Translations under genes and position numbers: made by a program | IMG/VR virus record: IMGVR_UViG_3300034175_000081 | Source of the DNA: a virus | DNA length: 51,677 nucleotides | Direction: 5' to 3' (one strand) | Part shown: piece by piece, positions 1 to 51,677 of the stretch | Layout of the letters: every line of letters begins with the position of its first letter | Numbering within the stretch: position 1 is the stretch's first letter | Notes under the pieces: model-generated | What the model was told of the DNA's origin: nothing | The model's input: only the letters and a program-made list of their open reading frames with translations | Databases searched by the model: none

Positions 1-127
1 TCATGCGTTGCTGGTGATTGTGCGACGCGTCGTCGAGCGTGCCGGCCAGCGATTGAAGGAAAGGCGATTCCGCGCCCATTGCGTCGGCCAGGCGGCGAAG
101 GCTGATCGCGATCGACGCGAGGGCGAC
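1..127. repeat. Terminal direct repeat, copy 1 (circular-contig overlap)
   Basis: Bases 1..127 (tcatgcgttgctggtgattg...cgcgagggcgac) are identical base-for-base to 51551..51677. Confidence 0.95.
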
Positions 128-208
128 AAGCTGGTCGCTCGCGCCGTCGCCCGCCCCGGCCATATCCTTCGCGTCGGGTTCGATCATGTCCAGGACGGCG
201 TCGGGCAT
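1..208 (-). CDS. Hypothetical protein, junction-spanning ORF (5' part; 72 aa once the circle is closed)
   Basis: The ATG at 208..206 overlaps the TGA of the upstream gene (ATGA). Translation reads MPDAVLDMIEPDAKDMAGAGDGASDQLVALASIAISL... The frame runs off position 1 and terminates at TGA 51542..51540, which overlaps the ATG of the exonuclease gene. Confidence 0.6.
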   Translation of the reverse strand, partial: MPDAVLDMIEPDAKDMAGAGDGASDQLVALASIAISLRRLADAMGAESPFLQSLAGTLDDASHNHQQRM

Positions 209-459
209 CATGCGAGCTTGTCCAGCTCGGCCGCCAGCTCGACCGACTTCCGCGCGAGCACGTCGACCATCTGCTGTCGGGTGGCCGTCGCCGAGGCCGG
301 GAAGCCGCACAACAGCACAGCGACGATTGAAGCGACCAGCGTGAAAGCTGTCGGCGCGTTGTCGGTTTCGTCCAGGATCATTTCGGCGATTTGGGTCCCG
401 CGGGTCACCAGCGCGCCCATTTCCGCTTCCCGCGGTGGCGTCATGTCGTGCGACGGCAT
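208..459 (-). CDS. Hypothetical protein (83 aa)
   Basis: ORF-track entry. Start overlaps the stop of the 466-aa gene (TGATG) and stop overlaps the next start (ATGA). GC-rich third codon positions. Confidence 0.65.
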   Translation of the reverse strand: MPSHDMTPPREAEMGALVTRGTQIAEMILDETDNAPTAFTLVASIVAVLLCGFPASATATRQQMVDVLARKSVELAAELDKLA

Positions 460-1859
460 CAGAAAGCGACCGTGACGTGGCGAACCGCGTCGCTGGCCAG
501 GACCAGCGCGACACCGGCGGCGACATCGGCGGGAACGCCACCCGTCACCAGGTCGTCGGCAATCTCGGCCAACACCTTGCGACGGTGCGCCTTGTCGGCC
601 TGGCGCTTGCGATCGGCCGCGGCCTGTTCGTCGGCCTCGCGCTGTTCCTTGGCCTTGCGGTCCAGCTCGACTTGTGCGCGCTCGGCGGCGGCGTCGCGCT
701 CGGCCTTCGCTTCGGCCTCCAGCTTGTCGGCTCGCGCCTTCTCTTGCGCCAGGGCGGCGGCCGCGTCGGCGTCCCGCTTGGCCTGTTCAGCGGCGGCGGC
801 TTCCTCGGCCTCGCGCTTCGCCTTTGCGGCGGCCTCGGCGGCGGCATCGTCCAGCCGCTTTTGTGCGGCGGCCGCCTCGGCCTCCAGGGCGGCGACCCGG
901 TCGCGCTCGCGCTGTAGCGCTTCCTCGGCCTCGCGCTCCAGGCGAACGCGGCGTGCGGTGACGTGGTCGGCCCATAGTGCCGCCGTGGCCTCGGCCGCGA
1001 TCGTCACCAGGTCGTCGGGCAACTCGGCTTCGGCGACCAGGCGCACGATGATGTCATGGTCGACCTGGTCGGCCGCGGCGTCGAAATTCGCCTGGCAGTC
1101 GACGGCGTCCGGTGCCAGGTCGCGCGCTTCGGCTTCCTGTTCCTGGCGCACCCGGCGGGCCTCGGCCGCGGCGCGCAGCTCGGCCAGCTCGGCCTTGTCG
1201 GCTTCGTCCTGTTTCATGCGCTTAAAGGCGGCGACCATACCGGCGACGGCGACCTGTTTCACGGCCTCGGCGTGGGCGGCTTCCTCGGGAGTCCATTGCG
1301 GTTCTAGGAACCGGGCGGCGTGCACGTAGCGGCCGCGATCGGCCACGGTTTGCGACGTGTCGTCGTCGCGAATGGTCGACGCGTTGCTGATAAGCTCCAG
1401 GGTCACCCGGTTCGCTTCGATACGCGCATCCTCGGCGCCTTCCCACGCTGTCAACGGCGCGCGCACTTCGGCGGCGAGCTGGTCGAAACGATCGACCATC
1501 GGCTTGCGGGCGGCGTTCACGGCCGCCGTCTTCGCGCGCCAGTCCGCCGTCAGGTCGAGCGCGGCGCGGTCCAGGGTCGTTTTGACCTTCGTCACTTCGA
1601 ACGCCTTCGACGCGCACGCCTTGCGGCCGGCGGCCGTGGTCAGGTCGGGCACGAAGTCGGAAACGCGATCGCGCACCCGGTCATAAAATTGGTCGAACCG
1701 TTCGGGGTTCTGGAGCACGACGGCGGCGGCGCGCTTTGCGATCACTTCCGGCGGGGCCGCGGTGGCCACTACCAGGGCGGTGCCCTCGGGTGCGTCTTCG
1801 TCGATAAGCGCCAGCATCGGGGCGACTTCGACTATCTCGGCGGCGGGTTTCTTTGCCAT
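459..1859 (-). CDS. Coiled-coil early protein, DUF1351-like (466 aa)
   Basis: Long ORF with an SD-like ggaatt/ccgaac context. The N-terminal region (DQFYDRVRDRVSDFVPDL...KACASKAFEVTKVKTTLDRAALDL) resembles phage DUF1351. The C-terminal part is an Ala/Glu/Arg/Lys coiled coil. Confidence 0.75.
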   Translation of the reverse strand: MAKKPAAEIVEVAPMLALIDEDAPEGTALVVATAAPPEVIAKRAAAVVLQNPERFDQFYDRVRDRVSDFVPDLTTAAGRKACASKAFEVTKVKTTLDRAALDLTADWRAKTAAVNAARKPMVDRFDQLAAEVRAPLTAWEGAEDARIEANRVTLELISNASTIRDDDTSQTVADRGRYVHAARFLEPQWTPEEAAHAEAVKQVAVAGMVAAFKRMKQDEADKAELAELRAAAEARRVRQEQEAEARDLAPDAVDCQANFDAAADQVDHDIIVRLVAEAELPDDLVTIAAEATAALWADHVTARRVRLEREAEEALQRERDRVAALEAEAAAAQKRLDDAAAEAAAKAKREAEEAAAAEQAKRDADAAAALAQEKARADKLEAEAKAERDAAAERAQVELDRKAKEQREADEQAAADRKRQADKAHRRKVLAEIADDLVTGGVPADVAAGVALVLASDAVRHVTVAF

Positions 1860-1933
1860 GTTCGGAATTCCTTGCGGGGAAGTGGCGGCCGGATCGCACC
1901 CGGCCGTCGGAGTTAATTGGAGTTTATTGGAGT

Positions 1934-2167
1934 TTAATCGGCCGCCGCGCCTTCGCCCTCGCTCTTTGCTTCCGGCTCGGCCACGACTTCGCCGGCCTTT
2001 TCGACGACCGTCCCGCTGGTCAGCAACGGCACCAGCTCGGCCGGCTTCAATGGCGCGGAAACGGTGAACGCGCCTTGCGCCGCGTGCTTCCGTGCGGCGG
2101 CGGCGTTGGTTGCATCCACCAGGCGAACGCCCTCGGCCCCCTTCGTTGTCACCTTGTAAAATGGCAT
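1934..2167 (-). CDS. Hypothetical protein (77 aa), first gene of the leftward early operon
   Basis: ORF-track entry MPFYKVTTKGAEGVRLVD... The start faces the divergent control region 2168..2309. Confidence 0.65.
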   Translation of the reverse strand: MPFYKVTTKGAEGVRLVDATNAAAARKHAAQGAFTVSAPLKPAELVPLLTSGTVVEKAGEVVAEPEAKSEGEGAAAD

Positions 2168-2208
2168 CGGTTTAGATCCTTTCGAGTCCGCGGTTGCGGT
2201 GCACGTCC

Positions 2209-2225
2209 TTTCGCATCGAACGAAT
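2209..2225. promoter_or_regulatory. Degenerate dyad TTTCG-N7-CGAAT (one mismatch to ATTCG-N7-CGAAT)
   Basis: tttcgcatcgaacgaat lies 19 nt left of a perfect copy, inside the divergent early intergenic region. Confidence 0.4.
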
Positions 2226-2243
2226 AGACGCGCAACCGCAATT

Positions 2244-2260
2244 ATTCGGTTGCGGCGAAT
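2244..2260. promoter_or_regulatory. Perfect dyad ATTCG-N7-CGAAT (operator candidate), early control region
   Basis: attcggttgcggcgaat. It overlaps a second palindrome CCGCAA-N8-TTGCGG (2236..2255). The octamer GGTTGCGG also occurs at 2192..2199. Confidence 0.65.
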
Positions 2261-2309
2261 GGCGTCGTTCGCCTACACGCAACGGCGACAGTCAACGAAG
2301 GGAACCCCA

Positions 2310-2627
2310 ATGGCGAAAGCCCCGACGAAGCCGCGCAGCAACCGCGGGTTTCGCGAAAACCCGAAACGCCCGATTGATCGCGGTGCGCCCGCGTCCGTCA
2401 TCGTGACGAAGTTCGGCGGGACCAACGTTCTAGCGCGCGCCCTTAATCGGCAGTCGTCGACCGTTCACGGCTGGATTGTGAACGGGTTCATTCCGCCGAA
2501 GTATAACGACGACGTGATGAAGGCCGCGGGCGAACATGGCGTGAAGCTGAAACCGACCGACTTCGTTGACATGCGGTCACCCGAGGAACGTCAGGCCACC
2601 ACCACCGAACAGCCCGCCGCCGAGTGA
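2310..2627 (+). CDS. Cro/YdaS-like HTH DNA-binding protein
   Basis: ATG 2310 is preceded by aaggga (2295..2300). The segment VTKFGGTNVLARALNRQSSTVHGWIVNGFIPPKY matches the Cro/YdaS-type HTH pattern (GG..xLAxxLxxxxsxVxxW...g.iP). An upstream in-frame ATG at 2259 has no SD. Confidence 0.75.
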   Translation: MAKAPTKPRSNRGFRENPKRPIDRGAPASVIVTKFGGTNVLARALNRQSSTVHGWIVNGFIPPKYNDDVMKAAGEHGVKLKPTDFVDMRSPEERQATTTEQPAAE

Positions 2628-3268
2628 CCAAGCGGCTAGAGGGCAAGGCCGGGCAATACCCGCGCGACCCGCATAACTGGTACAGGGAACCGCGATCGGC
2701 CGTCGAACAGCTCGCCGACGTGGTCGGGGCCGACGGCGACCACCTGTTCGCGGGCGACCTGATATTCGACCCGTGTTGCGGCAAGGGCAACGTTCTGGAC
2801 GTGTTCAAGTCGCGAGGCCACGCCACCGTCGGTTCGGACATCGTCGACCGGCACCCCCGGCACCGGTTCTTTCGGTCAAACGTGCTCCACCTGGACACCT
2901 GGCCGCGCATGGCCGACCGGGCGATGTCGATCGTGACGAACCCGCCATACGGGAAACAGGATGGCTATCAGTCGATCGGCGGCGACATCATCCACCGCGT
3001 TTTAAACCTGGCCACATTCCGGCGTGCCGCCTTCCTGTTGCCGATCGAATTTCTATGCGGGCAAGAACGCTATCGCATGTTCCAGAAGTGGAAGCCGTCG
3101 CACGTCGCCTATTGCAGCGAACGGCCGAGCATGCCGCCCGGCGCAATGGTCGAAGACATGGGCGACGCCGCGTATGCGAACGGCATGGCCGATTATGTAT
3201 GGATCATCTGGACCGCGCCCCACCGGTGGCGCACCGAAAGCATATGGCTACGGCCCTCGGGTCAGTAG
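2624..3268 (+). CDS. N6-adenine (or N4-cytosine) DNA methyltransferase, orphan
   Basis: GTG start in a GTGA overlap with the Cro-like gene. AdoMet motif I is FDPCCGKGN (2765..2788) and catalytic motif IV is TNPPYG (2935..2952). No adjacent restriction gene. Confidence 0.85.
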   Translation: MTKRLEGKAGQYPRDPHNWYREPRSAVEQLADVVGADGDHLFAGDLIFDPCCGKGNVLDVFKSRGHATVGSDIVDRHPRHRFFRSNVLHLDTWPRMADRAMSIVTNPPYGKQDGYQSIGGDIIHRVLNLATFRRAAFLLPIEFLCGQERYRMFQKWKPSHVAYCSERPSMPPGAMVEDMGDAAYANGMADYVWIIWTAPHRWRTESIWLRPSGQ

Positions 3269-3319
3269 CAATACGCCACCCCGCCGGGCGTCATCGGCGG
3301 CACAACGAAGGAAGCATGA

Positions 3320-4129
3320 ATGCCCGATCCTATTGAGAGCTTGGCCGTTGGCCTGGCGGCCGACCACCAGGCCGATAAGCGCAAGCGCGCGAAAAAGGGT
3401 GACACCCTGACCGCCGACGGCACCGGCGAAGCGCTCCCGCCGATCGAAGGCGAAGGCGCGAGCGAGTTGCGCGAGGCCGTCGCAGACCTCGGCCAGGCCG
3501 TTGCGGCCGCCGAACCCGAGGAAGCCGACAACGATTTGGTCGACCGGCCGAACGTGATGGCCGAGCGCATCGAAGCGATTTCGGTCGACGCCGTTTTGGA
3601 CAAGTCGACGCTGGTCGGTGACGTGGTCGAAACCATGCTGGAGCTGTTCAAGACGCGGGATCGGTTGTGGTTTCAGACCCTCGAAAGCGACCAGCGCATC
3701 ATCGTGTCCGCGCTACAGCACGCGGCGAAAGAGCTGGTTTCGAAGGCGGTCGTGATTATCGCAGGGGCGAGCGATAGCGGGTTCCGCGCCAAGCTCGAAA
3801 AGTACGCGGAAGGCGGCGGCCTGAAAATCTCGCTGTCGACCGATGCGACCGAAGCGAACGTCCTGGCGTGCCACCGCGCGCATGATAAGTACGTCCAGGT
3901 CCGATTGATCGACCCGGCCGAGTTCAGCTCGACCAAGCGCGACCCGGCGACCCTGACCACGTCCGACGAACCGGCGCTGGAATTCGAGGGCAGCAAGGCC
4001 ACCGAACCCGCGGCACCCCCGCCGCCAGCCGATCCCGCGGACGCCGACCAGGACCTTGTCGACGCCGCCGACGGCGCCCTGGCGGGTGACAGCGACGCAA
4101 AGGACCCGTTCGCGGGCGAGGGCGAATAA
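3320..4129 (+). CDS. Hypothetical acidic protein (269 aa)
   Basis: ORF track; SD ggaag upstream. The stop shares 1 nt with the RusA start (TAATG). Confidence 0.7.
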   Translation: MPDPIESLAVGLAADHQADKRKRAKKGDTLTADGTGEALPPIEGEGASELREAVADLGQAVAAAEPEEADNDLVDRPNVMAERIEAISVDAVLDKSTLVGDVVETMLELFKTRDRLWFQTLESDQRIIVSALQHAAKELVSKAVVIIAGASDSGFRAKLEKYAEGGGLKISLSTDATEANVLACHRAHDKYVQVRLIDPAEFSSTKRDPATLTTSDEPALEFEGSKATEPAAPPPPADPADADQDLVDAADGALAGDSDAKDPFAGEGE

Positions 4130-4665
4130 TGGTCGAGCCGGTCGCCTTTTCGATCCCCGGCGAGCCTGTTTCGTGGGGGCGTGTTGTGCCGATGGCTCGG
4201 GTTGTCATGGTCAAAGGCCGCCCGACGGCGGTCGTGAAAATGGTCACCCCGAAAAAGACGCGCGACGCCGAAAAGGCGGTCGGCAATATCGCGGCCGGCG
4301 TGATGGGCGGGCGACCGCTCATCACTTGCCCCGTGCGCCTGGTCCTGGTCGCCGTGTTCGCGGTCCCGCCGAGCTGGCCGAAGTCGGCGAAGCTCGCCGC
4401 GTCATCCGGCATGCTCCCGCATACGTCGACCCCCGACACCGACAACATCGCGAAGCTGGTCAAAGACGCGATAAACGGGCGCGTTTACATCGACGATTCG
4501 CAGGTCGCCGAATTGATCGTGCGGAAGCGCTATGGCTATCCCGAACGGGTCGACGTGACGGTGACCCCGATCGCCGTCGGCATGCCCGCCAGCCCCGCGG
4601 AAAAGCGGCGCGTGGCCAAGCTCGGCCCGGCTGAATTGCCGGCACCCCCGCCGCTGTTGCTGTAA
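4129..4665 (+). CDS. rusA: RusA-family Holliday junction resolvase
   Basis: Signature PDTDNIAKLVKDAINGRVYIDDSQV matches the RusA catalytic core (PDxDNxxKxxxDAL..v..DDsqv). Confidence 0.85.
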   Translation: MVEPVAFSIPGEPVSWGRVVPMARVVMVKGRPTAVVKMVTPKKTRDAEKAVGNIAAGVMGGRPLITCPVRLVLVAVFAVPPSWPKSAKLAASSGMLPHTSTPDTDNIAKLVKDAINGRVYIDDSQVAELIVRKRYGYPERVDVTVTPIAVGMPASPAEKRRVAKLGPAELPAPPPLLL

Positions 4666-4714
4666 AGCGCTACCCCTGAACGATTATTATCGCGCCCCCC
4701 ATTCGATAGCGCTT
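4665..4714. promoter_or_regulatory. 8-bp inverted repeat AAGCGCTA / TAGCGCTT with a 34-nt spacer in an AT-richer intergenic gap
   Basis: Arms at 4665..4672 and 4707..4714, immediately after the rusA stop. Followed by TTGCAC (4713..4718)-N16-TAACAA (4735..4740), then ATG 4747 with no SD. Confidence 0.3.
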
Positions 4715-4746
4715 GCACCCCCCAAATAGACCGCTAACAAAAAGCA

Positions 4747-4968
4747 ATGATACTCGTTGAAAGCGGGATACCGATTCCCGAGCACGCCCGCCGCATCCGA
4801 CGCAACCGCTACCCGTGGGAGGCGATGAAAGTCGGCGACAGTTTCGTTGCGCGCGACGTGACGCGGAACAACATCGCCACGGCCGCCCGGCACCAGGAAC
4901 GCGTTCGCGGGTGGGAATTCGTGGTCGAACCCGAGGGTGACGACTTCCGCGTGTTCAGGACGGCATAG
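4747..4968 (+). CDS. Hypothetical protein (73 aa)
   Basis: ORF track MILVESGIPIPEHARRIRRNRYPWEAMKVGDSF... No SD, so possibly leaderless. Confidence 0.6.
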   Translation: MILVESGIPIPEHARRIRRNRYPWEAMKVGDSFVARDVTRNNIATAARHQERVRGWEFVVEPEGDDFRVFRTA

Positions 4969-4969
4969 G

Positions 4970-6184
4970 GTGACCGCACCCCCGCCCCTCACGCCGCCCG
5001 AGTCGGACCTGACCGGATATAATTTCATGCCGCTGGACGTGGTCAGGTTCGCGCAGTCGGACCTTGTCGCATTCGCGCCACCCGAGGCCATTGTTGCCGC
5101 AATCCTGCTATGGGGCGCGAGCTGGCACCAGCGGCCGGCGGGCAGTTTGACGAACGACGACCGATCGCTGGCCAACCTAGCCGGGTACGGCCGGGCCGTG
5201 GGCGAATGGCTAAAGGTGAAGGATGACGCGTTGCGAGGGTTCGTGACATGCAGCGACGGCCGGCTATATCATCCCGTCGTCGCCGAGAAAGTTCGCGAAG
5301 CATGGCTCGGCCGGCTTAAACAACGGTGGCGCACCTATTGTTCGGCTGTTCGTATGCATAACAGCCGCAATGGCGACGACGACCAGCGCAATTCTTTGTC
5401 ATTCGAGGAATGGCTAGAACATGGTCGGCCCGACAAGGTCGCGCATGCCCCGAAAGCCGCCCGCCAGGTCGCGCTTCCCCTCGAATGTGACGCGCAACCC
5501 GATACCATGTTGCGCGCAACGCCCGACGATGTTGCGCGCAGTTTTGGAGGCAAGGGAGAGGGAGAGGGAGAGGGACAGGGAGAGGGAAAGGGAGACTCTA
5601 AAGAACACGACAACCGCGAGGCCCCCGCCGCCAAGGTCGCCGACGACGTGTTCGATTTCGTCGGGGTTGCTGATCGCCTGACACGACTGGCCGGCATCCC
5701 GAACACGCAACCGTCGGCCATCAACCGCAATCTGCAAACCGTTCGCGAGTGGCGGGAAGCGGGGGTCGACATCGACGCGGTCGTGGTGCCCGTCATCGAC
5801 CGGTTCCGCCAGGACAAGCCCGACGAACGCGTGTCGACCCTCCGTTTCTTCGACCAGTCGGTGCGGGCGGCCCTGGCGGCGGCCGAGCGCAAGGCGAAGG
5901 GCAAGCCGCACCGGTCGGCCATGTCGGCCCCACCGGTGAAGCCCCTCGGGATCGTCGACCAGGACGACACGCGGATACGGACGATCCGCGGTCACCTGAA
6001 CGGAAAACCCGAGCACGCACCCGACACGATCGCCCTCGCCCTGGAGGAACACGGCGACGACGCGACGCTGGTCATCACCGCAAGGTCGAGCTTCGCCGCA
6101 ACCCGCGTTGACCGGGACCTGTTCGCGAAGCTCGCCCACCAGTTCGTCGCGATGAATTGCGAAGTCACGGTGCGCCATCCGTGA
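4970..6184 (+). CDS. DUF1376 (YdaU-like) replication-associated protein with an internal (Gly-Glu)n linker
   Basis: GTG 4970 sits 1 nt after the preceding stop; the ATG at 4937 would overlap by 32 nt. The N-terminal YNFMPLDVVRFAQSDLVAFAPPEAIVAAILLWGASWHQRPAGSLTNDDRSLANLAG fits DUF1376. Confidence 0.75.
   Translation: MTAPPPLTPPESDLTGYNFMPLDVVRFAQSDLVAFAPPEAIVAAILLWGASWHQRPAGSLTNDDRSLANLAGYGRAVGEWLKVKDDALRGFVTCSDGRLYHPVVAEKVREAWLGRLKQRWRTYCSAVRMHNSRNGDDDQRNSLSFEEWLEHGRPDKVAHAPKAARQVALPLECDAQPDTMLRATPDDVARSFGGKGEGEGEGQGEGKGDSKEHDNREAPAAKVADDVFDFVGVADRLTRLAGIPNTQPSAINRNLQTVREWREAGVDIDAVVVPVIDRFRQDKPDERVSTLRFFDQSVRAALAAAERKAKGKPHRSAMSAPPVKPLGIVDQDDTRIRTIRGHLNGKPEHAPDTIALALEEHGDDATLVITARSSFAATRVDRDLFAKLAHQFVAMNCEVTVRHP
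5549..5596 (+). repeat. In-frame hexanucleotide repeat (gggaga variants), encoding GKGEGEGEGQGEGKGD
   Basis: ggcaagggagagggagagggagagggacagggagagggaaagggagac read directly. Confidence 0.9.
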
Positions 6185-6561
6185 GCGCACTAGCCGACGC
6201 ACTCGGCCGGCGGGCCGTCGCCCTGCTATCCGCTCGCGCTGGTGGCCTGTATCTCCGCATCCCCGACCTCGGAACGGGACGCCGATCGCTTGAAGCTCAA
6301 ACGACGCTGGTGCGCCTGGTCGGTGCCGAGCTGGCCTCGGACCTCATCACGAATTTTGCCCTGACCCGTGTCTATGTCCCGAAAGGGCCGAGCACGGCGC
6401 ACAACTCCAGGTCGACCCCAATCGACCCCGCACGGGTTCGCAAGATGACCGCGGACGGCATGTCCGCGCAGCAAATCGCGCAAGCCCTCCAGTGCTCGGA
6501 ACGAACCGTTTACGCCAAGCGCGCCAACCCCGGCGCACCCTCGAAAAGGACCCGACCATGA
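6181..6561 (+). CDS. Mor-family transcriptional activator-like protein with C-terminal HTH
   Basis: GTGA overlap with the upstream gene. LVRLVGAELASDLITNFALTRVYVPKG matches the Mor signature (lv..iG.e.a..L...fgG..lYiPk). The C-terminal HTH is MSAQQIAQALQCSERTVYAKR. Confidence 0.7.
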   Translation: MSALADALGRRAVALLSARAGGLYLRIPDLGTGRRSLEAQTTLVRLVGAELASDLITNFALTRVYVPKGPSTAHNSRSTPIDPARVRKMTADGMSAQQIAQALQCSERTVYAKRANPGAPSKRTRP

Positions 6562-8135
6562 ACGACAACTCGACGGCCTCGAACGTTGGCCAAATTGATG
6601 ACGGTGGCCCGCACGGTGACACCGCAGACACGATCGAACCCGAGGCGAGCGCGATTGATCGTTCGTGGTCGGCGTCGATCCTGGACGATTGGCGCAACGG
6701 GATGGCCGACAAGGCGATTGCGACGCTGGCCGTCGGCATCGAATGCCTATGCGATCACGCCGAAATCGTCGGAACCAGGTTCGGGATACCGTTCAGCGTC
6801 GAAACGACTCGGGAAATTCCGGCCACCAGCGACGAAATCGGAACCGCGCGCCCCGATACACCGGGCGAGGGTGCTTCGATGCCTGGCGGGCCGGAAATCG
6901 TGCCGAACGGCGATGGCACGTTCGCGGTAACGGCGCGGGGCCTGTTCATCCCGCGCGCAACGCTGTCGAGCGAGCCGCCGAAGACTGACGACAAGCCCGA
7001 CGCGAATAAATGGGACGGCTGGACCGAAGTCGGCCGGGCATGGCTGGCCAGCGGTGCGCCCCTCGGCGGGGCCGTGGTGGAACAGCCGGTGCGCGAGGCG
7101 ATCGAACGGGCCGTGGCCGAGGGTGCGACGAAGGCCATCACGTCACGGGATTTGCAGATCGCGGCCGGCCTGGACCCCGACGCGCCGTTCGAAGTCGGGG
7201 CGTTCCCGGCGGAAATGCGGCGGCACCCTGACCAGCTCGGCGTCAAGCTGGAACCGGTCGACCCGACACCCGAGGAACAGCGCGCCAACTTCGACCGGAT
7301 CGCGAGCGAGCCGCGGCCGAGCGCTGTCGAAATCAAAGAGGCGTTGGAAAGCCTGGAGTTCATCGACGCGCTACTGGTCGAACAGCAATATGACGAGTCA
7401 GCCGAAAACGTGCGCCAGGTCGCGACCATTCTCGACCGGCTCGGCGTCGAAGTGCTTCGCCAGGACATCACGGCCGACGAAGCCGCGGCGACGATTACGC
7501 GCCTGGAGGCGATGACCAGCCCGCCCGCCGACTTGGCCGAGCTGGTGCAAGAGGCCAGGCTGACCGCCGAACGTCGGGTCGAGCACGACCGGGGCGTCGC
7601 CGCGTTGCTGGAACGCATGATCGGCGCGCTGAACGCCGAGCGTCGCGCGCGGGTGACTGCCGAGGCCGACGCGAACCTGTTCAGTGACCAGCTCGACATA
7701 AAAACCGAAGCGCTGGCCGACATGGCGCGAACGCAACAGGTCGTCGGCCTATGCCGCCAGCTCGACGCCGAACGGGCCGCCCTCCAGGCGATGCGCGACA
7801 AGGTCACCGAATTGGCCAATGAGAACGCCGACCTAACGTTCCAGCTCGACGCCGCGAAAGAGGACGCCGCGCTACGGTTGCGCCAGTGCGACGAAGCCGA
7901 AGAGTCTTACCGCCACGCCCTCCACCAGGCCGAATGCAACGAAGCGCGGCGGCGTCGGACGAAGCGCAAGCTGAAACGGGCGCGCAAGTTGCTCGCCGAG
8001 GCCCCGACCTATGACGACAGCCGGCGCGACGCGGGAATTGTCGCCTGGAACGAAAGCCTTCGCACGGCGAGTCCTATCGGCGAATCGGTCGACGCCATCG
8101 CGGAAGCCCTCGGCATGCGGAAGGCCGGCGAATGA
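6558..8135 (+). CDS. Hypothetical coiled-coil protein (525 aa)
   Basis: ATG 6558 in an ATGA overlap with the Mor-like gene. Long GC3-rich ORF whose C-terminal half is heptad-like (LDAERAALQAMRDKVTELANENADLTFQLDAAKEDAALRL). Confidence 0.75.
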   Translation: MNDNSTASNVGQIDDGGPHGDTADTIEPEASAIDRSWSASILDDWRNGMADKAIATLAVGIECLCDHAEIVGTRFGIPFSVETTREIPATSDEIGTARPDTPGEGASMPGGPEIVPNGDGTFAVTARGLFIPRATLSSEPPKTDDKPDANKWDGWTEVGRAWLASGAPLGGAVVEQPVREAIERAVAEGATKAITSRDLQIAAGLDPDAPFEVGAFPAEMRRHPDQLGVKLEPVDPTPEEQRANFDRIASEPRPSAVEIKEALESLEFIDALLVEQQYDESAENVRQVATILDRLGVEVLRQDITADEAAATITRLEAMTSPPADLAELVQEARLTAERRVEHDRGVAALLERMIGALNAERRARVTAEADANLFSDQLDIKTEALADMARTQQVVGLCRQLDAERAALQAMRDKVTELANENADLTFQLDAAKEDAALRLRQCDEAEESYRHALHQAECNEARRRRTKRKLKRARKLLAEAPTYDDSRRDAGIVAWNESLRTASPIGESVDAIAEALGMRKAGE

Positions 8136-8368
8136 CGCCGTTCGCGCAAATCATCGTCGGCATATCGCTGGCCGCCGTCACAATCGTCATCGTCGGCCTG
8201 GTCGCCGGGGCACTCGCCGCGCTGGTCGTCAATCGCCTGGAGCGGCGGCGCGAACGCCACCTGGCCGACTTCGTGCGGCGGCACCCGTGGGCGGGACCGT
8301 CCCGCCCGACGCTCGATAGCGAGCTGAACAAGGATCGCAGCGGCAAGGAAGGGCGCGAGGCATCGTAA
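8132..8368 (+). CDS. Small single-pass membrane protein (78 aa)
   Basis: ATGA overlap. The N-terminal TM segment is FAQIIVGISLAAVTIVIVGLVAGALAALVV. Confidence 0.7.
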   Translation: MTPFAQIIVGISLAAVTIVIVGLVAGALAALVVNRLERRRERHLADFVRRHPWAGPSRPTLDSELNKDRSGKEGREAS

Positions 8369-8450
8369 CCGCTATTGCGTGGGAACGAATAAAGCGTATT
8401 GGGGGCGGGCCGGGTGACCGGCTCGCCCCTTTCCGCAAAAGGAACCACGC

Positions 8451-8693
8451 ATGGCTGACAAGCCCGAAAACCCGCCCGCCTTTCCCGCTACAGGTGAAGG
8501 GCTTCGCAATCCGCTCTATAGTCAACTCGGAATGACGCTGCGCGATTACCTCGCCGCGAAGGCGATGGCCGCAGCGCTCGAAAACACGCCGCGCCTTTCC
8601 GAAGTCGACGCCCCGGCTATGATGCGCGCGGTCGCCGTCATTTCCTACGCCGCCGCCGACGCGATGCTGGCCGAACGGGAGCGCGGTCAATGA
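8451..8693 (+). CDS. Hypothetical protein (80 aa)
   Basis: ATG preceded by aaaggaacc. First gene of a translationally coupled chain. Confidence 0.7.
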   Translation: MADKPENPPAFPATGEGLRNPLYSQLGMTLRDYLAAKAMAAALENTPRLSEVDAPAMMRAVAVISYAAADAMLAERERGQ

Positions 8694-8923
8694 TCGCCCG
8701 TTTGACCGCCGCAATCCGCCGCCGCTTCGCCGCCTGGAGCGCGGTCGAGCAACCCGCCGAGACCGCCCGCCTGGCCAGTTTGCCCGACGACCGCCCGCAC
8801 AAGCACAACGGCCCCGGCTTTTGCGACGACTGTTACGAAGCGAACCAGCGCGCCCGCGCTCGCGCCGTCGCCGTCCCGCTCGCGCTCTATGCCGACCCGA
8901 ACGCCAGCGGGCACGGGCAATGA
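8690..8923 (+). CDS. Hypothetical protein (77 aa)
   Basis: ATGA overlaps at both ends. Confidence 0.65.
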   Translation: MIARLTAAIRRRFAAWSAVEQPAETARLASLPDDRPHKHNGPGFCDDCYEANQRARARAVAVPLALYADPNASGHGQ

Positions 8924-9579
8924 CCTCGCTCGGGTGGATCGTCGGCAACGGCGACGGCACGAAATGGCGCACCTGGACCGCGCTCGGCCCGACCTGGACC
9001 GACGACAAGGAACAGGCGACCCGATACCATCGGCGATGGGATGCCGAGGCCGTACACGCCGAGGATTGCGACGCGTGGCTGGTCGAGGAATACGAACCCG
9101 ACCCGGTCGCGCCAGCCAATGCCGCAAGCCGCGAAGCGCGGGCAGCGATCGACCGTGCAGCACGCTTCGCCAAGGGCCTTAACACGACACCCGAGGAACA
9201 CGACGACATCATGGTCGCGGTTGACCTTGCGCGCGCGGCCCTCGCCGACGAAGCCGCCAGCCAGCCGCGGGAGGGGGTGCTTGACCGGCCCGCTATTTTA
9301 GCGGCAGCGCGGGCATGGTGGGCCGCAAATATGCCCGCGAGCCACTTCAAAACCGCCACGATCAAAGGCGATGGCCGCGTTGACGTGCATTGGTTCGATA
9401 GCGACGAGAGTGGCAAGTACACCCTGCCGGTTGATTTCGCCGCCCTCCACGACACAGCCCCGACCGATCACGCGCAGGGAGGCGGGGAACACCGCACGCA
9501 CGGCGACAGCTCGGCAATCGACGACACGTCGCACCTGATCCCCTTCGAACCGACGGATGACCAGTGGCCGGTCGATTAG
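8920..9579 (+). CDS. Hypothetical protein (219 aa)
   Basis: ATG 8920 in an ATGA overlap; the ORF-track entry 8821..9579 is trimmed to this start. Confidence 0.65.
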   Translation: MTSLGWIVGNGDGTKWRTWTALGPTWTDDKEQATRYHRRWDAEAVHAEDCDAWLVEEYEPDPVAPANAASREARAAIDRAARFAKGLNTTPEEHDDIMVAVDLARAALADEAASQPREGVLDRPAILAAARAWWAANMPASHFKTATIKGDGRVDVHWFDSDESGKYTLPVDFAALHDTAPTDHAQGGGEHRTHGDSSAIDDTSHLIPFEPTDDQWPVD

Positions 9580-9788
9580 GGGGTCGCCCGCGGAAACAGC
9601 GCACGCCCGCCGAGCTGGCCGCGCAACAGGCGCGCGAGGGCCGGCGGGTGCTGTCGGTGCGCGACCACCCCACGCAACCCTTCCGCGAAATCGTGTCGCT
9701 CGCATGCGGTCACGACCTGGTCAGGGCGAGGCGGCCGAAGTCGCCGACCCGCTTAGTTATTTGCACGAAATGCGAGGGCATCGAATGA
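9564..9788 (+). CDS. Small basic protein with GRPRK N-terminus and C-terminal Cys pairs (74 aa)
   Basis: GTG 9564. Sequence MAGRLGGRPRKQRTPAEL...ACGHDL...VICTKCEG. High GC3. The stop overlaps the next ATG (ATGA). Confidence 0.55.
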   Translation: MAGRLGGRPRKQRTPAELAAQQAREGRRVLSVRDHPTQPFREIVSLACGHDLVRARRPKSPTRLVICTKCEGIE

Positions 9789-10135
9789 CGAACCCGTGGG
9801 AACGCAACGAAGGCCGGTTCGACAAGCCGTCGTCGACCAGGCCCGGCCAGGCCGAGGCATACGCGCCGAAGCCGGCACCGACACGGCGGCCGAAGGGCGA
9901 GCCGGGCGGGATCATCGGCAAGTCGCCCGATCGCGTCATCATCGACGACCCCCACGCGACTGCGCGCGGGGCCGGCGTGCTCCCGCCCCGCCCGTTCATC
10001 GGTTCATCGCAAGCCGAACAGGTGGCCTATTGTCGCGCCATTCGCGCCGGGATCGGCGAGGCGATTGCCACCCTGGAGGCCAAGCTACCGCCGAAGCGCG
10101 AGCGCACCTTCCGCATCAACGTGAAGCCGCGATGA
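9785..10135 (+). CDS. Hypothetical protein (116 aa)
   Basis: ATGA overlaps at both ends (9785 and 10132). Confidence 0.65.
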   Translation: MTNPWERNEGRFDKPSSTRPGQAEAYAPKPAPTRRPKGEPGGIIGKSPDRVIIDDPHATARGAGVLPPRPFIGSSQAEQVAYCRAIRAGIGEAIATLEAKLPPKRERTFRINVKPR

Positions 10136-10398
10136 TCGGCGACAGCGTTCACCCCTTGGCCGCCATCGCCAAGGCCGCCCCCTTCGTCGACGCCAGCTTT
10201 GACCAGGCCGGCGGGAAATGGCGACCGTCGGAATTGATGAAGCTGGTCTATTTCGTCACGTCGACCAGCGGCCGCCGTGACGCCGTCGACCATGCCGACG
10301 AAGCGGTGCGCGACCTATTGAATGAAGCGCGCAACCGCTACGCCGCCGGGTTCTACGCCGACCCCTTCGCCGAGCCGGTCCAGGTGCGGCCGCAATGA
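10132..10398 (+). CDS. Hypothetical protein (88 aa)
   Basis: ATGA overlaps at both ends. Confidence 0.65.
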   Translation: MIGDSVHPLAAIAKAAPFVDASFDQAGGKWRPSELMKLVYFVTSTSGRRDAVDHADEAVRDLLNEARNRYAAGFYADPFAEPVQVRPQ

Positions 10399-10574
10399 TC
10401 CCGACGCACGTCGCTGACGCCTATCACCAGGCAATCGACAACCGGCTGGACCCGCACGCCGCCGCGTTCAGGGCGCACTTCGGCGACCTGGAGCGCAAGG
10501 CCGGGTCGCTCGCCTATGTCACCGTCACCGACTGGATTCACCAGCTCGACCAACGAAGGAAGGCCCGCCGATGA
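10395..10574 (+). CDS. Hypothetical protein (59 aa; below the ORF-track cutoff)
   Basis: Hand translation gives MIPTHVADAYHQAIDNRLDPHAAAFRAHFGDLERKAGSLAYVTVTDWIHQLDQRRKARR. ATGA overlaps at 10395 and 10571 fill an otherwise empty gap in the coupled chain. Confidence 0.55.
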   Translation: MIPTHVADAYHQAIDNRLDPHAAAFRAHFGDLERKAGSLAYVTVTDWIHQLDQRRKARR

Positions 10575-10819
10575 AAATTGACACCGCCGCCAAGGCGAAA
10601 CGCCACCTGTTAGGGGTCGAGATACCCCGCGACGAATTGGCGTTCAGATTGATGCAAGCGGCAATTGGCACAAAGCCCCCGCCAGGAACAACGGCAGCGG
10701 AAGCGATGCGCGACGCCGAGGCGTTCGACCCTGGCATGGCCGAGAGCTTTCGCCGGCAAGCCGAGGCCGCCGCCGTCTATTTCGCCGAGTGCATCAACGC
10801 CGCGAAGGCGGTCAATTGA
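10571..10819 (+). CDS. Hypothetical protein (82 aa)
   Basis: ORF track; ATGA overlap upstream and TTGA overlap downstream. Confidence 0.65.
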   Translation: MKIDTAAKAKRHLLGVEIPRDELAFRLMQAAIGTKPPPGTTAAEAMRDAEAFDPGMAESFRRQAEAAAVYFAECINAAKAVN

Positions 10820-10968
10820 CCCGCGCGCTGTTGCTCGCGCTCGCCCTGGTCGGGTGCGCGCCGTCGTCGCCGCAAGCTCGGCGCGAAAGGCTGACGGCCG
10901 AGTGCATACACGACGGGCACAACCCGCACGACTGCGCGGCCGCCTGGCGCGATGCCATCCCGCAATGA
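10816..10968 (+). CDS. Small lipoprotein (50 aa; below the ORF-track cutoff)
   Basis: TTG start in a TTGA overlap. Hand translation gives LTRALLLALALVGCAPSSPQARRERLTAECIHDGHNPHDCAAAWRDAIPQ, with lipobox L-V-G-C. The stop overlaps the next ATG (ATGA at 10965). Confidence 0.5.
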   Translation: MTRALLLALALVGCAPSSPQARRERLTAECIHDGHNPHDCAAAWRDAIPQ

Positions 10969-11159
10969 TCGGCGAAACCCCGATCCGACGCGAGGCCCGC
11001 AACCGCTACGCCGACGCCGTCGCCGCCAAGGGGCCGGCCTGGCGCAACGCCGCGGATTCGGTGCGCGCCGGGACCTATGCTAACCCGTGGATATTGCTCG
11101 GCATCGACGCGGTCGAAGCCACCTTGCGCAACCCCGAATTGAGCGAGTCCGATGCCTAG
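10965..11159 (+). CDS. Hypothetical protein (64 aa)
   Basis: ATG 10965 in an ATGA overlap. This is the C-terminal part of ORF-track entry 10665..11159 (MIGETPIRREARNRYADAV...). Confidence 0.55.
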   Translation: MIGETPIRREARNRYADAVAAKGPAWRNAADSVRAGTYANPWILLGIDAVEATLRNPELSESDA

Positions 11160-11721
11160 CCAACTTCCCGAGCCGCACGACTACGAAAATTGCCCCTACC
11201 CAGAAATCATCAACCCCCTGGTCGGGGTCGACAAGGCGGGACGATCGTCCGTTGACGGCCTGACCAAGCGGCAACGCGACTTTTGCGAAGCCGCGCTCGA
11301 TTTGATGCAAAAGGGGGAACATCACTGGAAGCGCGCGGCCGCGCTGGCCGCCGGTTACTCGGATTCGTGGGCGGCCTCGGCGGCATGGCAGATGATGCGG
11401 AACCCGGCGGTTCAGGAATATATCGGTTCGGCCCTGGCCGGTGCCGCGTCCAAAACGAAGGTCGACCGTTCCTATGTCTTGGCCAAGGCCCTAATCGGGG
11501 TCGAGATTGCCGAGGGCAAGGGCGACTTGCGCGCCATGCAGCGGTTCGTCGACATCGTCGCGAAGCACGTCGACGTTCAAGCGTTCACCCCCGACCCCGC
11601 GCCTGGTGCGCCCGGCGCTTCCGTCAACGTTCCATTCGGCCTAGACAAATTGTCGACCGATGAAAAACGCACCTTCCTCGACCTTCTCACCCGAGCAACC
11701 GCCGGGGTTGATCCCGTCTGA
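11152..11721 (+). CDS. terS: Terminase small subunit (Terminase_2-like)
   Basis: LTKRQRDFCEAALDLMQKGEHHWKRAAALAAGYSDSWAASAAWQMMRNPAVQEYI matches the small-terminase pattern (LT.kq..F...y.....qAa..AGYs...A...a..ll.np.v..yi). Lies directly upstream of the large subunit. Confidence 0.8.
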   Translation: MPSQLPEPHDYENCPYPEIINPLVGVDKAGRSSVDGLTKRQRDFCEAALDLMQKGEHHWKRAAALAAGYSDSWAASAAWQMMRNPAVQEYIGSALAGAASKTKVDRSYVLAKALIGVEIAEGKGDLRAMQRFVDIVAKHVDVQAFTPDPAPGAPGASVNVPFGLDKLSTDEKRTFLDLLTRATAGVDPV

Positions 11722-13396
11722 CCTGGTCGAGGCGCTTCGCGCTTCGATCCGTGAGGACGAACAGCGCGAGCAACGGGACGCCCTGAACCGCGACGCCGAG
11801 GCGATCCGGCGCAAGTGCAAGTCACTCTATCAGTTCGTGCAAGCCGCCTGGCCGATCGTCGAGCCGGGAACGACGTTCGTCGGCGGGTGGGCGATCGAAG
11901 CGATATGCGACCACCTGGAGGCGGTCAGCCGCGGCGAAATCAAGCGGTTGCTGATTAACGTCCCGCCCCGCATGTCGAAGTCGACAATGGTCGCCGTGTT
12001 CTGGCCGGCCTGGGAATGGGGGCCGCTGAACAAGCCCCACCTTCACTACCTCACCACGTCGTTTTCGGGTCCGAACATCATTCGCGACACCGGCAAAATG
12101 CGGTTGCTGGTCGAGTCCGAATGGTTTCAGCGGCTATGGGGCGACCAGGTCCAGCCGACGGACAAGTGGGGCGAAAAGCTCATCATCAATTCGGCCCGCG
12201 GCCAGCGCGAGGGTCGACCCTTTTCGAAGCTGACCGGCGGCGGCGGCGATCGGCTGATATTCGACGATCCCCACGACACGGAGGCCGCGGAGTCGTCCGT
12301 CCAGCGCAACCGGGTCGTGAAGACGTTTCGCGAGGGCCTATCGGATCGACTGCGCGACCCGAACAATTCTGTGATCGTCGGCGTCATGCAACGGCTTCAC
12401 GAATCCGACGTGTCGGGCGAAATCCTTCGGCTTCGGTTGCCCTATGTGCACCTGAACCTACCGATGGAATTCGAGGCCACCCGCAAGGAAGGCAACCGCC
12501 TGGTCAGTGCCCGGTGTCGCACGTACATCGACGGCGAGCTGTTTTTCGAAGACCCTCGGCAGAACGAAGGCGACTTGCTGTTCCCCGAACGGTTCAGCCG
12601 CGCCACCGTCGAGGCGACGAAGATCGTTAAGGGCGCGTATGCGTGGGCGGGTCAGTACCAGCAACGGCCAGCCCCGCGCGACGGCGGCCTGTTCAAGCGC
12701 GAATGGTTCGAAGGCGACGGCAGCGAAGGGTCGAGCCGGATCATCACCGACGGCAAAATCCCGGCTTGCACCCGTTGGGTTCGGGGGTGGGATTTCGCCG
12801 CGACCGCGAAGACGGCCGGGACCGATCCCGACAACACGGCAAGCTGTCTTATGGGGCGGACCCGCGACGGCCGCTACATCATCGCCCACGCCGGCCAGTT
12901 CCAGGAAGGCCCCGCGCAGACCGAACGCAACGTGAAGGCCCTCGCCGAAAACGACGGCAAGGGGGTGACGATCCGCATTCCCGAGGACCCCGCGGCCGGC
13001 GGCAAATACCTGGTGCGCGACATGATCCGGCTTTTAGCGGGTTGGGTCGTGCGCGTGGTGCGCGTTGCCGGGTCGAAAGAGGCCCGCGCCGGCCCCCTGG
13101 CGACGCAAGCCGAGCACGGGAACGTTTACCTGGTCGCGGGCAATTGGGTGGCCGAATGGCTCGACACCGTATGCAATTTTCCGAATGCGCGTTACGACGA
13201 CCTGGTGGACGCATCGGCCGACGCCTTCAATGAATTGTCGCCCGCGGCGAAGGACTCGCGCCACGCGGGGGCGGGGAACGATCGCAAGATGACCGGTCTA
13301 ATCGAAGAAACACAGGACGCCGAGCTAGCGCGACGCATCCACGCCACGAACCGAAGCGCTATCAGTGCACCAGGCCGAGCAAGGGGCATTTTATGA
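11660..13396 (+). CDS. terL: Terminase large subunit
   Basis: Walker-A-like NVPPRMSKST and Walker-B LIFDDPHD. C-terminal nuclease-like region (GWDFAATAK...DDLVDASADAF). The start is ambiguous: ATG 11660 overlaps terS by 62 nt, and TTG 11708 is the alternative. Confidence 0.85.
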   Translation: MKNAPSSTFSPEQPPGLIPSDLVEALRASIREDEQREQRDALNRDAEAIRRKCKSLYQFVQAAWPIVEPGTTFVGGWAIEAICDHLEAVSRGEIKRLLINVPPRMSKSTMVAVFWPAWEWGPLNKPHLHYLTTSFSGPNIIRDTGKMRLLVESEWFQRLWGDQVQPTDKWGEKLIINSARGQREGRPFSKLTGGGGDRLIFDDPHDTEAAESSVQRNRVVKTFREGLSDRLRDPNNSVIVGVMQRLHESDVSGEILRLRLPYVHLNLPMEFEATRKEGNRLVSARCRTYIDGELFFEDPRQNEGDLLFPERFSRATVEATKIVKGAYAWAGQYQQRPAPRDGGLFKREWFEGDGSEGSSRIITDGKIPACTRWVRGWDFAATAKTAGTDPDNTASCLMGRTRDGRYIIAHAGQFQEGPAQTERNVKALAENDGKGVTIRIPEDPAAGGKYLVRDMIRLLAGWVVRVVRVAGSKEARAGPLATQAEHGNVYLVAGNWVAEWLDTVCNFPNARYDDLVDASADAFNELSPAAKDSRHAGAGNDRKMTGLIEETQDAELARRIHATNRSAISAPGRARGIL

Positions 13397-15555
13397 GTCC
13401 GACCGATTATCGACTTGGGCGCGGATACCGCGAAAGCCTGGCCAAACAGGACGCCGGCCCGTTGCGCCAGGCGTCGCCGGCCGACGCCGGGCAAAAGGCC
13501 GACACGACCGGGACGATGTTCAGTCGGGCGTATGACGGGTTCGCGGCGGGTGCGTCATGGCTCGGCCAGCTCGCATTGATGAACGACAGCGTGTTGCAAC
13601 GTGAGGGCACGCGCGACCTAAAGCTGTTCAATGCGTTGCTCGACGACGACGTGGCCGCGACCGCCTTCGGTCAACGCCAGCTCGCGCTTGTAAAAGCCCC
13701 TTGGGTTGTCGAGCCGGGCGACCCCGACGACCCCCGGTCGGTCCTGGCGGCCGATGACCTTCGCGACATGATGAAGGTCGTCGGGTGGGATCGCGTTACC
13801 AAGTTGATGTTCTATGGCCGCTGGTTCGGATACGCGGTCGGCGAGTTCCTGTTCGAAATGCGCGTGCACAACGGTCGAACGATCGTATGGCTTCGCGACG
13901 TGGTCGTGCCCGATCGCAATTGGTTCCGGTTCACGAATGCCGGCGAGCTGCGGATGATAACGCCGAGCGACGCCGACGGCGTGCCCGTGCCGGCGAACCG
14001 GTTCTGGACCTATCGCACCGGTGCCACGCACGACTTCGAACACTACGGACTCGGCCTCGCCCATTGGTGCTACTGGCCGATATGGTTCAAGCGCAACGTT
14101 ATGCAGTTTTGGGCGCTGTATCTGGAGAAGTTCGGCCAGCCGACGGCGGTCGGATACTTCGAACCAGGGGCCGACCAAGACGAAATTGACAAGGTGCTGG
14201 CGGCCGCGAAGGCCATCGGCCAGGATTCGGCGGTCGCCTTCCCGGCCCCGCCGAGTTCGGTCGAGGGTGCCGGCGGCCCCGACCTTCGCCCCCACCTGAT
14301 CGAAGCGCAACGAAGCGGCTCGGGTGCCGAGTCCTATGACACGTTCACAAGCAAGATGGATGACGCCTTGCGCGGGATCATCATCGGCCAGCCTGGCACG
14401 TCGCGTTCGGCGTCGGATGGCCTGAACGGCAGTCAGGCCGAAGTTCACGAAGGCGTCGCGGCGACGCTGGTGACGGCCGACAGCGACGAATTCCACGAGT
14501 CCTACAGCCGCACCGCGCCGGCATGGCTGACCTTGTGGAACCACGGCCCCGACGTTGCCGCGCCGATCGTGTCGCGCAACTTCGAACAGAAGGAAGGCGC
14601 GGACACAATCGCCGAGCGCGATACCAAATTGAAGGCCCTCGGGTGGGATCGCACCGAAGACTCCTTCCGCGAAACCTACGGCGACGGATACGAAAAGGCC
14701 CCGCCGCCCCCGCCGCCCGTGATGCCAGGCGTGCGACCTGGTCGAGCTGGCCTTCCTGGTGCGGCGAACGACAACCCCGCCGACAAGCGGGTGGCCGTGT
14801 TCGCGGCTGGTGACCCTCGCCCCCTCTATATCTCGCGCAAGCTGCTGAACGGCGCGGCCCTGCTGAAATGGGCGAAGGAACAGGGCTTCACGAACCTGGT
14901 CGACGCCGACGAATTGCACGCGACGATTTGCTACAGCCGCACGGCCGTCGACTGGTTCGCGATGCCGTCCGACTGGTCGAGCAATGACGACGGAAGCGCC
15001 ACGGTCGAGCCTGGCGGCCCCCGCAAGGCCGAGCGCTTCGGCGACGACGCGGTCGTGCTCATGTTCAAATATTCGCGGTTCGCCTGGCGGAACGAAGAAT
15101 TGGTCGAGGCCGGCGCATCGCAGGACTATGACCCGTATCGGCCGCACGTCACCTTCGCCAAGGGCGAACAATCGGTCGACCTGGACAAGGTCGCGCCCTT
15201 CACGGACGCGCTCGAATTCGGTCCCGAGATATGGGAAACGCTCGACACCGACCCGCTTCACGGGGCGCTTGCGCCGACGTTCAGCGCGGCCGAGCTGGAC
15301 CGGATCGACGCTCTTGCGGCCGGCCTGGTCGCCGACACGGACCCTCTGTTTCAAGCGATGGGATCGGCAATGGCCTCGCGCGTGGCCGAGTTCGAAAGCG
15401 GCGGCATGCCGATGACCCCCGAAGCGTTCCGCGTGGCGATGCTCCAGACCTTCGAAACGCTCCCGCTGGACAAGGTCGCGAAGCTGCTAACCGTCCCGAT
15501 GGCCACCGCGCACGCCGCGGCCGCCGCTGGCGTCGAAGGATCGGTGACCGCGTAA
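13393..15555 (+). CDS. Portal protein (DUF935/Mu gp29-like) carrying an inserted 2H-phosphoesterase-like module
   Basis: ATGA overlap with terL. The core (DLKLFNALLDDDVAATAFGQRQLALV...WFGYAVGEFLFE...YLEKFGQPT) resembles DUF935 portals. At 720 aa it is longer than I would expect for a portal of this family (from memory; no comparison made), because of the segment at about 14800..15270. Confidence 0.85.
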   Translation: MSPTDYRLGRGYRESLAKQDAGPLRQASPADAGQKADTTGTMFSRAYDGFAAGASWLGQLALMNDSVLQREGTRDLKLFNALLDDDVAATAFGQRQLALVKAPWVVEPGDPDDPRSVLAADDLRDMMKVVGWDRVTKLMFYGRWFGYAVGEFLFEMRVHNGRTIVWLRDVVVPDRNWFRFTNAGELRMITPSDADGVPVPANRFWTYRTGATHDFEHYGLGLAHWCYWPIWFKRNVMQFWALYLEKFGQPTAVGYFEPGADQDEIDKVLAAAKAIGQDSAVAFPAPPSSVEGAGGPDLRPHLIEAQRSGSGAESYDTFTSKMDDALRGIIIGQPGTSRSASDGLNGSQAEVHEGVAATLVTADSDEFHESYSRTAPAWLTLWNHGPDVAAPIVSRNFEQKEGADTIAERDTKLKALGWDRTEDSFRETYGDGYEKAPPPPPPVMPGVRPGRAGLPGAANDNPADKRVAVFAAGDPRPLYISRKLLNGAALLKWAKEQGFTNLVDADELHATICYSRTAVDWFAMPSDWSSNDDGSATVEPGGPRKAERFGDDAVVLMFKYSRFAWRNEELVEAGASQDYDPYRPHVTFAKGEQSVDLDKVAPFTDALEFGPEIWETLDTDPLHGALAPTFSAAELDRIDALAAGLVADTDPLFQAMGSAMASRVAEFESGGMPMTPEAFRVAMLQTFETLPLDKVAKLLTVPMATAHAAAAAGVEGSVTA
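14800..15270 (+). other. 2H phosphoesterase-like domain (dual H-x-T motifs) inside the portal ORF
   Basis: LHATICYS (His codon 14917..14919) and RPHVTFAK (His codon 15145..15147) lie 76 residues apart. The segment is preceded by a PPPPPP hinge (14701..14718). Confidence 0.6.
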
Positions 15556-15556
15556 C

Positions 15557-15769
15557 GTGCGTCACCGATCCCGGCTTCCCCTGACCAAGCGCTTGCGGGG
15601 CGGAACCGCGGGCCTGGTCGCGGCAACCGGGCACGACCTGGACGATGGCGAACCACCCGAACCGACCGACCACGACCGCGGCCCACGGGGCACCCCGTCG
15701 GACAAGCGCCAGCGGGACCGCCGGGCGCACCGGAAGCGGCGCAAGGATGCCAAGCGCTCGCCGTTCTGA
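15557..15769 (+). CDS. Small very basic protein (70 aa), putative
   Basis: GTG sits 1 nt after the portal stop. Third-position G/C is very high in this frame and only moderate in the one other forward frame I checked. The C-terminus is KRQRDRRAHRKRRKDAKRSPF. Confidence 0.45.
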   Translation: MRHRSRLPLTKRLRGGTAGLVAATGHDLDDGEPPEPTDHDRGPRGTPSDKRQRDRRAHRKRRKDAKRSPF

Positions 15770-15801
15770 TAGGTGACGGCCTCCACAAGGGAGGCCATTC
15801 A

Positions 15802-15975
15802 ATGCGCGCTATCATTTCCAAACACCTGACCGGCGCATTGCTCGCGCCTGGTGCCCTGATCGCCCTATCGGCATGCGACCGCACGTCGACCATCAACCCC
15901 CCGCCCGCGAACAGCTCGACCCCCGGCACGAACACGACCGCGCCGCACGAACCGGCGATGCCGTCCGACGATTGA
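15802..15975 (+). CDS. Small lipoprotein (57 aa; below the ORF-track cutoff)
   Basis: Strong SD aagggagg (15787..15794). Hand translation gives MRAIISKHLTGALLAPGALIALSACDRTSTINPPPANSSTPGTNTTAPHEPAMPSDD, with lipobox L-S-A-C. Confidence 0.6.
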   Translation: MRAIISKHLTGALLAPGALIALSACDRTSTINPPPANSSTPGTNTTAPHEPAMPSDD

Positions 15976-16027
15976 CCGCCTGGCGGCCCCACTGGCGACG
16001 GTGGGGCCGTTCGCGTACTAAGCCCCG

Positions 16028-16885
16028 ATGACCCGCGCCCCGCTACTGTTCGACGCCAGCGAACGAACGTTCAACCCGACCAGCTTGCGGGTCGACGCGT
16101 CCGACCTGGTCCGGTTCATCGAAGCTAAGGACCCCCGCGCAATTGAGCGGTGGAACGACCTCGGCCCTGACGAATACGCCCGCGCCTTCACGGCCGCCGG
16201 CACCGCGGGCCGCGGGGTCATCGACGACCTATATTATGCCTATGTCGACACCCTGGAGCGCGGCGGCACCGAAGCCGACTTCGCTAAGGCCGTGATTCCG
16301 ACGCTCCAGGAAAAGGGATGGCTAGGCGGCGACAAGCGCGCAATCGCCCCGCGGGTTCACCTGATTTACGATACGAATTTGCGCCTGGCGCGTGGTGCCG
16401 GCCAATGGGATCGCATTCAAAAGGGCAAGGCGGCGCTCCCGTACCTTCGCGCCATCACCGCGCAGGACACGCGAGTACGCCGGCCGCCGCATTCGAAGCA
16501 TTCGGATCATCGGGCATGGGAAGGGATCATCCTTCCCGTGGATCATCCGTTCTGGACTCGGTATTGGGTGCCCCTCGGCTTCCGGTGCCGGTGCTCGATT
16601 ATCCCGATGACCCGATCGCAGCTCGCGAAGTCGACGGGGATCACCAGCGACGCCGAGCTGGCGCAACGCGAAGCCCGGCTCGGCCCGCCCGTGTTCAGCG
16701 CACCAGGCGGCGGCGTGTTTCAGCAACTATCCGAGGCAGTCAGGATAGAAAACGATCGCGACGACCGGATGCCCGGCCTTCCGCCCCTCGACCTGTCGGC
16801 CGATCGCCTGGCCGCGCGCGACCTATGGTCGGTTGAAACGGCCGCCCTTGCCGTCACGACTCTGTTCAATCGCATATTCGGCTAA
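16028..16885 (+). CDS. Head morphogenesis protein, Mu F / SPP1 gp7-like
   Basis: ITAQDTRVRRPPHSKHSDHRAWEGIILPVDHPFWTRYWVPLGFRCRCS matches the Phage_Mu_F pattern (D.rvR..H...dG......d.fW....PP....nCRC). Confidence 0.8.
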   Translation: MTRAPLLFDASERTFNPTSLRVDASDLVRFIEAKDPRAIERWNDLGPDEYARAFTAAGTAGRGVIDDLYYAYVDTLERGGTEADFAKAVIPTLQEKGWLGGDKRAIAPRVHLIYDTNLRLARGAGQWDRIQKGKAALPYLRAITAQDTRVRRPPHSKHSDHRAWEGIILPVDHPFWTRYWVPLGFRCRCSIIPMTRSQLAKSTGITSDAELAQREARLGPPVFSAPGGGVFQQLSEAVRIENDRDDRMPGLPPLDLSADRLAARDLWSVETAALAVTTLFNRIFG

Positions 16886-17068
16886 CGCCGGATTATAGAC
16901 GGTCGCCACGCAAACGACGGGGATCGCCTCGGCCGTGCGGTGCCCCACGACCAGGTAAGTGTTCACGAGATTGGTCAGGCCGACCAGGGCAAGCCCGATC
17001 GCGATAGCGCGCCACCGACTGCGCGCGGCGGCGACGGCTTCCTGGATGCTTTCGGTGCGGGGGGCCAT
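16823..17068 (-). CDS. Reverse-oriented small membrane protein (81 aa)
   Basis: ATG 17068 with ggag 11 nt upstream; high GC3. TM segment WRAIAIGLALVGLTNLVNTYLVV. The 3' end overlaps the convergent Mu-F-like gene by about 60 nt. Confidence 0.5.
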   Translation of the reverse strand: MAPRTESIQEAVAAARSRWRAIAIGLALVGLTNLVNTYLVVGHRTAEAIPVVCVATVYNPALAEYAIEQSRDGKGGRFNRP

Positions 17069-17133
17069 TGTGCTAGGTGCTCCGTTACAGGGTCGCGCGG
17101 GGCGCGGGTTGATCGGCAAGCGAAGGATCGAAC

Positions 17134-17547
17134 ATGGCCGCTTTTAATAAGTTCAATTCGTTCGTCGAGGCCATCGCCGAGAAGGGTCATAACCTCCAGG
17201 CTGACACCCTTAAAGTGATGCTGACGAACACGGCACCAGTCGCAACGAACACCGTCATTGCGAACATCGTCGAAATCGCGACCGGCAACGGTTACGCGGC
17301 CGGCGGCCCGCAAGCGACCGTGTCCAGCTCGGCGCAGACGGCCGGCGCTTATGCGTTGATCCTGGCCGACCTGGTCATCACCGCAGCCGGCGGTTCGATC
17401 GGTCCGGCGCGGTATGCGGTGCTCTACAATGCCACGGCCGGCTTGCTAATCGGCTGGTGGGATTATGGCGCGGCCTTCACCCTGGCCAGCGGGGAAACCC
17501 TCACGGTCGACTTCGACAACGCCGCCGGTGTCCTGACCCTCGCATAA
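17134..17547 (+). CDS. Hypothetical virion-associated protein (137 aa)
   Basis: SD gaagga. ORF track MAAFNKFNSFVEAIAEKGHNLQADTLKVMLTNTAP... First gene of the fibre/glycosidase cluster. Confidence 0.7.
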   Translation: MAAFNKFNSFVEAIAEKGHNLQADTLKVMLTNTAPVATNTVIANIVEIATGNGYAAGGPQATVSSSAQTAGAYALILADLVITAAGGSIGPARYAVLYNATAGLLIGWWDYGAAFTLASGETLTVDFDNAAGVLTLA

Positions 17548-17557
17548 GGCCGAACCG

Positions 17558-17800
17558 ATGAAGCTCCCCACGCCCGAAAAACTGCGCGCCCGGTTCGCCG
17601 AGCTGGCCGCCGATCGCGAAGCCGTGATGAACGCCACCGCGCCGTTGCGTGCCGAGCGCGACGACTTGTCGGCCGACACCGCGGCACGGGTCGCGCGCAT
17701 CGACGCGCAAATCGCCGAGCTGACCGAAGGGCTGTTCGACGCCGACAACGAAGCCGCCATGATCGCCCGCGCGCTCGGCGGCAAAACGGCCCTCGAATAG
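17558..17800 (+). CDS. Hypothetical helical protein (80 aa)
   Basis: ORF track; coiled-coil-like. Confidence 0.6.
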   Translation: MKLPTPEKLRARFAELAADREAVMNATAPLRAERDDLSADTAARVARIDAQIAELTEGLFDADNEAAMIARALGGKTALE

Positions 17801-18072
17801 TGGGCCTGGCGCGCAAAAAGGCCCCCACCGACGGCACCAGCGAAGCCGATTTCGACCCCTTGCGCCCGACGCGCACGCCGTCGCGGGTCGACATGGAGTC
17901 CGAGCTGAACCGCGACCAGGCCCGCGCGTGGATCGCGAGCGCGCGGAAGTTCAACCTGACCGGCAAGGAAGTGGCCTTCCTGGCCGGTATGGAAGCTGAC
18001 ATGCTGGTCACCACCTGGTCGCCGACGGTGCGCGAGTGGAACCGCCTTAACGACCTGGCCGAAGGATATTAG
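17800..18072 (+). CDS. Hypothetical protein (90 aa)
   Basis: GTG start sharing 1 nt with the preceding stop; ORF track. Confidence 0.6.
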   Translation: MGLARKKAPTDGTSEADFDPLRPTRTPSRVDMESELNRDQARAWIASARKFNLTGKEVAFLAGMEADMLVTTWSPTVREWNRLNDLAEGY

Positions 18073-18075
18073 GGC

Positions 18076-18807
18076 ATGATCGCCGACCGCGTATCTGTGA
18101 ACACGGCCACCGTCGGAACGGGCGCGGTCACCCTCGGCGCGGCCTTGCCCGGCTTCCGCAGCTTCGCGGCCGCCTTCCCCGCCCCCGCCACGACGACGGT
18201 CGATTATCTGATTGTCGAGGGCGTCAATTGGGAAACGGGAACGGGCGTGTTCACGCTCGCGACCGGCGTCCTGACCCGCACCCCCGTTGCCAGCTCGGCC
18301 GGCGGCGCGGCGATTGCGCTCGCCGGTGCGGCGGTCGTGTCGGTGTCCTACCTGTCGCGCACGAATGTTCCCGACTGGCCGGTGATGACCGTCGGCCGCA
18401 ACGGCGGCGCGACCGCCTTTCAAACGCTACCCGCCGCGTTCACGACATTGCAGCTAAACACCGCGCCGTCGATCGACACTCACGGCGGTTTCAGCACGTC
18501 GACTTACCTCTACACCGTGCCGGCCGGGCAAGATGGCGTTTACGATATTCAGGGCAAGATTCGGCCGATCGACGCGACGGCCGCAAGCCTCGGGTTCGGG
18601 GTCGGTATCGACATCGCGAACCAGGACACGCCCGATTTCCTTTGGACCACGACCAGCCCTAGCGCGCAGTCGGTAAGGCGGCACGGCAGCTACAATAGCC
18701 GGTTGATGCCGCTTGTCGCCGGCCAGCAAGTGCGGCTGTTCGGCTTCGCAGACGCCGGCAACCTGGCGATCGTCGGGGCCTCGCTAACCATCGCGCGGAT
18801 TCGATAA
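18076..18807 (+). CDS. Tail-fibre-like protein with a possible C1q/TNF-like C-terminal head
   Basis: Gly/Ala/Thr-rich N-terminus. The C-terminal STYLYTVPAGQDGVYDIQGKI...QVRLFGFAD resembles the C1q jelly-roll pattern (F.aP..G.Y.F...). Confidence 0.6.
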   Translation: MIADRVSVNTATVGTGAVTLGAALPGFRSFAAAFPAPATTTVDYLIVEGVNWETGTGVFTLATGVLTRTPVASSAGGAAIALAGAAVVSVSYLSRTNVPDWPVMTVGRNGGATAFQTLPAAFTTLQLNTAPSIDTHGGFSTSTYLYTVPAGQDGVYDIQGKIRPIDATAASLGFGVGIDIANQDTPDFLWTTTSPSAQSVRRHGSYNSRLMPLVAGQQVRLFGFADAGNLAIVGASLTIARIR

Positions 18808-21468
18808 GTGAGCGGGTTCGGTCCCGTCGCCGCGGGGCCGGTTGCGGCCGTTTCCGCCGACGCAATCGTGGTCGCCGCCACGCCCATTGTCGCGGCCGAT
18901 GTCGGCGCACCGTATCGCTACAATCAGGGTTACCCGACCCGCTATTTCCTCGGCGACACCTTTTCGTTCGCCTGGTCCGACAACAATGTCGATTACTCGC
19001 CGTCGAACGACAGCCGCGGTTTCCAGGGATCGACCCCGACCAGCAACATTTCGTTCAATAGCTGGAGCGGGTCGCCGCCGCTGAACAACATCGTGGGAAC
19101 GCTGGTCAACCGGATGCCGCAATTCGGCACCACGAACCAGCTCGGGACCGACGGCGCGAGCTATAAAACTGGCGGCCTCTTGTCGCAGGGCGGCACGCTC
19201 TACTTGTGGACCAGCCGCCATAAGTACGGGTCGAACGCGAACGGCAACATTCAGACCGCGAACAACGCGCAGCTAATCAAGTCGACCGACAAGGGGGTGA
19301 CCTGGTCGCCGCTCCCGCCGAGCACGGCCAACCCCTTCGCCGCGCCGATGTTCACCGACACGAAGTTCAGCACGCCTTGGTTCGTCCAGTACGGCAAGGA
19401 TGGCCAGGTTCCCGACGTGCACAACTCGGCGCTTTATGCCTATGCGCTGTCGAATAACGGGAGCTGGAACAACGGCGATTCAATGGTCATCGGCCGTTGT
19501 CTTCGCTCGGCGCTTCCGAACCTGTCGGCCGCCGATTGGTCGTTCTATCAGGGCGGCGACGGCATGCTGGACGCGTCGTGGGGCGCGCTCGCGACCGCCG
19601 CGACGATCGTCAATGATCCGAAAAAGGTCGCCGCGAACGGCGCGCAGTATATCCCGGCGACCGGCCGCTATGTAATGTTTCAGTGGCACTATCCGTTCGT
19701 CGTTGCCGCGCAAGACAACGTGTATGGCGGCCCCGATCCGAAGACCGGGAACACGGTTTGGTCGGTGTATGAAAGCCCGACGCCGTGGGGTCCCTGGACC
19801 AAGATTCAAACGATCAAGTGGAACCTGCTAGGCGTCTATAACGGCAACGTCATTCCGCGCAGCGTGTCGGTCGACGGCGGGAGTAACATCGTTGTCGCGG
19901 CCTCGGGTGACTACGGCGAAAGCGGCGCGACCGAAGGTTACTACACGCTGATTCAGATCCCCGTCGCACTCCGCACGACGGGCGCGCTTCCCGCCGAGCC
20001 GGTTTGCACGGCCGACCCCGTCATCACCGGCCTAATCAAGCCCGGCGAAGTGGTGACGTGTTCGCCCGGCACCTGGACGAATAGCCCGCACAGCTTCCTT
20101 TACCAGTGGCGGAACCAGGCCGGGCAATGGCTCTACCTGTCGAACAAGCCGACCTATTTGCAGCATCCCGGCGACGGCATCCCGCAATGCGATGTCGTGG
20201 CGATCAACGCGGCCGGCACCAGCGAGATTAAGCGGGTGTCGCACCTTGGCCAGGCCGAGCCGGCCGACCCGTCGGTTATCCGCGTCGGCTTCGACCTATC
20301 GCGCAAGGCTTTCCCGGTCGTGTTCTCGGCCGATTATCTGACCATCACGCAAACGGGTGACGGGTTCCAGATGACGCCGACCGTCTATAAGTCGGACGGC
20401 GCTTGGTATGGCGAAATGACGGTCAGTCAGGGGCCGGGGATCGCGATCGGCTTCGCGAACACGCTGTCGCCGCTGGTCCAGGCATATGCCGGGCAAGACG
20501 CGAATTCGATCGGCATGTATCAGGACGGATACGCCGGCAACAATGTGATCGGTTACCCCGCGCTAGTCGGGTCGTATGGCGCTGGCGCTGTCATCCGGTG
20601 GGCGATGAAGCCCGCGCTCGGGAAGGTATGGCTGGCGGTCAACGGCGGGGCCTGGAATGGCGACCCCGTCGCCGGCACCGGCGGCCTTGCGATCCCCGTC
20701 GCCGGTGGCGTCGCCCCTGTCGCGTACACCGACGCGCCCGGCGCTTCGGTCACCGCGAACAACGGATACGTCGCGACGACCTACGCGAAGCCGACCGGCT
20801 TTTCGACGCTCGACAGCCCGGCGACGAACAAGTCGCTGGTGGCGGCGCGCGGCGTGGTCACCGTCACCGGCCGGCCGTCGAACCTGGTCCGCGGGTTCCA
20901 GCTCGCCGCCTCGCGCGGGACCTTCACCGCGACCGGCCAGGCGGTCGGCACGTCGTCGGCTCGGGTGCTCCCGGCCGCGCCTGGTGCGTTCGTCATCACC
21001 GGCCAGGCGATGACCTTCCGCCGGTCCTATGCCCTGGCCGCCAGCTCGACCGCCGTCGCGTTCCAGGGGCGCGCGGCAACCCTGATCGTCGGCAAGCGGC
21101 TACAGCTCGCCGCCGGGTCGTTCGCCCTCACGGGCCTGGCCATGACGATGAACAAGCTCGGCGCGCTGTCGGTCCTGGCCGCCACCGGCGCGTTCGCGAT
21201 GACCGGCCAGGCCGCCACCTTCCGCACTGACCGCCGCCTGGTCGCCGATCGCCGCGACGTGGTGCTGACCGGGCGCGCGATGACCTTCCGGCGAGGGCTG
21301 AAAATGACGGCCGCGCCGGGCGCTTTCGCCTTCACTGGCAACGCGACGGCCTTCGCTCGCGTGTTCTTCGGCGTGCCCCCGGCGTCGATGACGATCCGGC
21401 TATATGACGACGGGCCGCGAGTCGTTACACTACGCGACAGCGGGGCGCGCTCCGTCACACTTTTCTAG
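18808..21468 (+). CDS. Tailspike-like protein: BNR/Asp-box beta-propeller (DUF4185/sialidase-like) plus a C-terminal 22-aa repeat array
   Basis: GTG directly after the previous stop. Asp-box S-T-D-K-G-V-T-W (19279..19308). The surrounding WSVYESPTPWGPWTKI and YYTLIQIP resemble DUF4185-type glycosidases. Repeats at 20830..21365. Confidence 0.75.
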   Translation: MSGFGPVAAGPVAAVSADAIVVAATPIVAADVGAPYRYNQGYPTRYFLGDTFSFAWSDNNVDYSPSNDSRGFQGSTPTSNISFNSWSGSPPLNNIVGTLVNRMPQFGTTNQLGTDGASYKTGGLLSQGGTLYLWTSRHKYGSNANGNIQTANNAQLIKSTDKGVTWSPLPPSTANPFAAPMFTDTKFSTPWFVQYGKDGQVPDVHNSALYAYALSNNGSWNNGDSMVIGRCLRSALPNLSAADWSFYQGGDGMLDASWGALATAATIVNDPKKVAANGAQYIPATGRYVMFQWHYPFVVAAQDNVYGGPDPKTGNTVWSVYESPTPWGPWTKIQTIKWNLLGVYNGNVIPRSVSVDGGSNIVVAASGDYGESGATEGYYTLIQIPVALRTTGALPAEPVCTADPVITGLIKPGEVVTCSPGTWTNSPHSFLYQWRNQAGQWLYLSNKPTYLQHPGDGIPQCDVVAINAAGTSEIKRVSHLGQAEPADPSVIRVGFDLSRKAFPVVFSADYLTITQTGDGFQMTPTVYKSDGAWYGEMTVSQGPGIAIGFANTLSPLVQAYAGQDANSIGMYQDGYAGNNVIGYPALVGSYGAGAVIRWAMKPALGKVWLAVNGGAWNGDPVAGTGGLAIPVAGGVAPVAYTDAPGASVTANNGYVATTYAKPTGFSTLDSPATNKSLVAARGVVTVTGRPSNLVRGFQLAASRGTFTATGQAVGTSSARVLPAAPGAFVITGQAMTFRRSYALAASSTAVAFQGRAATLIVGKRLQLAAGSFALTGLAMTMNKLGALSVLAATGAFAMTGQAATFRTDRRLVADRRDVVLTGRAMTFRRGLKMTAAPGAFAFTGNATAFARVFFGVPPASMTIRLYDDGPRVVTLRDSGARSVTLF
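20830..21365 (+). repeat. About 8 tandem, degenerate 66-nt (22-aa) repeats, consensus L.AA.G.F..TGQA.TFRR
   Basis: Units read from the translation: LAASRGTFTATGQAVGTSSARV / LPAAPGAFVITGQAMTFRRSYA / LAATGAFAMTGQAATFRTDRR / LVADRRDVVLTGRAMTFRRGLK / MTAAPGAFAFTGNATAFARV, and others. Confidence 0.8.
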
Positions 21469-21477
21469 GGCGGCGCA

Positions 21478-21864
21478 ATGGTGATTCCGACTTCCGCGAC
21501 GAAGCTCCCGCAGGACCTGGACCCGTTTGACGTGGATTGGTTCGGGGTCGACATTTCGCGCGGCGTCCAGGGGGTGACCCCCTTCCCGATCCTTGCGCCT
21601 GGCGAAAACGTCGCCGCGTTCACGGTCCAGCCGCAACCCGAGGCGGTCGACGCCGGGCTGATTATCATGTCGGGCAACGGCTACCCGCAAGCCGCCATCG
21701 TCGGCACGACCCTGTCGATTTATCTCGCCGTCGCCGAGGCGAAACAGAGCAATAGCAAGTTCGACGTGGGAATGTTGCTTGGCATCGAATTGAGCATCAC
21801 GACCGACGCCGTTCCGCCGCGCAAGAAACAGCGCACGTTCACCGTTCTAATCATCAATAAATAG
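21478..21864 (+). CDS. Hypothetical protein (128 aa), possible fibre adaptor
   Basis: ORF track MVIPTSATKLPQDLDPFDVDWFGVDISRG... Sits between two glycosidase-like genes. Confidence 0.65.
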   Translation: MVIPTSATKLPQDLDPFDVDWFGVDISRGVQGVTPFPILAPGENVAAFTVQPQPEAVDAGLIIMSGNGYPQAAIVGTTLSIYLAVAEAKQSNSKFDVGMLLGIELSITTDAVPPRKKQRTFTVLIINK

Positions 21865-21878
21865 GAGCGACCCGACCA

Positions 21879-23942
21879 ATGACCCGACAAGCCTTTCGCC
21901 TGGTGGGGGTCGGCCTTGCCATCTCCACCGCGGCCGCCTTCGGCCCCCTACTGACCGCGCCAATCGTCGCGCAGACGATCGCCGGTTGTGGCACGACAGC
22001 CATCCCGAAAACCGACCTGAACAGCATCGAACGGCTAACCGCCGGGATCGTGTGTCGCGAAAAGGCCATCACCAGCGGCAACGCCGGGATCGCGGTTCGT
22101 CGCGACCGGGTGAAGGCCCTCACGCCGGCCCCCACGCCCACGCCAGCCCCGACGCCAGCCCCGACGCCAGCCCCGACGCCGGCACCGACCCCCACGCCCA
22201 CCCCGACCCCCGTCGTGGTGACCTGGACGCCATGCGCGAAGGAAGACGCGGTTTGCACCCCGCCGGCCCCCGCCCTGGTGCGCTACGGCGTCGGCGACAA
22301 GTTCCGCTATCTGACCGCCTCGGCCCCCGTGACGTGCGGCAACAAGGTTTTCGGAGACCCGATCGTCGGCACCGTCAAGTCGTGTTCCTATTCGCTGAAC
22401 GCGCCCGTTCCCGCCGGCACCGCGGCCGCGCCGGCTGTCGTGGTATCGCCCACCCCGACGCCCGCGCCGACTCCTTCGCCGACCCCCACGCCCACGGTCG
22501 GCGTCGTGCCGGCGACCCGCATCGGCGTGAACGTCGCCCCGTCGAGCTATTACAACACCGAACGCATTTATGTGAATTTGGTCGAGGGTAGCGGCGGCTG
22601 GAAAGACTCGACCGCGGGGTGGGGATCGACCGCGGCGGAAAAGCTGAACGCGGCCGGCTTCCCGATCGTGGAAGGGCAATGGATGCCCCTTGTGCCGCCG
22701 CGCGAGCTTTGGGCGGGTGGGTCGGCGACGATCGCGTGCACCTGGTCGGGTGACGGCCAGTTCAGCGTCGATGGCATGGCGCGGGGTTGGCTCGCCGCAA
22801 GCGGCCAGTCGTTCACCGTGTCGGGGTTCGATCGCAGCAAGGGCGGGTTCCCCGCCATCCGCATTTCGCCCAAGGGGATGACGACCGCGAAGCCGCTGTC
22901 GTCGCTCGATTGCCGGGAAGCCGGCGTGCAAGCTGTCGGTCGGTTCGAACAGAAGTTCGTCGACGACATGAAGCCGTTCGCGGTGCTGCGATTCCTGGAC
23001 TGGAGTAGCACGAACGGCAATCCGGCAAGTGTGACGTGGGCGACGCGCGCGACGCCCGACCACGGCGGGAGCGACGGCACCCCCCTGGAATATATGATCG
23101 ACCTGGCGAACGCCGCGGGAACCGACGCCTGGTTCACGATCGCCTACAATGCCGACGCCGATTATGTTCGCCGGGCGGGCGAGCTGGTGCGGGATCGCCT
23201 GGCACCCGGTCACCGGGGATATTTCGAGCTGTCGAACGAAGTGTGGAATTTCGCCTTTTTGGTCGCTCGCCAGGCTGTCGAGGAAGGCGCGAAACAGGTC
23301 CCGCCCCTGTCGAGCGACTACTATTCGAACAACCCGCTTCGGTACGCGCAGAAGACAATCGAATTTCACAAGGTCCTAACCCCCGTGTTCGCGGCGAACC
23401 CGTCGCGCCTGGTGCGCGTCGTGGCGTCACAGAACGCGAATTCCTGGACCGTCCGCACGATCCTGGCGTTTCCCGGCCTGGTCGATTGGGTCGACGCGCT
23501 CGCGACCGCGCCTTACTTCGGCGGCGACATATTCAACGCCCCGAACGACACGGCCACCCTGGCCGACCTTCCCGCCGCCTTCGCCCGCCTGGAGGCGGGG
23601 CGCGTAAACTCGATTGCGAAGGCCCTCGAAAACAAGGCCGCGGCCGCCAAGTACGGCAAGCGATTCATCGCTTACGAAGCCGGGCAACATATCGTCGTGA
23701 AGCCCGGCCCCCTGGCCGAGGTTGCCGCGGCCATGCAGCGGTCGCCGTTGATGGGCGAGGCTTATGACCGATACCTGGCCGACTGGCGCGCAAAGATCGG
23801 CGACGACCTGGTGATATACGCGGCGACCGGGACAATCTCTCAATATGGTTCGTGGGGGATTCGTGAGTACGCCGGCCAGCCGATCGCCGAGACGCCGAAG
23901 CGGCGCGCGGTGCTCGACGCCATCGCGGCGACCGCGAAGTGA
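21879..23942 (+). CDS. Secreted modular glycoside hydrolase (clan GH-A-like TIM barrel) with a Sec signal peptide, Pro/Thr linkers and a Cys-rich module
   Basis: SD aggagcg. Signal peptide MTRQAFRLVGVGLAISTAAAFGPLLTAPIVAQ. Cys-rich module CAKEDAVCTPPAPALVRYGVGDKFRYLTASAPVTCGNKVFGDPIVGTVKSCSY. Putative acid/base FELSNEVWN (about 23222..23250) and nucleophile AYEAGQH (about 23670..23690). Confidence 0.75.
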   Translation: MTRQAFRLVGVGLAISTAAAFGPLLTAPIVAQTIAGCGTTAIPKTDLNSIERLTAGIVCREKAITSGNAGIAVRRDRVKALTPAPTPTPAPTPAPTPAPTPAPTPTPTPTPVVVTWTPCAKEDAVCTPPAPALVRYGVGDKFRYLTASAPVTCGNKVFGDPIVGTVKSCSYSLNAPVPAGTAAAPAVVVSPTPTPAPTPSPTPTPTVGVVPATRIGVNVAPSSYYNTERIYVNLVEGSGGWKDSTAGWGSTAAEKLNAAGFPIVEGQWMPLVPPRELWAGGSATIACTWSGDGQFSVDGMARGWLAASGQSFTVSGFDRSKGGFPAIRISPKGMTTAKPLSSLDCREAGVQAVGRFEQKFVDDMKPFAVLRFLDWSSTNGNPASVTWATRATPDHGGSDGTPLEYMIDLANAAGTDAWFTIAYNADADYVRRAGELVRDRLAPGHRGYFELSNEVWNFAFLVARQAVEEGAKQVPPLSSDYYSNNPLRYAQKTIEFHKVLTPVFAANPSRLVRVVASQNANSWTVRTILAFPGLVDWVDALATAPYFGGDIFNAPNDTATLADLPAAFARLEAGRVNSIAKALENKAAAAKYGKRFIAYEAGQHIVVKPGPLAEVAAAMQRSPLMGEAYDRYLADWRAKIGDDLVIYAATGTISQYGSWGIREYAGQPIAETPKRRAVLDAIAATAK
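22121..22212 (+). repeat. Pro/Thr/Ala linker encoded by a degenerate 12-nt repeat (ccagccccgacg)
   Basis: Encodes TPAPTPTPAPTPAPTPAPTPAPTPTPTPTP. A second shorter linker lies at 22447..22497. Confidence 0.85.
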
Positions 23943-24238
23943 CCGTCGTTCGCGGCACCGTAAACAACGGCTGGTCGAGCGACGTTGACTTGCCGTTCTA
24001 CAAGGGCGCGGCCGGCGCGCAGTTCGGCCCCGTGGGGCAAACGGACCCCGCAAGGGTGCGCTTCGGCTATGCCGGCGCGATCGTGCGGGACATGGTCGGG
24101 GCGAAGGGAACGGCCACCGTCCCCGACCCCCTGGACCCCGACAACATGATGACGGTCGCCGTGACGGTGACCGATGCGACCAAGAGCGATACCACGAAGG
24201 GCTTCGTGACCTTCACGGCCACAATCGACCGCGACTAG
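23939..24238 (+). CDS. Hypothetical protein (99 aa)
   Basis: GTGA overlap with the glycosidase gene. Its stop TAG and the convergent gene's stop share the tetranucleotide CTAG at 24235..24238. Confidence 0.6.
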   Translation: MTVVRGTVNNGWSSDVDLPFYKGAAGAQFGPVGQTDPARVRFGYAGAIVRDMVGAKGTATVPDPLDPDNMMTVAVTVTDATKSDTTKGFVTFTATIDRD

Positions 24239-24492
24239 AGCCTGGCCAGCTCGGCGGGGGTGCACTTTCGGGCACTCCCGCTAGGCGGTTGCCACCGTGG
24301 CAACCAGCGTTTCATTCCCCGCACCTGGCGGCATTGCCAGCAATCCACCGTCGGCGGGGCCGGCTCCAGGACTTCGGCCCGCGCGCCGCATTCGCACCCG
24401 TAGCACGCGACCGGCTGGCGGTTCGGATCGTCCGACGGCTCGGGTTTGGCCTCCAGCTCGGCCGCGAATTGGGCGAACATATTGTCGGTCAT
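24235..24492 (-). CDS. Small Cys-rich protein (85 aa), last gene of the reverse island
   Basis: ATGA overlap upstream. Cys pairs ACYGCECG and DCWQC suggest a zinc ribbon. Confidence 0.6.
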   Translation of the reverse strand: MTDNMFAQFAAELEAKPEPSDDPNRQPVACYGCECGARAEVLEPAPPTVDCWQCRQVRGMKRWLPRWQPPSGSARKCTPAELARL

Positions 24493-24695
24493 GTCGAGTG
24501 CCAGAAACAGCGGTCAGGGTCGGTGATGTCGCAACAGCCGCAATGATCGTCCGAGTCCCATTCGACTTCATGGCCGTCGTCGGTCCAGGCGATATGGGGG
24601 CCGGCATGGTTGACCGCCAGCGGGCACCCGCGCAGCTCGCCGAGCCGGTTTTCGAACGGCCGCCTGGCCGGGGGCAGGACATGACACGCGGTCAA
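24489..24695 (-). CDS. Small Cys/His-rich protein (68 aa)
   Basis: TTG start in a TTGA overlap. Contains DDHCGCCDITDPDRCFWH. Confidence 0.55.
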   Translation of the reverse strand: MTACHVLPPARRPFENRLGELRGCPLAVNHAGPHIAWTDDGHEVEWDSDDHCGCCDITDPDRCFWHST

Positions 24696-25042
24696 CGCAC
24701 GTCGGCCAGGTCGGGGTCGCTCGGGTCAACGCCGTTCGCCTCGGCCATCGCCCGATAATTGTCGAACAGCTCCAGGCCGCCGCTTCGGTCGAGCCGGTCG
24801 AGCCGGTGGAATGAATAGGCCAGGCGAACGGCAAGGTTATGATCGGCCCCGCGCTCCAGGAACCCGGCGCACGCCATCGCGTCGCCGTCGGAAGTTTTGT
24901 GGCAAGTGAATATGCCGAACGACATATCGCGCGCGGTGGCGGCCAGCTCGCGAAACCGGTCGGGTCGAAACTCGCCTGGCGGGACATCGGTTCGCCAGGG
25001 GCAATTCGCGCACGGCCGGCGCGTAGCGGGAAGGTCGTTCAC
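24692..25042 (-). CDS. DUF6283-like protein (116 aa)
   Basis: GTG 25042 in a GTGA overlap with the RNase H stop. Contains RRPCANCPWRTDVPPGEF...FTCHKTSDGDAMACAGFL. The family assignment is from memory of the CxxCPWR pattern. Confidence 0.6.
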   Translation of the reverse strand: MNDLPATRRPCANCPWRTDVPPGEFRPDRFRELAATARDMSFGIFTCHKTSDGDAMACAGFLERGADHNLAVRLAYSFHRLDRLDRSGGLELFDNYRAMAEANGVDPSDPDLADVR

Positions 25043-25632
25043 GCCCCGACCTCCCGAGCCTGGCGAAGGCGTCGGCTTTCCTGTTCGCCGATCATCGCTT
25101 CGTGTTGCTCTTTGCGCTCGCGCCGCCGCTGTCGGCCCGCCACCTGTTCGACTAAGGCGTTGTAACCGGCCGGCTTGCGACCGTCGCGAATGGCGCTGCA
25201 AAGATGATCGCACCGGATATTATGGATCGCGTGCGGGTCCGCGCTGTCTAGCCGCTGGTGCCCCCTTACCCATTTCGCCCGCAACGCGATCCCGTGTCGC
25301 TCGGCCAGGTCCAGGACATAGCCGACGGCCTTTCCGATCGTCGGACACTTCGCGTTGCGCGCCGCGCCGTTGATCCGGCCGACCGCGCCGCGATTATCCG
25401 AACGCATCGTGACCAGGTCGCCGCCCTCCACAAGGCCGTTGATGCGCGCGAAGTGAAGGGCGTTCGCCATTGCCGCGGCCTCGACAGCGGTCGACGACGG
25501 GAAGTTCCCGCGCAGCGCGCCGGCCGATTCGTGACGCTCATCACCGCGCAGCACGACGCACGCCCACGCGCCCCGGCCGCCCTTCACAATGCTGGCGTCG
25601 GTGTAAATGTCGACGTTCACCCGACCAGCCAT
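25039..25632 (-). CDS. RNase HI-like ribonuclease H with a basic C-terminal tail
   Basis: The DEDD catalytic pattern is recognisable: VDIYTDAS (D), STAVEAAAMANAL (E), TMRSDNRG (D), WVRGHQ...IRCDHL (D). The C-terminus is RQRRRERKEQHEAMIGEQESRRLRQ. Confidence 0.8.
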   Translation of the reverse strand: MAGRVNVDIYTDASIVKGGRGAWACVVLRGDERHESAGALRGNFPSSTAVEAAAMANALHFARINGLVEGGDLVTMRSDNRGAVGRINGAARNAKCPTIGKAVGYVLDLAERHGIALRAKWVRGHQRLDSADPHAIHNIRCDHLCSAIRDGRKPAGYNALVEQVAGRQRRRERKEQHEAMIGEQESRRLRQAREVGA

Positions 25633-25997
25633 TCGAGTTCGGCGCGAATGCCGGGTCGAAGGTCCGTGGCGATGCGCTTCGCGACCATGTCGGCGACAAG
25701 CCCCGACACGTAGTCGGCCGCCCCCTCCCGGCGTTCGGTGCCGCGGAATTCATACACGACGCGCGCGACCCGGTCGCCGACTTGCACGTCGAACCCCTGT
25801 CGCACGGTATAGGGCGCGACATCGAACGACCCGTCGCGGAACGACGACACCGAAAGGTCGGGACTGTCGGGAAGGTGCACGACATAGCCGGCCCTCCGCA
25901 ACAGCTCGGCCGCGTTGGCAATCTCGCGCTCGGCGGCCTCACGCTCGGCGCGTTTCCATTCCGGTTCGCGCCATACCGTTTCGGGGGTCCGCGTCAC
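25617..25997 (-). CDS. Hypothetical protein (126 aa)
   Basis: GTG 25997 in a GTGA overlap with the upstream small TM ORF. The 3' end overlaps the RNase H start by 16 nt. Confidence 0.55.
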   Translation of the reverse strand: MTRTPETVWREPEWKRAEREAAEREIANAAELLRRAGYVVHLPDSPDLSVSSFRDGSFDVAPYTVRQGFDVQVGDRVARVVYEFRGTERREGAADYVSGLVADMVAKRIATDLRPGIRAELEWLVG

Positions 25998-26161
25998 CAG
26001 TGCACCAGCCCGCCGGTGACGGCGGCCATGATGGCGGCCCCGATGACCGCGGCCACTAGCAACAGGATTCCGCAACCCTCGGCCGTCGTGATGCGCTCCA
26101 GGGCGGCGTCGGCGGGGTCGGGCTGTTCGGTGTAAGGCTCGCGCCCGCGATAGTCGGTCAT
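25994..26161 (-). CDS. Small membrane protein (55 aa; below the ORF-track cutoff)
   Basis: Hand translation gives MTDYRGREPYTEQPDPADAALERITTAEGCGILLLVAAVIGAAIMAAVTGGLVHW. ATGA overlap upstream (26158..26161) and GTGA overlap downstream. Confidence 0.5.
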   Translation of the reverse strand: MTDYRGREPYTEQPDPADAALERITTAEGCGILLLVAAVIGAAIMAAVTGGLVHW

Positions 26162-26436
26162 CGTGTTTCGCCTTCGATCATGCCGCGAATGCGGGCGGTT
26201 GAGTCTTCAAGAGCGGTTTCGGCGGCCAGCTTGCACGACACCTTCGCCAGGCGGGCGCGCAGCGGATTCGAGCGACCCTCGACCTGGTCGGCCAGGACAC
26301 CGTTTTTCAGCTCGGCGCACTTCGCCGCGGTCGCGGCCGCCTGGCGGGATAGGTCGCTTTCCTCGGCCACCTGTCGGCAACCCGACATTGCGAGGGCCGC
26401 CATTAGCAGCGCGCCACCTAATCGAACGGTCATCAT
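26158..26436 (-). CDS. Lipoprotein (92 aa)
   Basis: MMTVRLGGALLMAALAMSGCRQV has lipobox M-S-G-C. SD agaggg. The perfect dyad lies 13 nt upstream of the ATG. Confidence 0.7.
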   Translation of the reverse strand: MMTVRLGGALLMAALAMSGCRQVAEESDLSRQAAATAAKCAELKNGVLADQVEGRSNPLRARLAKVSCKLAAETALEDSTARIRGMIEGETR

Positions 26437-26449
26437 CGGGTCACCCTCT

Positions 26450-26466
26450 ATTCGTTGTGCGCGAAT
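26450..26466. promoter_or_regulatory. Perfect dyad ATTCG-N7-CGAAT within the island's 30-nt internal intergenic gap (26437..26466)
   Basis: attcgttgtgcgcgaat. In minus sense it reads CGAAT-agagggtgacccg-ATG, i.e. the dyad abuts the SD of the lipoprotein gene with a 13-nt gap to the start codon. Confidence 0.65.
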
Positions 26467-26673
26467 TCATTCGGCCCGTTTGGCCAGGCTGTCAATGACG
26501 ATCGCGCGCGGCCTGGCCTGGACGTGCTCGATGTCGACGGCGGCCGACCTGGCCACGGTGCGCGCGTGCGCCTCGGCGGCGGGCACGTTGTCGAACGGCA
26601 GATTGCCCCACTGGCCGGGAAGCGACAGTCGGACGCCGGGAAGGTGCCGGTGCGTGGTCAGAATGAATTTCAC
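26467..26673 (-). CDS. Hypothetical protein (68 aa)
   Basis: GTG 26673 in a GTGA overlap. Sequence VKFILTTHRHLPGVRLSLPGQWGNLPFDNVP... Confidence 0.5.
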   Translation of the reverse strand: MKFILTTHRHLPGVRLSLPGQWGNLPFDNVPAAEAHARTVARSAAVDIEHVQARPRAIVIDSLAKRAE

Positions 26674-26867
26674 GACTCGACCACCGCGCCGCAGACATCG
26701 CATTCGAGTTCGATCGCCAAGCACGGCCCGCAAGGCCCCCTGTCGCCGTAGCATTCACACCCCGGCGCGGACTCGGGATAGTGCATGTCGCCGATGCAAG
26801 GCTTGCCGTCGAACAGGGCGGCGGGGTTGCCGCTTGTGATCCGGTTGCACCGGTCACCGTCATTCAT
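26670..26867 (-). CDS. Small Cys-rich protein (65 aa, 9 Cys)
   Basis: ATG 26867 in an ATGA overlap. Sequence MNDGDRCNRITSGNPAALFDGKPCIGDMHYPESAPGCECYGDRGPCGPCLAIELECDVCGAVVES. Confidence 0.55.
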   Translation of the reverse strand: MNDGDRCNRITSGNPAALFDGKPCIGDMHYPESAPGCECYGDRGPCGPCLAIELECDVCGAVVES

Positions 26868-27052
26868 TCCGATTGGTTCGGGCATGTCCATTCCTTCGGC
26901 TCGCCGGCCTCGCGCCACGCGCGAATCGCCGGAAGGCTGGTCGTGTCGACGCCCGCCCGGTGGGCGCGCGCTATGATGTTCTGACCCGGCGGCAACAGCT
27001 TGAACACGTTGCGGCCGAAGGTCGACGGGAGGCGGAAGGGGCGGCGGTTCAC
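26864..27052 (-). CDS. Hypothetical protein (62 aa)
   Basis: GTG 27052 in a GTGA overlap. High GC3 in this frame (gtg aac cgc cgc ccc ttc cgc ctc ccg...). Confidence 0.5.
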   Translation of the reverse strand: MNRRPFRLPSTFGRNVFKLLPPGQNIIARAHRAGVDTTSLPAIRAWREAGEPKEWTCPNQSE

Positions 27053-27321
27053 CGCGCGCCAGGGCTGAACACGGCCAGGCCGCCGTTCGACCGGGCCGCC
27101 GCGATCAGCTCGCCCGCGACATCGTTCACCAGCTCGCGACGCTCGGCCGCAAGCCGCTCGGCCCCTTCGTATGCGTCCAGGGCATCGGCCGCCGTGGTCA
27201 GGGCGTGCGCCGCGACCGCCGCCTGGTGCGCCAGCTCCCGGTCGCCCGCCATCCGAAGCCCCACGGCGATGTTCGCCGAGCGCTTGGCCTGTTCGCGCAT
27301 GCTGTCGGTTAGGCGACTCAT
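27049..27321 (-). CDS. Hypothetical helical protein (90 aa)
   Basis: ATG 27321 in an ATGA overlap. Sequence MSRLTDSMREQAKRSANIAVGLRMAGDRELAHQAAVAAHAL... Confidence 0.6.
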   Translation of the reverse strand: MSRLTDSMREQAKRSANIAVGLRMAGDRELAHQAAVAAHALTTAADALDAYEGAERLAAERRELVNDVAGELIAAARSNGGLAVFSPGAR

Positions 27322-27506
27322 GCCGCGACCAGCTCGAAAAAGGCATCCTTGCCGATGCCGTTGGTTTGCGTGGCGACGACCCCGGCCGCGCCCGCGTCGA
27401 TCGACGAAACGCGGGTCAGCTTCACGGGGCTGCCGTCGGCATCCTTGCCGGTGATTGTCATCCCCGCGCCAGTGCGGCGCGCGGTCCAGTTCGTGATTCG
27501 TTGCAT
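27318..27506 (-). CDS. Hypothetical protein (62 aa)
   Basis: ATG 27506 with ggagg 7 nt upstream. Sequence MQRITNWTARRTGAGMTITGKDADGSPVKLTRV... Confidence 0.6.
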   Translation of the reverse strand: MQRITNWTARRTGAGMTITGKDADGSPVKLTRVSSIDAGAAGVVATQTNGIGKDAFFELVAA

Positions 27507-27565
27507 GTTCGGTTCCTCCAGTGGTGCGGGCACCATGCCCGCGGGGGGTTAAGAATTCGTGCCGC

Positions 27566-28309
27566 TTACGCCGCGATCCCCGTGATTTCGGGAAGGGGGC
27601 GGCGCGACATCGACAGCGTGAAGCCAAGCTCGCGTTCTTTGGCGACATAGCGGCCATATAGTTCGGGGTTCAGGCGGGCGGCCGTGGTCAAGTCGGCCTC
27701 GCTCGCCATGATGCAGAAGCAACAGGAAAGGCGGGTCATCCCGGCGGCATACGCCCAATGCGGGGTTTCACCGGCGGCGGCGATGATCGCGAAGACCTCG
27801 CGCTCGGAAACGTCGTGGATCGGAAGCCAATCGAACCATTCTCGGCCCGCCTTGCTGTTGCGATCGTTGCGCTTGAACGCGACCAGCTTCGCGCGACCGC
27901 TCGACTCTTGCGCGCGCATTCCCATACACATGACGACCTGACCGCTGAATTCAGGATGCGCGGCCAGGTAGCGGCGCACTTCGCGTTCGATCGGCCCGCG
28001 CTTAAGGTCGGACGTGCACTGGCGGTTAGCCGGCGAAGGGAACATGCCGCGGCGGTCGACCATGTCGAAAAAGGTCGACGCCGGCTTGGCGATCACCAGC
28101 GGAAGGCCCGCGGTCGTCGCCTCGATATGCTCGATAACGCCTTCCCATTCGACGCCCTCTAGCGACGCGTGCACGACCAGGATTTGCGAGTCCGGCACGA
28201 CCTGGCGAACGGCGAGGGTCATCGCCTGGCTATCCTTGCCGGCGCTATGCGACAGAACGAAAAGCGCGCCGCTGTCGCGAAGGGCGATAACCTGGTCGAG
28301 GGTTTTCAT
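27566..28309 (-). CDS. PAPS-reductase-family PP-loop protein (247 aa), first gene of the reverse island
   Basis: PP-loop LSHSAGKDSQAM (SGGKDS-like, about 28232..28255). C-terminal Cys cluster TRLSCCFCIMAS. Overall length and order are typical of phage PAPS reductase-like proteins. Confidence 0.8.
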   Translation of the reverse strand: MKTLDQVIALRDSGALFVLSHSAGKDSQAMTLAVRQVVPDSQILVVHASLEGVEWEGVIEHIEATTAGLPLVIAKPASTFFDMVDRRGMFPSPANRQCTSDLKRGPIEREVRRYLAAHPEFSGQVVMCMGMRAQESSGRAKLVAFKRNDRNSKAGREWFDWLPIHDVSEREVFAIIAAAGETPHWAYAAGMTRLSCCFCIMASEADLTTAARLNPELYGRYVAKERELGFTLSMSRRPLPEITGIAA

Positions 28310-28322
28310 CGTGGCGCTTCCT

Positions 28323-28339
28323 ATTCGCTGCTGACGAAT
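28323..28339. promoter_or_regulatory. Perfect dyad ATTCG-N7-CGAAT, 13 nt upstream of the PAPS-reductase-like start codon
   Basis: attcgctgctgacgaat. In minus sense it reads CGAAT-aggaagcgccacg-ATG, the same geometry as at 26450..26466. Confidence 0.65.
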
Positions 28340-28351
28340 GATCGTATCGGC

Positions 28352-28369
28352 GCGTTTTGGCCAAAACGC
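28352..28369. promoter_or_regulatory. Perfect 18-bp palindrome GCGTTTTGGCCAAAACGC midway between two dyads
   Basis: Read directly. The centre (28360/61) lies 29.5 and 27.5 bp from the centres of the flanking ATTCG-N7-CGAAT sites. Confidence 0.55.
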
Positions 28370-28379
28370 AACAGGAATA

Positions 28380-28396
28380 ATTCGCGCGCAGCGAAT
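28380..28396. promoter_or_regulatory. Perfect dyad ATTCG-N7-CGAAT upstream of the scaffold/capsid operon
   Basis: attcgcgcgcagcgaat, 61 nt upstream of ATG 28458. Confidence 0.65.
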
Positions 28397-28457
28397 GAAC
28401 CCCGCGCGCGACCGTTCAGGCTGTCAGAAACACGCTCCCGTCGGCTATCTTTCGTGC

Positions 28458-29408
28458 ATGGAAATCGAAGTATTTCGCGCAGGAAACGCCGCCGCAAACG
28501 CGGCCGGGATCACCGCGGCCGACCTGGCCGACATCGCGGCGTTCGATTGCGCCGCGCATCCCGTGCCGAACGTCATCGGCCACCCGTTGACCGACAGCCC
28601 CGCGCGCGACCGCGTCGTGAAGTTCCGCGCCGAGGGCAACAGCCTATTCGCCGACGTGCCGGAAGCGTCGCCCGCATTCGCGCCGGTCGTCGAGGGCATC
28701 CGCAAGTCGGAAATCTTGAACCGGTCGATGGCGTTTTTTGGCAAGTCGCACCCGTCGAACCCGACGCCCGGCAAGCTCGCGCCGAAGCATCTAGGCTTCC
28801 TCGGCGGCGCGGCCCCCGGCGTGTTCGGAATGCCCCCGCTCGCGCAGTCGTTCGCCTTTTCGGCCGACGACGCGCTGTCGATCGCGGGCGACCCCGCCCC
28901 GGCGGTCGTGTTCGAAGCGGCTCCGACCGCCGTTATCACCTTTACCGAACCACCGGCGGCACCGGCCGCCCCGACCCTGGAGAATACCAACGTGACAGAG
29001 GCCGAACAGCTCGCCGCCGACAAGGCCAAGTTCGAAGCCGACAAGGCCGAGCACGACGCGAAGGTCGCGGCATTCGCCGCCGACCAGGCAACCGCCCGCA
29101 AGACGGCCAACGCCGCGACGGTCGACGGCCTGGTCGCCGCAACGAAGGTGCTCCCGTCGGATCGCGACGCCCTGGTCGAGGCGTTCAACGCCGCCGAGGA
29201 AGGTCAGGTGCTCGCATTCGCATCGGACGCCACCAAGGCCGTGTCGCCCGTTTCGATCATCGCCGGCATTCTCGCCAAGGGCGGGAACGTCGTCGAGCTG
29301 TCGGCCGACCCGCTGTCGCCGACCTTCGCCGCCCCGACGGACGCGACCGCCGCGGCCGCCGCGCTCGAAAAGGTCCGCGCCGACAAGCGCGCCAACTACG
29401 GCAAGTAA
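28458..29408 (+). CDS. Capsid scaffolding protein / prohead protease (GPO-like), tentative
   Basis: The N-terminus MEIEVFRAGNAAANAAGITAADLADIAAFDCAAHPVPNVIGHP resembles P2 GPO-type proteins. Ala-rich helical C-terminal half. Position is immediately upstream of decoration and major capsid genes. The start is uncertain: in-frame ATGs at 28338 and 28395 overlap the dyads. Confidence 0.65.
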   Translation: MEIEVFRAGNAAANAAGITAADLADIAAFDCAAHPVPNVIGHPLTDSPARDRVVKFRAEGNSLFADVPEASPAFAPVVEGIRKSEILNRSMAFFGKSHPSNPTPGKLAPKHLGFLGGAAPGVFGMPPLAQSFAFSADDALSIAGDPAPAVVFEAAPTAVITFTEPPAAPAAPTLENTNVTEAEQLAADKAKFEADKAEHDAKVAAFAADQATARKTANAATVDGLVAATKVLPSDRDALVEAFNAAEEGQVLAFASDATKAVSPVSIIAGILAKGGNVVELSADPLSPTFAAPTDATAAAAALEKVRADKRANYGK

Positions 29409-29451
29409 GCCGCCGCTCGCCGCCGCCAGTTAAGACAAAGGACCCGAGACA

Positions 29452-29889
29452 ATGCCCGCACTCCAGAACGTATTCCCGACCCGCATGGATGCCGGCTTGC
29501 CGGGTGGCGCGGCCATGTCGCGCTACAGCTCGGAAACGGGCATCGTCGAGGCCGCCGCGATTGCAGTCGGCGCGGCCGTGATGCGCGGCACCGACGCCCG
29601 CCAGATTAAGACCTTTGCGGCCGGCGGCGGCGCGTTCCTCGGCATCGCGCGCCAGGACAAGGGAATGACCACGGACTCGCTCCCGGTCACGAAGGTCGCC
29701 GCATACTACACGCACGCGTCGGGCGTGTTCGTCGCGTCCGAGGGCGCAATGGCGGTCGACGCACAGGTGCGGTTCAATACCGCAACCGGCAAGTTCACCA
29801 CCGCGGCCGCCAGCGGCACGGTCCTGGATTGCGTCGGCTGGACGGTGGAAACCCCGCCCGTCGGCAATATCGCGATCATCCGCCGCTAA
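29452..29889 (+). CDS. Head decoration/cement protein-like (DUF2190-like)
   Basis: SD aaagga. 145 aa, placed between the scaffold and major capsid genes. Contains GAAVMRGTDARQIK...GIARQD. Confidence 0.6.
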   Translation: MPALQNVFPTRMDAGLPGGAAMSRYSSETGIVEAAAIAVGAAVMRGTDARQIKTFAAGGGAFLGIARQDKGMTTDSLPVTKVAAYYTHASGVFVASEGAMAVDAQVRFNTATGKFTTAAASGTVLDCVGWTVETPPVGNIAIIRR

Positions 29890-29922
29890 GGCACGAAGCA
29901 AAGAGCTAGGGGCACCCTTACA

Positions 29923-30888
29923 ATGACCACCGCATTTCCGAACGCCACCGCCGCGCTTGGCTTCGTCACCGATCAAACCTTCCGCATTGCGACCGAAGTC
30001 GAGCGCGCCGAATATCCGGCGATCGACATCAACGACCTGGTCGTGGTCGAGACGGCCGGCGACCCGTGGGCGAACGGCATCGCACGCTTTACCCTGGACG
30101 GCACCGGCCAGGCCCGTTGGTACGCTGGCGGCGCTAACTCGATGCCGCTCGCCGACGTTCAGACCGGTTCTAGCGTGTTCGCCTATGACCTCGGCGCGCT
30201 CGGCTACGAATTCAATCTGGACAGCGTGAACAAGGCGCGGCTGGCGGGCATCAACCTATCGGATGAATTGGCCTTCTACGCTCGCGAGGGCGCAGAACAG
30301 TTCATCTATTATGTCGGCTTGCTCGGCGACCCGCTGCGCGGCCTGACCGGCCTCATCAACAACGCGCAGATCGTCCAGGGCAACGTTCCCGCCGACGGCG
30401 TTCAGAACGGCATTTCGGCCGGCACCGCGGCGTCGCGCCTGTTCGCGAACAAGACTCCGCAGCAAATCCTTCGCGACCTGAATTCGCTCATCGTCGCGCC
30501 GTTCAACGCGTCGAACCAAATCGCGATGGCCGACACGGTGCTACTGCCGTTCAGTGTCATGCAGTACCTTGACATCACGGTCATTCCGAACACGTCCGAG
30601 ACGTTGCTGACCTTCCTGAACCGGTCGAACAGCTACACCGCGCGCACCGGCCAGGCGATCCGCATCCGCGGCTTGCGCGAGCTGGAAACGGCGGGCGCGG
30701 GCGCGACCAAGCGGATGATTGCGTATGCGCGCAACGGCCGGGTCGCAAAGTTCCATATGCCGATGCCGTTCCAGTTCCTCCCCGTTTGGCAGAACGGCCC
30801 GATGAATTGGCTCGTGCCCGGCATCTTCCGCATCGGCGGCACCGACTGGACGCGGCCCGCCTCGGCGACCTACGCCGACGGCATCTAA
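29923..30888 (+). CDS. Major capsid protein (DUF2184-like)
   Basis: 321 aa, positioned after scaffold and decoration genes. The N-terminus (FVTDQTFRIATEVERAEYPAIDINDLV) and C-terminus (MPMPFQFLPVWQNGPMNW) resemble the DUF2184 major capsid family. Confidence 0.75.
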   Translation: MTTAFPNATAALGFVTDQTFRIATEVERAEYPAIDINDLVVVETAGDPWANGIARFTLDGTGQARWYAGGANSMPLADVQTGSSVFAYDLGALGYEFNLDSVNKARLAGINLSDELAFYAREGAEQFIYYVGLLGDPLRGLTGLINNAQIVQGNVPADGVQNGISAGTAASRLFANKTPQQILRDLNSLIVAPFNASNQIAMADTVLLPFSVMQYLDITVIPNTSETLLTFLNRSNSYTARTGQAIRIRGLRELETAGAGATKRMIAYARNGRVAKFHMPMPFQFLPVWQNGPMNWLVPGIFRIGGTDWTRPASATYADGI

Positions 30889-30929
30889 GCCGACCAGCTC
30901 GACCAGCCTCCAGAACAGGAAACGACACG

Positions 30930-31337
30930 ATGGCAGACGCCGACAGCAAGCCGACCAAGCGCAAGGTGACCAACCTCGACCAGGGGCCGCGCTTCGTGCA
31001 CGCCCTCGGCGTGATGACGGTCATTCCGCGCGGCGCGGCAATCACCGCAACGTTCACCGCGGCGGAAGTCGAGGAAATGACCGACGCGCAATGCAGCGAC
31101 AGCGAGGCCCCGCGCTTCGACGTGTCGACCGCCGAGGGTGACACCCCTCCCGGCCCCACCGAAGCCGAGGGCAAGCCCCTGGCAAGTCAGCCGCTCGCCG
31201 CCCTTCGCAAGATGGCGGCCGACGAAAATTTCGAGCTGACCGGCCGTAAGGACCCGACCACGCAAGCCGACTTGCCCGATTTGAAGTCGGCGGCCGACAT
31301 CGCCGCGGCGATCGAAGCGAAGCGCGCCGCGCAGTAA
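30930..31337 (+). CDS. Hypothetical protein (135 aa) with a C-terminal HeH/Rho-N-like motif
   Basis: ATG 30930 with SD caggaaa. Contains LAALRKMAADENFELTG. Followed by a double stop and a hairpin terminator. Confidence 0.65.
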   Translation: MADADSKPTKRKVTNLDQGPRFVHALGVMTVIPRGAAITATFTAAEVEEMTDAQCSDSEAPRFDVSTAEGDTPPGPTEAEGKPLASQPLAALRKMAADENFELTGRKDPTTQADLPDLKSAADIAAAIEAKRAAQ

Positions 31338-31360
31338 TAAACCCGGCCTGGCCGGATACG

Positions 31361-31396
31361 GGGGCGGGGTGGGCGAAAGCCTTCCCCGCCCTTTGT
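31361..31396 (+). terminator. Rho-independent terminator after the capsid gene block
   Basis: Stem ggggcgggg (31361..31369) pairs with ccccgccc(t) (31384..31392). An inner ggc-gaaa-gcc tetraloop hairpin is present. Followed by tttgtcg. Confidence 0.6.
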
Positions 31397-31413
31397 CGTG
31401 AGGGACCTTCCGC

Positions 31414-31902
31414 ATGCAGTACCTAACGAACCTGGAATATCTGGAGCGCTACACCGAAATCGAAACGGTGCGGCTGACCGACGCGGCGCGAACCGGCCAG
31501 GTCGACGACGAAAAGCTGTCGACGGCAATCGCCGACATGACGGAGGAAGCGAACGCCTATCTGGCCGGCCGCTACGTGCTCCCGATCGTCACCCCGCCCG
31601 AGCTGCTAAAGGGGATCGTGGCCGACCTGACTCGAGAGCGGTTGCACGGGACGAAGGCGGGGGCGGAAATCACCCGCCGCGCCGATCGCGCCCGCAAGCT
31701 GCTGTCGGACATCGCAGCGGGCCGCGCGAGCATCCCGGCACCGGTCGCCGGCACGGCCCCGGCGGAAGGCCCTAGCGGGTCGCCGGTGTCGGCGAACGAC
31801 CGCCGAGCGCGCGTGTTCACCGACGGCGCGCTGGCCGACTTCACCAGCCTAACCGGCTCGCGCTACGGCGGGACCGTGTTCGACGGCCCGCGGAATTGGT
31901 AG
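31414..31902 (+). CDS. Head-tail connector protein, DUF1320 / Mu gp36-like
   Basis: MQYLTNLEYLERYTEIETVRLTD...AIADMTEEANAYLAGRYVLPI matches the DUF1320 pattern. Confidence 0.75.
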   Translation: MQYLTNLEYLERYTEIETVRLTDAARTGQVDDEKLSTAIADMTEEANAYLAGRYVLPIVTPPELLKGIVADLTRERLHGTKAGAEITRRADRARKLLSDIAAGRASIPAPVAGTAPAEGPSGSPVSANDRRARVFTDGALADFTSLTGSRYGGTVFDGPRNW

Positions 31903-31903
31903 G

Positions 31904-32467
31904 ATGGCGCGCGGCGTCAAATTCGAAGCGAAGCTCATCACGCGCGACGCCTATCGCGTGTTGCGCCAGCTTCGGAACCTCGGCGAAAACCCCGCGCCGT
32001 TGCTCGACCAGTGGGGCGGCATCCTGGAGGCGTCGACCCGCGACCGGTTCCGCACCGGGCGGGGGCCTGGCGGGGTGCCCTGGCCGCCGTCGAAGCGGGT
32101 GCTAGGCATCGGGAACCACGGGCCGAACAACGGCCGCACGCTGGTCGACAAGGGCAATCTAGAACGGTCGGTGCGGTACGAAGTCCAGGGCCGCCGGTTG
32201 CTGGTCGGTGTCGACGGTGCGAGCGAGTCGACCAAGCACGCGGCCGCGCACCAGTTCGGCGTTCAGCGGTCGACCGTCGTCGTGGAACACTGGCGCATCG
32301 TCACACAAGCGTTCGGCGTGCCGCTCCCGAACCCGGTCCTGGTGCGGGTCCGCGGCCACCCGGTCAAAATGAACCTACCCGCGCGCCCCTTCCTCGGCAT
32401 CGACAATGACGACCGGCGCGAGCTTACCGCGGCCGGTCGCGCATACCTGAAAGGCTTCCTGAAATGA
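31904..32467 (+). CDS. Virion morphogenesis protein (Mu G-like, Phage_tail_S)
   Basis: STRDRFRTGRGPGGVPWPPSKR...TLVDKGNLERSV...AAAHQFG matches the family pattern (rF....sPdG.pW.pl...L..sG.L..s....a.iHqfG). Confidence 0.75.
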   Translation: MARGVKFEAKLITRDAYRVLRQLRNLGENPAPLLDQWGGILEASTRDRFRTGRGPGGVPWPPSKRVLGIGNHGPNNGRTLVDKGNLERSVRYEVQGRRLLVGVDGASESTKHAAAHQFGVQRSTVVVEHWRIVTQAFGVPLPNPVLVRVRGHPVKMNLPARPFLGIDNDDRRELTAAGRAYLKGFLK

Positions 32468-32913
32468 TCGACCTATCGGCTTGCCGCGCCCGCGCGCGCA
32501 CGATCGCAACAGAGCTGGAACCGGGGGCGGGTGCCGGCTTCCTGGCCGTGTCCGACTGGTCGAGCGCGACCGATGCGATTATGAACGGCGACGCCCCGAC
32601 GCCCGCGCTTTACGTGTCGCTGTCGCGCGAACAGCCCGACAAAAACCGTATGACCAGCGGCGGCCGCGCGCAGCGGGTGCGCTCGACCGTGTCGCTTCTG
32701 TTCTGCCTGGCGGCCGAGCGCGCCAGCGGCGAGCGTGCCGACCCGATCGAAATCGCCCGCGGCGCGCTCATCGACAGCTTCGTGGGATACAGCCCCCCCG
32801 GTGCGGTCGCGGCCTTTGATTATGCGGGATATTCGATCCGCCAGGAGGATGACGGCTTGGTATGGGGCGAAGTCCTGGTGTCAACGTCGTGGGACCTTCG
32901 CAAGGCCACCTGA
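32464..32913 (+). CDS. Hypothetical tail-completion/neck protein (149 aa)
   Basis: ATGA overlap. Lies between the morphogenesis and tail tube genes. Confidence 0.6.
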   Translation: MIDLSACRARARTIATELEPGAGAGFLAVSDWSSATDAIMNGDAPTPALYVSLSREQPDKNRMTSGGRAQRVRSTVSLLFCLAAERASGERADPIEIARGALIDSFVGYSPPGAVAAFDYAGYSIRQEDDGLVWGEVLVSTSWDLRKAT

Positions 32914-32981
32914 CCGTTCAGGCTTTCCGCCCTCCAGGGGGGGCCGTATTCTCGCCCCTGACACGTAGGAGCGCGAACGCA

Positions 32982-33380
32982 ATGGATGACACCGTAAACG
33001 ACCAGGCCGAGGCCGCCCCCGCCCTCGCGCCCGACGTTGCCGAGCTGGCCGACCAGGGCTTCGCTATTCAGGGGCAATTCCCCGCAAACCATCGACTGCG
33101 CGCCGAAGCGCTGGTCGCCGCGAACCTGACCAGCGATCCCGACGGGATTATCCCCGACGACCTGGTGACCGACGCGCGCGACCGGATCGCCGCCGACGCC
33201 GCCGCGCTGAAAGAGCAACAGGCCGCCGAACGCAAGGATGCCGGCGAGTTCAAAGGCGTGAAGCTGCCGAAGCTGGTCGAGCTGGCCAACGCCGAGGGCA
33301 TCGCCCTGACCGCCCCCGACGATCGCGACGCGGTCATTGTCGACATCGTCGCGGCCCGCGCCGCGCGCAACGAAGGTTAA
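32982..33380 (+). CDS. Hypothetical acidic protein (132 aa) with an HeH-like motif
   Basis: ATG 32982 with SD taggagcg. Contains VKLPKLVELANAEGIALT. Confidence 0.6.
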   Translation: MDDTVNDQAEAAPALAPDVAELADQGFAIQGQFPANHRLRAEALVAANLTSDPDGIIPDDLVTDARDRIAADAAALKEQQAAERKDAGEFKGVKLPKLVELANAEGIALTAPDDRDAVIVDIVAARAARNEG

Positions 33381-33386
33381 TCCGAC

Positions 33387-34343
33387 ATGGCAAAGAGTTT
33401 CGACCAAAAGGCCGTTCTTTTCAAAACCGAAGCGACCGAAGGGACGGACTCGCTTCCCACCGGTGCCGCGAACAGCATCCGAACCGTCGACTACACGCCG
33501 ACGTTCATGGATGCCGAACAGCGCACGCGAAACATCGACACGGCGTTCAAGGGCGCGAAGCCGGCCTATCTCTACGCCATCAAGCGCGGCGCGCAGTTCG
33601 GCGTCGAAATGGCCGGCGCGGGCACCGCGACCGGAATTCCGGCGTGGATGCTGCTAAACAAGATGGCGCGTTTCGGTTCGGGCGTGGTCGGCGCGTCGTC
33701 GGTCGTTCAGTCGCTTGCGGCGACGGCGGAATCGCAAACGCACTATGCCGCGTTCCTGGATGAAGTGAACGCCGCGAATTCGTTCCTGGCGAAGACGATC
33801 GGCGGCCGCTCCACCCTCGGGTTCGTCATCGAAGACGACGACTTCCCGCGGTTCAATTATGGCTACCTCGGCCGCGCGCCCGCGTTGCTCGGCGAGGAAG
33901 GCGCAATGCCCGTGTCGGTCGTCGCCGGCCAGGCCGCGCCCGTGATGGCGTCGACCGAAAATACCACGTTCACGCTCGGCGGTTTCGCCCTCCCGCTTCG
34001 CCGGGTGGAAATGAACAGCAACGCCGAGCTGGCGCTCCGATCGTTGATCGGTCCACAGGACTCGATGGCCTATTCTGACGATGCATGGGGCGGGACGATC
34101 GTCGGCGAGCTTCCGAGCCTGGCCGCTAAAAACTACTTCACGAACATTCGCCCCGGCACGATGATGCCGATGCAGATCGTGCACGGCATCGTCGCCGGCA
34201 ACATCGTGCAAATCGACGCGCCGCAGGTCCAGATTTCGGGCAACGTGTCGCTGACGAATGAACAGGGCAAGGTCATGTTGAACATGCCCGTGACGTTGGT
34301 TCCGAACGCTGGTAACGACGAAATCGTGTTCACCAGCAAATAG
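33387..34343 (+). CDS. Major tail (tube) protein, tentative
   Basis: 318 aa, located directly upstream of the frameshifted chaperone pair and the tape measure gene. Confidence 0.65.
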   Translation: MAKSFDQKAVLFKTEATEGTDSLPTGAANSIRTVDYTPTFMDAEQRTRNIDTAFKGAKPAYLYAIKRGAQFGVEMAGAGTATGIPAWMLLNKMARFGSGVVGASSVVQSLAATAESQTHYAAFLDEVNAANSFLAKTIGGRSTLGFVIEDDDFPRFNYGYLGRAPALLGEEGAMPVSVVAGQAAPVMASTENTTFTLGGFALPLRRVEMNSNAELALRSLIGPQDSMAYSDDAWGGTIVGELPSLAAKNYFTNIRPGTMMPMQIVHGIVAGNIVQIDAPQVQISGNVSLTNEQGKVMLNMPVTLVPNAGNDEIVFTSK

Positions 34344-34355
34344 GAGCTACCGCGT

Positions 34356-34820
34356 ATGTTCGACCTGGCCGAAAAGCGGCTTGTATGGATCTCGGTAACG
34401 TGGCCGGGCCTCGCAAGTGAGGGTGACAAGCTCGCCGAGCCGGTCGAACATAAAGCGGAATTTCAGGTTGAGTTGGTCGACATCGACCAGTTCCAGTTCC
34501 TGTTCGTGTCGCCGATCGCCGAAGACGGCACGAAACACCTTTGGGCGACCGACGAAGCGTTCGCCGCCTGGTCGAAGGGCGAAGTGAACGACCGCTATCG
34601 CGCGCGCGAGCTGACTTCCGACTGGCGGGGCATCGCCTCCAATCGCGTGAAGGTGCCCTATTCCCCCGACGCTATGAACGCGCTCATGGGAAAGCCGAAT
34701 TTCAGCAAGGCTTACTTTCAAGCATATATGGAAGCCTGGAACGCGATCGCCGAGACGCGCGCGGGAAACTCCGAAGGCTCGCCCGAAACTGGATCGACGG
34801 GCGAGCCGCAACCGTCCTAA
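34356..34820 (+). CDS. Tail assembly chaperone (G-like)
   Basis: SD aggag. Sits between the tube and tape measure genes. A slippery heptamer lies near its 3' end. Confidence 0.8.
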   Translation: MFDLAEKRLVWISVTWPGLASEGDKLAEPVEHKAEFQVELVDIDQFQFLFVSPIAEDGTKHLWATDEAFAAWSKGEVNDRYRARELTSDWRGIASNRVKVPYSPDAMNALMGKPNFSKAYFQAYMEAWNAIAETRAGNSEGSPETGSTGEPQPS

Positions 34821-35134
34821 CCGATACGCCGGAATTCCTGGCCGAATGCCGAATGCTCGGCATTGAACCGGGATCGCTAGGGGGCAAGCGCGAGCACGTT
34901 CCCGACCCGGTCCCGGTGTGGCCTGACATGCAAGCGGGCGTTGCGATATTCATGTCGCTGTCGACACAATGGCGCATGGCCAGCGGCTTGTCGGGCACCT
35001 TCGCAACCGGCCTGGACTATCAAGCAATCGAACCGACGGCCCGCATGATCGGTGTCGAGCTGTCGCCCGCTGTCTTTTCGGACGTGCGAGCGCTAGAGTC
35101 GGCCTCGCTCCAGATATGGAACGCGCGGCGCTAA
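34356..35134 (+). CDS. Tail assembly chaperone frameshift product (GT-like; -1 shift at 34763..34769)
   Basis: After the slip on G GGA AAC, the -1 frame reads GKLRRLARNWIDGRAATVLTDTPEFLAECRMLGIEPG... and stays open to 35134, matching the tail of ORF-track entry 34541..35134. Confidence 0.7.
34763..34769 (+). promoter_or_regulatory. Programmed -1 ribosomal frameshift slippery heptamer G_GGA_AAC
   Basis: The zero-frame codons are gcg gga aac, which fit X_XXY_YYZ. The frame relationship (start coordinates mod 3: 0 to 2) corresponds to a -1 shift. Confidence 0.7.
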
Positions 35135-35150
35135 CGGGACGGTTCAGGCA

Positions 35151-38100
35151 ATGGCAGATTTCGACCTAGCCTATTCGATCGACGGCGACGCCACGGGGGC
35201 GGTCGCCGCGGTCGACCAGGTCACCGGCGCGAACGCCCGCCTGGAGGGCAGCACGGCGGGGCTTGCCGCCAAGTTCGGCCAGGTCGAGACGGCCAGCGGC
35301 CAGGCCGGTCAGGCGATGGCCACGGCGGCCGCGCAGTCGCAAGCCCTGGTCGTCGCGAATTCGAACCTGGCGGCGGCATCTAGCCGGCTGGTCGTGGCCG
35401 AAAACAACCTGGCGGCCGCGCACGCGAAGGCCGCGGCGGCGGCCGGCAACGATGCCGCCGAGCAAACCAAGCTGGCGGCCGCGGTCGACCGGGCGGCGGC
35501 ACAACAGGCCACGGCGGCGGCAAGCGTCATCCGCGCACAAGCTGGGGTCGCTCGCGCGATGAACACGACGACCGACGTGTCGCGCAATCAGCAGTTCGCA
35601 ATTCGCAACATCGGGCAACAGTTCGGCGACTTCGGACTCCAGGTCGCCACCGGCCAGGACCCTATTCGCGCGTTTACGCAACAGGTCGGGCAGATGGGAT
35701 ACGCCCTCGGCACCCTGGAAAAGGGGCCGCTTGCCGGCGTCGGCAAGTTCCTGGTCGGGCCGTGGGGCATTGCCCTGACCGTCGGCGCGGCTATCGCGGC
35801 CCCGTTCATCGCGAAGCTATTCGAGGCCGGCTCGGCCGCCGCCGACAGTCGCGAAAAGCTGGAAACCGCAGCGACGGCCGCCGATTCCTACGGCCGCGCG
35901 CAATCGCAGCTCGGCGGAATTATCGACCTGACGACCGGCAAGCTGAAAACGCAAAACGGCGTTCTGATTCAGACTATCAAGCTACAGGCGCAGCTCAATT
36001 TGCTGGACGCCGAAAAGCGCATCCGAGACGCCACGACCGCGAAAGGCACGGTGCTAAAGAAGCCGACGGGAACGGCTGGCCTCGGCGGGTTGCCCGGTGG
36101 CGACATCGACAAGGCGGTCGCGGCCGGCGCGCGGCGCGACCAGGGGCAACGGTTCATCGACCTGGCGCGGCGCGACCTCGGCAACGTGCTGAACAATGGC
36201 GCGCTCGCGAAGTCCGACCCGAAAGCATACGCGGCCGCGATCGACGCGCAGCTAGATAAGACAATCTCGCAGCTCGACCGGATCGCCATCGGCGGCAAGG
36301 TCGCCGGGCAAAGCCTGGCCGACGCTAAATTGCAGTTCATCGGCCTGGCGACCGCCGGCACGGACAAGGCGGCCGCGCTCGATAGCCTGGCCGTCCTGGC
36401 CGGCGGCCCGGTGCCGGATTCGCTGAAACCCTACGCGCGCGATAAGAAGCCGCCGAAGCCGAAGAAGCCGCCGAAGCCGAAGTCGACGGAGGCGCGCGAC
36501 GAATTCGGCCGCGACACTGACGACCGCATTGCGAACATCGTCGCGCAGTTCGACAACACGCCGCCCGTGTTGCGCCAGGTCAATCAACAGGTCGCGCAGC
36601 TCGACGACCTGGTCGATGACCTTCGTCGAAAGAAGCCGCCGAATTTCGAAAAGCTGATCGCCGACGCCGAGGAAGCGAAGGTCGTCGTGCGTGATGGCCT
36701 CAACAAGCCGTTCGACGACTATATCGACGCGCAGAAGGATTCGCTGGCGGTCCTACGCCTGACCGCACAAGGGCGGTACGCCGAGGCCGAAGCGCTAAAG
36801 ATTGTCCAGGGGATCGAACAGCGGGTCGGCCCGATCACCGTCGCGCGCAAAGACGCGGTGCTTGCGACGGTCCAGGCGGTCGAAGCCGAACAGCGCGCGA
36901 TCGACATCGCTCGCGAAAAGACCGAACGCTATCTGGACGCCCTCGGCGGTATCAAGTCGGTGCTCCAGGACGCCACGCAAGACTTCGTCCGCGGCGACCT
37001 CGGCAAGCTGCTACAGTCGCCGGGCAAGCTGCTAGACGTGTTCCAGACCCTAAAGGGTCAAGAGCTGTTCGAAGACATATTCGGCGACACGTTCCGCAAG
37101 CTCCAGGACCAGGTCGCCGGCACGAACCCCGTAGAAGACGCGTCGCAACGCATGTCGGACGCGCTCGACCTGGTCGTCGACCAGTCCGCGCCGACGGTGA
37201 AGGCGTTCGCCGATGTCGAAGCGGCGGCCGTGGGGGCCGCTGGCGCGCTTGCCGGCGTTCGGGCACCGTCGGGAGGCCCTGGCCTTGCCGCGGCGGCTGG
37301 CGGCCCCTCGGCGGCGGCAAACGACAACTTCGACGCCGTGCTTGCGAGCGTGAAGGGCATCGGGGGCGCACAGAACATTGTCGCCGGTGACGGGCCGCCG
37401 ATCGACCTCGGCGATTCCGGCGACATCATCGTGTCGGCTACCCGGTTTCGCGATGGCGCGAAGGCGTTCGAAGACGCAACCGACCTGTTCAACGTGGCCG
37501 GGAAGCGCATCGGGAGCAAGATCGACAGCTTAATCGACCCCAAAGGCGAGTTCTTTTCGAAGCTCGGAAGCTCGCTCGGCAACGCCCTGGAGGGCGCGAG
37601 CGCGGGGCGCGCGGTCGGCTCGACCTTCGGCGGCAAGGGCGGAACGATCGGCGGGGGAATCGGCGGCCTGGCCGGGCTGTTGCGCGACGGAAGCGTGCTC
37701 GGGAAGTCGGGCGCGGGCGGCGCGGTGTCGGGCATCGCCGACAAGATTTCGCAGGGCCTTCCGCAGCTCGCGCTTGCCAGTCAGGCGAACCAGGCAATCG
37801 GGAAAGTGTTCGGGTTTAAGGGCGGGCCGCTCGGCGTGTTCACCAGCCTGTTTGACGGCCTGTTCAAGAAAGAAAAAAACGGGTCGTCGACCATCCGCGT
37901 GCAGAACGGCGAGGCCGTCGCCGGCACCGCCACCGGCAAGGGATCGGACGCGCGCAAACAAGCCGGCGTGCTCGGCGGGTCGCTGGCCGACGGCCTCAAT
38001 TCCCTGGTCGACCAGCTCGGCGGCCAACTCGGCGAAGCAAGCGTGTCGATTGGCTATCGGCCAGGCCACAAGGCCCCGGCATACCGCGTCGACCCCACCG

Positions 38101-38957
38101 GCCGCGGCCAGGTGGCCGACGGGTCGGTGCAAGCCTTCGAAACGGAAGCCGAGGCCGTCGCCTTCGCGATCCGCGACGCCATCACGGACGGCGCGGTAAC
38201 CGGCCTGTCGGCCGCGATGCAAAAGGCGCTTCGCGACAATACCGACATCGACAAGGCCATCACCGAAGCGCTCAAAGTTAAGGACCTGGAAGCGTTGATC
38301 GGCGGGGCCGGTTCGCAGATCAAACGCCAGTTCGACGACGCGGCCGCGGCGGCTCGCGATCGTGTTCAGCTCGCCCGCAAGTACGGCGTCGACCTGGTCG
38401 CGGTGGAAAAGTACAACGCCGAACAGCGTAACAAGCTGGTGGCCGACACGCTTAAGGCGTCCGTGGGGTCGCTCCAGGACCTATTGCAGTCGATCACAAG
38501 CGGCGACCTGTTCGAAGGCTCGGCCGCGGACCAGCGTTCCGCGATCCTGGCGCAAATCACCGACGCGCGGGGCCGTGCTGATAAGGGCGAGGCGGGGGCC
38601 GGTGACGAATTGGCCAATCTTTACCGGTCGCTCATCACCACCAGCCGCGACAGCTTCGGCACGGCGGGCGGGGAATTCGCGTCGGATCGCAACACCGCGA
38701 CCACCGGCGCGGCGGCTGTCATCAAGTCGGAAACCGATCGCATCAACGCGGCCGCCGGGAACCAGGCCGCGACGGTCGCGGCGTTGCAACAAGGCAACAA
38801 TCTGGCGAACGAACAGAACGATTTGCTGGCGAAACAAACGGCCATCATCACCGGCTTGCCCGCGGGCATCGCGGCCGCAATCGGACCATTGGCCGGTTCC
38901 GGCGGCGTGTCCTATAGCAACGCTCGCGTCGGGAGGGTCCTGACCGACTATCAATAA
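35151..38957 (+). CDS. Tape measure protein (1268 aa)
   Basis: Largest helical Ala/Gly-rich ORF, immediately after the G/GT pair. Confidence 0.85.
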   Translation: MADFDLAYSIDGDATGAVAAVDQVTGANARLEGSTAGLAAKFGQVETASGQAGQAMATAAAQSQALVVANSNLAAASSRLVVAENNLAAAHAKAAAAAGNDAAEQTKLAAAVDRAAAQQATAAASVIRAQAGVARAMNTTTDVSRNQQFAIRNIGQQFGDFGLQVATGQDPIRAFTQQVGQMGYALGTLEKGPLAGVGKFLVGPWGIALTVGAAIAAPFIAKLFEAGSAAADSREKLETAATAADSYGRAQSQLGGIIDLTTGKLKTQNGVLIQTIKLQAQLNLLDAEKRIRDATTAKGTVLKKPTGTAGLGGLPGGDIDKAVAAGARRDQGQRFIDLARRDLGNVLNNGALAKSDPKAYAAAIDAQLDKTISQLDRIAIGGKVAGQSLADAKLQFIGLATAGTDKAAALDSLAVLAGGPVPDSLKPYARDKKPPKPKKPPKPKSTEARDEFGRDTDDRIANIVAQFDNTPPVLRQVNQQVAQLDDLVDDLRRKKPPNFEKLIADAEEAKVVVRDGLNKPFDDYIDAQKDSLAVLRLTAQGRYAEAEALKIVQGIEQRVGPITVARKDAVLATVQAVEAEQRAIDIAREKTERYLDALGGIKSVLQDATQDFVRGDLGKLLQSPGKLLDVFQTLKGQELFEDIFGDTFRKLQDQVAGTNPVEDASQRMSDALDLVVDQSAPTVKAFADVEAAAVGAAGALAGVRAPSGGPGLAAAAGGPSAAANDNFDAVLASVKGIGGAQNIVAGDGPPIDLGDSGDIIVSATRFRDGAKAFEDATDLFNVAGKRIGSKIDSLIDPKGEFFSKLGSSLGNALEGASAGRAVGSTFGGKGGTIGGGIGGLAGLLRDGSVLGKSGAGGAVSGIADKISQGLPQLALASQANQAIGKVFGFKGGPLGVFTSLFDGLFKKEKNGSSTIRVQNGEAVAGTATGKGSDARKQAGVLGGSLADGLNSLVDQLGGQLGEASVSIGYRPGHKAPAYRVDPTGRGQVADGSVQAFETEAEAVAFAIRDAITDGAVTGLSAAMQKALRDNTDIDKAITEALKVKDLEALIGGAGSQIKRQFDDAAAAARDRVQLARKYGVDLVAVEKYNAEQRNKLVADTLKASVGSLQDLLQSITSGDLFEGSAADQRSAILAQITDARGRADKGEAGAGDELANLYRSLITTSRDSFGTAGGEFASDRNTATTGAAAVIKSETDRINAAAGNQAATVAALQQGNNLANEQNDLLAKQTAIITGLPAGIAAAIGPLAGSGGVSYSNARVGRVLTDYQ

Positions 38958-38966
38958 GGAATTGCC

Positions 38967-41900
38967 GTGGCGACTGTCGTTCTATTGGAGGCGTCGCCGC
39001 TGGTCGCGGCCGGAACGAACACCGTCGCGGTTCGCCTGGCCGGGGGCGGTTCCCGCGCTTACGTCGGATACCGCGGGTTTAACGATTGGAAGTCGTCGGG
39101 CGTGCCGCTCCCGCGCTTCACGTCGTCGCTAGAGTTCGGCTCGAAAGGCTGGACCGGCGGCGCGGCCCCGCAAACCGCCGCCGTGGTATGCTCCACCCGT
39201 GACACGACGACCGCCGCCACCCTGGCCGGCGTGTTCTGGCCTGGTGCCCCGATAACGATCCGGTCGGGCGATGACGCGGTCGCGGGCGAACCGGCGTGGA
39301 AGGTCGAGCTGGTCGGCACCGTCGACAGCGCGACGTTCGCAAAGGGCGTGCTTACGCTGGTCATCACCGACCTGGCCGGCATGCTGAACAAGCCCGCGCT
39401 ACCCGACACGTTCACCGGCGCGGGCGGCCTCCAGGGCGGCGACGACGCGGTCGGCCGACCGAAGCGGCGAACCTACGGCCAGGTTTTCAACGTGACAGGC
39501 CGATTGCTCGACAAGGCGTACAACATTTTCGAGTTCGGCGACCCCGAACGGGCGGGCGCGGTGACCAGCTTCGCGACCGTGAAGGATAAGGGACGCGCCG
39601 GCACCACGACGACGGTCGCATGGGCGGGAAGCGCGGCGGCCACCCTGACCGCACTCCGCAACGCCACCCCCCCAAATGGGGGTGCCGCTGTCGCCCCGTC
39701 GATTGCGTGCGTGAAGTGGTGGACGACTCCCGTCGGGCCGTTGACCGCCGACCTGACCGGCGCAATCAACGCGAACACGTCGCCCGCCGACCTGGCGGCG
39801 GATATTCTCGCCGACCTCGCGCCGACGGTCGCTATCACGAACCTGGCGACGGCGATCGGCTGGCGGAACATCGCGGCCGGCGTGCATATCGACGACCCGA
39901 GCGAGACGGCCGCCGCGGTGCTCGACCGGTTGCTGGCGGGCGTGTCCCTGAATTGGACACTGACCGCGGCCGGCGCGATCGAAATCAACCGGTGGGAGTG
40001 GACCGCCGCAATCGAAGCGATCGTATCGCAGGAAGTCGAACGCCAGGCGATTTTCCCGCCCCTGTTGTCACGCAAGCTCGGGTTCCAGCGCAACTATCGA
40101 CAGCACGCGGACTCGGAAATCTCGGCCGCGCTCCAGGGCGTCGGCGACCTGACCTACGCCGACGGCACGCCCCTGGAGCAATTGAAGCCGGCGGGCGAGG
40201 GTGCCGACCAAACGGCGACGAACATCGCGTCGTCAATCACCGGGCAAGGGCCTGGCGCGACCGCACCGGGAACGGCGGTCCTAAATTCGAACATCACCAT
40301 CGGGGCGAACGGCGCACTGACCGGGGGCGGCGGGGGGTCGGTCACCTATGGCGGCCTTGGCGGCGGCGCGCTCGGCTTGCTCGGCAGCTTGTTTTTCGGA
40401 TCGCCCCTGTTCCTCGAGTCCAGCGGCGGGTCGGCCGCATCGCTGGCCAACTTCAAAACGATACTCGGCATTGCCGCGTCGATCACCGGCCAGGGCGCAT
40501 TCGCGACCACGAACACGGCGGCCTATGGTTCGTCGCTGCTAACCGGCTTTGGCGCGCTCGCTCCGCTCGGCGCGATCAATTTCGGCTCGCCCTATCTGCT
40601 AGAGGCCAGCGGCGGCGCGCAAGCGACCCTGACCGCGTTCAAGACGCTGCTAGGAATCGCGGCATCCGTCACCGGCCAGGGGCCGGGCGCTACGGCCGCC
40701 GGAACCGCCGTCCTGAACAGCAACGTGACAATCGGCGCGAACGGCGCATTGCTCGGCGCGGGCGGGGGCACCGTCACGTTCGGCGGGATCGGCGGCGGCG
40801 ACATCGGCTTACTCGACACGATGGCGTTCGGCGGCCCGTACCTATTGGAGGCGGCGGCGGGGGCGGCCGCTACGCTGAACAACTTCAAGACGGTTCTAGG
40901 TGTCGCCGCATCGGTGACCGGCCAAGGTCCAGGCGCAACGGCCGCGGGATCGGCCGTCCTGAACAGCGCGCTATCGCTCGCCGCGAACGGGACGCTGGTC
41001 GGCGGCGGCGGCGGGTCGGTGACATATGGCGGCCTCGGCGGGGGTGCGCTCGGGTTGCTGGCCTCGCTCAATTTCGGCAGTTCCTACCTACTCGAAAGCG
41101 CGGGCGGCGCGTCGGCGACCCTTGTCGCGTTCAAGACTTCGCAGGGCGTCGCCGCTTCGGTCGCCGGTCAGGGCGCGCTCGCGACGCTGAATTCGGCCAA
41201 TTACAACACGCAAGTCACGGGCGCGGGAAAGCCGGAAACCTACGCGACCAGCTCGGACTCGCTCATCACGAACGGCGACCTATTGGCCGACGCCGTCGGC
41301 TGGTCGCTGTCGAACGCGGTGCGCCGCGCCGCCGGCACCGAACCCGCGCCTTACTTCGAATACACGGCGAACGTCGCCGGCACGGCAACCGCGAACGACG
41401 CGACGCAAATCCCGTTGATGGGCGCACCGAAAATATGGCTGTCGGGGTCGGCTCGAAAGACGGCCGGCGCGGCCGGGACCCTGACCGTTGTCGCGAATTG
41501 GTTCAAAGCCGACGGCACCGCGTCGGCCGCCCCGACCACGTCGCTGTCGATCATGCCGGGAACGGCCGCGGTGTGGACCCGCTACAGCCTGACTATGGTC
41601 CCGCCGGCCGACGCGGTCAGCTTCACGCACCAGGTCAGTTCCGCCGGCAACGCCGCGACCGTGTTCACCGCGTCGCACCGAGTCGCGGTTACCGCGCCGA
41701 GCGCGGACGTGACGGGCGCGAACGTGGCGGCGTCGGTCACCGGCCAGGGTCCAGGGGCGACCGCCGCCGGGTCCGCGGTGCTGAACAGCGCGCTATCGCT
41801 GTCGGCCGCTGGTGCCCTGTTGGGCGGGGGTGGCGGGGCCGTCACCTATGCCGGCCTCGGCGGCCAGGACCTCGGCTTGCGCGACAACATCAATTTCGGG

Positions 41901-43271
41901 AGTCCGCAACTTCTCGAGTCGTCGGGTGGCGTGTCCGCGTCGCTGGTGGCGTTCAAAACTTCGCAGGGCGTGGCGGCGTCGATCGCTGGTCAGGGGTCAT
42001 ACGCGACGGTCAGTACGGTCGCTTACGGGTCGGCCATGCTGACCGGGTTCGGCACGCTGGCCGGCGCGTCGCAAGCGCGGCTTGGCTCGACCGTGGCCGA
42101 CAGCGGCGGCACCGTCCTGTCGAACGCGCAGGTTATCACGGCGCAAGGCATCGCGGCGAGCATCACCGGCCAGGGACTCCTTGCGACAAAGGCATATGTG
42201 CAGATCGGCGGGGCGGGCAATGCCGCAACAAGCTCGCCGCTTTTGACATCAAATGGGTTCGCCACAAGTGACCCGTCCATCATCACGAACCAGGGAACGG
42301 CGGCCAGCATATCCGGTCAGGGTCCCGGCGCAACGGCTCCCGCGTCTAACGTGCTGAATTCAAACTTACCGGCCGGCGAAAATACGATCATCAATTCCAG
42401 CTTTAGCCGGAACGGATACGGCTTCAACGTGCAAGGCTTCGGCCAAGCCGGGCTGAATTATCCCGGCTATTTCGGCATTCGGAATGTCATGTATTGGCGA
42501 ACGAACGCGGTCCTGGCCGCGGGCGCTCAACGCGACATTGGATCGCTTTTTGGCTTGTGGTGCGGCGGCGCGGGCAATGCGAAATATATGCTTCAGGTGA
42601 CCCCCGGCGAAGTCGTGGGCGCGCGTTTTCTAGTTTCCCATTACCGAAGCGCGGCCCCGACGCTGTTCATCCTGTTCTATGACATAAACAACACGATGTT
42701 TTCGGCTCCGTCGACATCGGCCGGGTCGGTCGACAGCGGCGCGGGTGACGGCGGGAACCTCGGACAAATGTCGCTCACCGCCATCGTTCCGCCGAACGCG
42801 GTACGCGCCGAATGGATGTTGCGAATGAACGGCAACGGCGGGACCGATCCGTTCGTGTTCTTTGCCGAGCCGTGGTTCGGCAAGATGCCGACGAATGTTT
42901 TCCCGCCGTGGTCACCAGGGCCGCCCGATCCCGACGCCGATAGAACGCTCGACAACACCGCGGGCGGCATCGCCGGGCAAGGCATATGGGCGACCTCGGG
43001 TCAGATAAGCCGCGCAACCGCAGCGGGGGGCACGCCCTGGTTTGCCCTTAATTCGTTCAGCCTAAACTACACAATCACGCGGCAGGACGGCGCGAGCATC
43101 GTCACGGAAAACCTCGCGATTACACAGCTTGGCGTGGCGGCGGGGTTCACCGGGCAAGGTGGCCTTGCAACGAAGAACCAAGCTGGTCCAAACGACCTTA
43201 CGCCGTCGGCCGTCCAGGTCGTGTCTTATCAAGTGCTGCAAAATGCGGTCATCTGTCCTGTAGGAAACTAG
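38967..43271 (+). CDS. Giant tail tip/host-specificity and fibre protein (1434 aa) with GQG-anchored repeats and two CBM-like jelly-roll domains
   Basis: GTG 38967 with SD aagga. The N-terminal ~380 aa resemble Phage-tail_3/gpJ-like proteins (ADLAADILADLAPTVAITNLATAIGW...HIDDPSETAAAVLDRLLAGV). The motif [ST][IV][TA]GQG occurs 11 times. CBM-like segments lie at about 41265..41690 and 42380..42900. Confidence 0.8.
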   Translation: MATVVLLEASPLVAAGTNTVAVRLAGGGSRAYVGYRGFNDWKSSGVPLPRFTSSLEFGSKGWTGGAAPQTAAVVCSTRDTTTAATLAGVFWPGAPITIRSGDDAVAGEPAWKVELVGTVDSATFAKGVLTLVITDLAGMLNKPALPDTFTGAGGLQGGDDAVGRPKRRTYGQVFNVTGRLLDKAYNIFEFGDPERAGAVTSFATVKDKGRAGTTTTVAWAGSAAATLTALRNATPPNGGAAVAPSIACVKWWTTPVGPLTADLTGAINANTSPADLAADILADLAPTVAITNLATAIGWRNIAAGVHIDDPSETAAAVLDRLLAGVSLNWTLTAAGAIEINRWEWTAAIEAIVSQEVERQAIFPPLLSRKLGFQRNYRQHADSEISAALQGVGDLTYADGTPLEQLKPAGEGADQTATNIASSITGQGPGATAPGTAVLNSNITIGANGALTGGGGGSVTYGGLGGGALGLLGSLFFGSPLFLESSGGSAASLANFKTILGIAASITGQGAFATTNTAAYGSSLLTGFGALAPLGAINFGSPYLLEASGGAQATLTAFKTLLGIAASVTGQGPGATAAGTAVLNSNVTIGANGALLGAGGGTVTFGGIGGGDIGLLDTMAFGGPYLLEAAAGAAATLNNFKTVLGVAASVTGQGPGATAAGSAVLNSALSLAANGTLVGGGGGSVTYGGLGGGALGLLASLNFGSSYLLESAGGASATLVAFKTSQGVAASVAGQGALATLNSANYNTQVTGAGKPETYATSSDSLITNGDLLADAVGWSLSNAVRRAAGTEPAPYFEYTANVAGTATANDATQIPLMGAPKIWLSGSARKTAGAAGTLTVVANWFKADGTASAAPTTSLSIMPGTAAVWTRYSLTMVPPADAVSFTHQVSSAGNAATVFTASHRVAVTAPSADVTGANVAASVTGQGPGATAAGSAVLNSALSLSAAGALLGGGGGAVTYAGLGGQDLGLRDNINFGSPQLLESSGGVSASLVAFKTSQGVAASIAGQGSYATVSTVAYGSAMLTGFGTLAGASQARLGSTVADSGGTVLSNAQVITAQGIAASITGQGLLATKAYVQIGGAGNAATSSPLLTSNGFATSDPSIITNQGTAASISGQGPGATAPASNVLNSNLPAGENTIINSSFSRNGYGFNVQGFGQAGLNYPGYFGIRNVMYWRTNAVLAAGAQRDIGSLFGLWCGGAGNAKYMLQVTPGEVVGARFLVSHYRSAAPTLFILFYDINNTMFSAPSTSAGSVDSGAGDGGNLGQMSLTAIVPPNAVRAEWMLRMNGNGGTDPFVFFAEPWFGKMPTNVFPPWSPGPPDPDADRTLDNTAGGIAGQGIWATSGQISRATAAGGTPWFALNSFSLNYTITRQDGASIVTENLAITQLGVAAGFTGQGGLATKNQAGPNDLTPSAVQVVSYQVLQNAVICPVGN
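40230..43190 (+). repeat. Diverged in-frame tandem modules (about 60-80 aa) anchored by ..A(S/A)(I/V)TGQG(P/A)GATA..
   Basis: Anchors near 40236, 40480, 40666, 40909, 41155, 41735, 41975, 42150, 42300, 42965 and 43140. Units at 40666 and 40909 are 243 nt apart. Confidence 0.8.
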
Positions 43272-43272
43272 C

Positions 43273-43683
43273 ATGGTTCTGCCGCGCAACCCCGACGATC
43301 CCGATGACCCCGGCGGCGGCGGGGGTGCGGCCCCAAGCGGATACGGCACGCCCGTTTTCGACAAGCCGTTCACGAAGCTGGACGCCGCAAGCGCGCTCGA
43401 CATCATCGTTTATATGAATTGTTCGAACGTCGATGACCTTCGATTTAGCGCCTACCTGTTTATCGACGAAGTGTTGCAACAGGTCGGAACGAACAATTTC
43501 CTGTTCGATCAAAGCAATTCGAACGCGCAAGGAACGATGACCCTTGCGGCGATCGTCGAAGGCATCGGGGCCGGCGCTCATTCCTGCATTGTGCGCGTTA
43601 AGAACCGCGAAACCGAAGGCCCGTTGATCGTTCAACCTGGCTCGCTTCTCAAGATTTCCGAGCTTCGCCAGGCGGCCCGCTAG
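43273..43683 (+). CDS. Hypothetical protein (136 aa), AT-richer than its neighbours; possible fibre assembly or accessory protein
   Basis: ATG sits 1 nt after the fibre stop. Many A/T-ending codons (tttatatgaattgttcgaacgtcgatgac...). Confidence 0.65.
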   Translation: MVLPRNPDDPDDPGGGGGAAPSGYGTPVFDKPFTKLDAASALDIIVYMNCSNVDDLRFSAYLFIDEVLQQVGTNNFLFDQSNSNAQGTMTLAAIVEGIGAGAHSCIVRVKNRETEGPLIVQPGSLLKISELRQAAR

Positions 43684-43732
43684 GCGGCGGGGCGGTTCGG
43701 CATTATGACGGCCGGCGAAGGAGTCCAGAACG

Positions 43733-44155
43733 ATGCCACCTATCGCCGACCATACCGAAGCCCGCCGCGCCATCCGCCGCTACATGGCGCACGCCGAGGG
43801 CAAGCTACCCGACGACACGTTCGCCCGCCTGGAGGAATTGGCCGACAGCCCGTCGCCCGTCGACCAGCTCGTCGGCGCGTGCGAATTGCTTTATGCCCGC
43901 CGCGATGAAATCGACCAGGAAGGGCAAGAGCTGGTCGAAGCCCTGGCCGCGTTCGCCGCGCTGAACGGCTTTCACGGGATGGCCACCGACAACCGCGGCG
44001 GCCTGATCGCGCAAGCTATGCGGCGCGACAGCGGCGCGAAGGTCCAGCCCGGCGTCGCCAAGCCGCAAAAGGCCGAACACGATCCCGAACCCCAAGCGCC
44101 TTACGTGAAGGCCAAGCCCCCGGCCGAAGCGCCGGCCGACGACACGGCCGCCTAA
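43733..44155 (+). CDS. Hypothetical protein (140 aa)
   Basis: SD gaaggag; ORF track. Confidence 0.7.
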   Translation: MPPIADHTEARRAIRRYMAHAEGKLPDDTFARLEELADSPSPVDQLVGACELLYARRDEIDQEGQELVEALAAFAALNGFHGMATDNRGGLIAQAMRRDSGAKVQPGVAKPQKAEHDPEPQAPYVKAKPPAEAPADDTAA

Positions 44156-44521
44156 GTGGCCGTCGTCGATGGCGGGGTCGCCACCTGGCTAAAGAGCGAA
44201 GCCCGGTTCGCGACTTCCGTCATCGCGGGCGCGGCGGCGGCGTGGGGTGCGAAGGGCGTTAGCTCGACCATCATTTCGCCGCTCGCGCTCCAGGCCGACG
44301 CGCAAGTCGAAGCCGCGCGCCAGGCCGCGTTCCTGGCCGGCCCGACCGCCGTCGACCTGCATATCGTGAAGGGCGCGCGCCGCGACCTGGTCGGAAAGGT
44401 CGTCACGATGTTGGGCGACCGGCTCGGGTATAGCTCGGCCGGGACGAACGTTTATGTGATCGGCGCGGATGAAACGAAGACGCCGGGAATGACCGAATTG
44501 TCCGTGCTGAAAAGGCTCTAG
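44156..44521 (+). CDS. Hypothetical protein (121 aa)
   Basis: GTG directly after the preceding stop; ORF track. Confidence 0.6.
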   Translation: MAVVDGGVATWLKSEARFATSVIAGAAAAWGAKGVSSTIISPLALQADAQVEAARQAAFLAGPTAVDLHIVKGARRDLVGKVVTMLGDRLGYSSAGTNVYVIGADETKTPGMTELSVLKRL

Positions 44522-44524
44522 CCG

Positions 44525-45265
44525 ATGTCTTCGCTTATCGTTGCACGCCCCTTCCGCCCGGTCGCCTGGAGCGGTTCGCCCGCCACCTATGACCGCGCGC
44601 TGTCGGGCGATCCGAAGGAAGCCGCGGTGCTGAACGCGCAAGCGGGCGTTTGGAATTTCGACTATGGCGTCGCGGTGACGCTCGATACCGTCTTCGTCGG
44701 ATACCATACCGGCGCGGCCGCGCAGACGGTCACGGTGACGACCTCGGCCACCCTCGGCGGCGCGACGGTCGGCACCCCGCAACCCGCGATTTCGCTGGTG
44801 CCCTTCCCGACCGACGGCCCGGCGCACGGGTTCGCCCGCTTTAACCCGGTCATGTCGCGTTACTGGACGGTCACCGTGTCGGCCGGAACCTATAACGTCG
44901 GCGTGGTCGCGCTCGCCGCCAGCGTGCAACCGACCTATGGCCGCGAATACGGGTCGGGGCGCGGCTTCACCGACACGTCGAACATATCGCGCCTGTTCGG
45001 CGGCGGGTTCGCGATCGACGAAGGCGTGGTCATTCCGTGGTTCCAGTGGACTATGGGCGAGCTGACCGACGCCGAAGTCGAAGCGCTTTACGCGCACGCC
45101 CGCCGGGTCGGTGAAAGCCGCGCAATCCTGGTCGTCGAAGACCCCGACCGAACCGCCGGGCTGAACGAACGCATACACTGGGGTTTGCTTGCGAAAATAG
45201 ACGCTTATGAACGGTTCGCACCAGGCGCGACGCGGTGGGCGATGCGCGTTGACGATTGGTCATAA
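44525..45265 (+). CDS. Hypothetical virion protein (246 aa)
   Basis: ORF track. Beta-rich sequence, last gene before the lysis genes. Confidence 0.65.
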   Translation: MSSLIVARPFRPVAWSGSPATYDRALSGDPKEAAVLNAQAGVWNFDYGVAVTLDTVFVGYHTGAAAQTVTVTTSATLGGATVGTPQPAISLVPFPTDGPAHGFARFNPVMSRYWTVTVSAGTYNVGVVALAASVQPTYGREYGSGRGFTDTSNISRLFGGGFAIDEGVVIPWFQWTMGELTDAEVEALYAHARRVGESRAILVVEDPDRTAGLNERIHWGLLAKIDAYERFAPGATRWAMRVDDWS

Positions 45266-45266
45266 G

Positions 45267-45371
45267 GTGACGGCGGGCGACTACGTCATGTTATGGGCGA
45301 CCGGCGCGGCTATAGCGGTCGGCGGCGCGTTGTATTTCTGCGTCACCGTAGGGGGTCGGAATGATGAATAG
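45267..45371 (+). CDS. Very small hydrophobic ORF (34 aa; 27 aa from the internal ATG), speculative
   Basis: Hand translation gives VTAGDYVMLWATGAAIAVGGALYFCVTVGGRNDE. Overlaps the start of the first holin-like gene. Confidence 0.25.
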   Translation: MTAGDYVMLWATGAAIAVGGALYFCVTVGGRNDE

Positions 45372-45720
45372 TGACGACCCGCAGCTACCGCGCAGCGTCC
45401 TGGAATTCTGGCCGATCGTGTGGCCGTTGCTTGGCGGCCTCGGCGGGGCAATCATTAGCCTCGGCCTGGCGCGCAATGAAGCCGCCGCGCCGAAAAAGAA
45501 GGCGTTTCAGGTCATCGTCGGCACGATTGCCGCCGTGTTCCTCGGCCCCTTGGTCGTTCGCTACACGTTGGGGGTCACGACGCGCGGCGACTCCGAAATG
45601 GTCGGGGCGATTTATTGCCTAGTTGGCCTTTCGGCGACTTCGGTCATAGAACGCGTTGTGCGTATCATTGCCGGATGGATAGACCGCATTCCGGTCCCGC
45701 CGGTTAAGGAGGCCGAATAA
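45361..45720 (+). CDS. Holin-like membrane protein (119 aa, about 3 TM)
   Basis: Hydrophobic segments FWPIVWPLLGGLGGAIISLGL, VIVGTIAAVFLGPLVV and VGAIYCLVGLSATSVI. Lies upstream of the endolysin. Confidence 0.65.
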   Translation: MMNSDDPQLPRSVLEFWPIVWPLLGGLGGAIISLGLARNEAAAPKKKAFQVIVGTIAAVFLGPLVVRYTLGVTTRGDSEMVGAIYCLVGLSATSVIERVVRIIAGWIDRIPVPPVKEAE

Positions 45721-46094
45721 TGTCGGGAATTCAGGTGGCATCGCGCGCCCTGTTCGACGCAATACTGGTCGTCATGCCGTACCTTAACGGATTGATGGGC
45801 CTGTATATTGTCGGTTACCTGGTGCAACGGCTGTTGCGCTTTCCCGAGATTTACAATCGGCCCGAGCGTATCGCGATGGGGTGCATCGCTGGCGGCATCG
45901 TCCTGGCGACCCCCGCCCTTTGGGTTTCCGACACGCCCTTCGACGGCTGGTCGTTCAACGTGGCGCGCTTCGGAATCCTGCTATACATCGTCACCGGCGG
46001 CATTCGACGCGACCGCCACGCGCAACGCAACGCCGACCAGGTCGTCGCCGCCGAACGCCACCTAGCCGAGCGTCGCGCAGCACGGGAGCGCTAG
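45720..46094 (+). CDS. Second holin/antiholin-like membrane protein (124 aa, about 3 TM)
   Basis: TAATG coupling. TM segments LFDAILVVMPYLNGLMGLYIVGYLV, MGCIAGGIVLATPALWV and FGILLYIVTGGI. Basic C-terminus. Confidence 0.65.
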   Translation: MSGIQVASRALFDAILVVMPYLNGLMGLYIVGYLVQRLLRFPEIYNRPERIAMGCIAGGIVLATPALWVSDTPFDGWSFNVARFGILLYIVTGGIRRDRHAQRNADQVVAAERHLAERRAARER

Positions 46095-46097
46095 ACT

Positions 46098-46667
46098 ATG
46101 ACGACCGCCGCAATCGAACGCATGATCGAAGACACGATCGGCAAGGAAGGCCGCTATAGCGACCACCCGAGCGACCGCGGCGGCCCGACTATGTGGGGCA
46201 TCACCGAACAGGTCGCCCGCGCGAACAGCTACCGCGGCGAAATGCGGGACCTTCCCCGCGGCCAGGCCGTCGCGATCTATCGTCAAGTTTACGTCATCGC
46301 GCCGGGCTTCGCCCGCGTCGCGGCTATCTCGCCGGCCGTCGCGGCCGAGCTGTTCGACACCGGTGCGAACATGGGGCCATCGGTCCCGGCCCTATGGTTC
46401 CAGCAATGGCTAAACGCGCTGAACCGCCAGGGCCGCGACTATGCCGATATTCCCGAGGACGCCGACCAGCCCCGCGGCGGGATCGGCCCGCGCACCCTGG
46501 AGGCGTTCAAGATGCTACGCGCCAAGCGTGGCGCGGAAGCGGCCGACGCCGTGATGCTTAAAGGGCTGAACAGCGACCAAGGCGCGAAGTATAAGCAACT
46601 CGCGCGCAACCGCACGGCAAACGAAGACTTCGTGTTCGGATGGCTGGCGAACCGCGTCGGACTATAG
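46098..46667 (+). CDS. Endolysin, glycoside hydrolase family 108 N-acetylmuramidase with a PG_binding_3-like C-terminus
   Basis: IGKEGRYSDHPSDRGGPTMWGIT matches the GH108 signature (EGGyvndp.DpGG.TkyGIt). Confidence 0.85.
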   Translation: MTTAAIERMIEDTIGKEGRYSDHPSDRGGPTMWGITEQVARANSYRGEMRDLPRGQAVAIYRQVYVIAPGFARVAAISPAVAAELFDTGANMGPSVPALWFQQWLNALNRQGRDYADIPEDADQPRGGIGPRTLEAFKMLRAKRGAEAADAVMLKGLNSDQGAKYKQLARNRTANEDFVFGWLANRVGL

Positions 46668-46679
46668 GAGCGCACGACA

Positions 46680-47048
46680 ATGGCCGAACCCGTCGACTTC
46701 GTAACCGGCACGCCCCCCGCGTCCGCGCTTCCTCCCGTCAAGACGCCGATCGCAGTCGACCCGACGCCGACGAAGGCGGTTGCGACGACGCTAATCGGTG
46801 CGGCCCTGATCGTGTTCACCGGATTCCCGGCGTTGCTGACCATCCTTAGCGCGCGGGACCTGAACGCGATTCGCGGGTGGATGGCCAGCTTAGACGGCGC
46901 GACGTTCCTTGCGTCGGCCGGCTTCCTCGGAACCCTGGCCTGGCGGGTGACGGCATCGGCCCGCAAGCAATTGTCGCTCATCATCGCCGCGCGCTCGGCC
47001 CGCAACCGGGTCGCCTATGTGAAGGGCGACCCCGGCGCACCGCGCTAA
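46680..47048 (+). CDS. Membrane protein (122 aa, 2 TM), lysis-associated by position
   Basis: SD taggagcg. TM segments AVATTLIGAALIVFTGFPALLTIL and ATFLASAGFLGTLAW. Confidence 0.65.
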   Translation: MAEPVDFVTGTPPASALPPVKTPIAVDPTPTKAVATTLIGAALIVFTGFPALLTILSARDLNAIRGWMASLDGATFLASAGFLGTLAWRVTASARKQLSLIIAARSARNRVAYVKGDPGAPR

Positions 47049-47446
47049 TCGCGGCGGCGGTCGATATATAGGCTGTTCGAGTCCATCAACGCGCCGACAT
47101 AGTCGAGCACGTCGCCCCGGCCGGCCTCGGCGTCGGCCGCGTTGAACAGCGAAGCGATGGCGGTCATTTCCCGGCGGGCGTAGCGATTGATGGCCGCCCC
47201 ACGGGTGCCCGGCTTCGCGTGGCGGGTCATCGCCCACGCCTTCACCAGGGGAACCAGCGGCACGCCTTGCGCGAGCTGGCGCGACTGGTGGGCGAGCTTG
47301 CAAGGCTTCGTCGTGCAAAAGCGGCTGGCCTTGCGGGTCGGCATGAATTCGGTCCCGCATTCGACGCACTTTCGGACGCTGAACGCGACCCCGCGCTGTT
47401 TCTCGATTTCCGGCCCGCTGGTGGCCTTCGGCGTGTTGTCGGTCAT
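47045..47446 (-). CDS. Zinc-ribbon protein, candidate transcription regulator (133 aa)
   Basis: ATG 47446 with gaggg 7 nt upstream. CVEC-x13-C-x4-C (RKCVECGTEFMPTRKASRFCTTKPC) is reminiscent of Ogr/Delta-type zinc fingers. A perfect dyad lies 36 nt upstream of the start. Confidence 0.6.
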   Translation of the reverse strand: MTDNTPKATSGPEIEKQRGVAFSVRKCVECGTEFMPTRKASRFCTTKPCKLAHQSRQLAQGVPLVPLVKAWAMTRHAKPGTRGAAINRYARREMTAIASLFNAADAEAGRGDVLDYVGALMDSNSLYIDRRRD

Positions 47447-47482
47447 CGTCGGCCCTCGCGTGCGGTGAAGTCGAACCGCATT

Positions 47483-47499
47483 ATTCGTTCCTGACGAAT
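47483..47499. promoter_or_regulatory. Perfect dyad ATTCG-N7-CGAAT in the divergent region 47447..47584
   Basis: attcgttcctgacgaat. It shares the extended form TATTCG-NNN-CTGACGAAT with the site at 28323. Confidence 0.65.
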
Positions 47500-47584
47500 T
47501 GGCAAGCGGTATCGTTGGGCGTATTGATCCGGCTCCGATGCCCTCCCGGCGGCTTGCCGGGTGCTTCAATCTGGAGACTCGCCG

Positions 47585-47962
47585 ATGCGATTGACCTTGT
47601 TCCCCGCCCTCGCCGCGCTGGCCTTGTGTGCGTGCGCCACCACCCCCACCACGTCGGGAGGCTCGCCGCTCGCGCCCTCTACCTACGCGGACAAAACGGC
47701 CGTCGATGAAAGCGCGGCCGAGGGCTTCGAAGTCGCGGTGACCGTGGCGGCCGACCTGGCGACGCTGGCCGTTCAGACTGGCCGCGTGAAGGGTGCCGAC
47801 CTGGACCGCCTGGCGCGCGCGAGCGCTGTCGCTCGGATCGCGGTTGCCGGCGTGCGCTCGGCCTATCGGTCGGGCAACTCGGCGACGATCGCCGAGGCCA
47901 CGGCGAACGCGAAAATGTCTATTGCCGCGCTGTCGGCCATTGCGAAGGGAGAGGCCCGTTGA
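47585..47962 (+). CDS. Lipoprotein (125 aa)
   Basis: ATG 47585 with ggaga 8 nt upstream. MRLTLFPALAALALCACATTP has lipobox L-C-A-C. Confidence 0.7.
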   Translation: MRLTLFPALAALALCACATTPTTSGGSPLAPSTYADKTAVDESAAEGFEVAVTVAADLATLAVQTGRVKGADLDRLARASAVARIAVAGVRSAYRSGNSATIAEATANAKMSIAALSAIAKGEAR

Positions 47963-48186
47963 AGTTCCCCACCATTGACCAGGCGTTAGACGCCGTCGAC
48001 ATGCTCGCGAACGTTCCCGGCTCCGTCGGCGCGGCCGCCGGCCTGGTGAACATCGTCGTGGATATGTTCACCAGCCCCCGCGACCAGGACACGCTAAAAG
48101 CCCGTTACGAGGAAGTGAAGGCGCGAACCGACGCCGCGCTGGATCGGCTCGACCAGGCTATTGTCGACGCGAAAAAGAGCGACTAG
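47959..48186 (+). CDS. Hypothetical protein (75 aa)
   Basis: TTG start in a TTGA overlap. Followed by a strong terminator. Confidence 0.55.
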   Translation: MKFPTIDQALDAVDMLANVPGSVGAAAGLVNIVVDMFTSPRDQDTLKARYEEVKARTDAALDRLDQAIVDAKKSD

Positions 48187-48210
48187 AGACTGTCGCGCGG
48201 CGAAGTGGCG

Positions 48211-48250
48211 ACGGCCGGTCGGGGGATGCCCCGGCCGGCCGTTTCTTTAT
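48211..48250 (+). terminator. Rho-independent, probably bidirectional, terminator between convergent operons
   Basis: A 14-bp stem acggccggtcgggg / ccccggccggccgt (one G-U pair) with loop gatg, followed by ttctttat. It overlaps the HNH gene's stop codon on the other strand. Confidence 0.8.
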
Positions 48251-48609
48251 GCCAGGCCGCACGCCAGTTCGAACGCGAGCTGGCCGGCCTTGTCGCGGAC
48301 CCGCTTGCGGCGGCTTTCCGCGTGGTGCGCCCGATCATAGCGAAGGTGGCACCGCTGGCACCCGGCCGACAGATTGTCGTCGGCGCAATTCTCGGGTGTG
48401 TGGTCCAGGTGCATAGTCGTGAGCACGACGACCGATCCCGTGTCGGGGTGGGGGAGGCCGTGGCGGGCGGCGCACCGGCCGCCCGCGTGGTCCTGGCCGC
48501 AACGGCCGTCGCACTCGCATTGGCCGCCGGCCCGCGCGAACCGGATACGAAGCGAAATCGCTTTCCAGTCCGAAGGGTAGCGGCCGCGGTTTTCCGGTGC
48601 GATTGGCAT
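48247..48609 (-). CDS. HNH endonuclease
   Basis: CECDGRCG...HLDHTPENCADDNLSAGCQRCHLRYD shows the HNH core (H-x-D-H...N...C-x2-C-H) with zinc-binding Cys pairs. Confidence 0.8.
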   Translation of the reverse strand: MPIAPENRGRYPSDWKAISLRIRFARAGGQCECDGRCGQDHAGGRCAARHGLPHPDTGSVVVLTTMHLDHTPENCADDNLSAGCQRCHLRYDRAHHAESRRKRVRDKAGQLAFELACGLA

Positions 48610-48872
48610 TAGCCGAACGAAGTCGGCGGGCGGAACGCCGACATTTCAACCGACCCGACCATCCCGACGACGGTTCGCGTCACCGTGTCGAGCATGAACA
48701 ATGCCATTCGTTCGTCGCAGCGGTTCCGCGCCAGCTCGCGCGAAAGGACTATGGCGATAGTCGTGCCAATGTCCGCGAACCGTTCAGCGGTCAGTTCAGT
48801 TTGCACTGTCGCCGCAAGCACGTCGTCGACCTGGTCGGCGAGCCTTTCCAGCTTGTTTAGGTCCGCGGGCAT
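48609..48872 (-). CDS. Hypothetical protein (87 aa)
   Basis: ORF track. The stop shares 1 nt with the HNH start. Confidence 0.6.
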   Translation of the reverse strand: MPADLNKLERLADQVDDVLAATVQTELTAERFADIGTTIAIVLSRELARNRCDERMALFMLDTVTRTVVGMVGSVEMSAFRPPTSFG

Positions 48873-49132
48873 GCGTCACCCCCGAACAGGTCGGCGGCCG
48901 GTGCGGCGGCCTCGGGTGGGGCTTCCTCGGCCATGCCAAGGATAGGCTTGGTATCGAACGGCGGAACGACATCGGTCACCTTTTCGACGGTGACGACTTG
49001 CCAGCCATCGCCCTTCCGAGCCGCGACGCGCACTCGATCGCCCTCGCGCAGCGTGGGGCCGTCATAGTGGAAGGTGTAGGGACGTTGCCCCGGCTTATAG
49101 GTGCAAGCGGCGAATTGGCGGGTGTCGGTCAT
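48857..49132 (-). CDS. Hypothetical protein (91 aa)
   Basis: ATGA overlap at 49129..49132; ORF track. Confidence 0.6.
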   Translation of the reverse strand: MTDTRQFAACTYKPGQRPYTFHYDGPTLREGDRVRVAARKGDGWQVVTVEKVTDVVPPFDTKPILGMAEEAPPEAAAPAADLFGGDACPRT

Positions 49133-49317
49133 CGGTCGGCAATCCTATCAATGGCGCGGCCGATCGCGAGGCCGGCGCGGTTCAGAAGCGGGACGCGCTC
49201 GCGCTCGGCAAGCCATCGGTCGCGGTTGCTGGCGTGTCGTCGCGCCAGCTCGGCGCGAAGGGCCTCCCCCCGCAAATCGCTCGCCCGTGGGGGCGCGTGG
49301 TCTAGGTTATGCGTCAA
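49129..49317 (-). CDS. Hypothetical protein (about 62 aa; start uncertain)
   Basis: TTG 49317 would overlap the ATPase stop by 11 nt. The ORF-track ATG at 49455 would overlap the ATPase gene by about 150 nt. Confidence 0.4.
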   Translation of the reverse strand: MTHNLDHAPPRASDLRGEALRAELARRHASNRDRWLAERERVPLLNRAGLAIGRAIDRIADR

Positions 49318-50368
49318 CGTCGTTCCTTTCCTCTTGCCGGTCGTCGTCGGTGTCTTCGTCGGCCGGCTCGCCCATAAGCTCGCGCGCACGGCGCGAATTC
49401 GCGGTGACAATCCGGTCATACAAAGCGGGGTGCTTGTCGCGGATGCTGTCGACAAACTTCACGGTGGCGGGGTCGGCCTGGAACGCGCGCAGCGTGTCGA
49501 GGCCCTTTTCCATGTCGTCGGCCCCGCCCGACAGCTTCCCGATGTCGGCCAGCTTGCCGACATAGGCGTCGACCATCTGTTGCGGGGTGCGCTTGCCGTC
49601 GGCCTTCGGCGGGGCGTTCTCGCCGACCTTGCCTAGTTGCCAGTTCGCCAGCCCCTCGCCGAAGTCTTCGTCCAGGACCATGCCGCGGCGAATATAGGGC
49701 TGGAGGAAGTCGGCGACCTTTAGCACGTAGTCTTCGCCGGGCTTGTCGGAATACCATTGCGCGACGCCGTTCGAACGCGGTTGCAACAGGCAAGCAAGGT
49801 CGAGCGTGCCGACAATCTCGGAAGGCGCGATCGGAACATAACCGATCTTTTCGACCTTTTTCCCGACCTGTTTCGTTTTCTCGCGAGCGCGGAAGGTGAA
49901 CACAAGCGGGACCGCGATTTGCTGGATGCCGGCGACCAGCTTGCGCCGGCTGTTGCTCGGCTTTTTCCAGGCGGCCCATTCGTTGCCACCCGACCGCGGC
50001 ACTTCCTCATCGTGCCAGTCCAGATAGCCGCCTTCCCCTTCGTGTTCGTCCGACAGACTGTCGATAAGGATCGCGGCCGGGTTCGACTCCGCCATTTCGC
50101 GGATGAATTTCACGAACATTTCGGGTTTGAATGGCGGCTCAAGCTGGAAATGCCGGAACGTGAACCCGTCGGGATTGCGCGGGCCGACGTGGTATTTCAG
50201 GGCGCGGCCGCGCTCCGTGTCGCCGACGATGATGTCGCCACCGCGGGCGCGTTGCATGCCGGTGGCCACGCGCAGGGCCGAATAAGTCTTACCCCCACCT
50301 GGCGGCCCCATGACACCGACCAGCAACGGCGGGACGAACGTCGCCCCGTTTGATTCTTTCCAGCTCAT
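49307..50368 (-). CDS. Sak4-like / AAA_24 RecA-fold ATPase (353 aa)
   Basis: ATG 50368 in an ATGA overlap with the exonuclease stop. Walker A VGVMGPPGGGKTYSAL and Walker B-like AAILIDSLSDEHEG. Confidence 0.8.
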   Translation of the reverse strand: MSWKESNGATFVPPLLVGVMGPPGGGKTYSALRVATGMQRARGGDIIVGDTERGRALKYHVGPRNPDGFTFRHFQLEPPFKPEMFVKFIREMAESNPAAILIDSLSDEHEGEGGYLDWHDEEVPRSGGNEWAAWKKPSNSRRKLVAGIQQIAVPLVFTFRAREKTKQVGKKVEKIGYVPIAPSEIVGTLDLACLLQPRSNGVAQWYSDKPGEDYVLKVADFLQPYIRRGMVLDEDFGEGLANWQLGKVGENAPPKADGKRTPQQMVDAYVGKLADIGKLSGGADDMEKGLDTLRAFQADPATVKFVDSIRDKHPALYDRIVTANSRRARELMGEPADEDTDDDRQEERNDVDA

Positions 50369-51543
50369 CGCATTGGTTCCCCGGTGTAGAGCGCTTCGCG
50401 GCGCTTGGCTTCGTAAGTTGGCATCGGCAGATATTCGACATCGTCGGGGAAGCCCGGCCATTCGCCCGAATAGAGGCACTTTCCGAACCGTTCGAACGCG
50501 TCTTCGAGTTGCCAAACCGATGTCGCTTCCCACGCCTTTTCCGGCGCGACGGTGCGGGCGACAAAGGGGGCCTCGGGTCGCACCATTAAGTCGGCGAACC
50601 GCACCCGCCCGGCGCGCTCGGGAAACAGGGTCCCGATAGCGCGCTTGTAGAGCGCGCCCTGTCGATCCCACCCCATGTCAATCATATGCCTGGCCGGCTT
50701 CTCGCCGTAGATTCTCGGCGTGATTTTCGGGTCCAGGATGATGCCAAGGTCAGGACACCACACGTCCATAAGGCCGCGAACCCAAATCGGCCCGTGGGGC
50801 GTCATTTCCTGATAAAGGAACGCGACTTCGGTTTGGTATTCCGCGCCCTGTAGCGTGCGCTGGATACGATCGACGACGACCGCGGCGATGGCCTTCGCTT
50901 CCTCCAGGGCGTGCGGGAGGATCGGCACGAGTCCCGCTTCCTCGGCCTCGGCTTTGAACGCCTTGCTGTCACCCGATTGCCAGGTTTTCCAGGACCGCGC
51001 GCCGACCGCGAAGCCCTTCCCCTTCCCTAGCGCGAGCTGGTGCACCACGTCGCCGCGCCGCTTCACCGCGTTGCTTTTCGCTTCCTCTAAGCCGGCCTCG
51101 GGATTTAGCCGAGGGTTGCGCCAGGCGAAGTCCGCGGCGGTTTCGCCGAGTAGGACGGAAATTCCGCTGTTGCTGATCGACGGTTCGGGAGCCGGGTCCG
51201 CATAATAGTCTTCGGCCGGCATGTCATAGAACAGGCCCCATTGATCGCGGTCGAAGTTCTGTTCGACCTTCGCCGGCTTAGGGATGCCCGACAGTCCGAA
51301 GTCAGTCCTGAACGCGTCCAGGTCCAGCGAACCGTCGGCCGCCACAACGTCGGGGATCGGCTCGGCGGGAGCCTTGGCGGCGCGCGCGGGGCGGTCGGCC
51401 GCGGCGCGGGTGGGGGCGTCGGCGAAGGGCTTCGGCTCGGCCGCCACCTTAGCGGCTTTCGCAGCTTTAGCGGCTGGTGGGGGCGGCGGCGGGGCCGCCA
51501 CCGGCTCGACATAACCTTCGTCGAAGGGGGTTAGTTCGGTCAT
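50365..51543 (-). CDS. PD-(D/E)XK (RecB/Cas4-like) exonuclease with a Pro/Ala/Lys-rich N-terminal region
   Basis: Core motifs GDVVHQLAL, MDVWCPDLGIILDPKIT (D...D-x-K) and DRQGALYKRA (QxxxY). Confidence 0.75.
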   Translation of the reverse strand: MTELTPFDEGYVEPVAAPPPPPPAAKAAKAAKVAAEPKPFADAPTRAAADRPARAAKAPAEPIPDVVAADGSLDLDAFRTDFGLSGIPKPAKVEQNFDRDQWGLFYDMPAEDYYADPAPEPSISNSGISVLLGETAADFAWRNPRLNPEAGLEEAKSNAVKRRGDVVHQLALGKGKGFAVGARSWKTWQSGDSKAFKAEAEEAGLVPILPHALEEAKAIAAVVVDRIQRTLQGAEYQTEVAFLYQEMTPHGPIWVRGLMDVWCPDLGIILDPKITPRIYGEKPARHMIDMGWDRQGALYKRAIGTLFPERAGRVRFADLMVRPEAPFVARTVAPEKAWEATSVWQLEDAFERFGKCLYSGEWPGFPDDVEYLPMPTYEAKRREALYTGEPMR

Positions 51544-51677
51544 ATGTTCCTCATGCGTTGCTGGTGATTGTGCGACGCGTCGTCGAGCGTGCCGGCCAGC
51601 GATTGAAGGAAAGGCGATTCCGCGCCCATTGCGTCGGCCAGGCGGCGAAGGCTGATCGCGATCGACGCGAGGGCGAC
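51540..51677 (-). CDS. 3' part of the same junction-spanning ORF (duplicate of 1..127 plus its last 11 nt)
   Basis: Same frame as 1..208(-). Stop TGA at 51542..51540 forms an ATGA overlap with the start at 51543 of the next gene. Confidence 0.55.
   Translation of the reverse strand, partial: VALASIAISLRRLADAMGAESPFLQSLAGTLDDASHNHQQRMRNI
51551..51677. repeat. Terminal direct repeat, copy 2 (circular-contig overlap)
   Basis: Identical to 1..127. The window ends exactly at the end of the repeat. Confidence 0.95.

Follow-up and report, generated by a model that had tools for sequence, protein, structure and literature searches.

An Acb1-like 2H phosphoesterase module inside the Mu-type portal protein of an IMG/VR virus

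The portal protein of the IMG/VR virus record IMGVR_UViG_3300034175_000081 is confirmed to contain an Acb1-like dual-HxT 2H phosphoesterase module inside a Mu-type portal, an identification that follows from a profile match, fold comparison, residue conservation and the existence of relatives without the domain. CBASS ranks among the antiphage systems found most commonly in bacteria, and of the enzymes that counter it Acb1 is the best known. The fusion of portal and Acb1 is widespread and already in print, and the protein described here is a new Mu-type example of it, not a new principle. Throughout, the window denotes the whole stretch of DNA analysed, 51,677 nucleotides in length; the features discussed are collected in Table 1.

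Table 1. Portal-Acb1 fusion and associated head genes in the window (nucleotide positions counted from its first letter)
Feature	Position	Strand	Size or supporting evidence
Terminase large subunit (TerL) gene, directly upstream of portal	11660..13396	+	phrog_38 E 1e-77; PF17289 Terminase_6C
Portal-Acb1 fusion ORF	13393..15555	+	720 aa plus stop codon
Mu-type portal core, aa 77-430	13621..14682	+	PF06074 Portal_Mu, E 7e-69; pLDDT mostly >85
Pro-rich flexible linker, aa 431-470	14683..14802	+	pLDDT <50 for aa 447-470
Acb1-family 2H phosphoesterase domain, aa 471-620	14803..15252	+	PF23474; Pfam envelope aa 477-620
Catalytic HxT motif 1, H509-A-T511	14917..14925	+	aligned to T4 Acb1 H44/T46
Catalytic HxT motif 2, H585-V-T587	15145..15153	+	aligned to T4 Acb1 H113/T115
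Short flexible linker 2, aa 621-631	15253..15285	+	pLDDT <50 for aa 623-630
Helical C-terminal tail, aa 632-720	15286..15552	+	alignment with Acb1-less P0107-P0118; AlphaFold helices
MuF / SPP1 gp7-like minor head protein gene	16028..16885	+	phrog_220 E 3e-41; PF04233 29.8 bits vs cutoff 29.6
Candidate head maturation protease or scaffold gene, 356-aa product	28338..29408	+	phrog_976 E 5e-35

The extent of the ORF, the PPPPPP stretch of the Pro-rich linker (aa 437-442, nt 14701-14718), the two catalytic histidine codons (CAC at nt 14917-14919 for H509, within LHATICYS, and CAC at nt 15145-15147 for H585, within DYDPYRPHVTFAK) and the distance of 76 residues between them are exactly as given in a preliminary description of this DNA. 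Its assignment of the core to the DUF935/Mu type also holds, since the profile, the portal fold and the gene's location directly 3' of TerL all place the protein in Portal_Mu (PF06074/DUF935), and a Foldseek search with the full-length model ranks the portals of JBD30 and Mu highest; no NCBIfam match was obtained for the portal. The Ala-rich tail forms helices spanning aa 632-712 in the AlphaFold model, as had been anticipated, and matches no Pfam family. The Pro-rich linker further bears an A-N-D motif at aa 458-460 that is semi-conserved by alignment column counts, and the second linker sits where a standalone Acb1 has its C-terminal lid. The same 720-aa portal is present, identical, on six contigs from several assemblies, which excludes an assembly artefact.

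The inserted domain scores 114.7 bits (E 3.7e-33) with the PF23474 Acb1 profile, whose gathering score is 27, and covers positions 2-140 of the 144 in the profile; T4 Acb1 scores 203 bits and that of Erwinia phage FBB1 197 bits. The identity of the domain to characterised Acb1 is about 27%. A domain-only AF2 model (pLDDT 92.2) retrieves the Acb1 structures 7t26 and 7t27 at Foldseek ranks 1 and 2 (TM 0.70-0.78, E 5e-8), with LigT structures further down the list, and the PDB sequence matches of the portal are the portal of phage Pam3 (residues 465-610) and Acb1 7t26. Weak secondary matches link the domain to the 2_5_RNA_ligase2 profile (E 0.017, below cutoff) and to phrog_755 'RNA ligase'. The HxT pair alone would be weak evidence, because the whole portal protein has just three H-x-T/S triplets; it is the match to PF23474 that settles the 2H reading, and with it the earlier proposal of a 2H module of about 150 aa related to Acb1 or LigT.

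Residue conservation was counted over 109 homologues, and the ligand contacts were mapped in T4 numbering, which is the numbering used in the text of Hobbs et al. (2022) rather than that of FBB1. Residues Y12, H44, T46, F107, H113, T115 and E141 of T4 Acb1 correspond to Y479, H509, T511, Y579, H585, T587 and E615 of the portal, respectively. Six of these seven positions are kept in 99-109 of the homologues; the remaining one, equivalent to F107, is aromatic or His (Y, F, H or W in 105). Motif 1 retains its His in 107 and its Thr in 108 homologues, motif 2 has His in all 109 and Thr or Ser in 108, and the tetrad is conserved in at least 105. The counterpart of E141, which contacts adenine N6 in T4 Acb1, is Glu in 99 of the 109. 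This near-invariance of the HxT motifs and other ligand-contact residues, across homologues only 40-70% identical overall, points to selection on catalysis.

Conservation of the four base-stacking aromatics appears partial: Y479 and Y579 are conserved, and the equivalents of W74 and W147 appear not to be. W74 aligns with E547 in a gapped part of the alignment, with an invariant F549 two residues on, while the lid residue W147 aligns with P621, a position at which only 17 of the 109 homologues have Trp. A free C-terminal lid (T4 residues 145-152) is not present, aa 618-631 being modelled with low confidence and running on into the 90-aa tail. The portals of Pam3 and Rhizobium phage RHEph04, in which the Acb1 domain is C-terminal, have a Trp in or beside the lid position. 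Because the two Trp appear not to be conserved and the free lid is replaced by a linker and the 90-aa tail, substrate specificity may differ from that of T4 Acb1; judging from the alignment, a domain lacking the W74 equivalent and the lid Trp might accept more substrates than the T4 enzyme does, or different ones.

The cassette is shown to be a true insertion, as the preliminary description had suggested, and to be dispensable for the portal. Acb1-less relatives have the same linker and tail with no domain between them, and two portals (P0071 and P0114) are 96.5% identical outside one clean 160-aa indel. Acb1-less portals are interspersed among Acb1-bearing ones. The base composition of the insert matches that of the remainder of the gene (GC3 0.83 versus 0.80) and thus does not indicate that it entered this genome recently from elsewhere.

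The combination of PF06074 and PF23474 is a precomputed architecture of more than 100 database clusters. Among the 150 nearest cluster representatives (50% identity), 102 are portals, comprising 92 of the Phage_portal_3 and 10 of the Portal_Mu type; these were classed by local phmmer comparison with portal cores, which misses divergent carriers, and the other 48 were entered as 'other'. The fusion is thus present on two unrelated portal families, and certain portals bear both Acb1 and an Alt/VIP2-type ADP-ribosyltransferase. The closest cultured parallels are Pam3 gp3 (Pseudanabaena phage, PDB 8HDS), RHEph04 gp10 and the portals of the Pseudomonas phages phiPSA1 and psageB2. As in the window, Acb1 follows a portal core and a linker, the gene order is TerL, portal and MuF-like, and the Acb1 domains, 36-47% identical to that of the window, belong to the same subclade and share its GGPR loop. 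In contrast, these portals are of the Phage_portal_3 family (PF06381) and not Portal_Mu, and their Acb1 domain lies at the extreme C-terminus with no tail after it; matches among the cultured phages of the collection cover at most 57% of the window portal.

The preliminary description knew of no portal-embedded 2H enzyme, a statement superseded by these database clusters, by the structurally solved Pam3 portal and by the survey of Iyer, Burroughs, Anantharaman and Aravind, who reported fusions of 2H domains with MuF or Portal domains and proposed a role in head packaging and injection against oligonucleotide immune signalling (Iyer et al., 2022; Viruses 14:1977, PMC9503650, section 3.4.5). The architecture class and functional inference of that survey match those for the window, but it treats the subject in one computational sentence that predated or ignored the Acb1 family label and drew no distinction between portal families, between insertion and terminal fusion, or between gain and loss. 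That single sentence is what a literature search for portal-borne Acb1 turned up; it found no dedicated study, and no enzymatic or virion-proteomic data on any such protein.

Acb1 itself (T4 gene 57B; FBB1, PDB 7T26/7T27) has in common with the portal domain the PF23474 family, the 2H fold and the HxT/HxT tetrad. It differs in being, in T4, a standalone 152-aa early or middle protein rather than an internal module of a 720-aa protein, in lacking the additional invariant GGPR loop of the portal domain, and in its Pfam score (203 versus 115 bits). The substrates of characterised Acb1 are cyclic di- and trinucleotides with adenosine in them, cGG and cA4 being left uncleaved, and cCMP and cUMP were the substrates of Apyc1 in the same study (Hobbs et al., 2022; PMC9117128). 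The range of targets first proposed for the portal domain, which extended to Pycsar, type III CRISPR and Thoeris signals, was therefore too broad.

We propose, with about an even chance of being right, that the Acb1 cassette is loaded into the head as an anti-CBASS enzyme, cleaved from its linkers and ejected with the DNA; its substrate, proteolytic release and ejection are what we infer. The enzyme, a cassette of about 160 aa in the flexible C-terminal extension between the Pro-rich linker and the helical tail, would by homology degrade adenosine-containing 3'-5' cyclic di- and trinucleotide CBASS signals. Catalysis would be metal-independent and of the acid-base type, by the tetrad H509-x-T511/H585-x-T587; Y479 and Y579 would stack on the bases, and E615 would recognise adenine. 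Being carried on the portal polypeptide, the domain is made together with the late head genes, and each prohead incorporates twelve copies of it on the crown side. The preliminary description had asked whether it lies on the outer face; it does not, as it follows the crown end of the portal core, which looks into the capsid. In that location the module has to be set free, or else do its work at a stage when DNA has not yet filled the head. Cleavage in either flexible linker would free the enzyme from the portal, and the freed Acb1 would then enter the next host alongside the DNA. It might also be active earlier, in the cell that makes the virions, during the build-up of portals and open proheads.

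Several observations bear on such delivery. Favourable to it are the occurrence of both Acb1 and an Alt-like ADP-ribosyltransferase on portals, the dominance of portals among the nearest relatives, the flexible flanks and the parallel inference of Iyer et al. (2022). Against it, the portal itself remains in the capsid, and the folded domain, roughly 17 kDa in size, could traverse the channel only by unfolding. A precedent for processing comes from Mu. In this phage, whose portal gp29 is likewise a PF06074 protein, the region beyond the crown is not in the virion structure: the last 124 residues are missing, which the authors credit to protease I. That extension has no enzyme domain, unlike the window portal, and the Mu gp29 C-terminus has no sequence similarity to the window tail; judged by sequence, the analogy with Mu cleavage is positional only. 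The candidate protease or scaffold gene in the window provides context for possible processing of the portal extension. Its product has no Pfam or NCBIfam match and no similarity to Mu gpI or to the Pam3 scaffold gp5. As for Pam3, 8HDS is missing from the Foldseek hits of the domain despite the 36% identity of its portal Acb1 domain, and that domain is consequently not in the virion model. This fits a flexible or cleaved domain, and could equally reflect loss before virion maturity.

The main rival reading, which we consider possible though rather doubtful, dispenses with delivery: the fusion would merely tie Acb1 synthesis to late head-gene expression, and the virion copy would be an inert passenger. 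The domain would do its work within the producing cell, either on free portal rings or in open proheads permeable to small cyclic nucleotides, at the stage when virion assembly triggers CBASS. Consistent with this, the portal gene, whose ATG overlaps the TerL stop codon as ATGA, is translationally coupled to the terminase gene within a late head module, and the portal stays with the capsid; neither a protease site nor protease homology could be shown, the Acb1 domain is not resolved in the Pam3 virion, and standalone Acb1-like genes in the terminase-portal region, as in Edwardsiella phage ZHS, fit a benefit of timing without fusion. However, co-expression needs no covalent fusion, yet fusion arose on two unrelated portal families; portals dominate this Acb1 clade (102 of the 150 nearest cluster representatives), Alt-like ADP-ribosyltransferases occupy the same extension, and the flanking flexible linkers resemble tethers or cleavage regions.

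We consider it quite improbable that the domain has a general 2H function in processing RNA or nucleotide ends, for example as a 2',3'-cyclic phosphodiesterase or a LigT-like ligase, serving RNA repair or a packaging-related step instead of acting on immune signals. The weak ligase matches, the LigT structures lower in the Foldseek list and the missing substrate-stacking Trp of Acb1 agree with such an activity, but the Acb1 profile outscores LigT-type profiles by about 100 bits, the top structural matches are Acb1 crystal structures, the adenine-contacting Glu is maintained, the label 'RNA ligase' on T4 57B is how Acb1 itself was formerly annotated, and a cassette that the portal can do without is no part of the packaging machinery. 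An appendage with no catalytic activity, structural or serving as a decoy, such as a spacer or internal plug, would suit a structural protein, but it is very improbable given the near-invariant HxT motifs and ligand contacts in such divergent homologues and the near-identical portals that lack the domain.

If the preferred reading of a loaded and ejected anti-CBASS enzyme is extended, the portal C-terminal extension would be a general cargo-loading arm, from which the maturation protease would cut Acb1 loose inside the head, to be ejected along with the genome; we put this forward tentatively, as somewhat unlikely. The ORF does join an effector domain covalently to a head-internal protein, as is the case for T4 Alt, the internal proteins, MuF-fused toxins and polyvalent proteins. 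ADP-ribosyltransferases of the T4 Alt class are packaged and then injected. The carrier in the window differs from Alt-type capsid effectors in being the portal, which remains in the capsid and so requires a release step. Another virion protein with anti-CBASS activity, the ejectosome protein Gp15 of ICP3, is an unrelated protein with an unrelated mechanism, stoichiometric inhibition of the CapV effector rather than signal degradation (bioRxiv 10.1101/2025.07.23.666291).

If Acb1 is routinely built into portals and carried in virions, phages would arrive pre-armed against cyclic-nucleotide signalling, the timing of the CBASS arms race would be understood differently, and the portal C-terminal extension would be a natural capsid cargo-loading site useful for engineered phages. 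Should the cargo arm prove real, it would be the first case in which a virion is demonstrated to deliver an enzyme that degrades an immune second messenger ahead of any phage gene expression. The idea of packaging and injection has been in print since 2022, with no experimental test found in the literature, and the window phage is a clean Mu-type example, from a family whose natural plus/minus pairs would be well suited to experiments.

Two apparent fusions of Acb1 to a 'prohead protease', so labelled in GenBank for Roseobacter phage DSS3P8 and phage ZHS, are really mis-annotated Acb1-like proteins that stand alone, 150 and 199 aa in length. Elsewhere, Acb1 is paired with NUDIX in giant proteins, and T4 acb1 adjoins ipI.

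The portal protein, encoded in a phage genome or contig that is about 51.7 kb long and has a GC content of 66%, matches PF06074 (Portal_Mu; aa 77-430, E 7e-69) and, further along, PF23474 (Acb1; aa 477-620, E 3.7e-33), the latter scoring 114.7 bits where the gathering threshold is 27, across profile positions 2-140 of 144; LigT-type Pfam profiles reach about 15 bits, under their own cutoffs. Among the PHROGs, it matches a portal family and phrog_755, whose label 'RNA ligase' is the former label of T4 57B/Acb1; phrog_146 ('portal protein') is also matched, its C-terminal profile positions aligning to the Acb1 part. In the PDB, a sequence search matched the portal of cyanophage Pam3 at residues 465-610 (8HDS, E 1e-28), as well as Erwinia phage FBB1 Acb1 (7T26, E 2e-6). 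Modelled alone, the domain reached a pLDDT of 92.2, and its top structural matches in the PDB were Acb1 in the apo form (7t26) and with cGAMP (7t27), at TM-scores of 0.70-0.78, followed by the Burkholderia phage BCSR5 phosphodiesterase and then by E. coli LigT and other 2H enzymes. The BCSR5 enzyme (PDB 9q2y/9q2g) is a recent release with open- and closed-lid structures, on which the literature search found no paper. The preliminary description had proposed an Acb1-like 2H module in a Mu-type portal from two HxT motifs 76 residues apart (H509 to H585); its coordinates all proved correct, and profile score and best fold match uphold the proposal. The HxT pair by itself is weak evidence, because the whole protein contains only three H-x-T/S triplets; it is the profile and fold evidence that places the Acb1-type identity beyond doubt. 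Since the same protein is found, 100% identical, on six contigs from several assemblies, the fusion is no assembly or frameshift artefact.

Functional residues, numbered by Hobbs et al. 2022 (PMC9117128) according to T4, were mapped in an alignment of T4, FBB1 and five other phage proteins with 109 portal-embedded homologues (Table). The numbers given there for the FBB1 structure (W74, F107, H113, T115, E141, W147) fit the T4 sequence, and the GenBank FBB1 sequence (locus L006, 523-981) is offset by +1 relative to T4 Acb1 (locus L007, 1953-2411) from motif F107 onwards. Conservation at these positions indicates selection on the catalytic machinery and on part of the ligand cradle, and the module is probably an active, conserved Acb1-type enzyme. 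A GGPR loop is invariant in the portal-associated clade, whereas T4 and FBB1 Acb1 lack it. In the portal protein studied here the lid differs from that of T4 Acb1, leading on to a linker and then a tail of 90 aa. T4 Acb1 cleaves cGAMP, cUA and cAAA, and neither cGG nor cA4 (PMC9117128); judging from these residues, the substrate range of the portal domain may be different.

Features of the portal-Acb1 protein, its T4-equivalent residues and the surrounding head genes
Feature	Nucleotides	Strand	Residues	Remarks
TerS	11152-11721
TerL	11660-13396
Portal-Acb1 fusion ORF	13393-15555	+	720 aa
Portal core			up to ~430	pLDDT mostly above 85, confident
PPPPPP	14701-14718	+	437-442
Disordered linker			447-470	pLDDT below 50
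Acb1-like domain			~475-620	pLDDT mostly above 90
CAC codon	14917-14919	+	H509	within LHATICYS
CAC codon	15145-15147	+	H585	within RPHVTFAK
Second, short disordered stretch			623-630	pLDDT below 50
Four C-terminal helices			632-712	pLDDT 60-84
T4 Y12			Y479	108/109 homologues
T4 H44 / T46			H509 / T511	107/109 and 108/109
T4 W74			E547	unconserved; invariant Phe two residues further
T4 F107			Y579	aromatic or His (Y/F/H/W) in 105/109
T4 H113 / T115			H585 / T587	109/109 and 108/109 (T or S)
T4 E141 (adenine N6 contact)			E615	99/109
T4 lid W147			P621	Trp in only 17/109
ORF between portal and MuF-like genes	15802-15975		57 aa	called on 3/3 contigs inspected
MuF / SPP1 gp7-like minor head protein	16028-16885
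Variable block, ~11 kb	16900-28330			between MuF-like and protease/scaffold genes
Candidate maturation protease or scaffold	28338-29408			phrog_976
Cement protein	29452-29889			PF22758
Major capsid protein	29923-30888			PF09950
Connector and tail genes	after major capsid protein

Comparison with relatives shows that the module is a true insertion and is dispensable for the portal. In the ten closest portals without PF23474 (database proteins P0107-P0118), the Pro-rich/A-N-D linker is joined straight to a conserved tail (FSAxExDAIDRL...EGARVALL...AERAAAxAG) common to Acb1-bearing and Acb1-less portals. Portals P0071 (729 aa) and P0114 (569 aa) share 96.5% identity across 569 positions and differ by a clean 160-aa indel, exactly the Acb1 module; two more distant plus/minus pairs follow the same pattern. 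A neighbour-joining tree built on the portal core also shows Acb1-less portals interspersed with Acb1-bearing ones; the cassette has therefore been gained or lost repeatedly, leaving the portal unharmed. Gene order is unchanged in the Acb1-less relatives, near whose portals no separate Acb1 gene was recorded, and the codon composition of the insert resembles that of the rest of the gene. The A-N-D motif (nt 14764-14772, aa 458-460) is semi-conserved in an otherwise variable Pro-rich linker, N459 being present in 99 of 120 sequences, Acb1-less portals among them; the motif may serve for processing or docking.

Contrary to the preliminary description, portal-embedded 2H enzymes had already been described (Iyer et al., 2022; PMC9503650); the Acb1 discovery paper, the Pam3 structure paper and the later Acb1 literature searched do not mention the fusion, and no experimental test of it was found in that literature. 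More than 100 clusters precomputed at 90% identity have the PF06074+PF23474 architecture, and most of them come from metagenomic contigs 40-52 kb long. A tblastn search of 50,697 phage records with the Acb1 domain gave 490 hits, including portal-embedded copies in Rhizobium phages (RHEph04/05/06, RHph_*), Pseudomonas phages (phiPSA1, MR15, psageB2) and Synechococcus, Pseudanabaena (Pam3), Aminobacter and Sinorhizobium phages. In the three inspected cultured-phage fusions the portal is of the PF06381 (Phage_portal_3) type with Acb1 at the extreme C-terminus, whereas here it is Mu-type and the module internal. Among cultured phages, coverage of the portal studied here does not exceed 57%, and the internal version in a Mu-type portal is therefore known to date from metagenomes only; it is a distinct layout of a kind already known and published. 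Exhaustive HMMER searching with the domain yielded 1733 clusters at 50% identity, the nearest 150 of which include 92 Phage_portal_3 and 10 Portal_Mu portals. In some Phage_portal_3 portals (1003-1132 aa) an Alt/VIP2-type ADP-ribosyltransferase exoenzyme domain comes after Acb1, and Acb1 is combined with NUDIX in proteins 1567-1744 aa long (both kinds among P0217, P0171, P0206, P0266 and P0250); such head proteins bear multi-effector arrays. Standalone Acb1-family proteins carry other names in GenBank/RefSeq: 'prohead protease' for DSS3P8 gp129 (locus L002, 4992-5444) and ZHS_4 (L005, 2116-2715), and 'RNA ligase' for T4 57B (L007, 1953-2411) and in many T4-like phages. In phage ZHS, the standalone gene lies between the terminase and portal genes.

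The full-length AlphaFold2 model, built with 91 homologues and matching the JBD30 and Mu portals first, shows the module attached through flexible linkers at the crown, the C-terminal end of the portal core. In established portal structures, that of Mu included, the crown faces the capsid interior, so that twelve Acb1 copies would sit inside the head, not on an outer face. The virion would carry the domain, which would be released and ejected; the function suggested in the preliminary description is plausible. The fusion recurs on two portal families that are unrelated, which supports such delivery, as does the co-residence on portals of Alt-type ADP-ribosyltransferases, which in T4 are packaged and injected. 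It is also supported by Mu gp29, whose last 124 residues are missing from the virion, reportedly through protease I.

The main rival is that the fusion only couples the enzyme to late expression, in which case it would act within the producing cell, either on free portals or inside open proheads. Against certainty of delivery, the Mu analogy is positional only, the candidate protease was not confirmed as such by Pfam or NCBIfam, the portal remains with the capsid and a folded domain would need to unfold to leave. The Pam3 domain, 36% identical to the one studied here, was absent from the structural hits and is thus not part of the Pam3 virion model, which fits a flexible and a cleaved domain alike. 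For the virion-delivery hypothesis, the natural plus/minus pairs in this portal family provide clean test material.

The start codon of the portal gene overlaps the stop codon of the terminase large-subunit gene (ATGA). The 11-kb block looks like a variable cargo island within the head module. It contains large ORFs of no clear family (18808-21468, 886 aa, with a weak, sub-threshold DUF4185 match; 21879-23942, 687 aa) and, on the minus strand, PAPS-reductase-like (27566-28309) and RNase H-like (25039-25632) genes; the same slot in the Acb1-less relatives L008 and L009 holds different, mostly small, minus-strand genes. Two adjacent very large ORFs in the tail region (35151-43271; 1268 aa and 1434 aa), neither with a Pfam match and the former also without a PHROG match, presumably encode tape measure or tail fibre/host-recognition proteins.

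Follow-up and report, generated by a model that had tools for sequence, protein, structure and literature searches.

The stretch of DNA analysed here (51,677 nucleotides; hereafter the window) is a complete phage genome of ~51.5 kb. Thirteen minus-strand open reading frames (ORFs) occupy positions 24235-28309 (Table 1), with a Mu-F gene on one side and scaffold and capsid genes on the other, as the initial annotation had placed them. The ORFs tile the interval, and each has a GC3 of 0.74-0.89 and a GC2 of ~0.5, the coding pattern for a genome of 66% GC. An independent gene caller found 12 of the 13 on a near-identical ENA contig; the one it missed, g12, is the most doubtful member of the block. 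All nine NTGA start/stop overlaps listed earlier are present, and a tenth 4-nt overlap, at 25617, brings the total to ten. The block closes in the CTAG stop-stop overlap already described, and the same 4-nt convergent overlap is found in the sister phage L003 at 6064-6067. A terminator scan detected no terminator-like site at this end.

Table 1. Genes and sequence features of the block and its flanks
Feature	Position	Strand	Description
g01	27566..28309	-	247-aa solitary PAPS-reductase-like PP-loop enzyme (predicted); variable cargo, first slot behind P1
g02	27318..27506	-	62 aa; alternative start 27536; conserved more widely than any other gene here
g03	27049..27321	-	90-aa backbone gene; helical-looking sequence; ATGA overlap with g02
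g04	26864..27052	-	62 aa; possible helix-turn-helix
g05	26670..26867	-	65 aa, 8 Cys; variable cargo
g06	26467..26673	-	68-aa backbone gene; 3' end holds the P2 -35-like box
g07	26158..26436	-	92-aa predicted lipoprotein; fast-evolving cargo
g08	25994..26161	-	55 aa; C-terminal hydrophobic stretch; backbone
g09	25617..25997	-	126-aa ORFan; variable cargo
g10	25039..25620	-	RNase HI-like, basic C-terminal tail; alternative ATG 25632; backbone
g11	24692..25042	-	DUF6283 zinc-type protein; variable cargo
g12	24489..24695	-	68-aa Cys/His-rich ORF, TTG start only; GC3 0.79; variable cargo
g13	24235..24492	-	85 aa, two CxxC pairs; last gene; backbone
CTAG	24235..24238		Overlapping stops of g13 and a convergent 99-aa plus-strand gene
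Dyad O1	28323..28339		Operator-like; ends 13 nt before g01 ATG
Dyad O2 (ATTCG-N7-CGAAT)	26450..26466		Operator-like; abuts g06 stop; 13 nt before g07 ATG
P2 -35-like box TTGACA	26490..26495	-	23 nt upstream of O2; putative promoter
Palindrome GCGTTTTGGCCAAAACGC	28352..28369		18 bp, perfect; centred between two dyads
Second dyad, divergent region	28380..28396		61 nt before scaffold gene ATG at 28458
Mu-F gene	16028-16885		Flank of the block
Head protease/scaffold-like gene, then cement protein, then major capsid protein	from 28458		Flank of the block

The first gene matches the Pfam family PAPS_reduct (PF01507, E 2.7e-12), phrog_424 (4.7e-40) and the PADLOC profiles for BrxP (3.5e-15), SspD (1.7e-12) and DndC (5e-8), and does not reach the NCBIfam thresholds set for CysH and DndC. 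It retains the family-invariant residues S22-x-G-K-D-S27 and the cysteines C98, C128, C196 and C199. The sequence of g01 predicts a stand-alone PP-loop enzyme of Fe-S type that belongs to the PAPS-reductase/DndC/SspD/BrxP superfamily. Its own family is large and mostly single-domain (262 clusters at E<=1e-30). The five genes behind it are small. A g02 homologue is found by tblastn in L003 (54% identity), L028 (45%) and L031 (56%), and L024 has a g02-like ORF, judged by eye, at 7251-7421; Pfam and PHROG searches gave no family match. The g03 product is 63% identical in L003, with a weak match in L024. The g04 product is 82% identical in L003 and has no Pfam match even at E<=1; its single-sequence AF2 model consists of two helices at low confidence (pLDDT 56.6). 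No homologue of g05 occurs in the relatives compared, and g06 is 62% identical in L003, 59% in L024 and 52% in L031.

The second run of genes opens with g07, whose lipobox pattern match (LLMAALAMSGC) agrees with the lipoprotein named earlier; the small transmembrane protein corresponds to g08, whose hydrophobic stretch we read as a membrane anchor. The g07 product is just 53% identical in L030, where the adjoining g09 reaches 89%, and g07 is absent from L003 and L024. In these two phages, the dyad described below is followed by ORFs with the MNDYRNRPP start of g08 (55 aa in L003, 51 aa in L024); g08 itself is 45% identical in L030. Only two homologues of g09 were found among 5.8 billion proteins, both belonging to this phage or to L030. 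The RNase HI-like g10 matches phrog_531 (9e-14) and Pfam RNase_H (E 1.2e-5, its 26.0 bits barely above the cut-off of 25.8). It is 80% identical in L030, 75% in L003, 52% in L024 and 49% in L031. The zinc-type protein g11 matches DUF6283 (E 1e-34) with invariant C11, C14, C47, H48 and C58. Its AF2 model (pLDDT 92.7) has no fold neighbour in the PDB, and its BFVD neighbours are all uncharacterised phage proteins. The g12 ORF has no credible homologue and is absent from every related phage; its single marginal match (E 0.003) lies in an unrelated contig. The last gene, g13, is 85% identical in L030, 52% in L003 and 51% in L024, with only two further homologues in the large protein collection. 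Pfam thus bears out the PAPS_reduct, RNase_H and DUF6283 assignments, 10 of the 13 products are without a family, and the Cys-rich products include g05 (eight cysteines), g12 and g13 (six each).

Both halves of the block are headed by an exact ATTCG-N7-CGAAT dyad at the spacing from the ATG that had been reported. The genome contains the exact dyad five times, where 0.16 copies would be expected by chance, and it is not a signal of the block's own, as had been assumed, since other transcription units of the phage carry it too: copies lie in a switch region of divergent, early type (2209/2244) and between the promoter boxes of an isolated zinc-ribbon gene (47483), the latter an arrangement seen in two phages. 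O1 is kept in L003 at the same 13-nt spacing, though a different first gene follows, and a dyad after g06 is also found in L003, L030, L024 and L031. The spacing between a TTGAC(A/G) box and the dyad is the same as in P2 at one site in L003 (7510) and two in L024 (2258 and 5600). The palindrome GCGTTTTGGCCAAAACGC overlaps TTGCGT, the -35-like box of the putative promoter P1 (28366-28371, minus strand); it is unique in the genome and partly conserved in L003. Neither P1 nor P2 was reported by a promoter consensus scan, and their -10 matches are poor. The claim that the block has its own regulatory signals holds in the form of these promoter-like and operator-like elements.

The number of copies, their position behind -35-like boxes and their retention in relatives point to ATTCG-N7-CGAAT as a putative phage-wide operator. 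Alternatively, the dyad could act in mRNA, as a 5' hairpin or translational operator beside the ribosome-binding site. Four sites in two phages have exactly 13 nt between the dyad and the ATG (L024 has 14-15 nt), and a Shine-Dalgarno sequence abuts it. However, the fold of the 5-bp stem does not stand out against shuffled sequence (z -0.85 to +0.86). The half-sites are constant in the window, L003, L024, L030 and L040 and show no compensatory changes, while the spacers that would form the loop vary; elsewhere the dyad is found 36-41 nt away from a start codon or within a promoter spacer. Action in mRNA is therefore highly improbable, and we favour a DNA operator. Candidate regulators are the zinc-ribbon gene and a Cro/YdaS-like gene, below the Pfam cut-off, that adjoins tandem dyads.

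We compared six related genomes or fragments, a small sample on which the division into backbone and cargo rests. In five of them this slot is filled by a block on the opposite strand: L003, L031, L024 and L028, whose capsid proteins are 90%, 79%, 77% and 49% identical to that of this phage, and L030, a fragment. The slot is nearly empty or otherwise filled in the more distant relatives L038, Rhizobium phage RHph_TM3_3_3 and Aminobacter phage Erebus. The backbone kept in close relatives comprises g02, g03, g06, g08, the RNase H gene and g13, and the swapped cargo comprises the PAPS-reductase-like gene, g05, the lipoprotein gene, g09, the DUF6283 gene and g12. This comparison supports an accessory block that varies between related phages; as a whole, the block is ancestral to the phage clade and not a recent island.

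The initial annotation had proposed a counter-defence or nucleic-acid modification cassette, which in its strongest form would have all 13 genes cooperate, with the PP-loop enzyme, RNase H and zinc mini-proteins as parts of one system. The tight packing and translational coupling are consistent with such a unit, as are the resemblance of the PP-loop enzyme to BrxP, SspD and DndC, the link between a phage PAPS domain and escape from Dnd, and an N6_N4 DNA methylase in a variable slot of the L024 block. The parts nevertheless separate. L003 has RNase H, g02, g03, g04, g06 and g13 and lacks both the PAPS reductase and DUF6283; L028 has DUF6283 and lacks RNase H and the PAPS reductase; and in L030 an unrelated 52-aa gene replaces DUF6283 and g12. 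DUF6283 is also absent from L024, as is a g01 homologue from L003, L024 and L028. Because the PAPS-reductase-like gene stands alone in 17 other phage loci, where its homologue has no conserved neighbour, the three parts do not form one system. In the window itself, a gap of 29-59 nt separates g01 from g02, and the two lack translational coupling. A single cooperating cassette is thus very unlikely, though the products, ten of them without a family, may share hidden functional links. What survives of the proposal is that cargo of this kind occupies variable slots (the PAPS-reductase-like gene here, the methylase in L024), not that it forms a coherent cassette.

A core replication or early module, in which RNase H and its conserved companions are needed for replication and the other genes are passengers, would account for the intact catalytic residues of RNase H and for the retention of RNase H, g02, g06 and g13 across L003, L024, L031 and L030. 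It would also fit the presence of the dyad in the switch region at the head of the recombination and replication operons. Against it, the replication and recombination genes that can be recognised (those for RusA, exonuclease VIII, AAA_24 and a DUF1376 replication protein) lie in other parts of the genome, the L028 block lacks RNase H, L038 is almost without a block, and the backbone genes are mostly tiny, lineage-restricted ORFans. We consider this module unlikely.

The best explanation, to which we assign a probability of about 0.6, is a clade-conserved, operator-controlled pair of accessory operons (g01-g06 and g07-g13) with exchangeable cargo, situated at a hot-spot for cargo flanked by the Mu-F and scaffold genes and directed against the structural genes. 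Each operon head would consist of a -35-like box, the dyad over a presumed -10/+1 region, a Shine-Dalgarno sequence and the ATG 13 nt past the dyad. Since the same dyad occurs at 2209/2244 and 47483, one phage-encoded DNA-binding regulator probably switches the block, the switch region and the zinc-ribbon gene together. The 4-nt start/stop overlaps would pass expression along within each operon, and the slots between backbone genes, above all the first behind each cassette, are occupied by exchangeable single-gene cargo. Most likely the genes act independently and not as one machine, and some of the cargo plausibly serves counter-defence or DNA modification. By analogy, the PP-loop enzyme may plausibly modify DNA or disturb a phosphorothioate-type host defence, the lipoprotein and membrane protein could plausibly have an envelope function such as superinfection exclusion, and the RNase H, judged by the chemistry of its family, would clear RNA from RNA-DNA hybrids in replication. 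The block would then be a fairly ordinary feature of a phage genome, a mix-and-match accessory block instead of one new multi-gene machine.

The predicted lipoprotein and small membrane protein, together with the opposite orientation in a late region, the promoter-like signals of the block and its operator-type control, would also suit lysogenic-conversion morons expressed from a prophage for the benefit of the host, for example through exclusion by these two proteins. Yet no terminator-like site brackets the block, no integrase was found among the products scanned (part of the ORFs), and a search of 185,579 bacterial genomes gave no relative of the capsid gene and hence no sign of a prophage copy. 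Such a role is improbable.

The operon pair resembles phage anti-defence operons under repressor control (anti-CRISPR/Aca operons) in its short operons, small fast-changing genes, variable regions and promoter overlapped by an inverted-repeat operator. It differs in that the operator is common to other units of the phage and the regulator possibly lies outside the operon; the block yielded no recognisable anti-CRISPR, Aca or other known anti-defence protein. Variable phage operons of this repressor-controlled kind have been reported to carry PAPS reductases, and a Vibrio phage fusion of a PAPS domain to a Dam methylase leads to escape from Dnd (Piel et al., 10.1101/2021.05.05.442762). Both g01 and this fusion have a domain of the PAPS-reductase family, which in each case sits in a variable region and is exchanged between close relatives. 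The likeness is at family level; the fusion has 479 aa including the methylase, and the 247-aa g01 stands alone. With DndC, SspD and BrxP, sulfurtransferases of DNA phosphorothioation, g01 shares the PP-loop ATP-pyrophosphatase superfamily and conserved cysteines that could hold an Fe-S cluster. In contrast, it is much shorter, scores 21.8 bits against a DndC family cut-off of 290, and has no dndA/D/E or sspA/B/C partners nearby. The catalytic Asp/Glu/Asp/His/Asp positions of bacterial RNase HI correspond, in an alignment with the E. coli enzyme, to D8, the glutamate of STAVEAAA, D75, H121 and D138 of g10; this protein is only 28% identical to the E. coli enzyme and differs from it by an insertion before the histidine and a basic C-terminal tail of ~40 aa. 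Among moron-rich or hyperplastic head regions, the cluster of Aminobacter phage Erebus between its Mu-F-like and scaffold genes likewise fills this slot with many variable small ORFans, whereas here the genes lie on the opposite strand, with conserved promoter/operator cassettes and a conserved backbone.

The 51,677-base window begins and ends with an exact 127-base direct repeat, and because of this repeat we regard the sequence as a phage genome that is complete and was assembled as a circle, ~51.5 kb in length. Its source is a whole JGI metagenome contig with a GC content of 66%, and ENA and Logan assemblies contain near-identical contigs. Neither tRNAs nor Rfam families were detected in genome-wide scans, and a scan of bacterial genomes with the capsid protein as query found no prophage. 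The minus-strand genes g01 to g13 form a block between the Mu-F and scaffold/capsid genes. We consider it probable, at roughly 60%, that this block, situated in a known cargo hot-spot, is a pair of accessory operons conserved across the clade and under operator control, with a backbone and exchangeable single-gene cargo.

Coordinates of features in the window and in related phage contigs (labelled L)
Sequence	Feature	Position	Strand
Window	Direct repeat, 127 bases	1-127 and 51551-51677	
Window	HNH endonuclease, AAA_24, exonuclease VIII	across contig junction	-
Window	Divergent region (leftward recombination operon, rightward Cro-like/replication operon): two dyads 35 bp apart, one exact (2244), one with a mismatch	2209-2260	
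Window	Cro/YdaS-like gene	2310-2627	+
Window	Cro/YdaS-like gene, DNA methyltransferase, RusA, DUF1376 replication protein	2.3-8 kb	+
Window	Small and large terminase, portal, Mu-F	11-17 kb	+
Window	Large proteins, role unassigned	17.1-24.2 kb	+
Window	Second insertion, Mu-F to block	17134-24238	+
Window	886-aa protein	18808-21468	
Window	687-aa protein	21879-23942	+
Window	Gene convergent with block	23939-24238	+
Window	Shared CTAG stop	24235-24238	
Window	Block g01-g13	24235-28309	-
Window	g11, DUF6283	24692-25042	-
Window	g10, RNase H	25039-25620	-
Window	g07, lipoprotein	26158-26436	-
Window	Exact dyad ahead of g07	26450	
Window	g01, PAPS-reductase-like	27566-28309	-
Window	Two exact dyads ahead of g01, symmetrically flanking an 18-bp palindrome	28323 and 28380	
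Window	18-bp palindrome	28352-28369	
Window	Head protease/scaffold, cement protein, major capsid protein, tail and lysis genes	28.5-48 kb	+
Window	Lone zinc-ribbon gene with exact dyad ahead of it (47483)	47045-47499	-
L040	Zinc-ribbon gene	2900-3321	
L003	87-aa protein just upstream of RNase H	6830-7093	-
L024	N6_N4 DNA methylase	3880-4671	-
L024	172-aa ORF beside scaffold gene	7893-8411	+
L028	Palindrome in divergent region	6130-6160	

The 13 ORFs of the block have a GC3 of 0.74-0.89 and a GC2 near 0.5, which is the genome's coding signature, and all except g12 (12 of 13) were also called in the ENA copy by an independent gene caller. Skipped by that caller and having only a TTG start, g12 is the least certain gene of the block. 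The translational coupling described in the initial annotation was borne out: all nine NTGA overlaps are present, and a tenth was found at 25617. Of the proposed Cys-rich mini-proteins, g05 has eight cysteines and g12 and g13 have six each.

We compared the block with five related phages or fragments; a metagenome scan contributed only three useful loci. All five have an opposite-strand block immediately upstream of the scaffold gene. Its content varies between them.

Block genes in relatives of the window phage (percentages are identities; L030 is a fragment without capsid that covers the g07-g13 region and not g01-g06; L031 ends inside the block, and absence there therefore says little)
Gene	L030	L003	L024	L031	L028
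Capsid		90%	77%	79%	49%
g01		absent	absent	no hit	absent
g02		54%	similar ORF by eye	56%	45%
g03		63%	weak	no hit	absent
g04		82%	absent	no hit	absent
g05		absent	absent	no hit	absent
g06		62%	59%	52%	weak (29%)
g07	53%	absent	absent	no hit	absent
g08	45%	look-alike	look-alike	no hit	absent
g09	89%	absent	absent	no hit	absent
g10	80%	75%	52%	49%	absent
g11	absent	absent	absent	no hit	64%
g12	absent	absent	absent	no hit	absent
g13	85%	52%	51%	no hit	absent

Block size also differs: that of L024 spans about 7.5 kb, and the 13 genes of the L028 block occupy all the space from Mu-F to scaffold. In more distant relatives the slot is nearly empty or refilled. Just ~650 bases separate Mu-F from scaffold in L038 (capsid 45%), the slot of Rhizobium phage RHph_TM3_3_3 has no block, and that of Aminobacter phage Erebus holds ten small same-strand genes. 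Individual genes are exchanged within the block: L003 has two unrelated genes in place of g01 behind the same promoter region, and L030 has an unrelated 52-aa gene in place of g11 and g12. The L024 block holds an N6_N4 DNA methylase (Pfam 7.6e-28), the sole product recognised in a Pfam scan of 18 variable genes of L003 and L024. These sequence comparisons indicate that the block is ancestral to the phage clade and combines a small conserved backbone with swappable cargo. The envelope proteins g07 and g08 evolve fast, as is evident from their 53% and 45% identity in L030 against 89% for the adjacent g09. A 172-aa ORF of the L024 block resembles an HNH-type endonuclease by eye and has no Pfam match.

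The dyad ATTCG-N7-CGAAT occurs in five exact copies in the genome, where 0.16 would be expected, and in 11 copies (2.9 expected) when one mismatch is allowed. As originally reported, the copy at 28323 ahead of g01 and the one ahead of g07 are exact and each ends 13 nt before the ATG. Centred between the two g01 dyads is a perfect palindrome, GCGTTTTGGCCAAAACGC, which the genome contains only once and which L003 retains in part. The half-sites are kept in relatives and the 7-nt spacer varies. A TTGAC(A/G) box precedes the dyad that follows g06 by exactly 23 nt in both the window and L003, and the same arrangement is found at two L024 sites; at the g01 site, TTGCGT precedes the dyad by 26 nt in the window and L003. 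The dyad directly follows a -35-like box, a 17-nt spacer and 6 nt. The putative promoters were not picked up by a consensus scan: the scan for promoters and terminators returned nothing meaningful within the block. Folded as RNA, the dyad has no advantage over shuffled sequence. On our best reading it would act as a DNA operator covering the -10/+1 region of sigma-70-type promoters.

A single phage regulator may bind all dyads, with the Cro/YdaS-like protein, the zinc-ribbon protein and g04 as candidates. The first (Pfam 1.2e-4, below cut-off) is encoded rightward of the dyad pair at 2.2 kb, from which a leftward operon starts with a 77-aa gene and continues with recombination genes across the junction. 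This pair and the Cro/YdaS-like gene look like the phage's main genetic switch; a scan of viral contigs for the Cro-like gene found nothing. The second candidate is a 133-aa, zinc-ribbon/treble-clef-like protein encoded on the minus strand amid plus-strand lysis genes. A TTG(C/T)CA box abuts its dyad in both the window phage and the L024 phage; the protein is a candidate autoregulated regulator. The third, g04, appears HTH-like by eye, has no Pfam hit and gave a single-sequence model whose confidence (pLDDT 56.6) was too low for a fold search. In the equivalent divergent region of L028, the ATTCG dyad is absent and a different palindrome, TTTGCGTAACGCAAA, is present, which suggests a swapped regulator/operator pair.

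The block had been credited with its own regulatory signals. Such signals are present, but the dyad is shared phage-wide and probably marks a regulon that extends beyond the block. The proposed likeness to a moron is also partial. Classical morons have their own promoter and terminator; the block has promoter-like cassettes, but neither of its ends has a terminator-like site, and its CTAG stop is indeed shared with the convergent gene. No terminator-like structure accompanies these overlapping stops, and the same is true in L003; transcription from the two sides would collide there. The organization can also be compared with Aca-type anti-defence operons, in which an inverted-repeat operator lies over the promoter and an HTH regulator is encoded within the operon. 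Here, the dyad lies behind the -35-like box of a putative promoter, and the product that looks HTH-like by eye is g04.

The assignment of g01 to the PAPS-reductase family stands (Pfam 2.7e-12, with PHROGs in agreement). It scores 47.5 bits against PF01507 (PAPS_reduct, PP-loop ATP pyrophosphatases), above the gathering cut-off of 22.5. Near the N-terminus, S22-A-G-K-D-S27 fits the PP-loop motif SxGxDS and is invariant in 11 phage homologues. Four further family-invariant residues, C98, C128, C196 and C199, are compatible with an Fe-S cluster. Among PADLOC profiles, a library of defence proteins only, g01 resembles BrxP, SspD and DndC. An identity as CysH, acting in sulfur metabolism, was rejected because NF002537 scored 22.3 bits where the cut-off is 154 and the C-terminal ECGLH catalytic Cys motif is absent; DndC was rejected on the score for TIGR03183 (21.8 bits, cut-off 290.4). 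DndC and SspD systems moreover have a cysteine desulfurase and DndD/E or SspB/C as partners in the locus, none of which is among the block products.

The initial annotation had also grouped the PP-loop enzyme, RNase H and zinc mini-proteins into a single cassette. This grouping finds no support, since the g01 homologue has no shared neighbours and cargo is swapped in relatives. Across 17 loci no conserved neighbour was found: when all ORFs within 4 kb of the homologue were clustered, the sole clusters were alternative-frame ORFs over the homologue itself. When every island product was searched by tblastn in the 14 viral contigs and the three isolated phages that carry the homologue, no other island gene was detected, and the annotated surroundings differ completely among the three isolates. 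The block is not a new multi-gene system. The suggestion of a modification or counter-defence role survives in the narrower form that some cargo is plausibly counter-defence.

One such candidate is g01. Stand-alone phage PAPS-reductase-like enzymes are a large, little-studied family, with 262 clusters at E<=1e-30, 2,361 at E<=0.001 and members mostly about 250-300 aa long. One experimental precedent links a PAPS-type protein to evasion of phosphorothioate defence: in a Vibrio phage, a PAPS-domain/methylase fusion and a neighbouring gene led to escape from Dnd (Piel et al., 10.1101/2021.05.05.442762). A 2026 survey placed PAPS reductases in variable, Aca-regulated phage operons. By analogy with both, a counter-defence or DNA-modifying function of g01 is plausible.

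The RNase H assignment of g10 was upheld at the margin (Pfam 1.2e-5; 26.0 bits against PF00075, RNase HI, with a cut-off of 25.8) and is shared by PHROGs (phrog_531, 9e-14). Aligned with E. coli RNase HI, g10 matches at all catalytic positions (D10, E48, D70, H124, D134). Its D8, D75, H121 and D138 are invariant columns, the catalytic Glu lies within STAVEAAA, and the protein bears a basic C-terminal tail. For g11, membership of DUF6283 is clear (Pfam 1e-34; PF19800, 119.6 bits, cut-off 27), and the CxxCPWR motif is present. C11, C14, P15, W16, C47, H48 and C58 are invariant and R17 nearly so; the invariant Cys/His residues suggest a zinc site. The AlphaFold model is confident (pLDDT 92.7). 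Foldseek found no neighbour of it in the PDB and only uncharacterised phage proteins in BFVD, the DUF6283 profile gave only noise against the PDB, and no solved structure matched g01, g10 or g11 in direct searches by sequence. With a confident model and no solved structural relative, DUF6283 is a candidate for structural work. The domain also occurs in mycobacteriophages and an Acidobacteria phage. By eye, the 87-aa protein of L003 carries a CxxC...F-x-CHK...C-x-G pattern like that of DUF6283; a DUF6283 profile in a small search gave only E 0.034, and a distant relationship is possible.

The predicted lipoprotein and small transmembrane protein correspond to g07, in which LLMAALAMSGC (Cys at residue 20) matches the PROSITE-type lipobox pattern, and g08, with a C-terminal hydrophobic stretch. 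A role of these two as spanins was rejected, as ORF translations point to a lysis cluster with its own lipoprotein at ~45.4-48.0 kb. Homology searches with g09 and g13, both lineage-restricted ORFans, gave two relatives each, too few for alignments deep enough for structure prediction.

Variable accessory and anti-defence regions of phage genomes are well known, and the block does not overturn current views. If our reading is true, the locus is a natural example of how a phage clade can hold its regulatory scaffold constant and swap the accessory genes that follow it. A far more specific version seems unlikely as one joint claim: that the promoter-operator-ribosome-site cassettes are fixed docking points for single counter-defence genes, that g01 (Fe-S-type) is a new anti-phosphorothioate-defence or DNA-modifying enzyme working without Dnd/Ssp partners, and that the backbone proteins and RNase H serve an uncharacterised early function of the clade. 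Of most interest is the family of stand-alone PP-loop enzymes, together with the DUF6283 fold and those conserved cassettes that have cargo swapped behind them.

The second insertion, on the plus strand, is not in L028; it includes the 886-aa protein, which has a sub-threshold match to DUF4185. The 687-aa protein has no family match. It has an apparent secretion signal and Pro/Thr-rich linkers, is kept in L003 (54%) and L030 (64%), and is not what one would expect a phage 'fibre' cluster to encode.

Follow-up and report, generated by a model that had tools for sequence, protein, structure and literature searches.

A recurrent 17-bp dyad as a candidate operator of a Cro-type protein in an uncultured phage clade

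Genome Organization and the 148-bp Intergenic Region

The window (the whole stretch of 51,677 nucleotides analysed here) has ends that overlap by 127 bp and was assembled as a circular phage genome of ~51.55 kb, with a G+C content of 66%. Its early-left operon includes genes for Exo VIII-like and AAA_24 proteins, and its early-right operon encodes the Cro-like protein g4, a methyltransferase, RusA, a replication protein and the Mor-like protein g10, followed by the terminase and the portal. A reverse-strand island (24692–28309) with genes for a PAPS reductase, an RNase H and small lipoproteins lies next to the capsid-tail-lysis operon, which extends from 28458 to 47048. Beyond this operon lies g66, a single zinc-ribbon gene pointing leftward, with g67 and g68 next to it. 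No integrase, att site, CI-type repressor, partition gene, lysogeny gene or tRNA gene was found in the genome, and neither g3, g2 and g1 nor the extra first gene of cousin phages matched any HTH or repressor family.

The island and the capsid operon are separated by a gap of 148 bp (28310–28457), the left part of which contains three symmetric elements:

28323..28339, no strand, dyad A, over a putative leftward -10/start region and separated from the g44 ATG by 13 nt
28352..28369, no strand, perfect 18-bp palindrome GCGTTTTGGCCAAAACGC
28380..28396, no strand, dyad B, starting 17 bp past a TTGGCC hexamer on the + strand

Both dyads are perfect copies of ATTCG-N7-CGAAT. Their centres at 28331 and 28388 lie 29.5 and 27.5 bp from the centre of the palindrome (28360.5), in agreement with the near-symmetric arrangement described in the initial annotation. 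The palindrome core TTGGCCAA carries overlapping -35-like TTGGCC hexamers on the two strands (28357–28362 on the + strand and 28364–28359 on the - strand), and the palindrome would thereby be the -35 source of two divergent promoters. The core TTTGGCCAAA occurs a single time in the window, yet this is by itself not significant. Dyad A starts 19–20 bp from the leftward TTGGCC hexamer and is followed by a ribosome-binding site (RBS) and, at 13 nt, by the ATG. Dyad B is the only dyad that was called terminator-like, a rate equal to the expected background.

Distribution of the Dyad in the Window

An exhaustive scan of both strands revealed exactly five perfect copies of ATTCG-N7-CGAAT, at 2244, 26450, 28323, 28380 and 47483. 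The three copies outside the gap that had been reported initially, together with a one-mismatch copy at 2209..2225, are thus confirmed. Dinucleotide shuffles of the genome are expected to contain 0.16 perfect dyads, and none of 100 shuffles contained at least five; the chance expectation of 0.05 given previously was slightly low, the computed values being 0.11–0.16. When up to one mismatch is allowed, 11 copies are found, 2209..2225 among them, where 2.87 are expected.

All five perfect dyads fall into the non-coding share of the genome (P = 2e-6), as defined by gene calls based on codon usage. This share amounts to 7.3%, a larger non-coding fraction than the ~5% that had been assumed. The intergenic/coding split is 5/0 for perfect dyads, 2/4 for those with one mismatch and 2/27 for those with two, and the scan of both strands returned no perfect copy inside a coding region. 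When all dyads of the form 5-Nx-5 (x = 0–12) were scanned de novo, ATTCG-N7-CGAAT ranked second in enrichment (P = 1.3e-7) and was the sole enriched dyad restricted to intergenic DNA; the top-ranking dyad, CGACC-N-GGTCG, is located within genes. Two further gap dyads, at 8374 (two mismatches) and 9770 (one mismatch), are compatible with chance and were set aside, the former being also unconserved in the phage called the relative below.

Conservation in Related Phages

The dyad is present in four relatives of the window. The phage referred to here as the relative (IMGVR_UViG_3300035156_000182; loci L138 and L246) is syntenic with the window, and its proteins are mostly 55–90% identical. A Logan contig (L252) encodes a g4 that is 90% identical. 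A third lineage is represented by IMGVR_UViG_3300017446_000012 and by an ENA contig (loci L247, L255 and L259), and its identity to the window is 77% for the capsid protein and 56% for g4. Megablast against GenBank phages gave no matches, the closest phages there being Rhizobium and Aminobacter phages with ~40% capsid identity.

Across the three lineages the dyads are kept at orthologous places. The relative has dyads at all of them with equal spacings, the early pair with one mismatch each, and an additional dyad upstream of a small lipoprotein gene. In the third lineage two dyads lie in the early gap, one before g66 and others at four places in or beside the island, and the consensus is longer, ATTCGC(A/G)-N3, with a C at position 6 in 13 of 14 half-sites.

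In the 148-bp gap, dyads A and B are 57 bp apart in the window and in the relative alike, and dyad A of the relative is also positioned 13 nt before an ATG, though the first gene there is non-homologous. The palindrome core is kept as TTGG(C/T)CCAAA in the window, the relative and L259, and the offset of dyad B from the rightward TTGGCC, 17 bp in the window, is 16 bp in the other two. Only dyad B is kept in all three lineages: the third has the palindrome core and dyad B without dyad A. The initial view of dyad, palindrome and dyad as one symmetric unit is therefore not upheld by its conservation. A longer g45 starting from an ATG at 28338, within dyad A, was considered and rejected, as its frame is broken and a stop occurs in the relative.

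In the six orthologous pairs of dyads from the window and the relative, 59 of 60 half-site positions are identical, as compared with 21 of 42 spacer positions (Fisher P = 2.7e-9). Invariant half-sites combined with free spacers point to a DNA site of a dimeric protein, not to an RNA hairpin.

The dyad is absent from L253, L256, L257 and 80 loci of cousin phages with ~50% TerL identity, 1.13 Mb in all. A paired-dyad scan of viral contigs retrieved only the one relative and low-GC chance matches, and the same scan of 596 Gbp of genomes gave more than 120 scattered matches with no homology to the window and no taxonomic focus. A metagenome scan with g45 recovered only proteins of 25–31% identity and no usable control regions, and a protein search with g10 returned the query alone.

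The TTCG-N7-CGAA core includes T-N11-A, which is the pattern of LysR-type sites, and the phage might on this ground have recruited sites of a host transcription factor, of the LysR type or of another global regulator. We regard a host factor as improbable. The dyad is confined to one small phage clade and missing from the cousin loci, its consensus follows the phage lineage, with the extended half-site in the third, and it is lost in L253 alongside changes in the regulators. The 596-Gbp scan yielded scattered chance matches only, and a literature search for ATTCG-N7-CGAAT gave nothing relevant.

Promoter Geometry around the Dyads

A scan for consensus sigma70 promoters detected none in any of the four dyad regions, and promoters were for this reason read by phylogenetic footprinting. 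Outside the 148-bp gap, the dyads and the associated elements are as follows:

2209..2225, no strand, early-region dyad with one mismatch, TTTCGCATCGAACGAAT, on the side of g3 (leftward)
2244..2260, no strand, early-region dyad ATTCGGTTGCGGCGAAT, its spacer carrying the -35-like TTGCGG (2250–2255) of the g4 promoter
2273..2278, + strand, putative -10 CTACAC of the early-right (g4) promoter, its position kept in L252, the relative and L247
26450..26466, no strand, reverse-island dyad between g40 (stop at 26467) and g39 (ATG 13 nt away)
26490..26495, - strand, consensus -35 (TTGACA) of a putative internal promoter for g39, with 23 nt between it and the dyad
47483..47499, no strand, dyad between g66 (- strand) and g67 (+ strand)
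47499..47505, no strand, TTGGCAA, in which the -35 hexamers TTGGCA (+, g67) and TTGCCA (-, g66) overlap
47522..47527, + strand, putative -10 TATTGA of the g67 promoter, which places the dyad centre at ~-43

In the early region, the A-to-T variant of the 2209 dyad is shared by the relative (L138:17728), and the L252 copy is identical. The g4-proximal dyad contains TTGCGG, TTGGCG or TTGCCG in the three lineages, with the -10-like CTACAC, TATAGC or TATAGG 16–17 bp later. A larger inverted repeat, CGCAACCG/CGGTTGCG, overlaps the 2244 dyad and was discarded, its left arm being unconserved in L252.

The island dyads follow a stricter layout. The order TTGACA, 17 nt, GAATGA, dyad, RBS and ATG recurs once in the relative and twice in L259, and four independent promoters (window 26450, its orthologue in the relative, and L259 at 2258 and 5600) have TTGAC(A/G) at a distance of exactly 23 nt before the dyad, with the RBS and the ATG 13–15 nt past the dyad. 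By this reading, the g39 and g44 dyads would span roughly -6 to +11 of their promoters, with the RBS and the ATG right after.

The 47483 dyad corresponds to the 17-bp spacer of a putative leftward g66 promoter and adjoins the -35 of a rightward g67 promoter. It lies 36 nt from the g66 ATG in both the window and the relative; in L247 this distance is 38 nt. The shared TTGGCAA is kept in the relative, its counterpart in L247 comprises TTGACA and TTGTCA, and TTGCCA or TTGTCA adjoins the g66 dyad in the three lineages. On the g67 side the block TGGGCGTATTG is conserved and the preceding 16 nt are divergent; within the promoter, TTGGCA, the 17-bp distance and TATTGA/C are conserved, and the spacer between them is not.

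The predicted transcription starts next to the dyads are at ~2285 (+), ~26460 (-), ~28334 (-), ~47470 (-) and ~47534 (+). Relative to the conserved -35-like hexamers, the dyads keep consistent positions in three lineages. From one promoter to another the position of the dyad is variable, yet always on or beside putative core promoter elements, which fits a repressor and not an activator acting from a fixed position. The putative regulon would comprise more than four promoters, namely those of the early-left operon, g4, g39 and g44, the rightward TTGGCC promoter, and those of g66/g67. The operator set of a dimeric regulator that the initial annotation proposed is supported, as far as comparative sequence tests can tell, in its general idea, and its number of four transcription units gives way to this wider regulon.

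Several dyads are found 13–17 nt before an ATG and right after the preceding stop codon (26450 and, in the relative, L246:19802), where a 5-bp stem with a 7-nt loop could act in the RNA as a translational operator, a processing site or a stabiliser, possibly bound by g66, a homologue of which is annotated in one source as a nucleic-acid-binding zinc ribbon. G-U pairing is, moreover, kept on the transcribed strand in two variant sites (L138:17761 and L246:20061). Even so, an RNA element is very hard to reconcile with the data, and we give it hardly any weight. The hairpins are weak (-1.1 to -6.3 kcal/mol) and mostly no better than those of shuffled sequences, there is no Rfam match for the dyad, and stems conserved at 59/60 positions without compensatory change around free loops are the opposite of typical RNA elements. 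In addition, one dyad holds a -35-like hexamer and another constitutes a putative promoter spacer, and g66 has homologues in dyad-less phages and a fold without a structural match.

A Separate Late-Promoter Element

Past dyad B, the 148-bp gap contains a further element with a second copy in the capsid operon:

28410..28422, + strand, late-promoter element GACCGTTCAGGCT, centred at ~-42 from the predicted g45 start
28446..28451, + strand, putative -10 TATCTT of the late capsid promoter, predicting a start at ~28458
32912..32924, + strand, second copy of GACCGTTCAGGCT, in the g51/g52 gap, followed by TATTCT at 32947–32952

This putative late promoter downstream of dyad B had been missed in the first reading of the sequence. 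The element begins 13 nt past dyad B, and each of the three lineages has it upstream of g45 as well as of g52. In five of the six copies it is followed, at 22–23 nt, by a TAT-type -10 (TATCTT, TATTCT, TATTCT, TATACG and TATAAA). For the second copy in the window the predicted start is at ~32959 (+). These promoters have no -35 hexamer, and the block occupies about -48 to -36. The predicted start coincides with the g45 ATG at 28458, before which no Shine-Dalgarno sequence was found, and the g45 mRNA is on this basis probably leaderless.

In Mor-dependent promoters, an activator site centred at -43.5 replaces the -35 and a recognisable -10 is retained (PMC4390567). At the sequence level, GACCGTTCAGGCT shows the features of Mor/C promoters (a site at ~-43, no -35 and a recognisable -10), with little or none of the dyad symmetry that would be typical of a Mor site. 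The Mor-like g10 probably serves this element rather than the ATTCG dyad.

L259 carries an inserted HNH-like gene between the dyad B counterpart (B') and the GACCGTTCAGGCT block, which indicates that dyad B and the late element are separable. Two roles are conceivable for dyad B, one on the -10 of the TTGGCC promoter and the other from -70 of the late promoter. Overall, the gap is best read as a composite, in which two putative operators would surround a shared -35 palindrome and a separate late promoter would follow.

Candidate Binding Proteins

Three proteins of the phage had been put forward as regulators:

2310..2627, + strand, g4, Cro-type HTH protein, first gene of the early-right operon and favoured dyad binder
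6181..6561, + strand, g10, Mor-like late activator of 126 aa with a C-terminal HTH, alternative dyad binder
47045..47446, - strand, g66, zinc-ribbon protein, putative regulated gene and unlikely binder

The g4 protein gave a weak Pfam match to the YdaS/Cro-type HTH family. Its AlphaFold2 (AF2) model, built from an alignment of four sequences, has a core pLDDT of ~90. A Foldseek search of the PDB with this model revealed that the best matches are all Cro proteins (3bd1, 6on0/2hin and 1rzs, from Xfaso-1, N15, including a DNA complex, and P22), with probabilities up to 1.00, TM scores of 0.66–0.70 on the target, root mean square deviation values of 1.9–2.5 Å and an E-value of 0.085 at best. The gene begins 49 nt past the 2244 dyad, and the same arrangement is found in L252, the relative and L247.

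Cro proteins bind as dimers to imperfect palindromes; in lambda the axis of symmetry passes through a base pair, and residue H6 of lambda Cro contacts base pairs 6–7 (PMC6649833). In the third lineage, residue H6 of the g4 recognition helix changes from Gly to Arg, and positions 6–7 of the half-site are fixed as ATTCGC(A/G). This covariation resembles a recognition code, though it stems from a single evolutionary event. Ser H2 and His H5 of the helix are kept in the dyad-bearing phages, and H5 is replaced by Gln in the dyad-less L253.

The g10 protein matches PHROG 836, "late transcriptional activator", with an E-value of 7.6e-13, and its homologues are labelled "Mor (faint)". Its HTH sequence, CSERTVY[A/K]KR, is invariant among the dyad-bearing phages apart from the Lys gained in the third lineage, and altered in L253, so that it appears to track the presence of the dyad at least as well as the g4 helix does. 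Conservation of the recognition helices between the window and the relative was abandoned as a discriminator, since those of g4, g10 and g66 are all conserved.

Binding of the dyad by g10 would make it an early-to-late switch that activates from ~-43 at g67, and possibly at the capsid operon, and represses where the dyad lies over core elements. Mor is a dimer of 129 aa that recognizes two 5-bp inverted repeats around a GC-rich 6-bp spacer at -43.5 (PMC4390567); the size of g10 is similar, the 5-N7-5 dyad with its GC-rich spacer resembles this 5-N6-5 site, and the dyad centre lies at ~-43 in the g67 promoter. With the PHROG match and the correlation of the g10 HTH with the dyad, these features lend the proposal some substance. 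It is nevertheless unlikely in our view. Mor and C sites are fixed and replace the -35, whereas the ATTCG dyad is located in a -35, in a spacer or over a start, does not substitute for a -35 hexamer, and is found at ~-43 only in the g67 promoter, where a good -35 hexamer (TTGGCA or TTGACA) is also present. The match of g10 to Pfam Mor (PF08765; E = 0.003, 18 bits) is below the cut-off of 24.9, and a separate element of Mor geometry, with its centre at ~-42, no -35 and a TAT-type -10, precedes the late genes.

The AF2 model of g66 (pLDDT 82) consists of a zinc ribbon and a helical hairpin, with no HTH and no structural match in the PDB at E < 2, and g66 homologues are also present in phages without the dyad. 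The protein was consequently rejected as the dyad regulator on the grounds of the missing HTH and structural match.

Of the three initial candidates, g4 is thus retained with its predicted Cro fold, g66 is dropped as lacking a DNA-binding fold, and g10 is reassigned as likelier to act at GACCGTTCAGGCT. We favour g4 because of the repressor-type geometry of the dyads, its place behind a promoter in which an operator is embedded, and the existence of a better target for g10. From sequence and structure prediction, the chance that g4 binds the ATTCG dyad seems about even or slightly better.

Proposed Regulatory Scheme

On balance, and by a narrow measure, we consider it probable that the dyad is the operator of a phage-encoded dimeric HTH regulator, most likely g4, acting mainly as a repressor on sigma70-type promoters of early and accessory genes. 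What the analysis shows directly is the sequence of the dyads, their statistics, their conservation and their spacing; which promoters they belong to, whether they repress or activate, and which protein binds them is inferred from these data. Early in infection, the promoters with dyads (early-left, g4, g44, g39, rightward TTGGCC and g66) would fire. As g4 accumulates, it would occupy the dyads and turn these promoters off, including its own, as the location of the -35 of the g4 promoter inside a dyad would imply autoregulation. In the 148-bp gap, dyad A would control the leftward promoter of the accessory island and dyad B the rightward promoter. Because the -35 hexamers of g66 and g67 overlap, a block of g66 may release g67. 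Transcription of the capsid and tail genes would start independently at the GACCGTTCAGGCT late promoters, probably with the help of g10.

Across lineages, an operator with an ATG 13–17 nt later precedes non-homologous accessory genes: a PAPS reductase gene in the window and another gene in the relative, small lipoprotein genes, and an HNH gene. A more speculative extension, which we hold to be possible and rather doubtful, is that portable cassettes of promoter, operator and RBS wire newly acquired genes into the timing programme, with one Cro-type protein serving as a genome-wide switch in a CI-less phage. Where two promoters share -35 hexamers, repressor binding would then switch transcription from one direction to the other. 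The edges of segments swapped between lineages appear to coincide with the operator cassettes.

Comparison with Known Systems

The arrangement shares several features with the Cro/OR systems of lambdoid phages (lambda, P22, N15 and Xfaso-1). A small HTH protein is encoded first in the early-right operon, and the sites in the divergent early region are 17-bp imperfect palindromes with conserved half-sites, which would overlap putative promoter elements. The ATTCG dyad has the shape of a Cro/CI operator in its length, its conserved half-sites and its freer centre; as in lambda, its symmetry axis falls on a base pair, and the predicted fold of g4 is that of an all-alpha Cro. One feature of Cro systems is absent because there is no CI partner. 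Unlike in lambdoid phages, no divergent CI or lysogeny module is present, the early region has two sites instead of three, and additional putative operators are found well outside the immunity region, inside the accessory island, ahead of the capsid operon and between g66 and g67. Cro-type operators before a capsid operon are unusual.

The likeness to the Mor/C system of Mu includes the Mor-like g10, the late promoters without a -35, and the dyad itself, with its two 5-bp arms and GC-rich spacer. In contrast to Mor/C sites, the spacer of the ATTCG dyad measures 7 bp, not 6, and the dyad has no fixed promoter position.

Regulons of repeated sites offer a third comparison. The stoperators of gp71 of mycobacteriophage L5 are asymmetric, oriented and far more numerous than the dyads of this phage. 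Like stoperators and KorA sites, some of the dyads are placed in short gaps inside operons. KorA of plasmid RP4 is one small repressor with a short operator repeated at many promoters of the plasmid (PMC2665229). It differs from the present case in being a plasmid protein of another family, whereas here only 5–8 symmetric sites occur per genome.

By analogy, the system would work like the lambdoid Cro/operator and, for the late genes, like Mu Mor/C; the phage clade is new and the kind of system ordinary, and the understanding of phage gene switches in general is unchanged by these findings. If confirmed, the scheme would provide a near-complete regulatory map of an uncultured clade of ~51.5-kb phages, with operators, early and late promoters and two candidate regulators, and a compact case of a CI-less Cro-type repressor acting at sites distributed over four regions of the genome. 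The 17-bp operator with its repressor of ~100 aa, and the 13-bp late element with its activator of 126 aa, might furthermore be of use as orthogonal pairs for high-GC hosts.

Genome form

The window carries an exact 127-bp direct repeat at its termini (1-127 and 51551-51677) and is, therefore, a complete genome of about 51.55 kb that was circularly assembled. The whole window yielded no integrase, no CI-type repressor, no partition gene and no tRNA.

Probable late promoters and the predicted start of g45

The element GACCGTTCAGGCT is located 5' of both g45, the first gene of the capsid operon, and g52 in each of the three lineages. Its copies are positioned as follows:

window 28410-28422, 5' of g45
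window 32912-32924, 5' of g52
window 35138-35150, weak copy
L258:8470 and L258:13001, 5' of the g45 and g52 counterparts
L259:8415 and L259:14349, 5' of the g45 and g52 counterparts

The element is followed, with a spacing of 22-23 nt, by a predicted TAT-type -10 and lacks a -35. This arrangement probably represents an activator-dependent late promoter element, and the Mor-like protein g10 is its likely binder. Because no Shine-Dalgarno sequence precedes g45 and the predicted late start site falls on its ATG (window 28446-28460), the g45 mRNA is probably leaderless. The geometry is the same for the g45 homologue of L259, in the third lineage, whereas the counterpart in the relative (IMGVR_UViG_3300035156_000182) has a Shine-Dalgarno sequence (AAGGTG).

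Genes adjoining the proposed operators

Three small genes of the window encode lipoprotein-type signal peptides:

15802-15975, g25 (LSAC)
26158-26436, g39 (MSGC)
47585-47962, g67 (LCAC)

Predicted promoters controlled by the ATTCG-N7-CGAAT dyad lie directly 5' of g39 and g67. The connection of g25 to the dyad is made through its homologue in the relative, a small lipoprotein gene directly 3' of a predicted promoter of this kind, with the dyad at L246:19802-19818. The same spot in the window (15779-15797) is occupied by a hairpin, GGCCTCC-acaa-GGGAGGCC, which is unrelated to the dyad and contains the ribosome-binding site. The three genes may serve superinfection-exclusion or envelope functions under one common regulator.

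A comparison of the window with the relative and the third lineage reveals gene swaps that directly adjoin the proposed operators:

window 27566-28309, g44 (PAPS reductase), replaced by another first gene in the relative
L001:3300-3853, gene-swap locus
L259:7893-8411, HNH-like gene inserted after B', the third lineage's counterpart of dyad B
L138:~17440-17719 and L247:4347-4622, first gene (~90 aa) of the early-left operon in both cousins, absent from the window

Other dyads and palindromes

In the g12/g13 gap (window 8374-8401), a two-mismatch dyad, ATTGCGTGGGAACGAAT, precedes GCGTATTG, an 8-mer identical to the -10 block of the predicted g67 promoter. Conservation of this dyad does not extend to the relative. 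The most enriched dyad of the genome is the palindrome CGACC-N-GGTCG, with 13 copies against 1.7 expected. Eight of these (window 893, 1061, 9099, 14734, 25766, 26280, 30033 and 36605) lie inside called genes, and there are five more; codon or peptide bias, or a modification/restriction-related site, are possible explanations for the enrichment. In L253, a cousin devoid of the ATTCG-N7-CGAAT dyad, a different near-perfect palindrome, ACGTTGCGCGCAATGT (L253:9930-9975), covers the -35 of the predicted promoter (TTGCGC-16-TATAGG) of g4, the Cro-like HTH gene, and may constitute a diverged operator matched to the changed g4 helix of L253.
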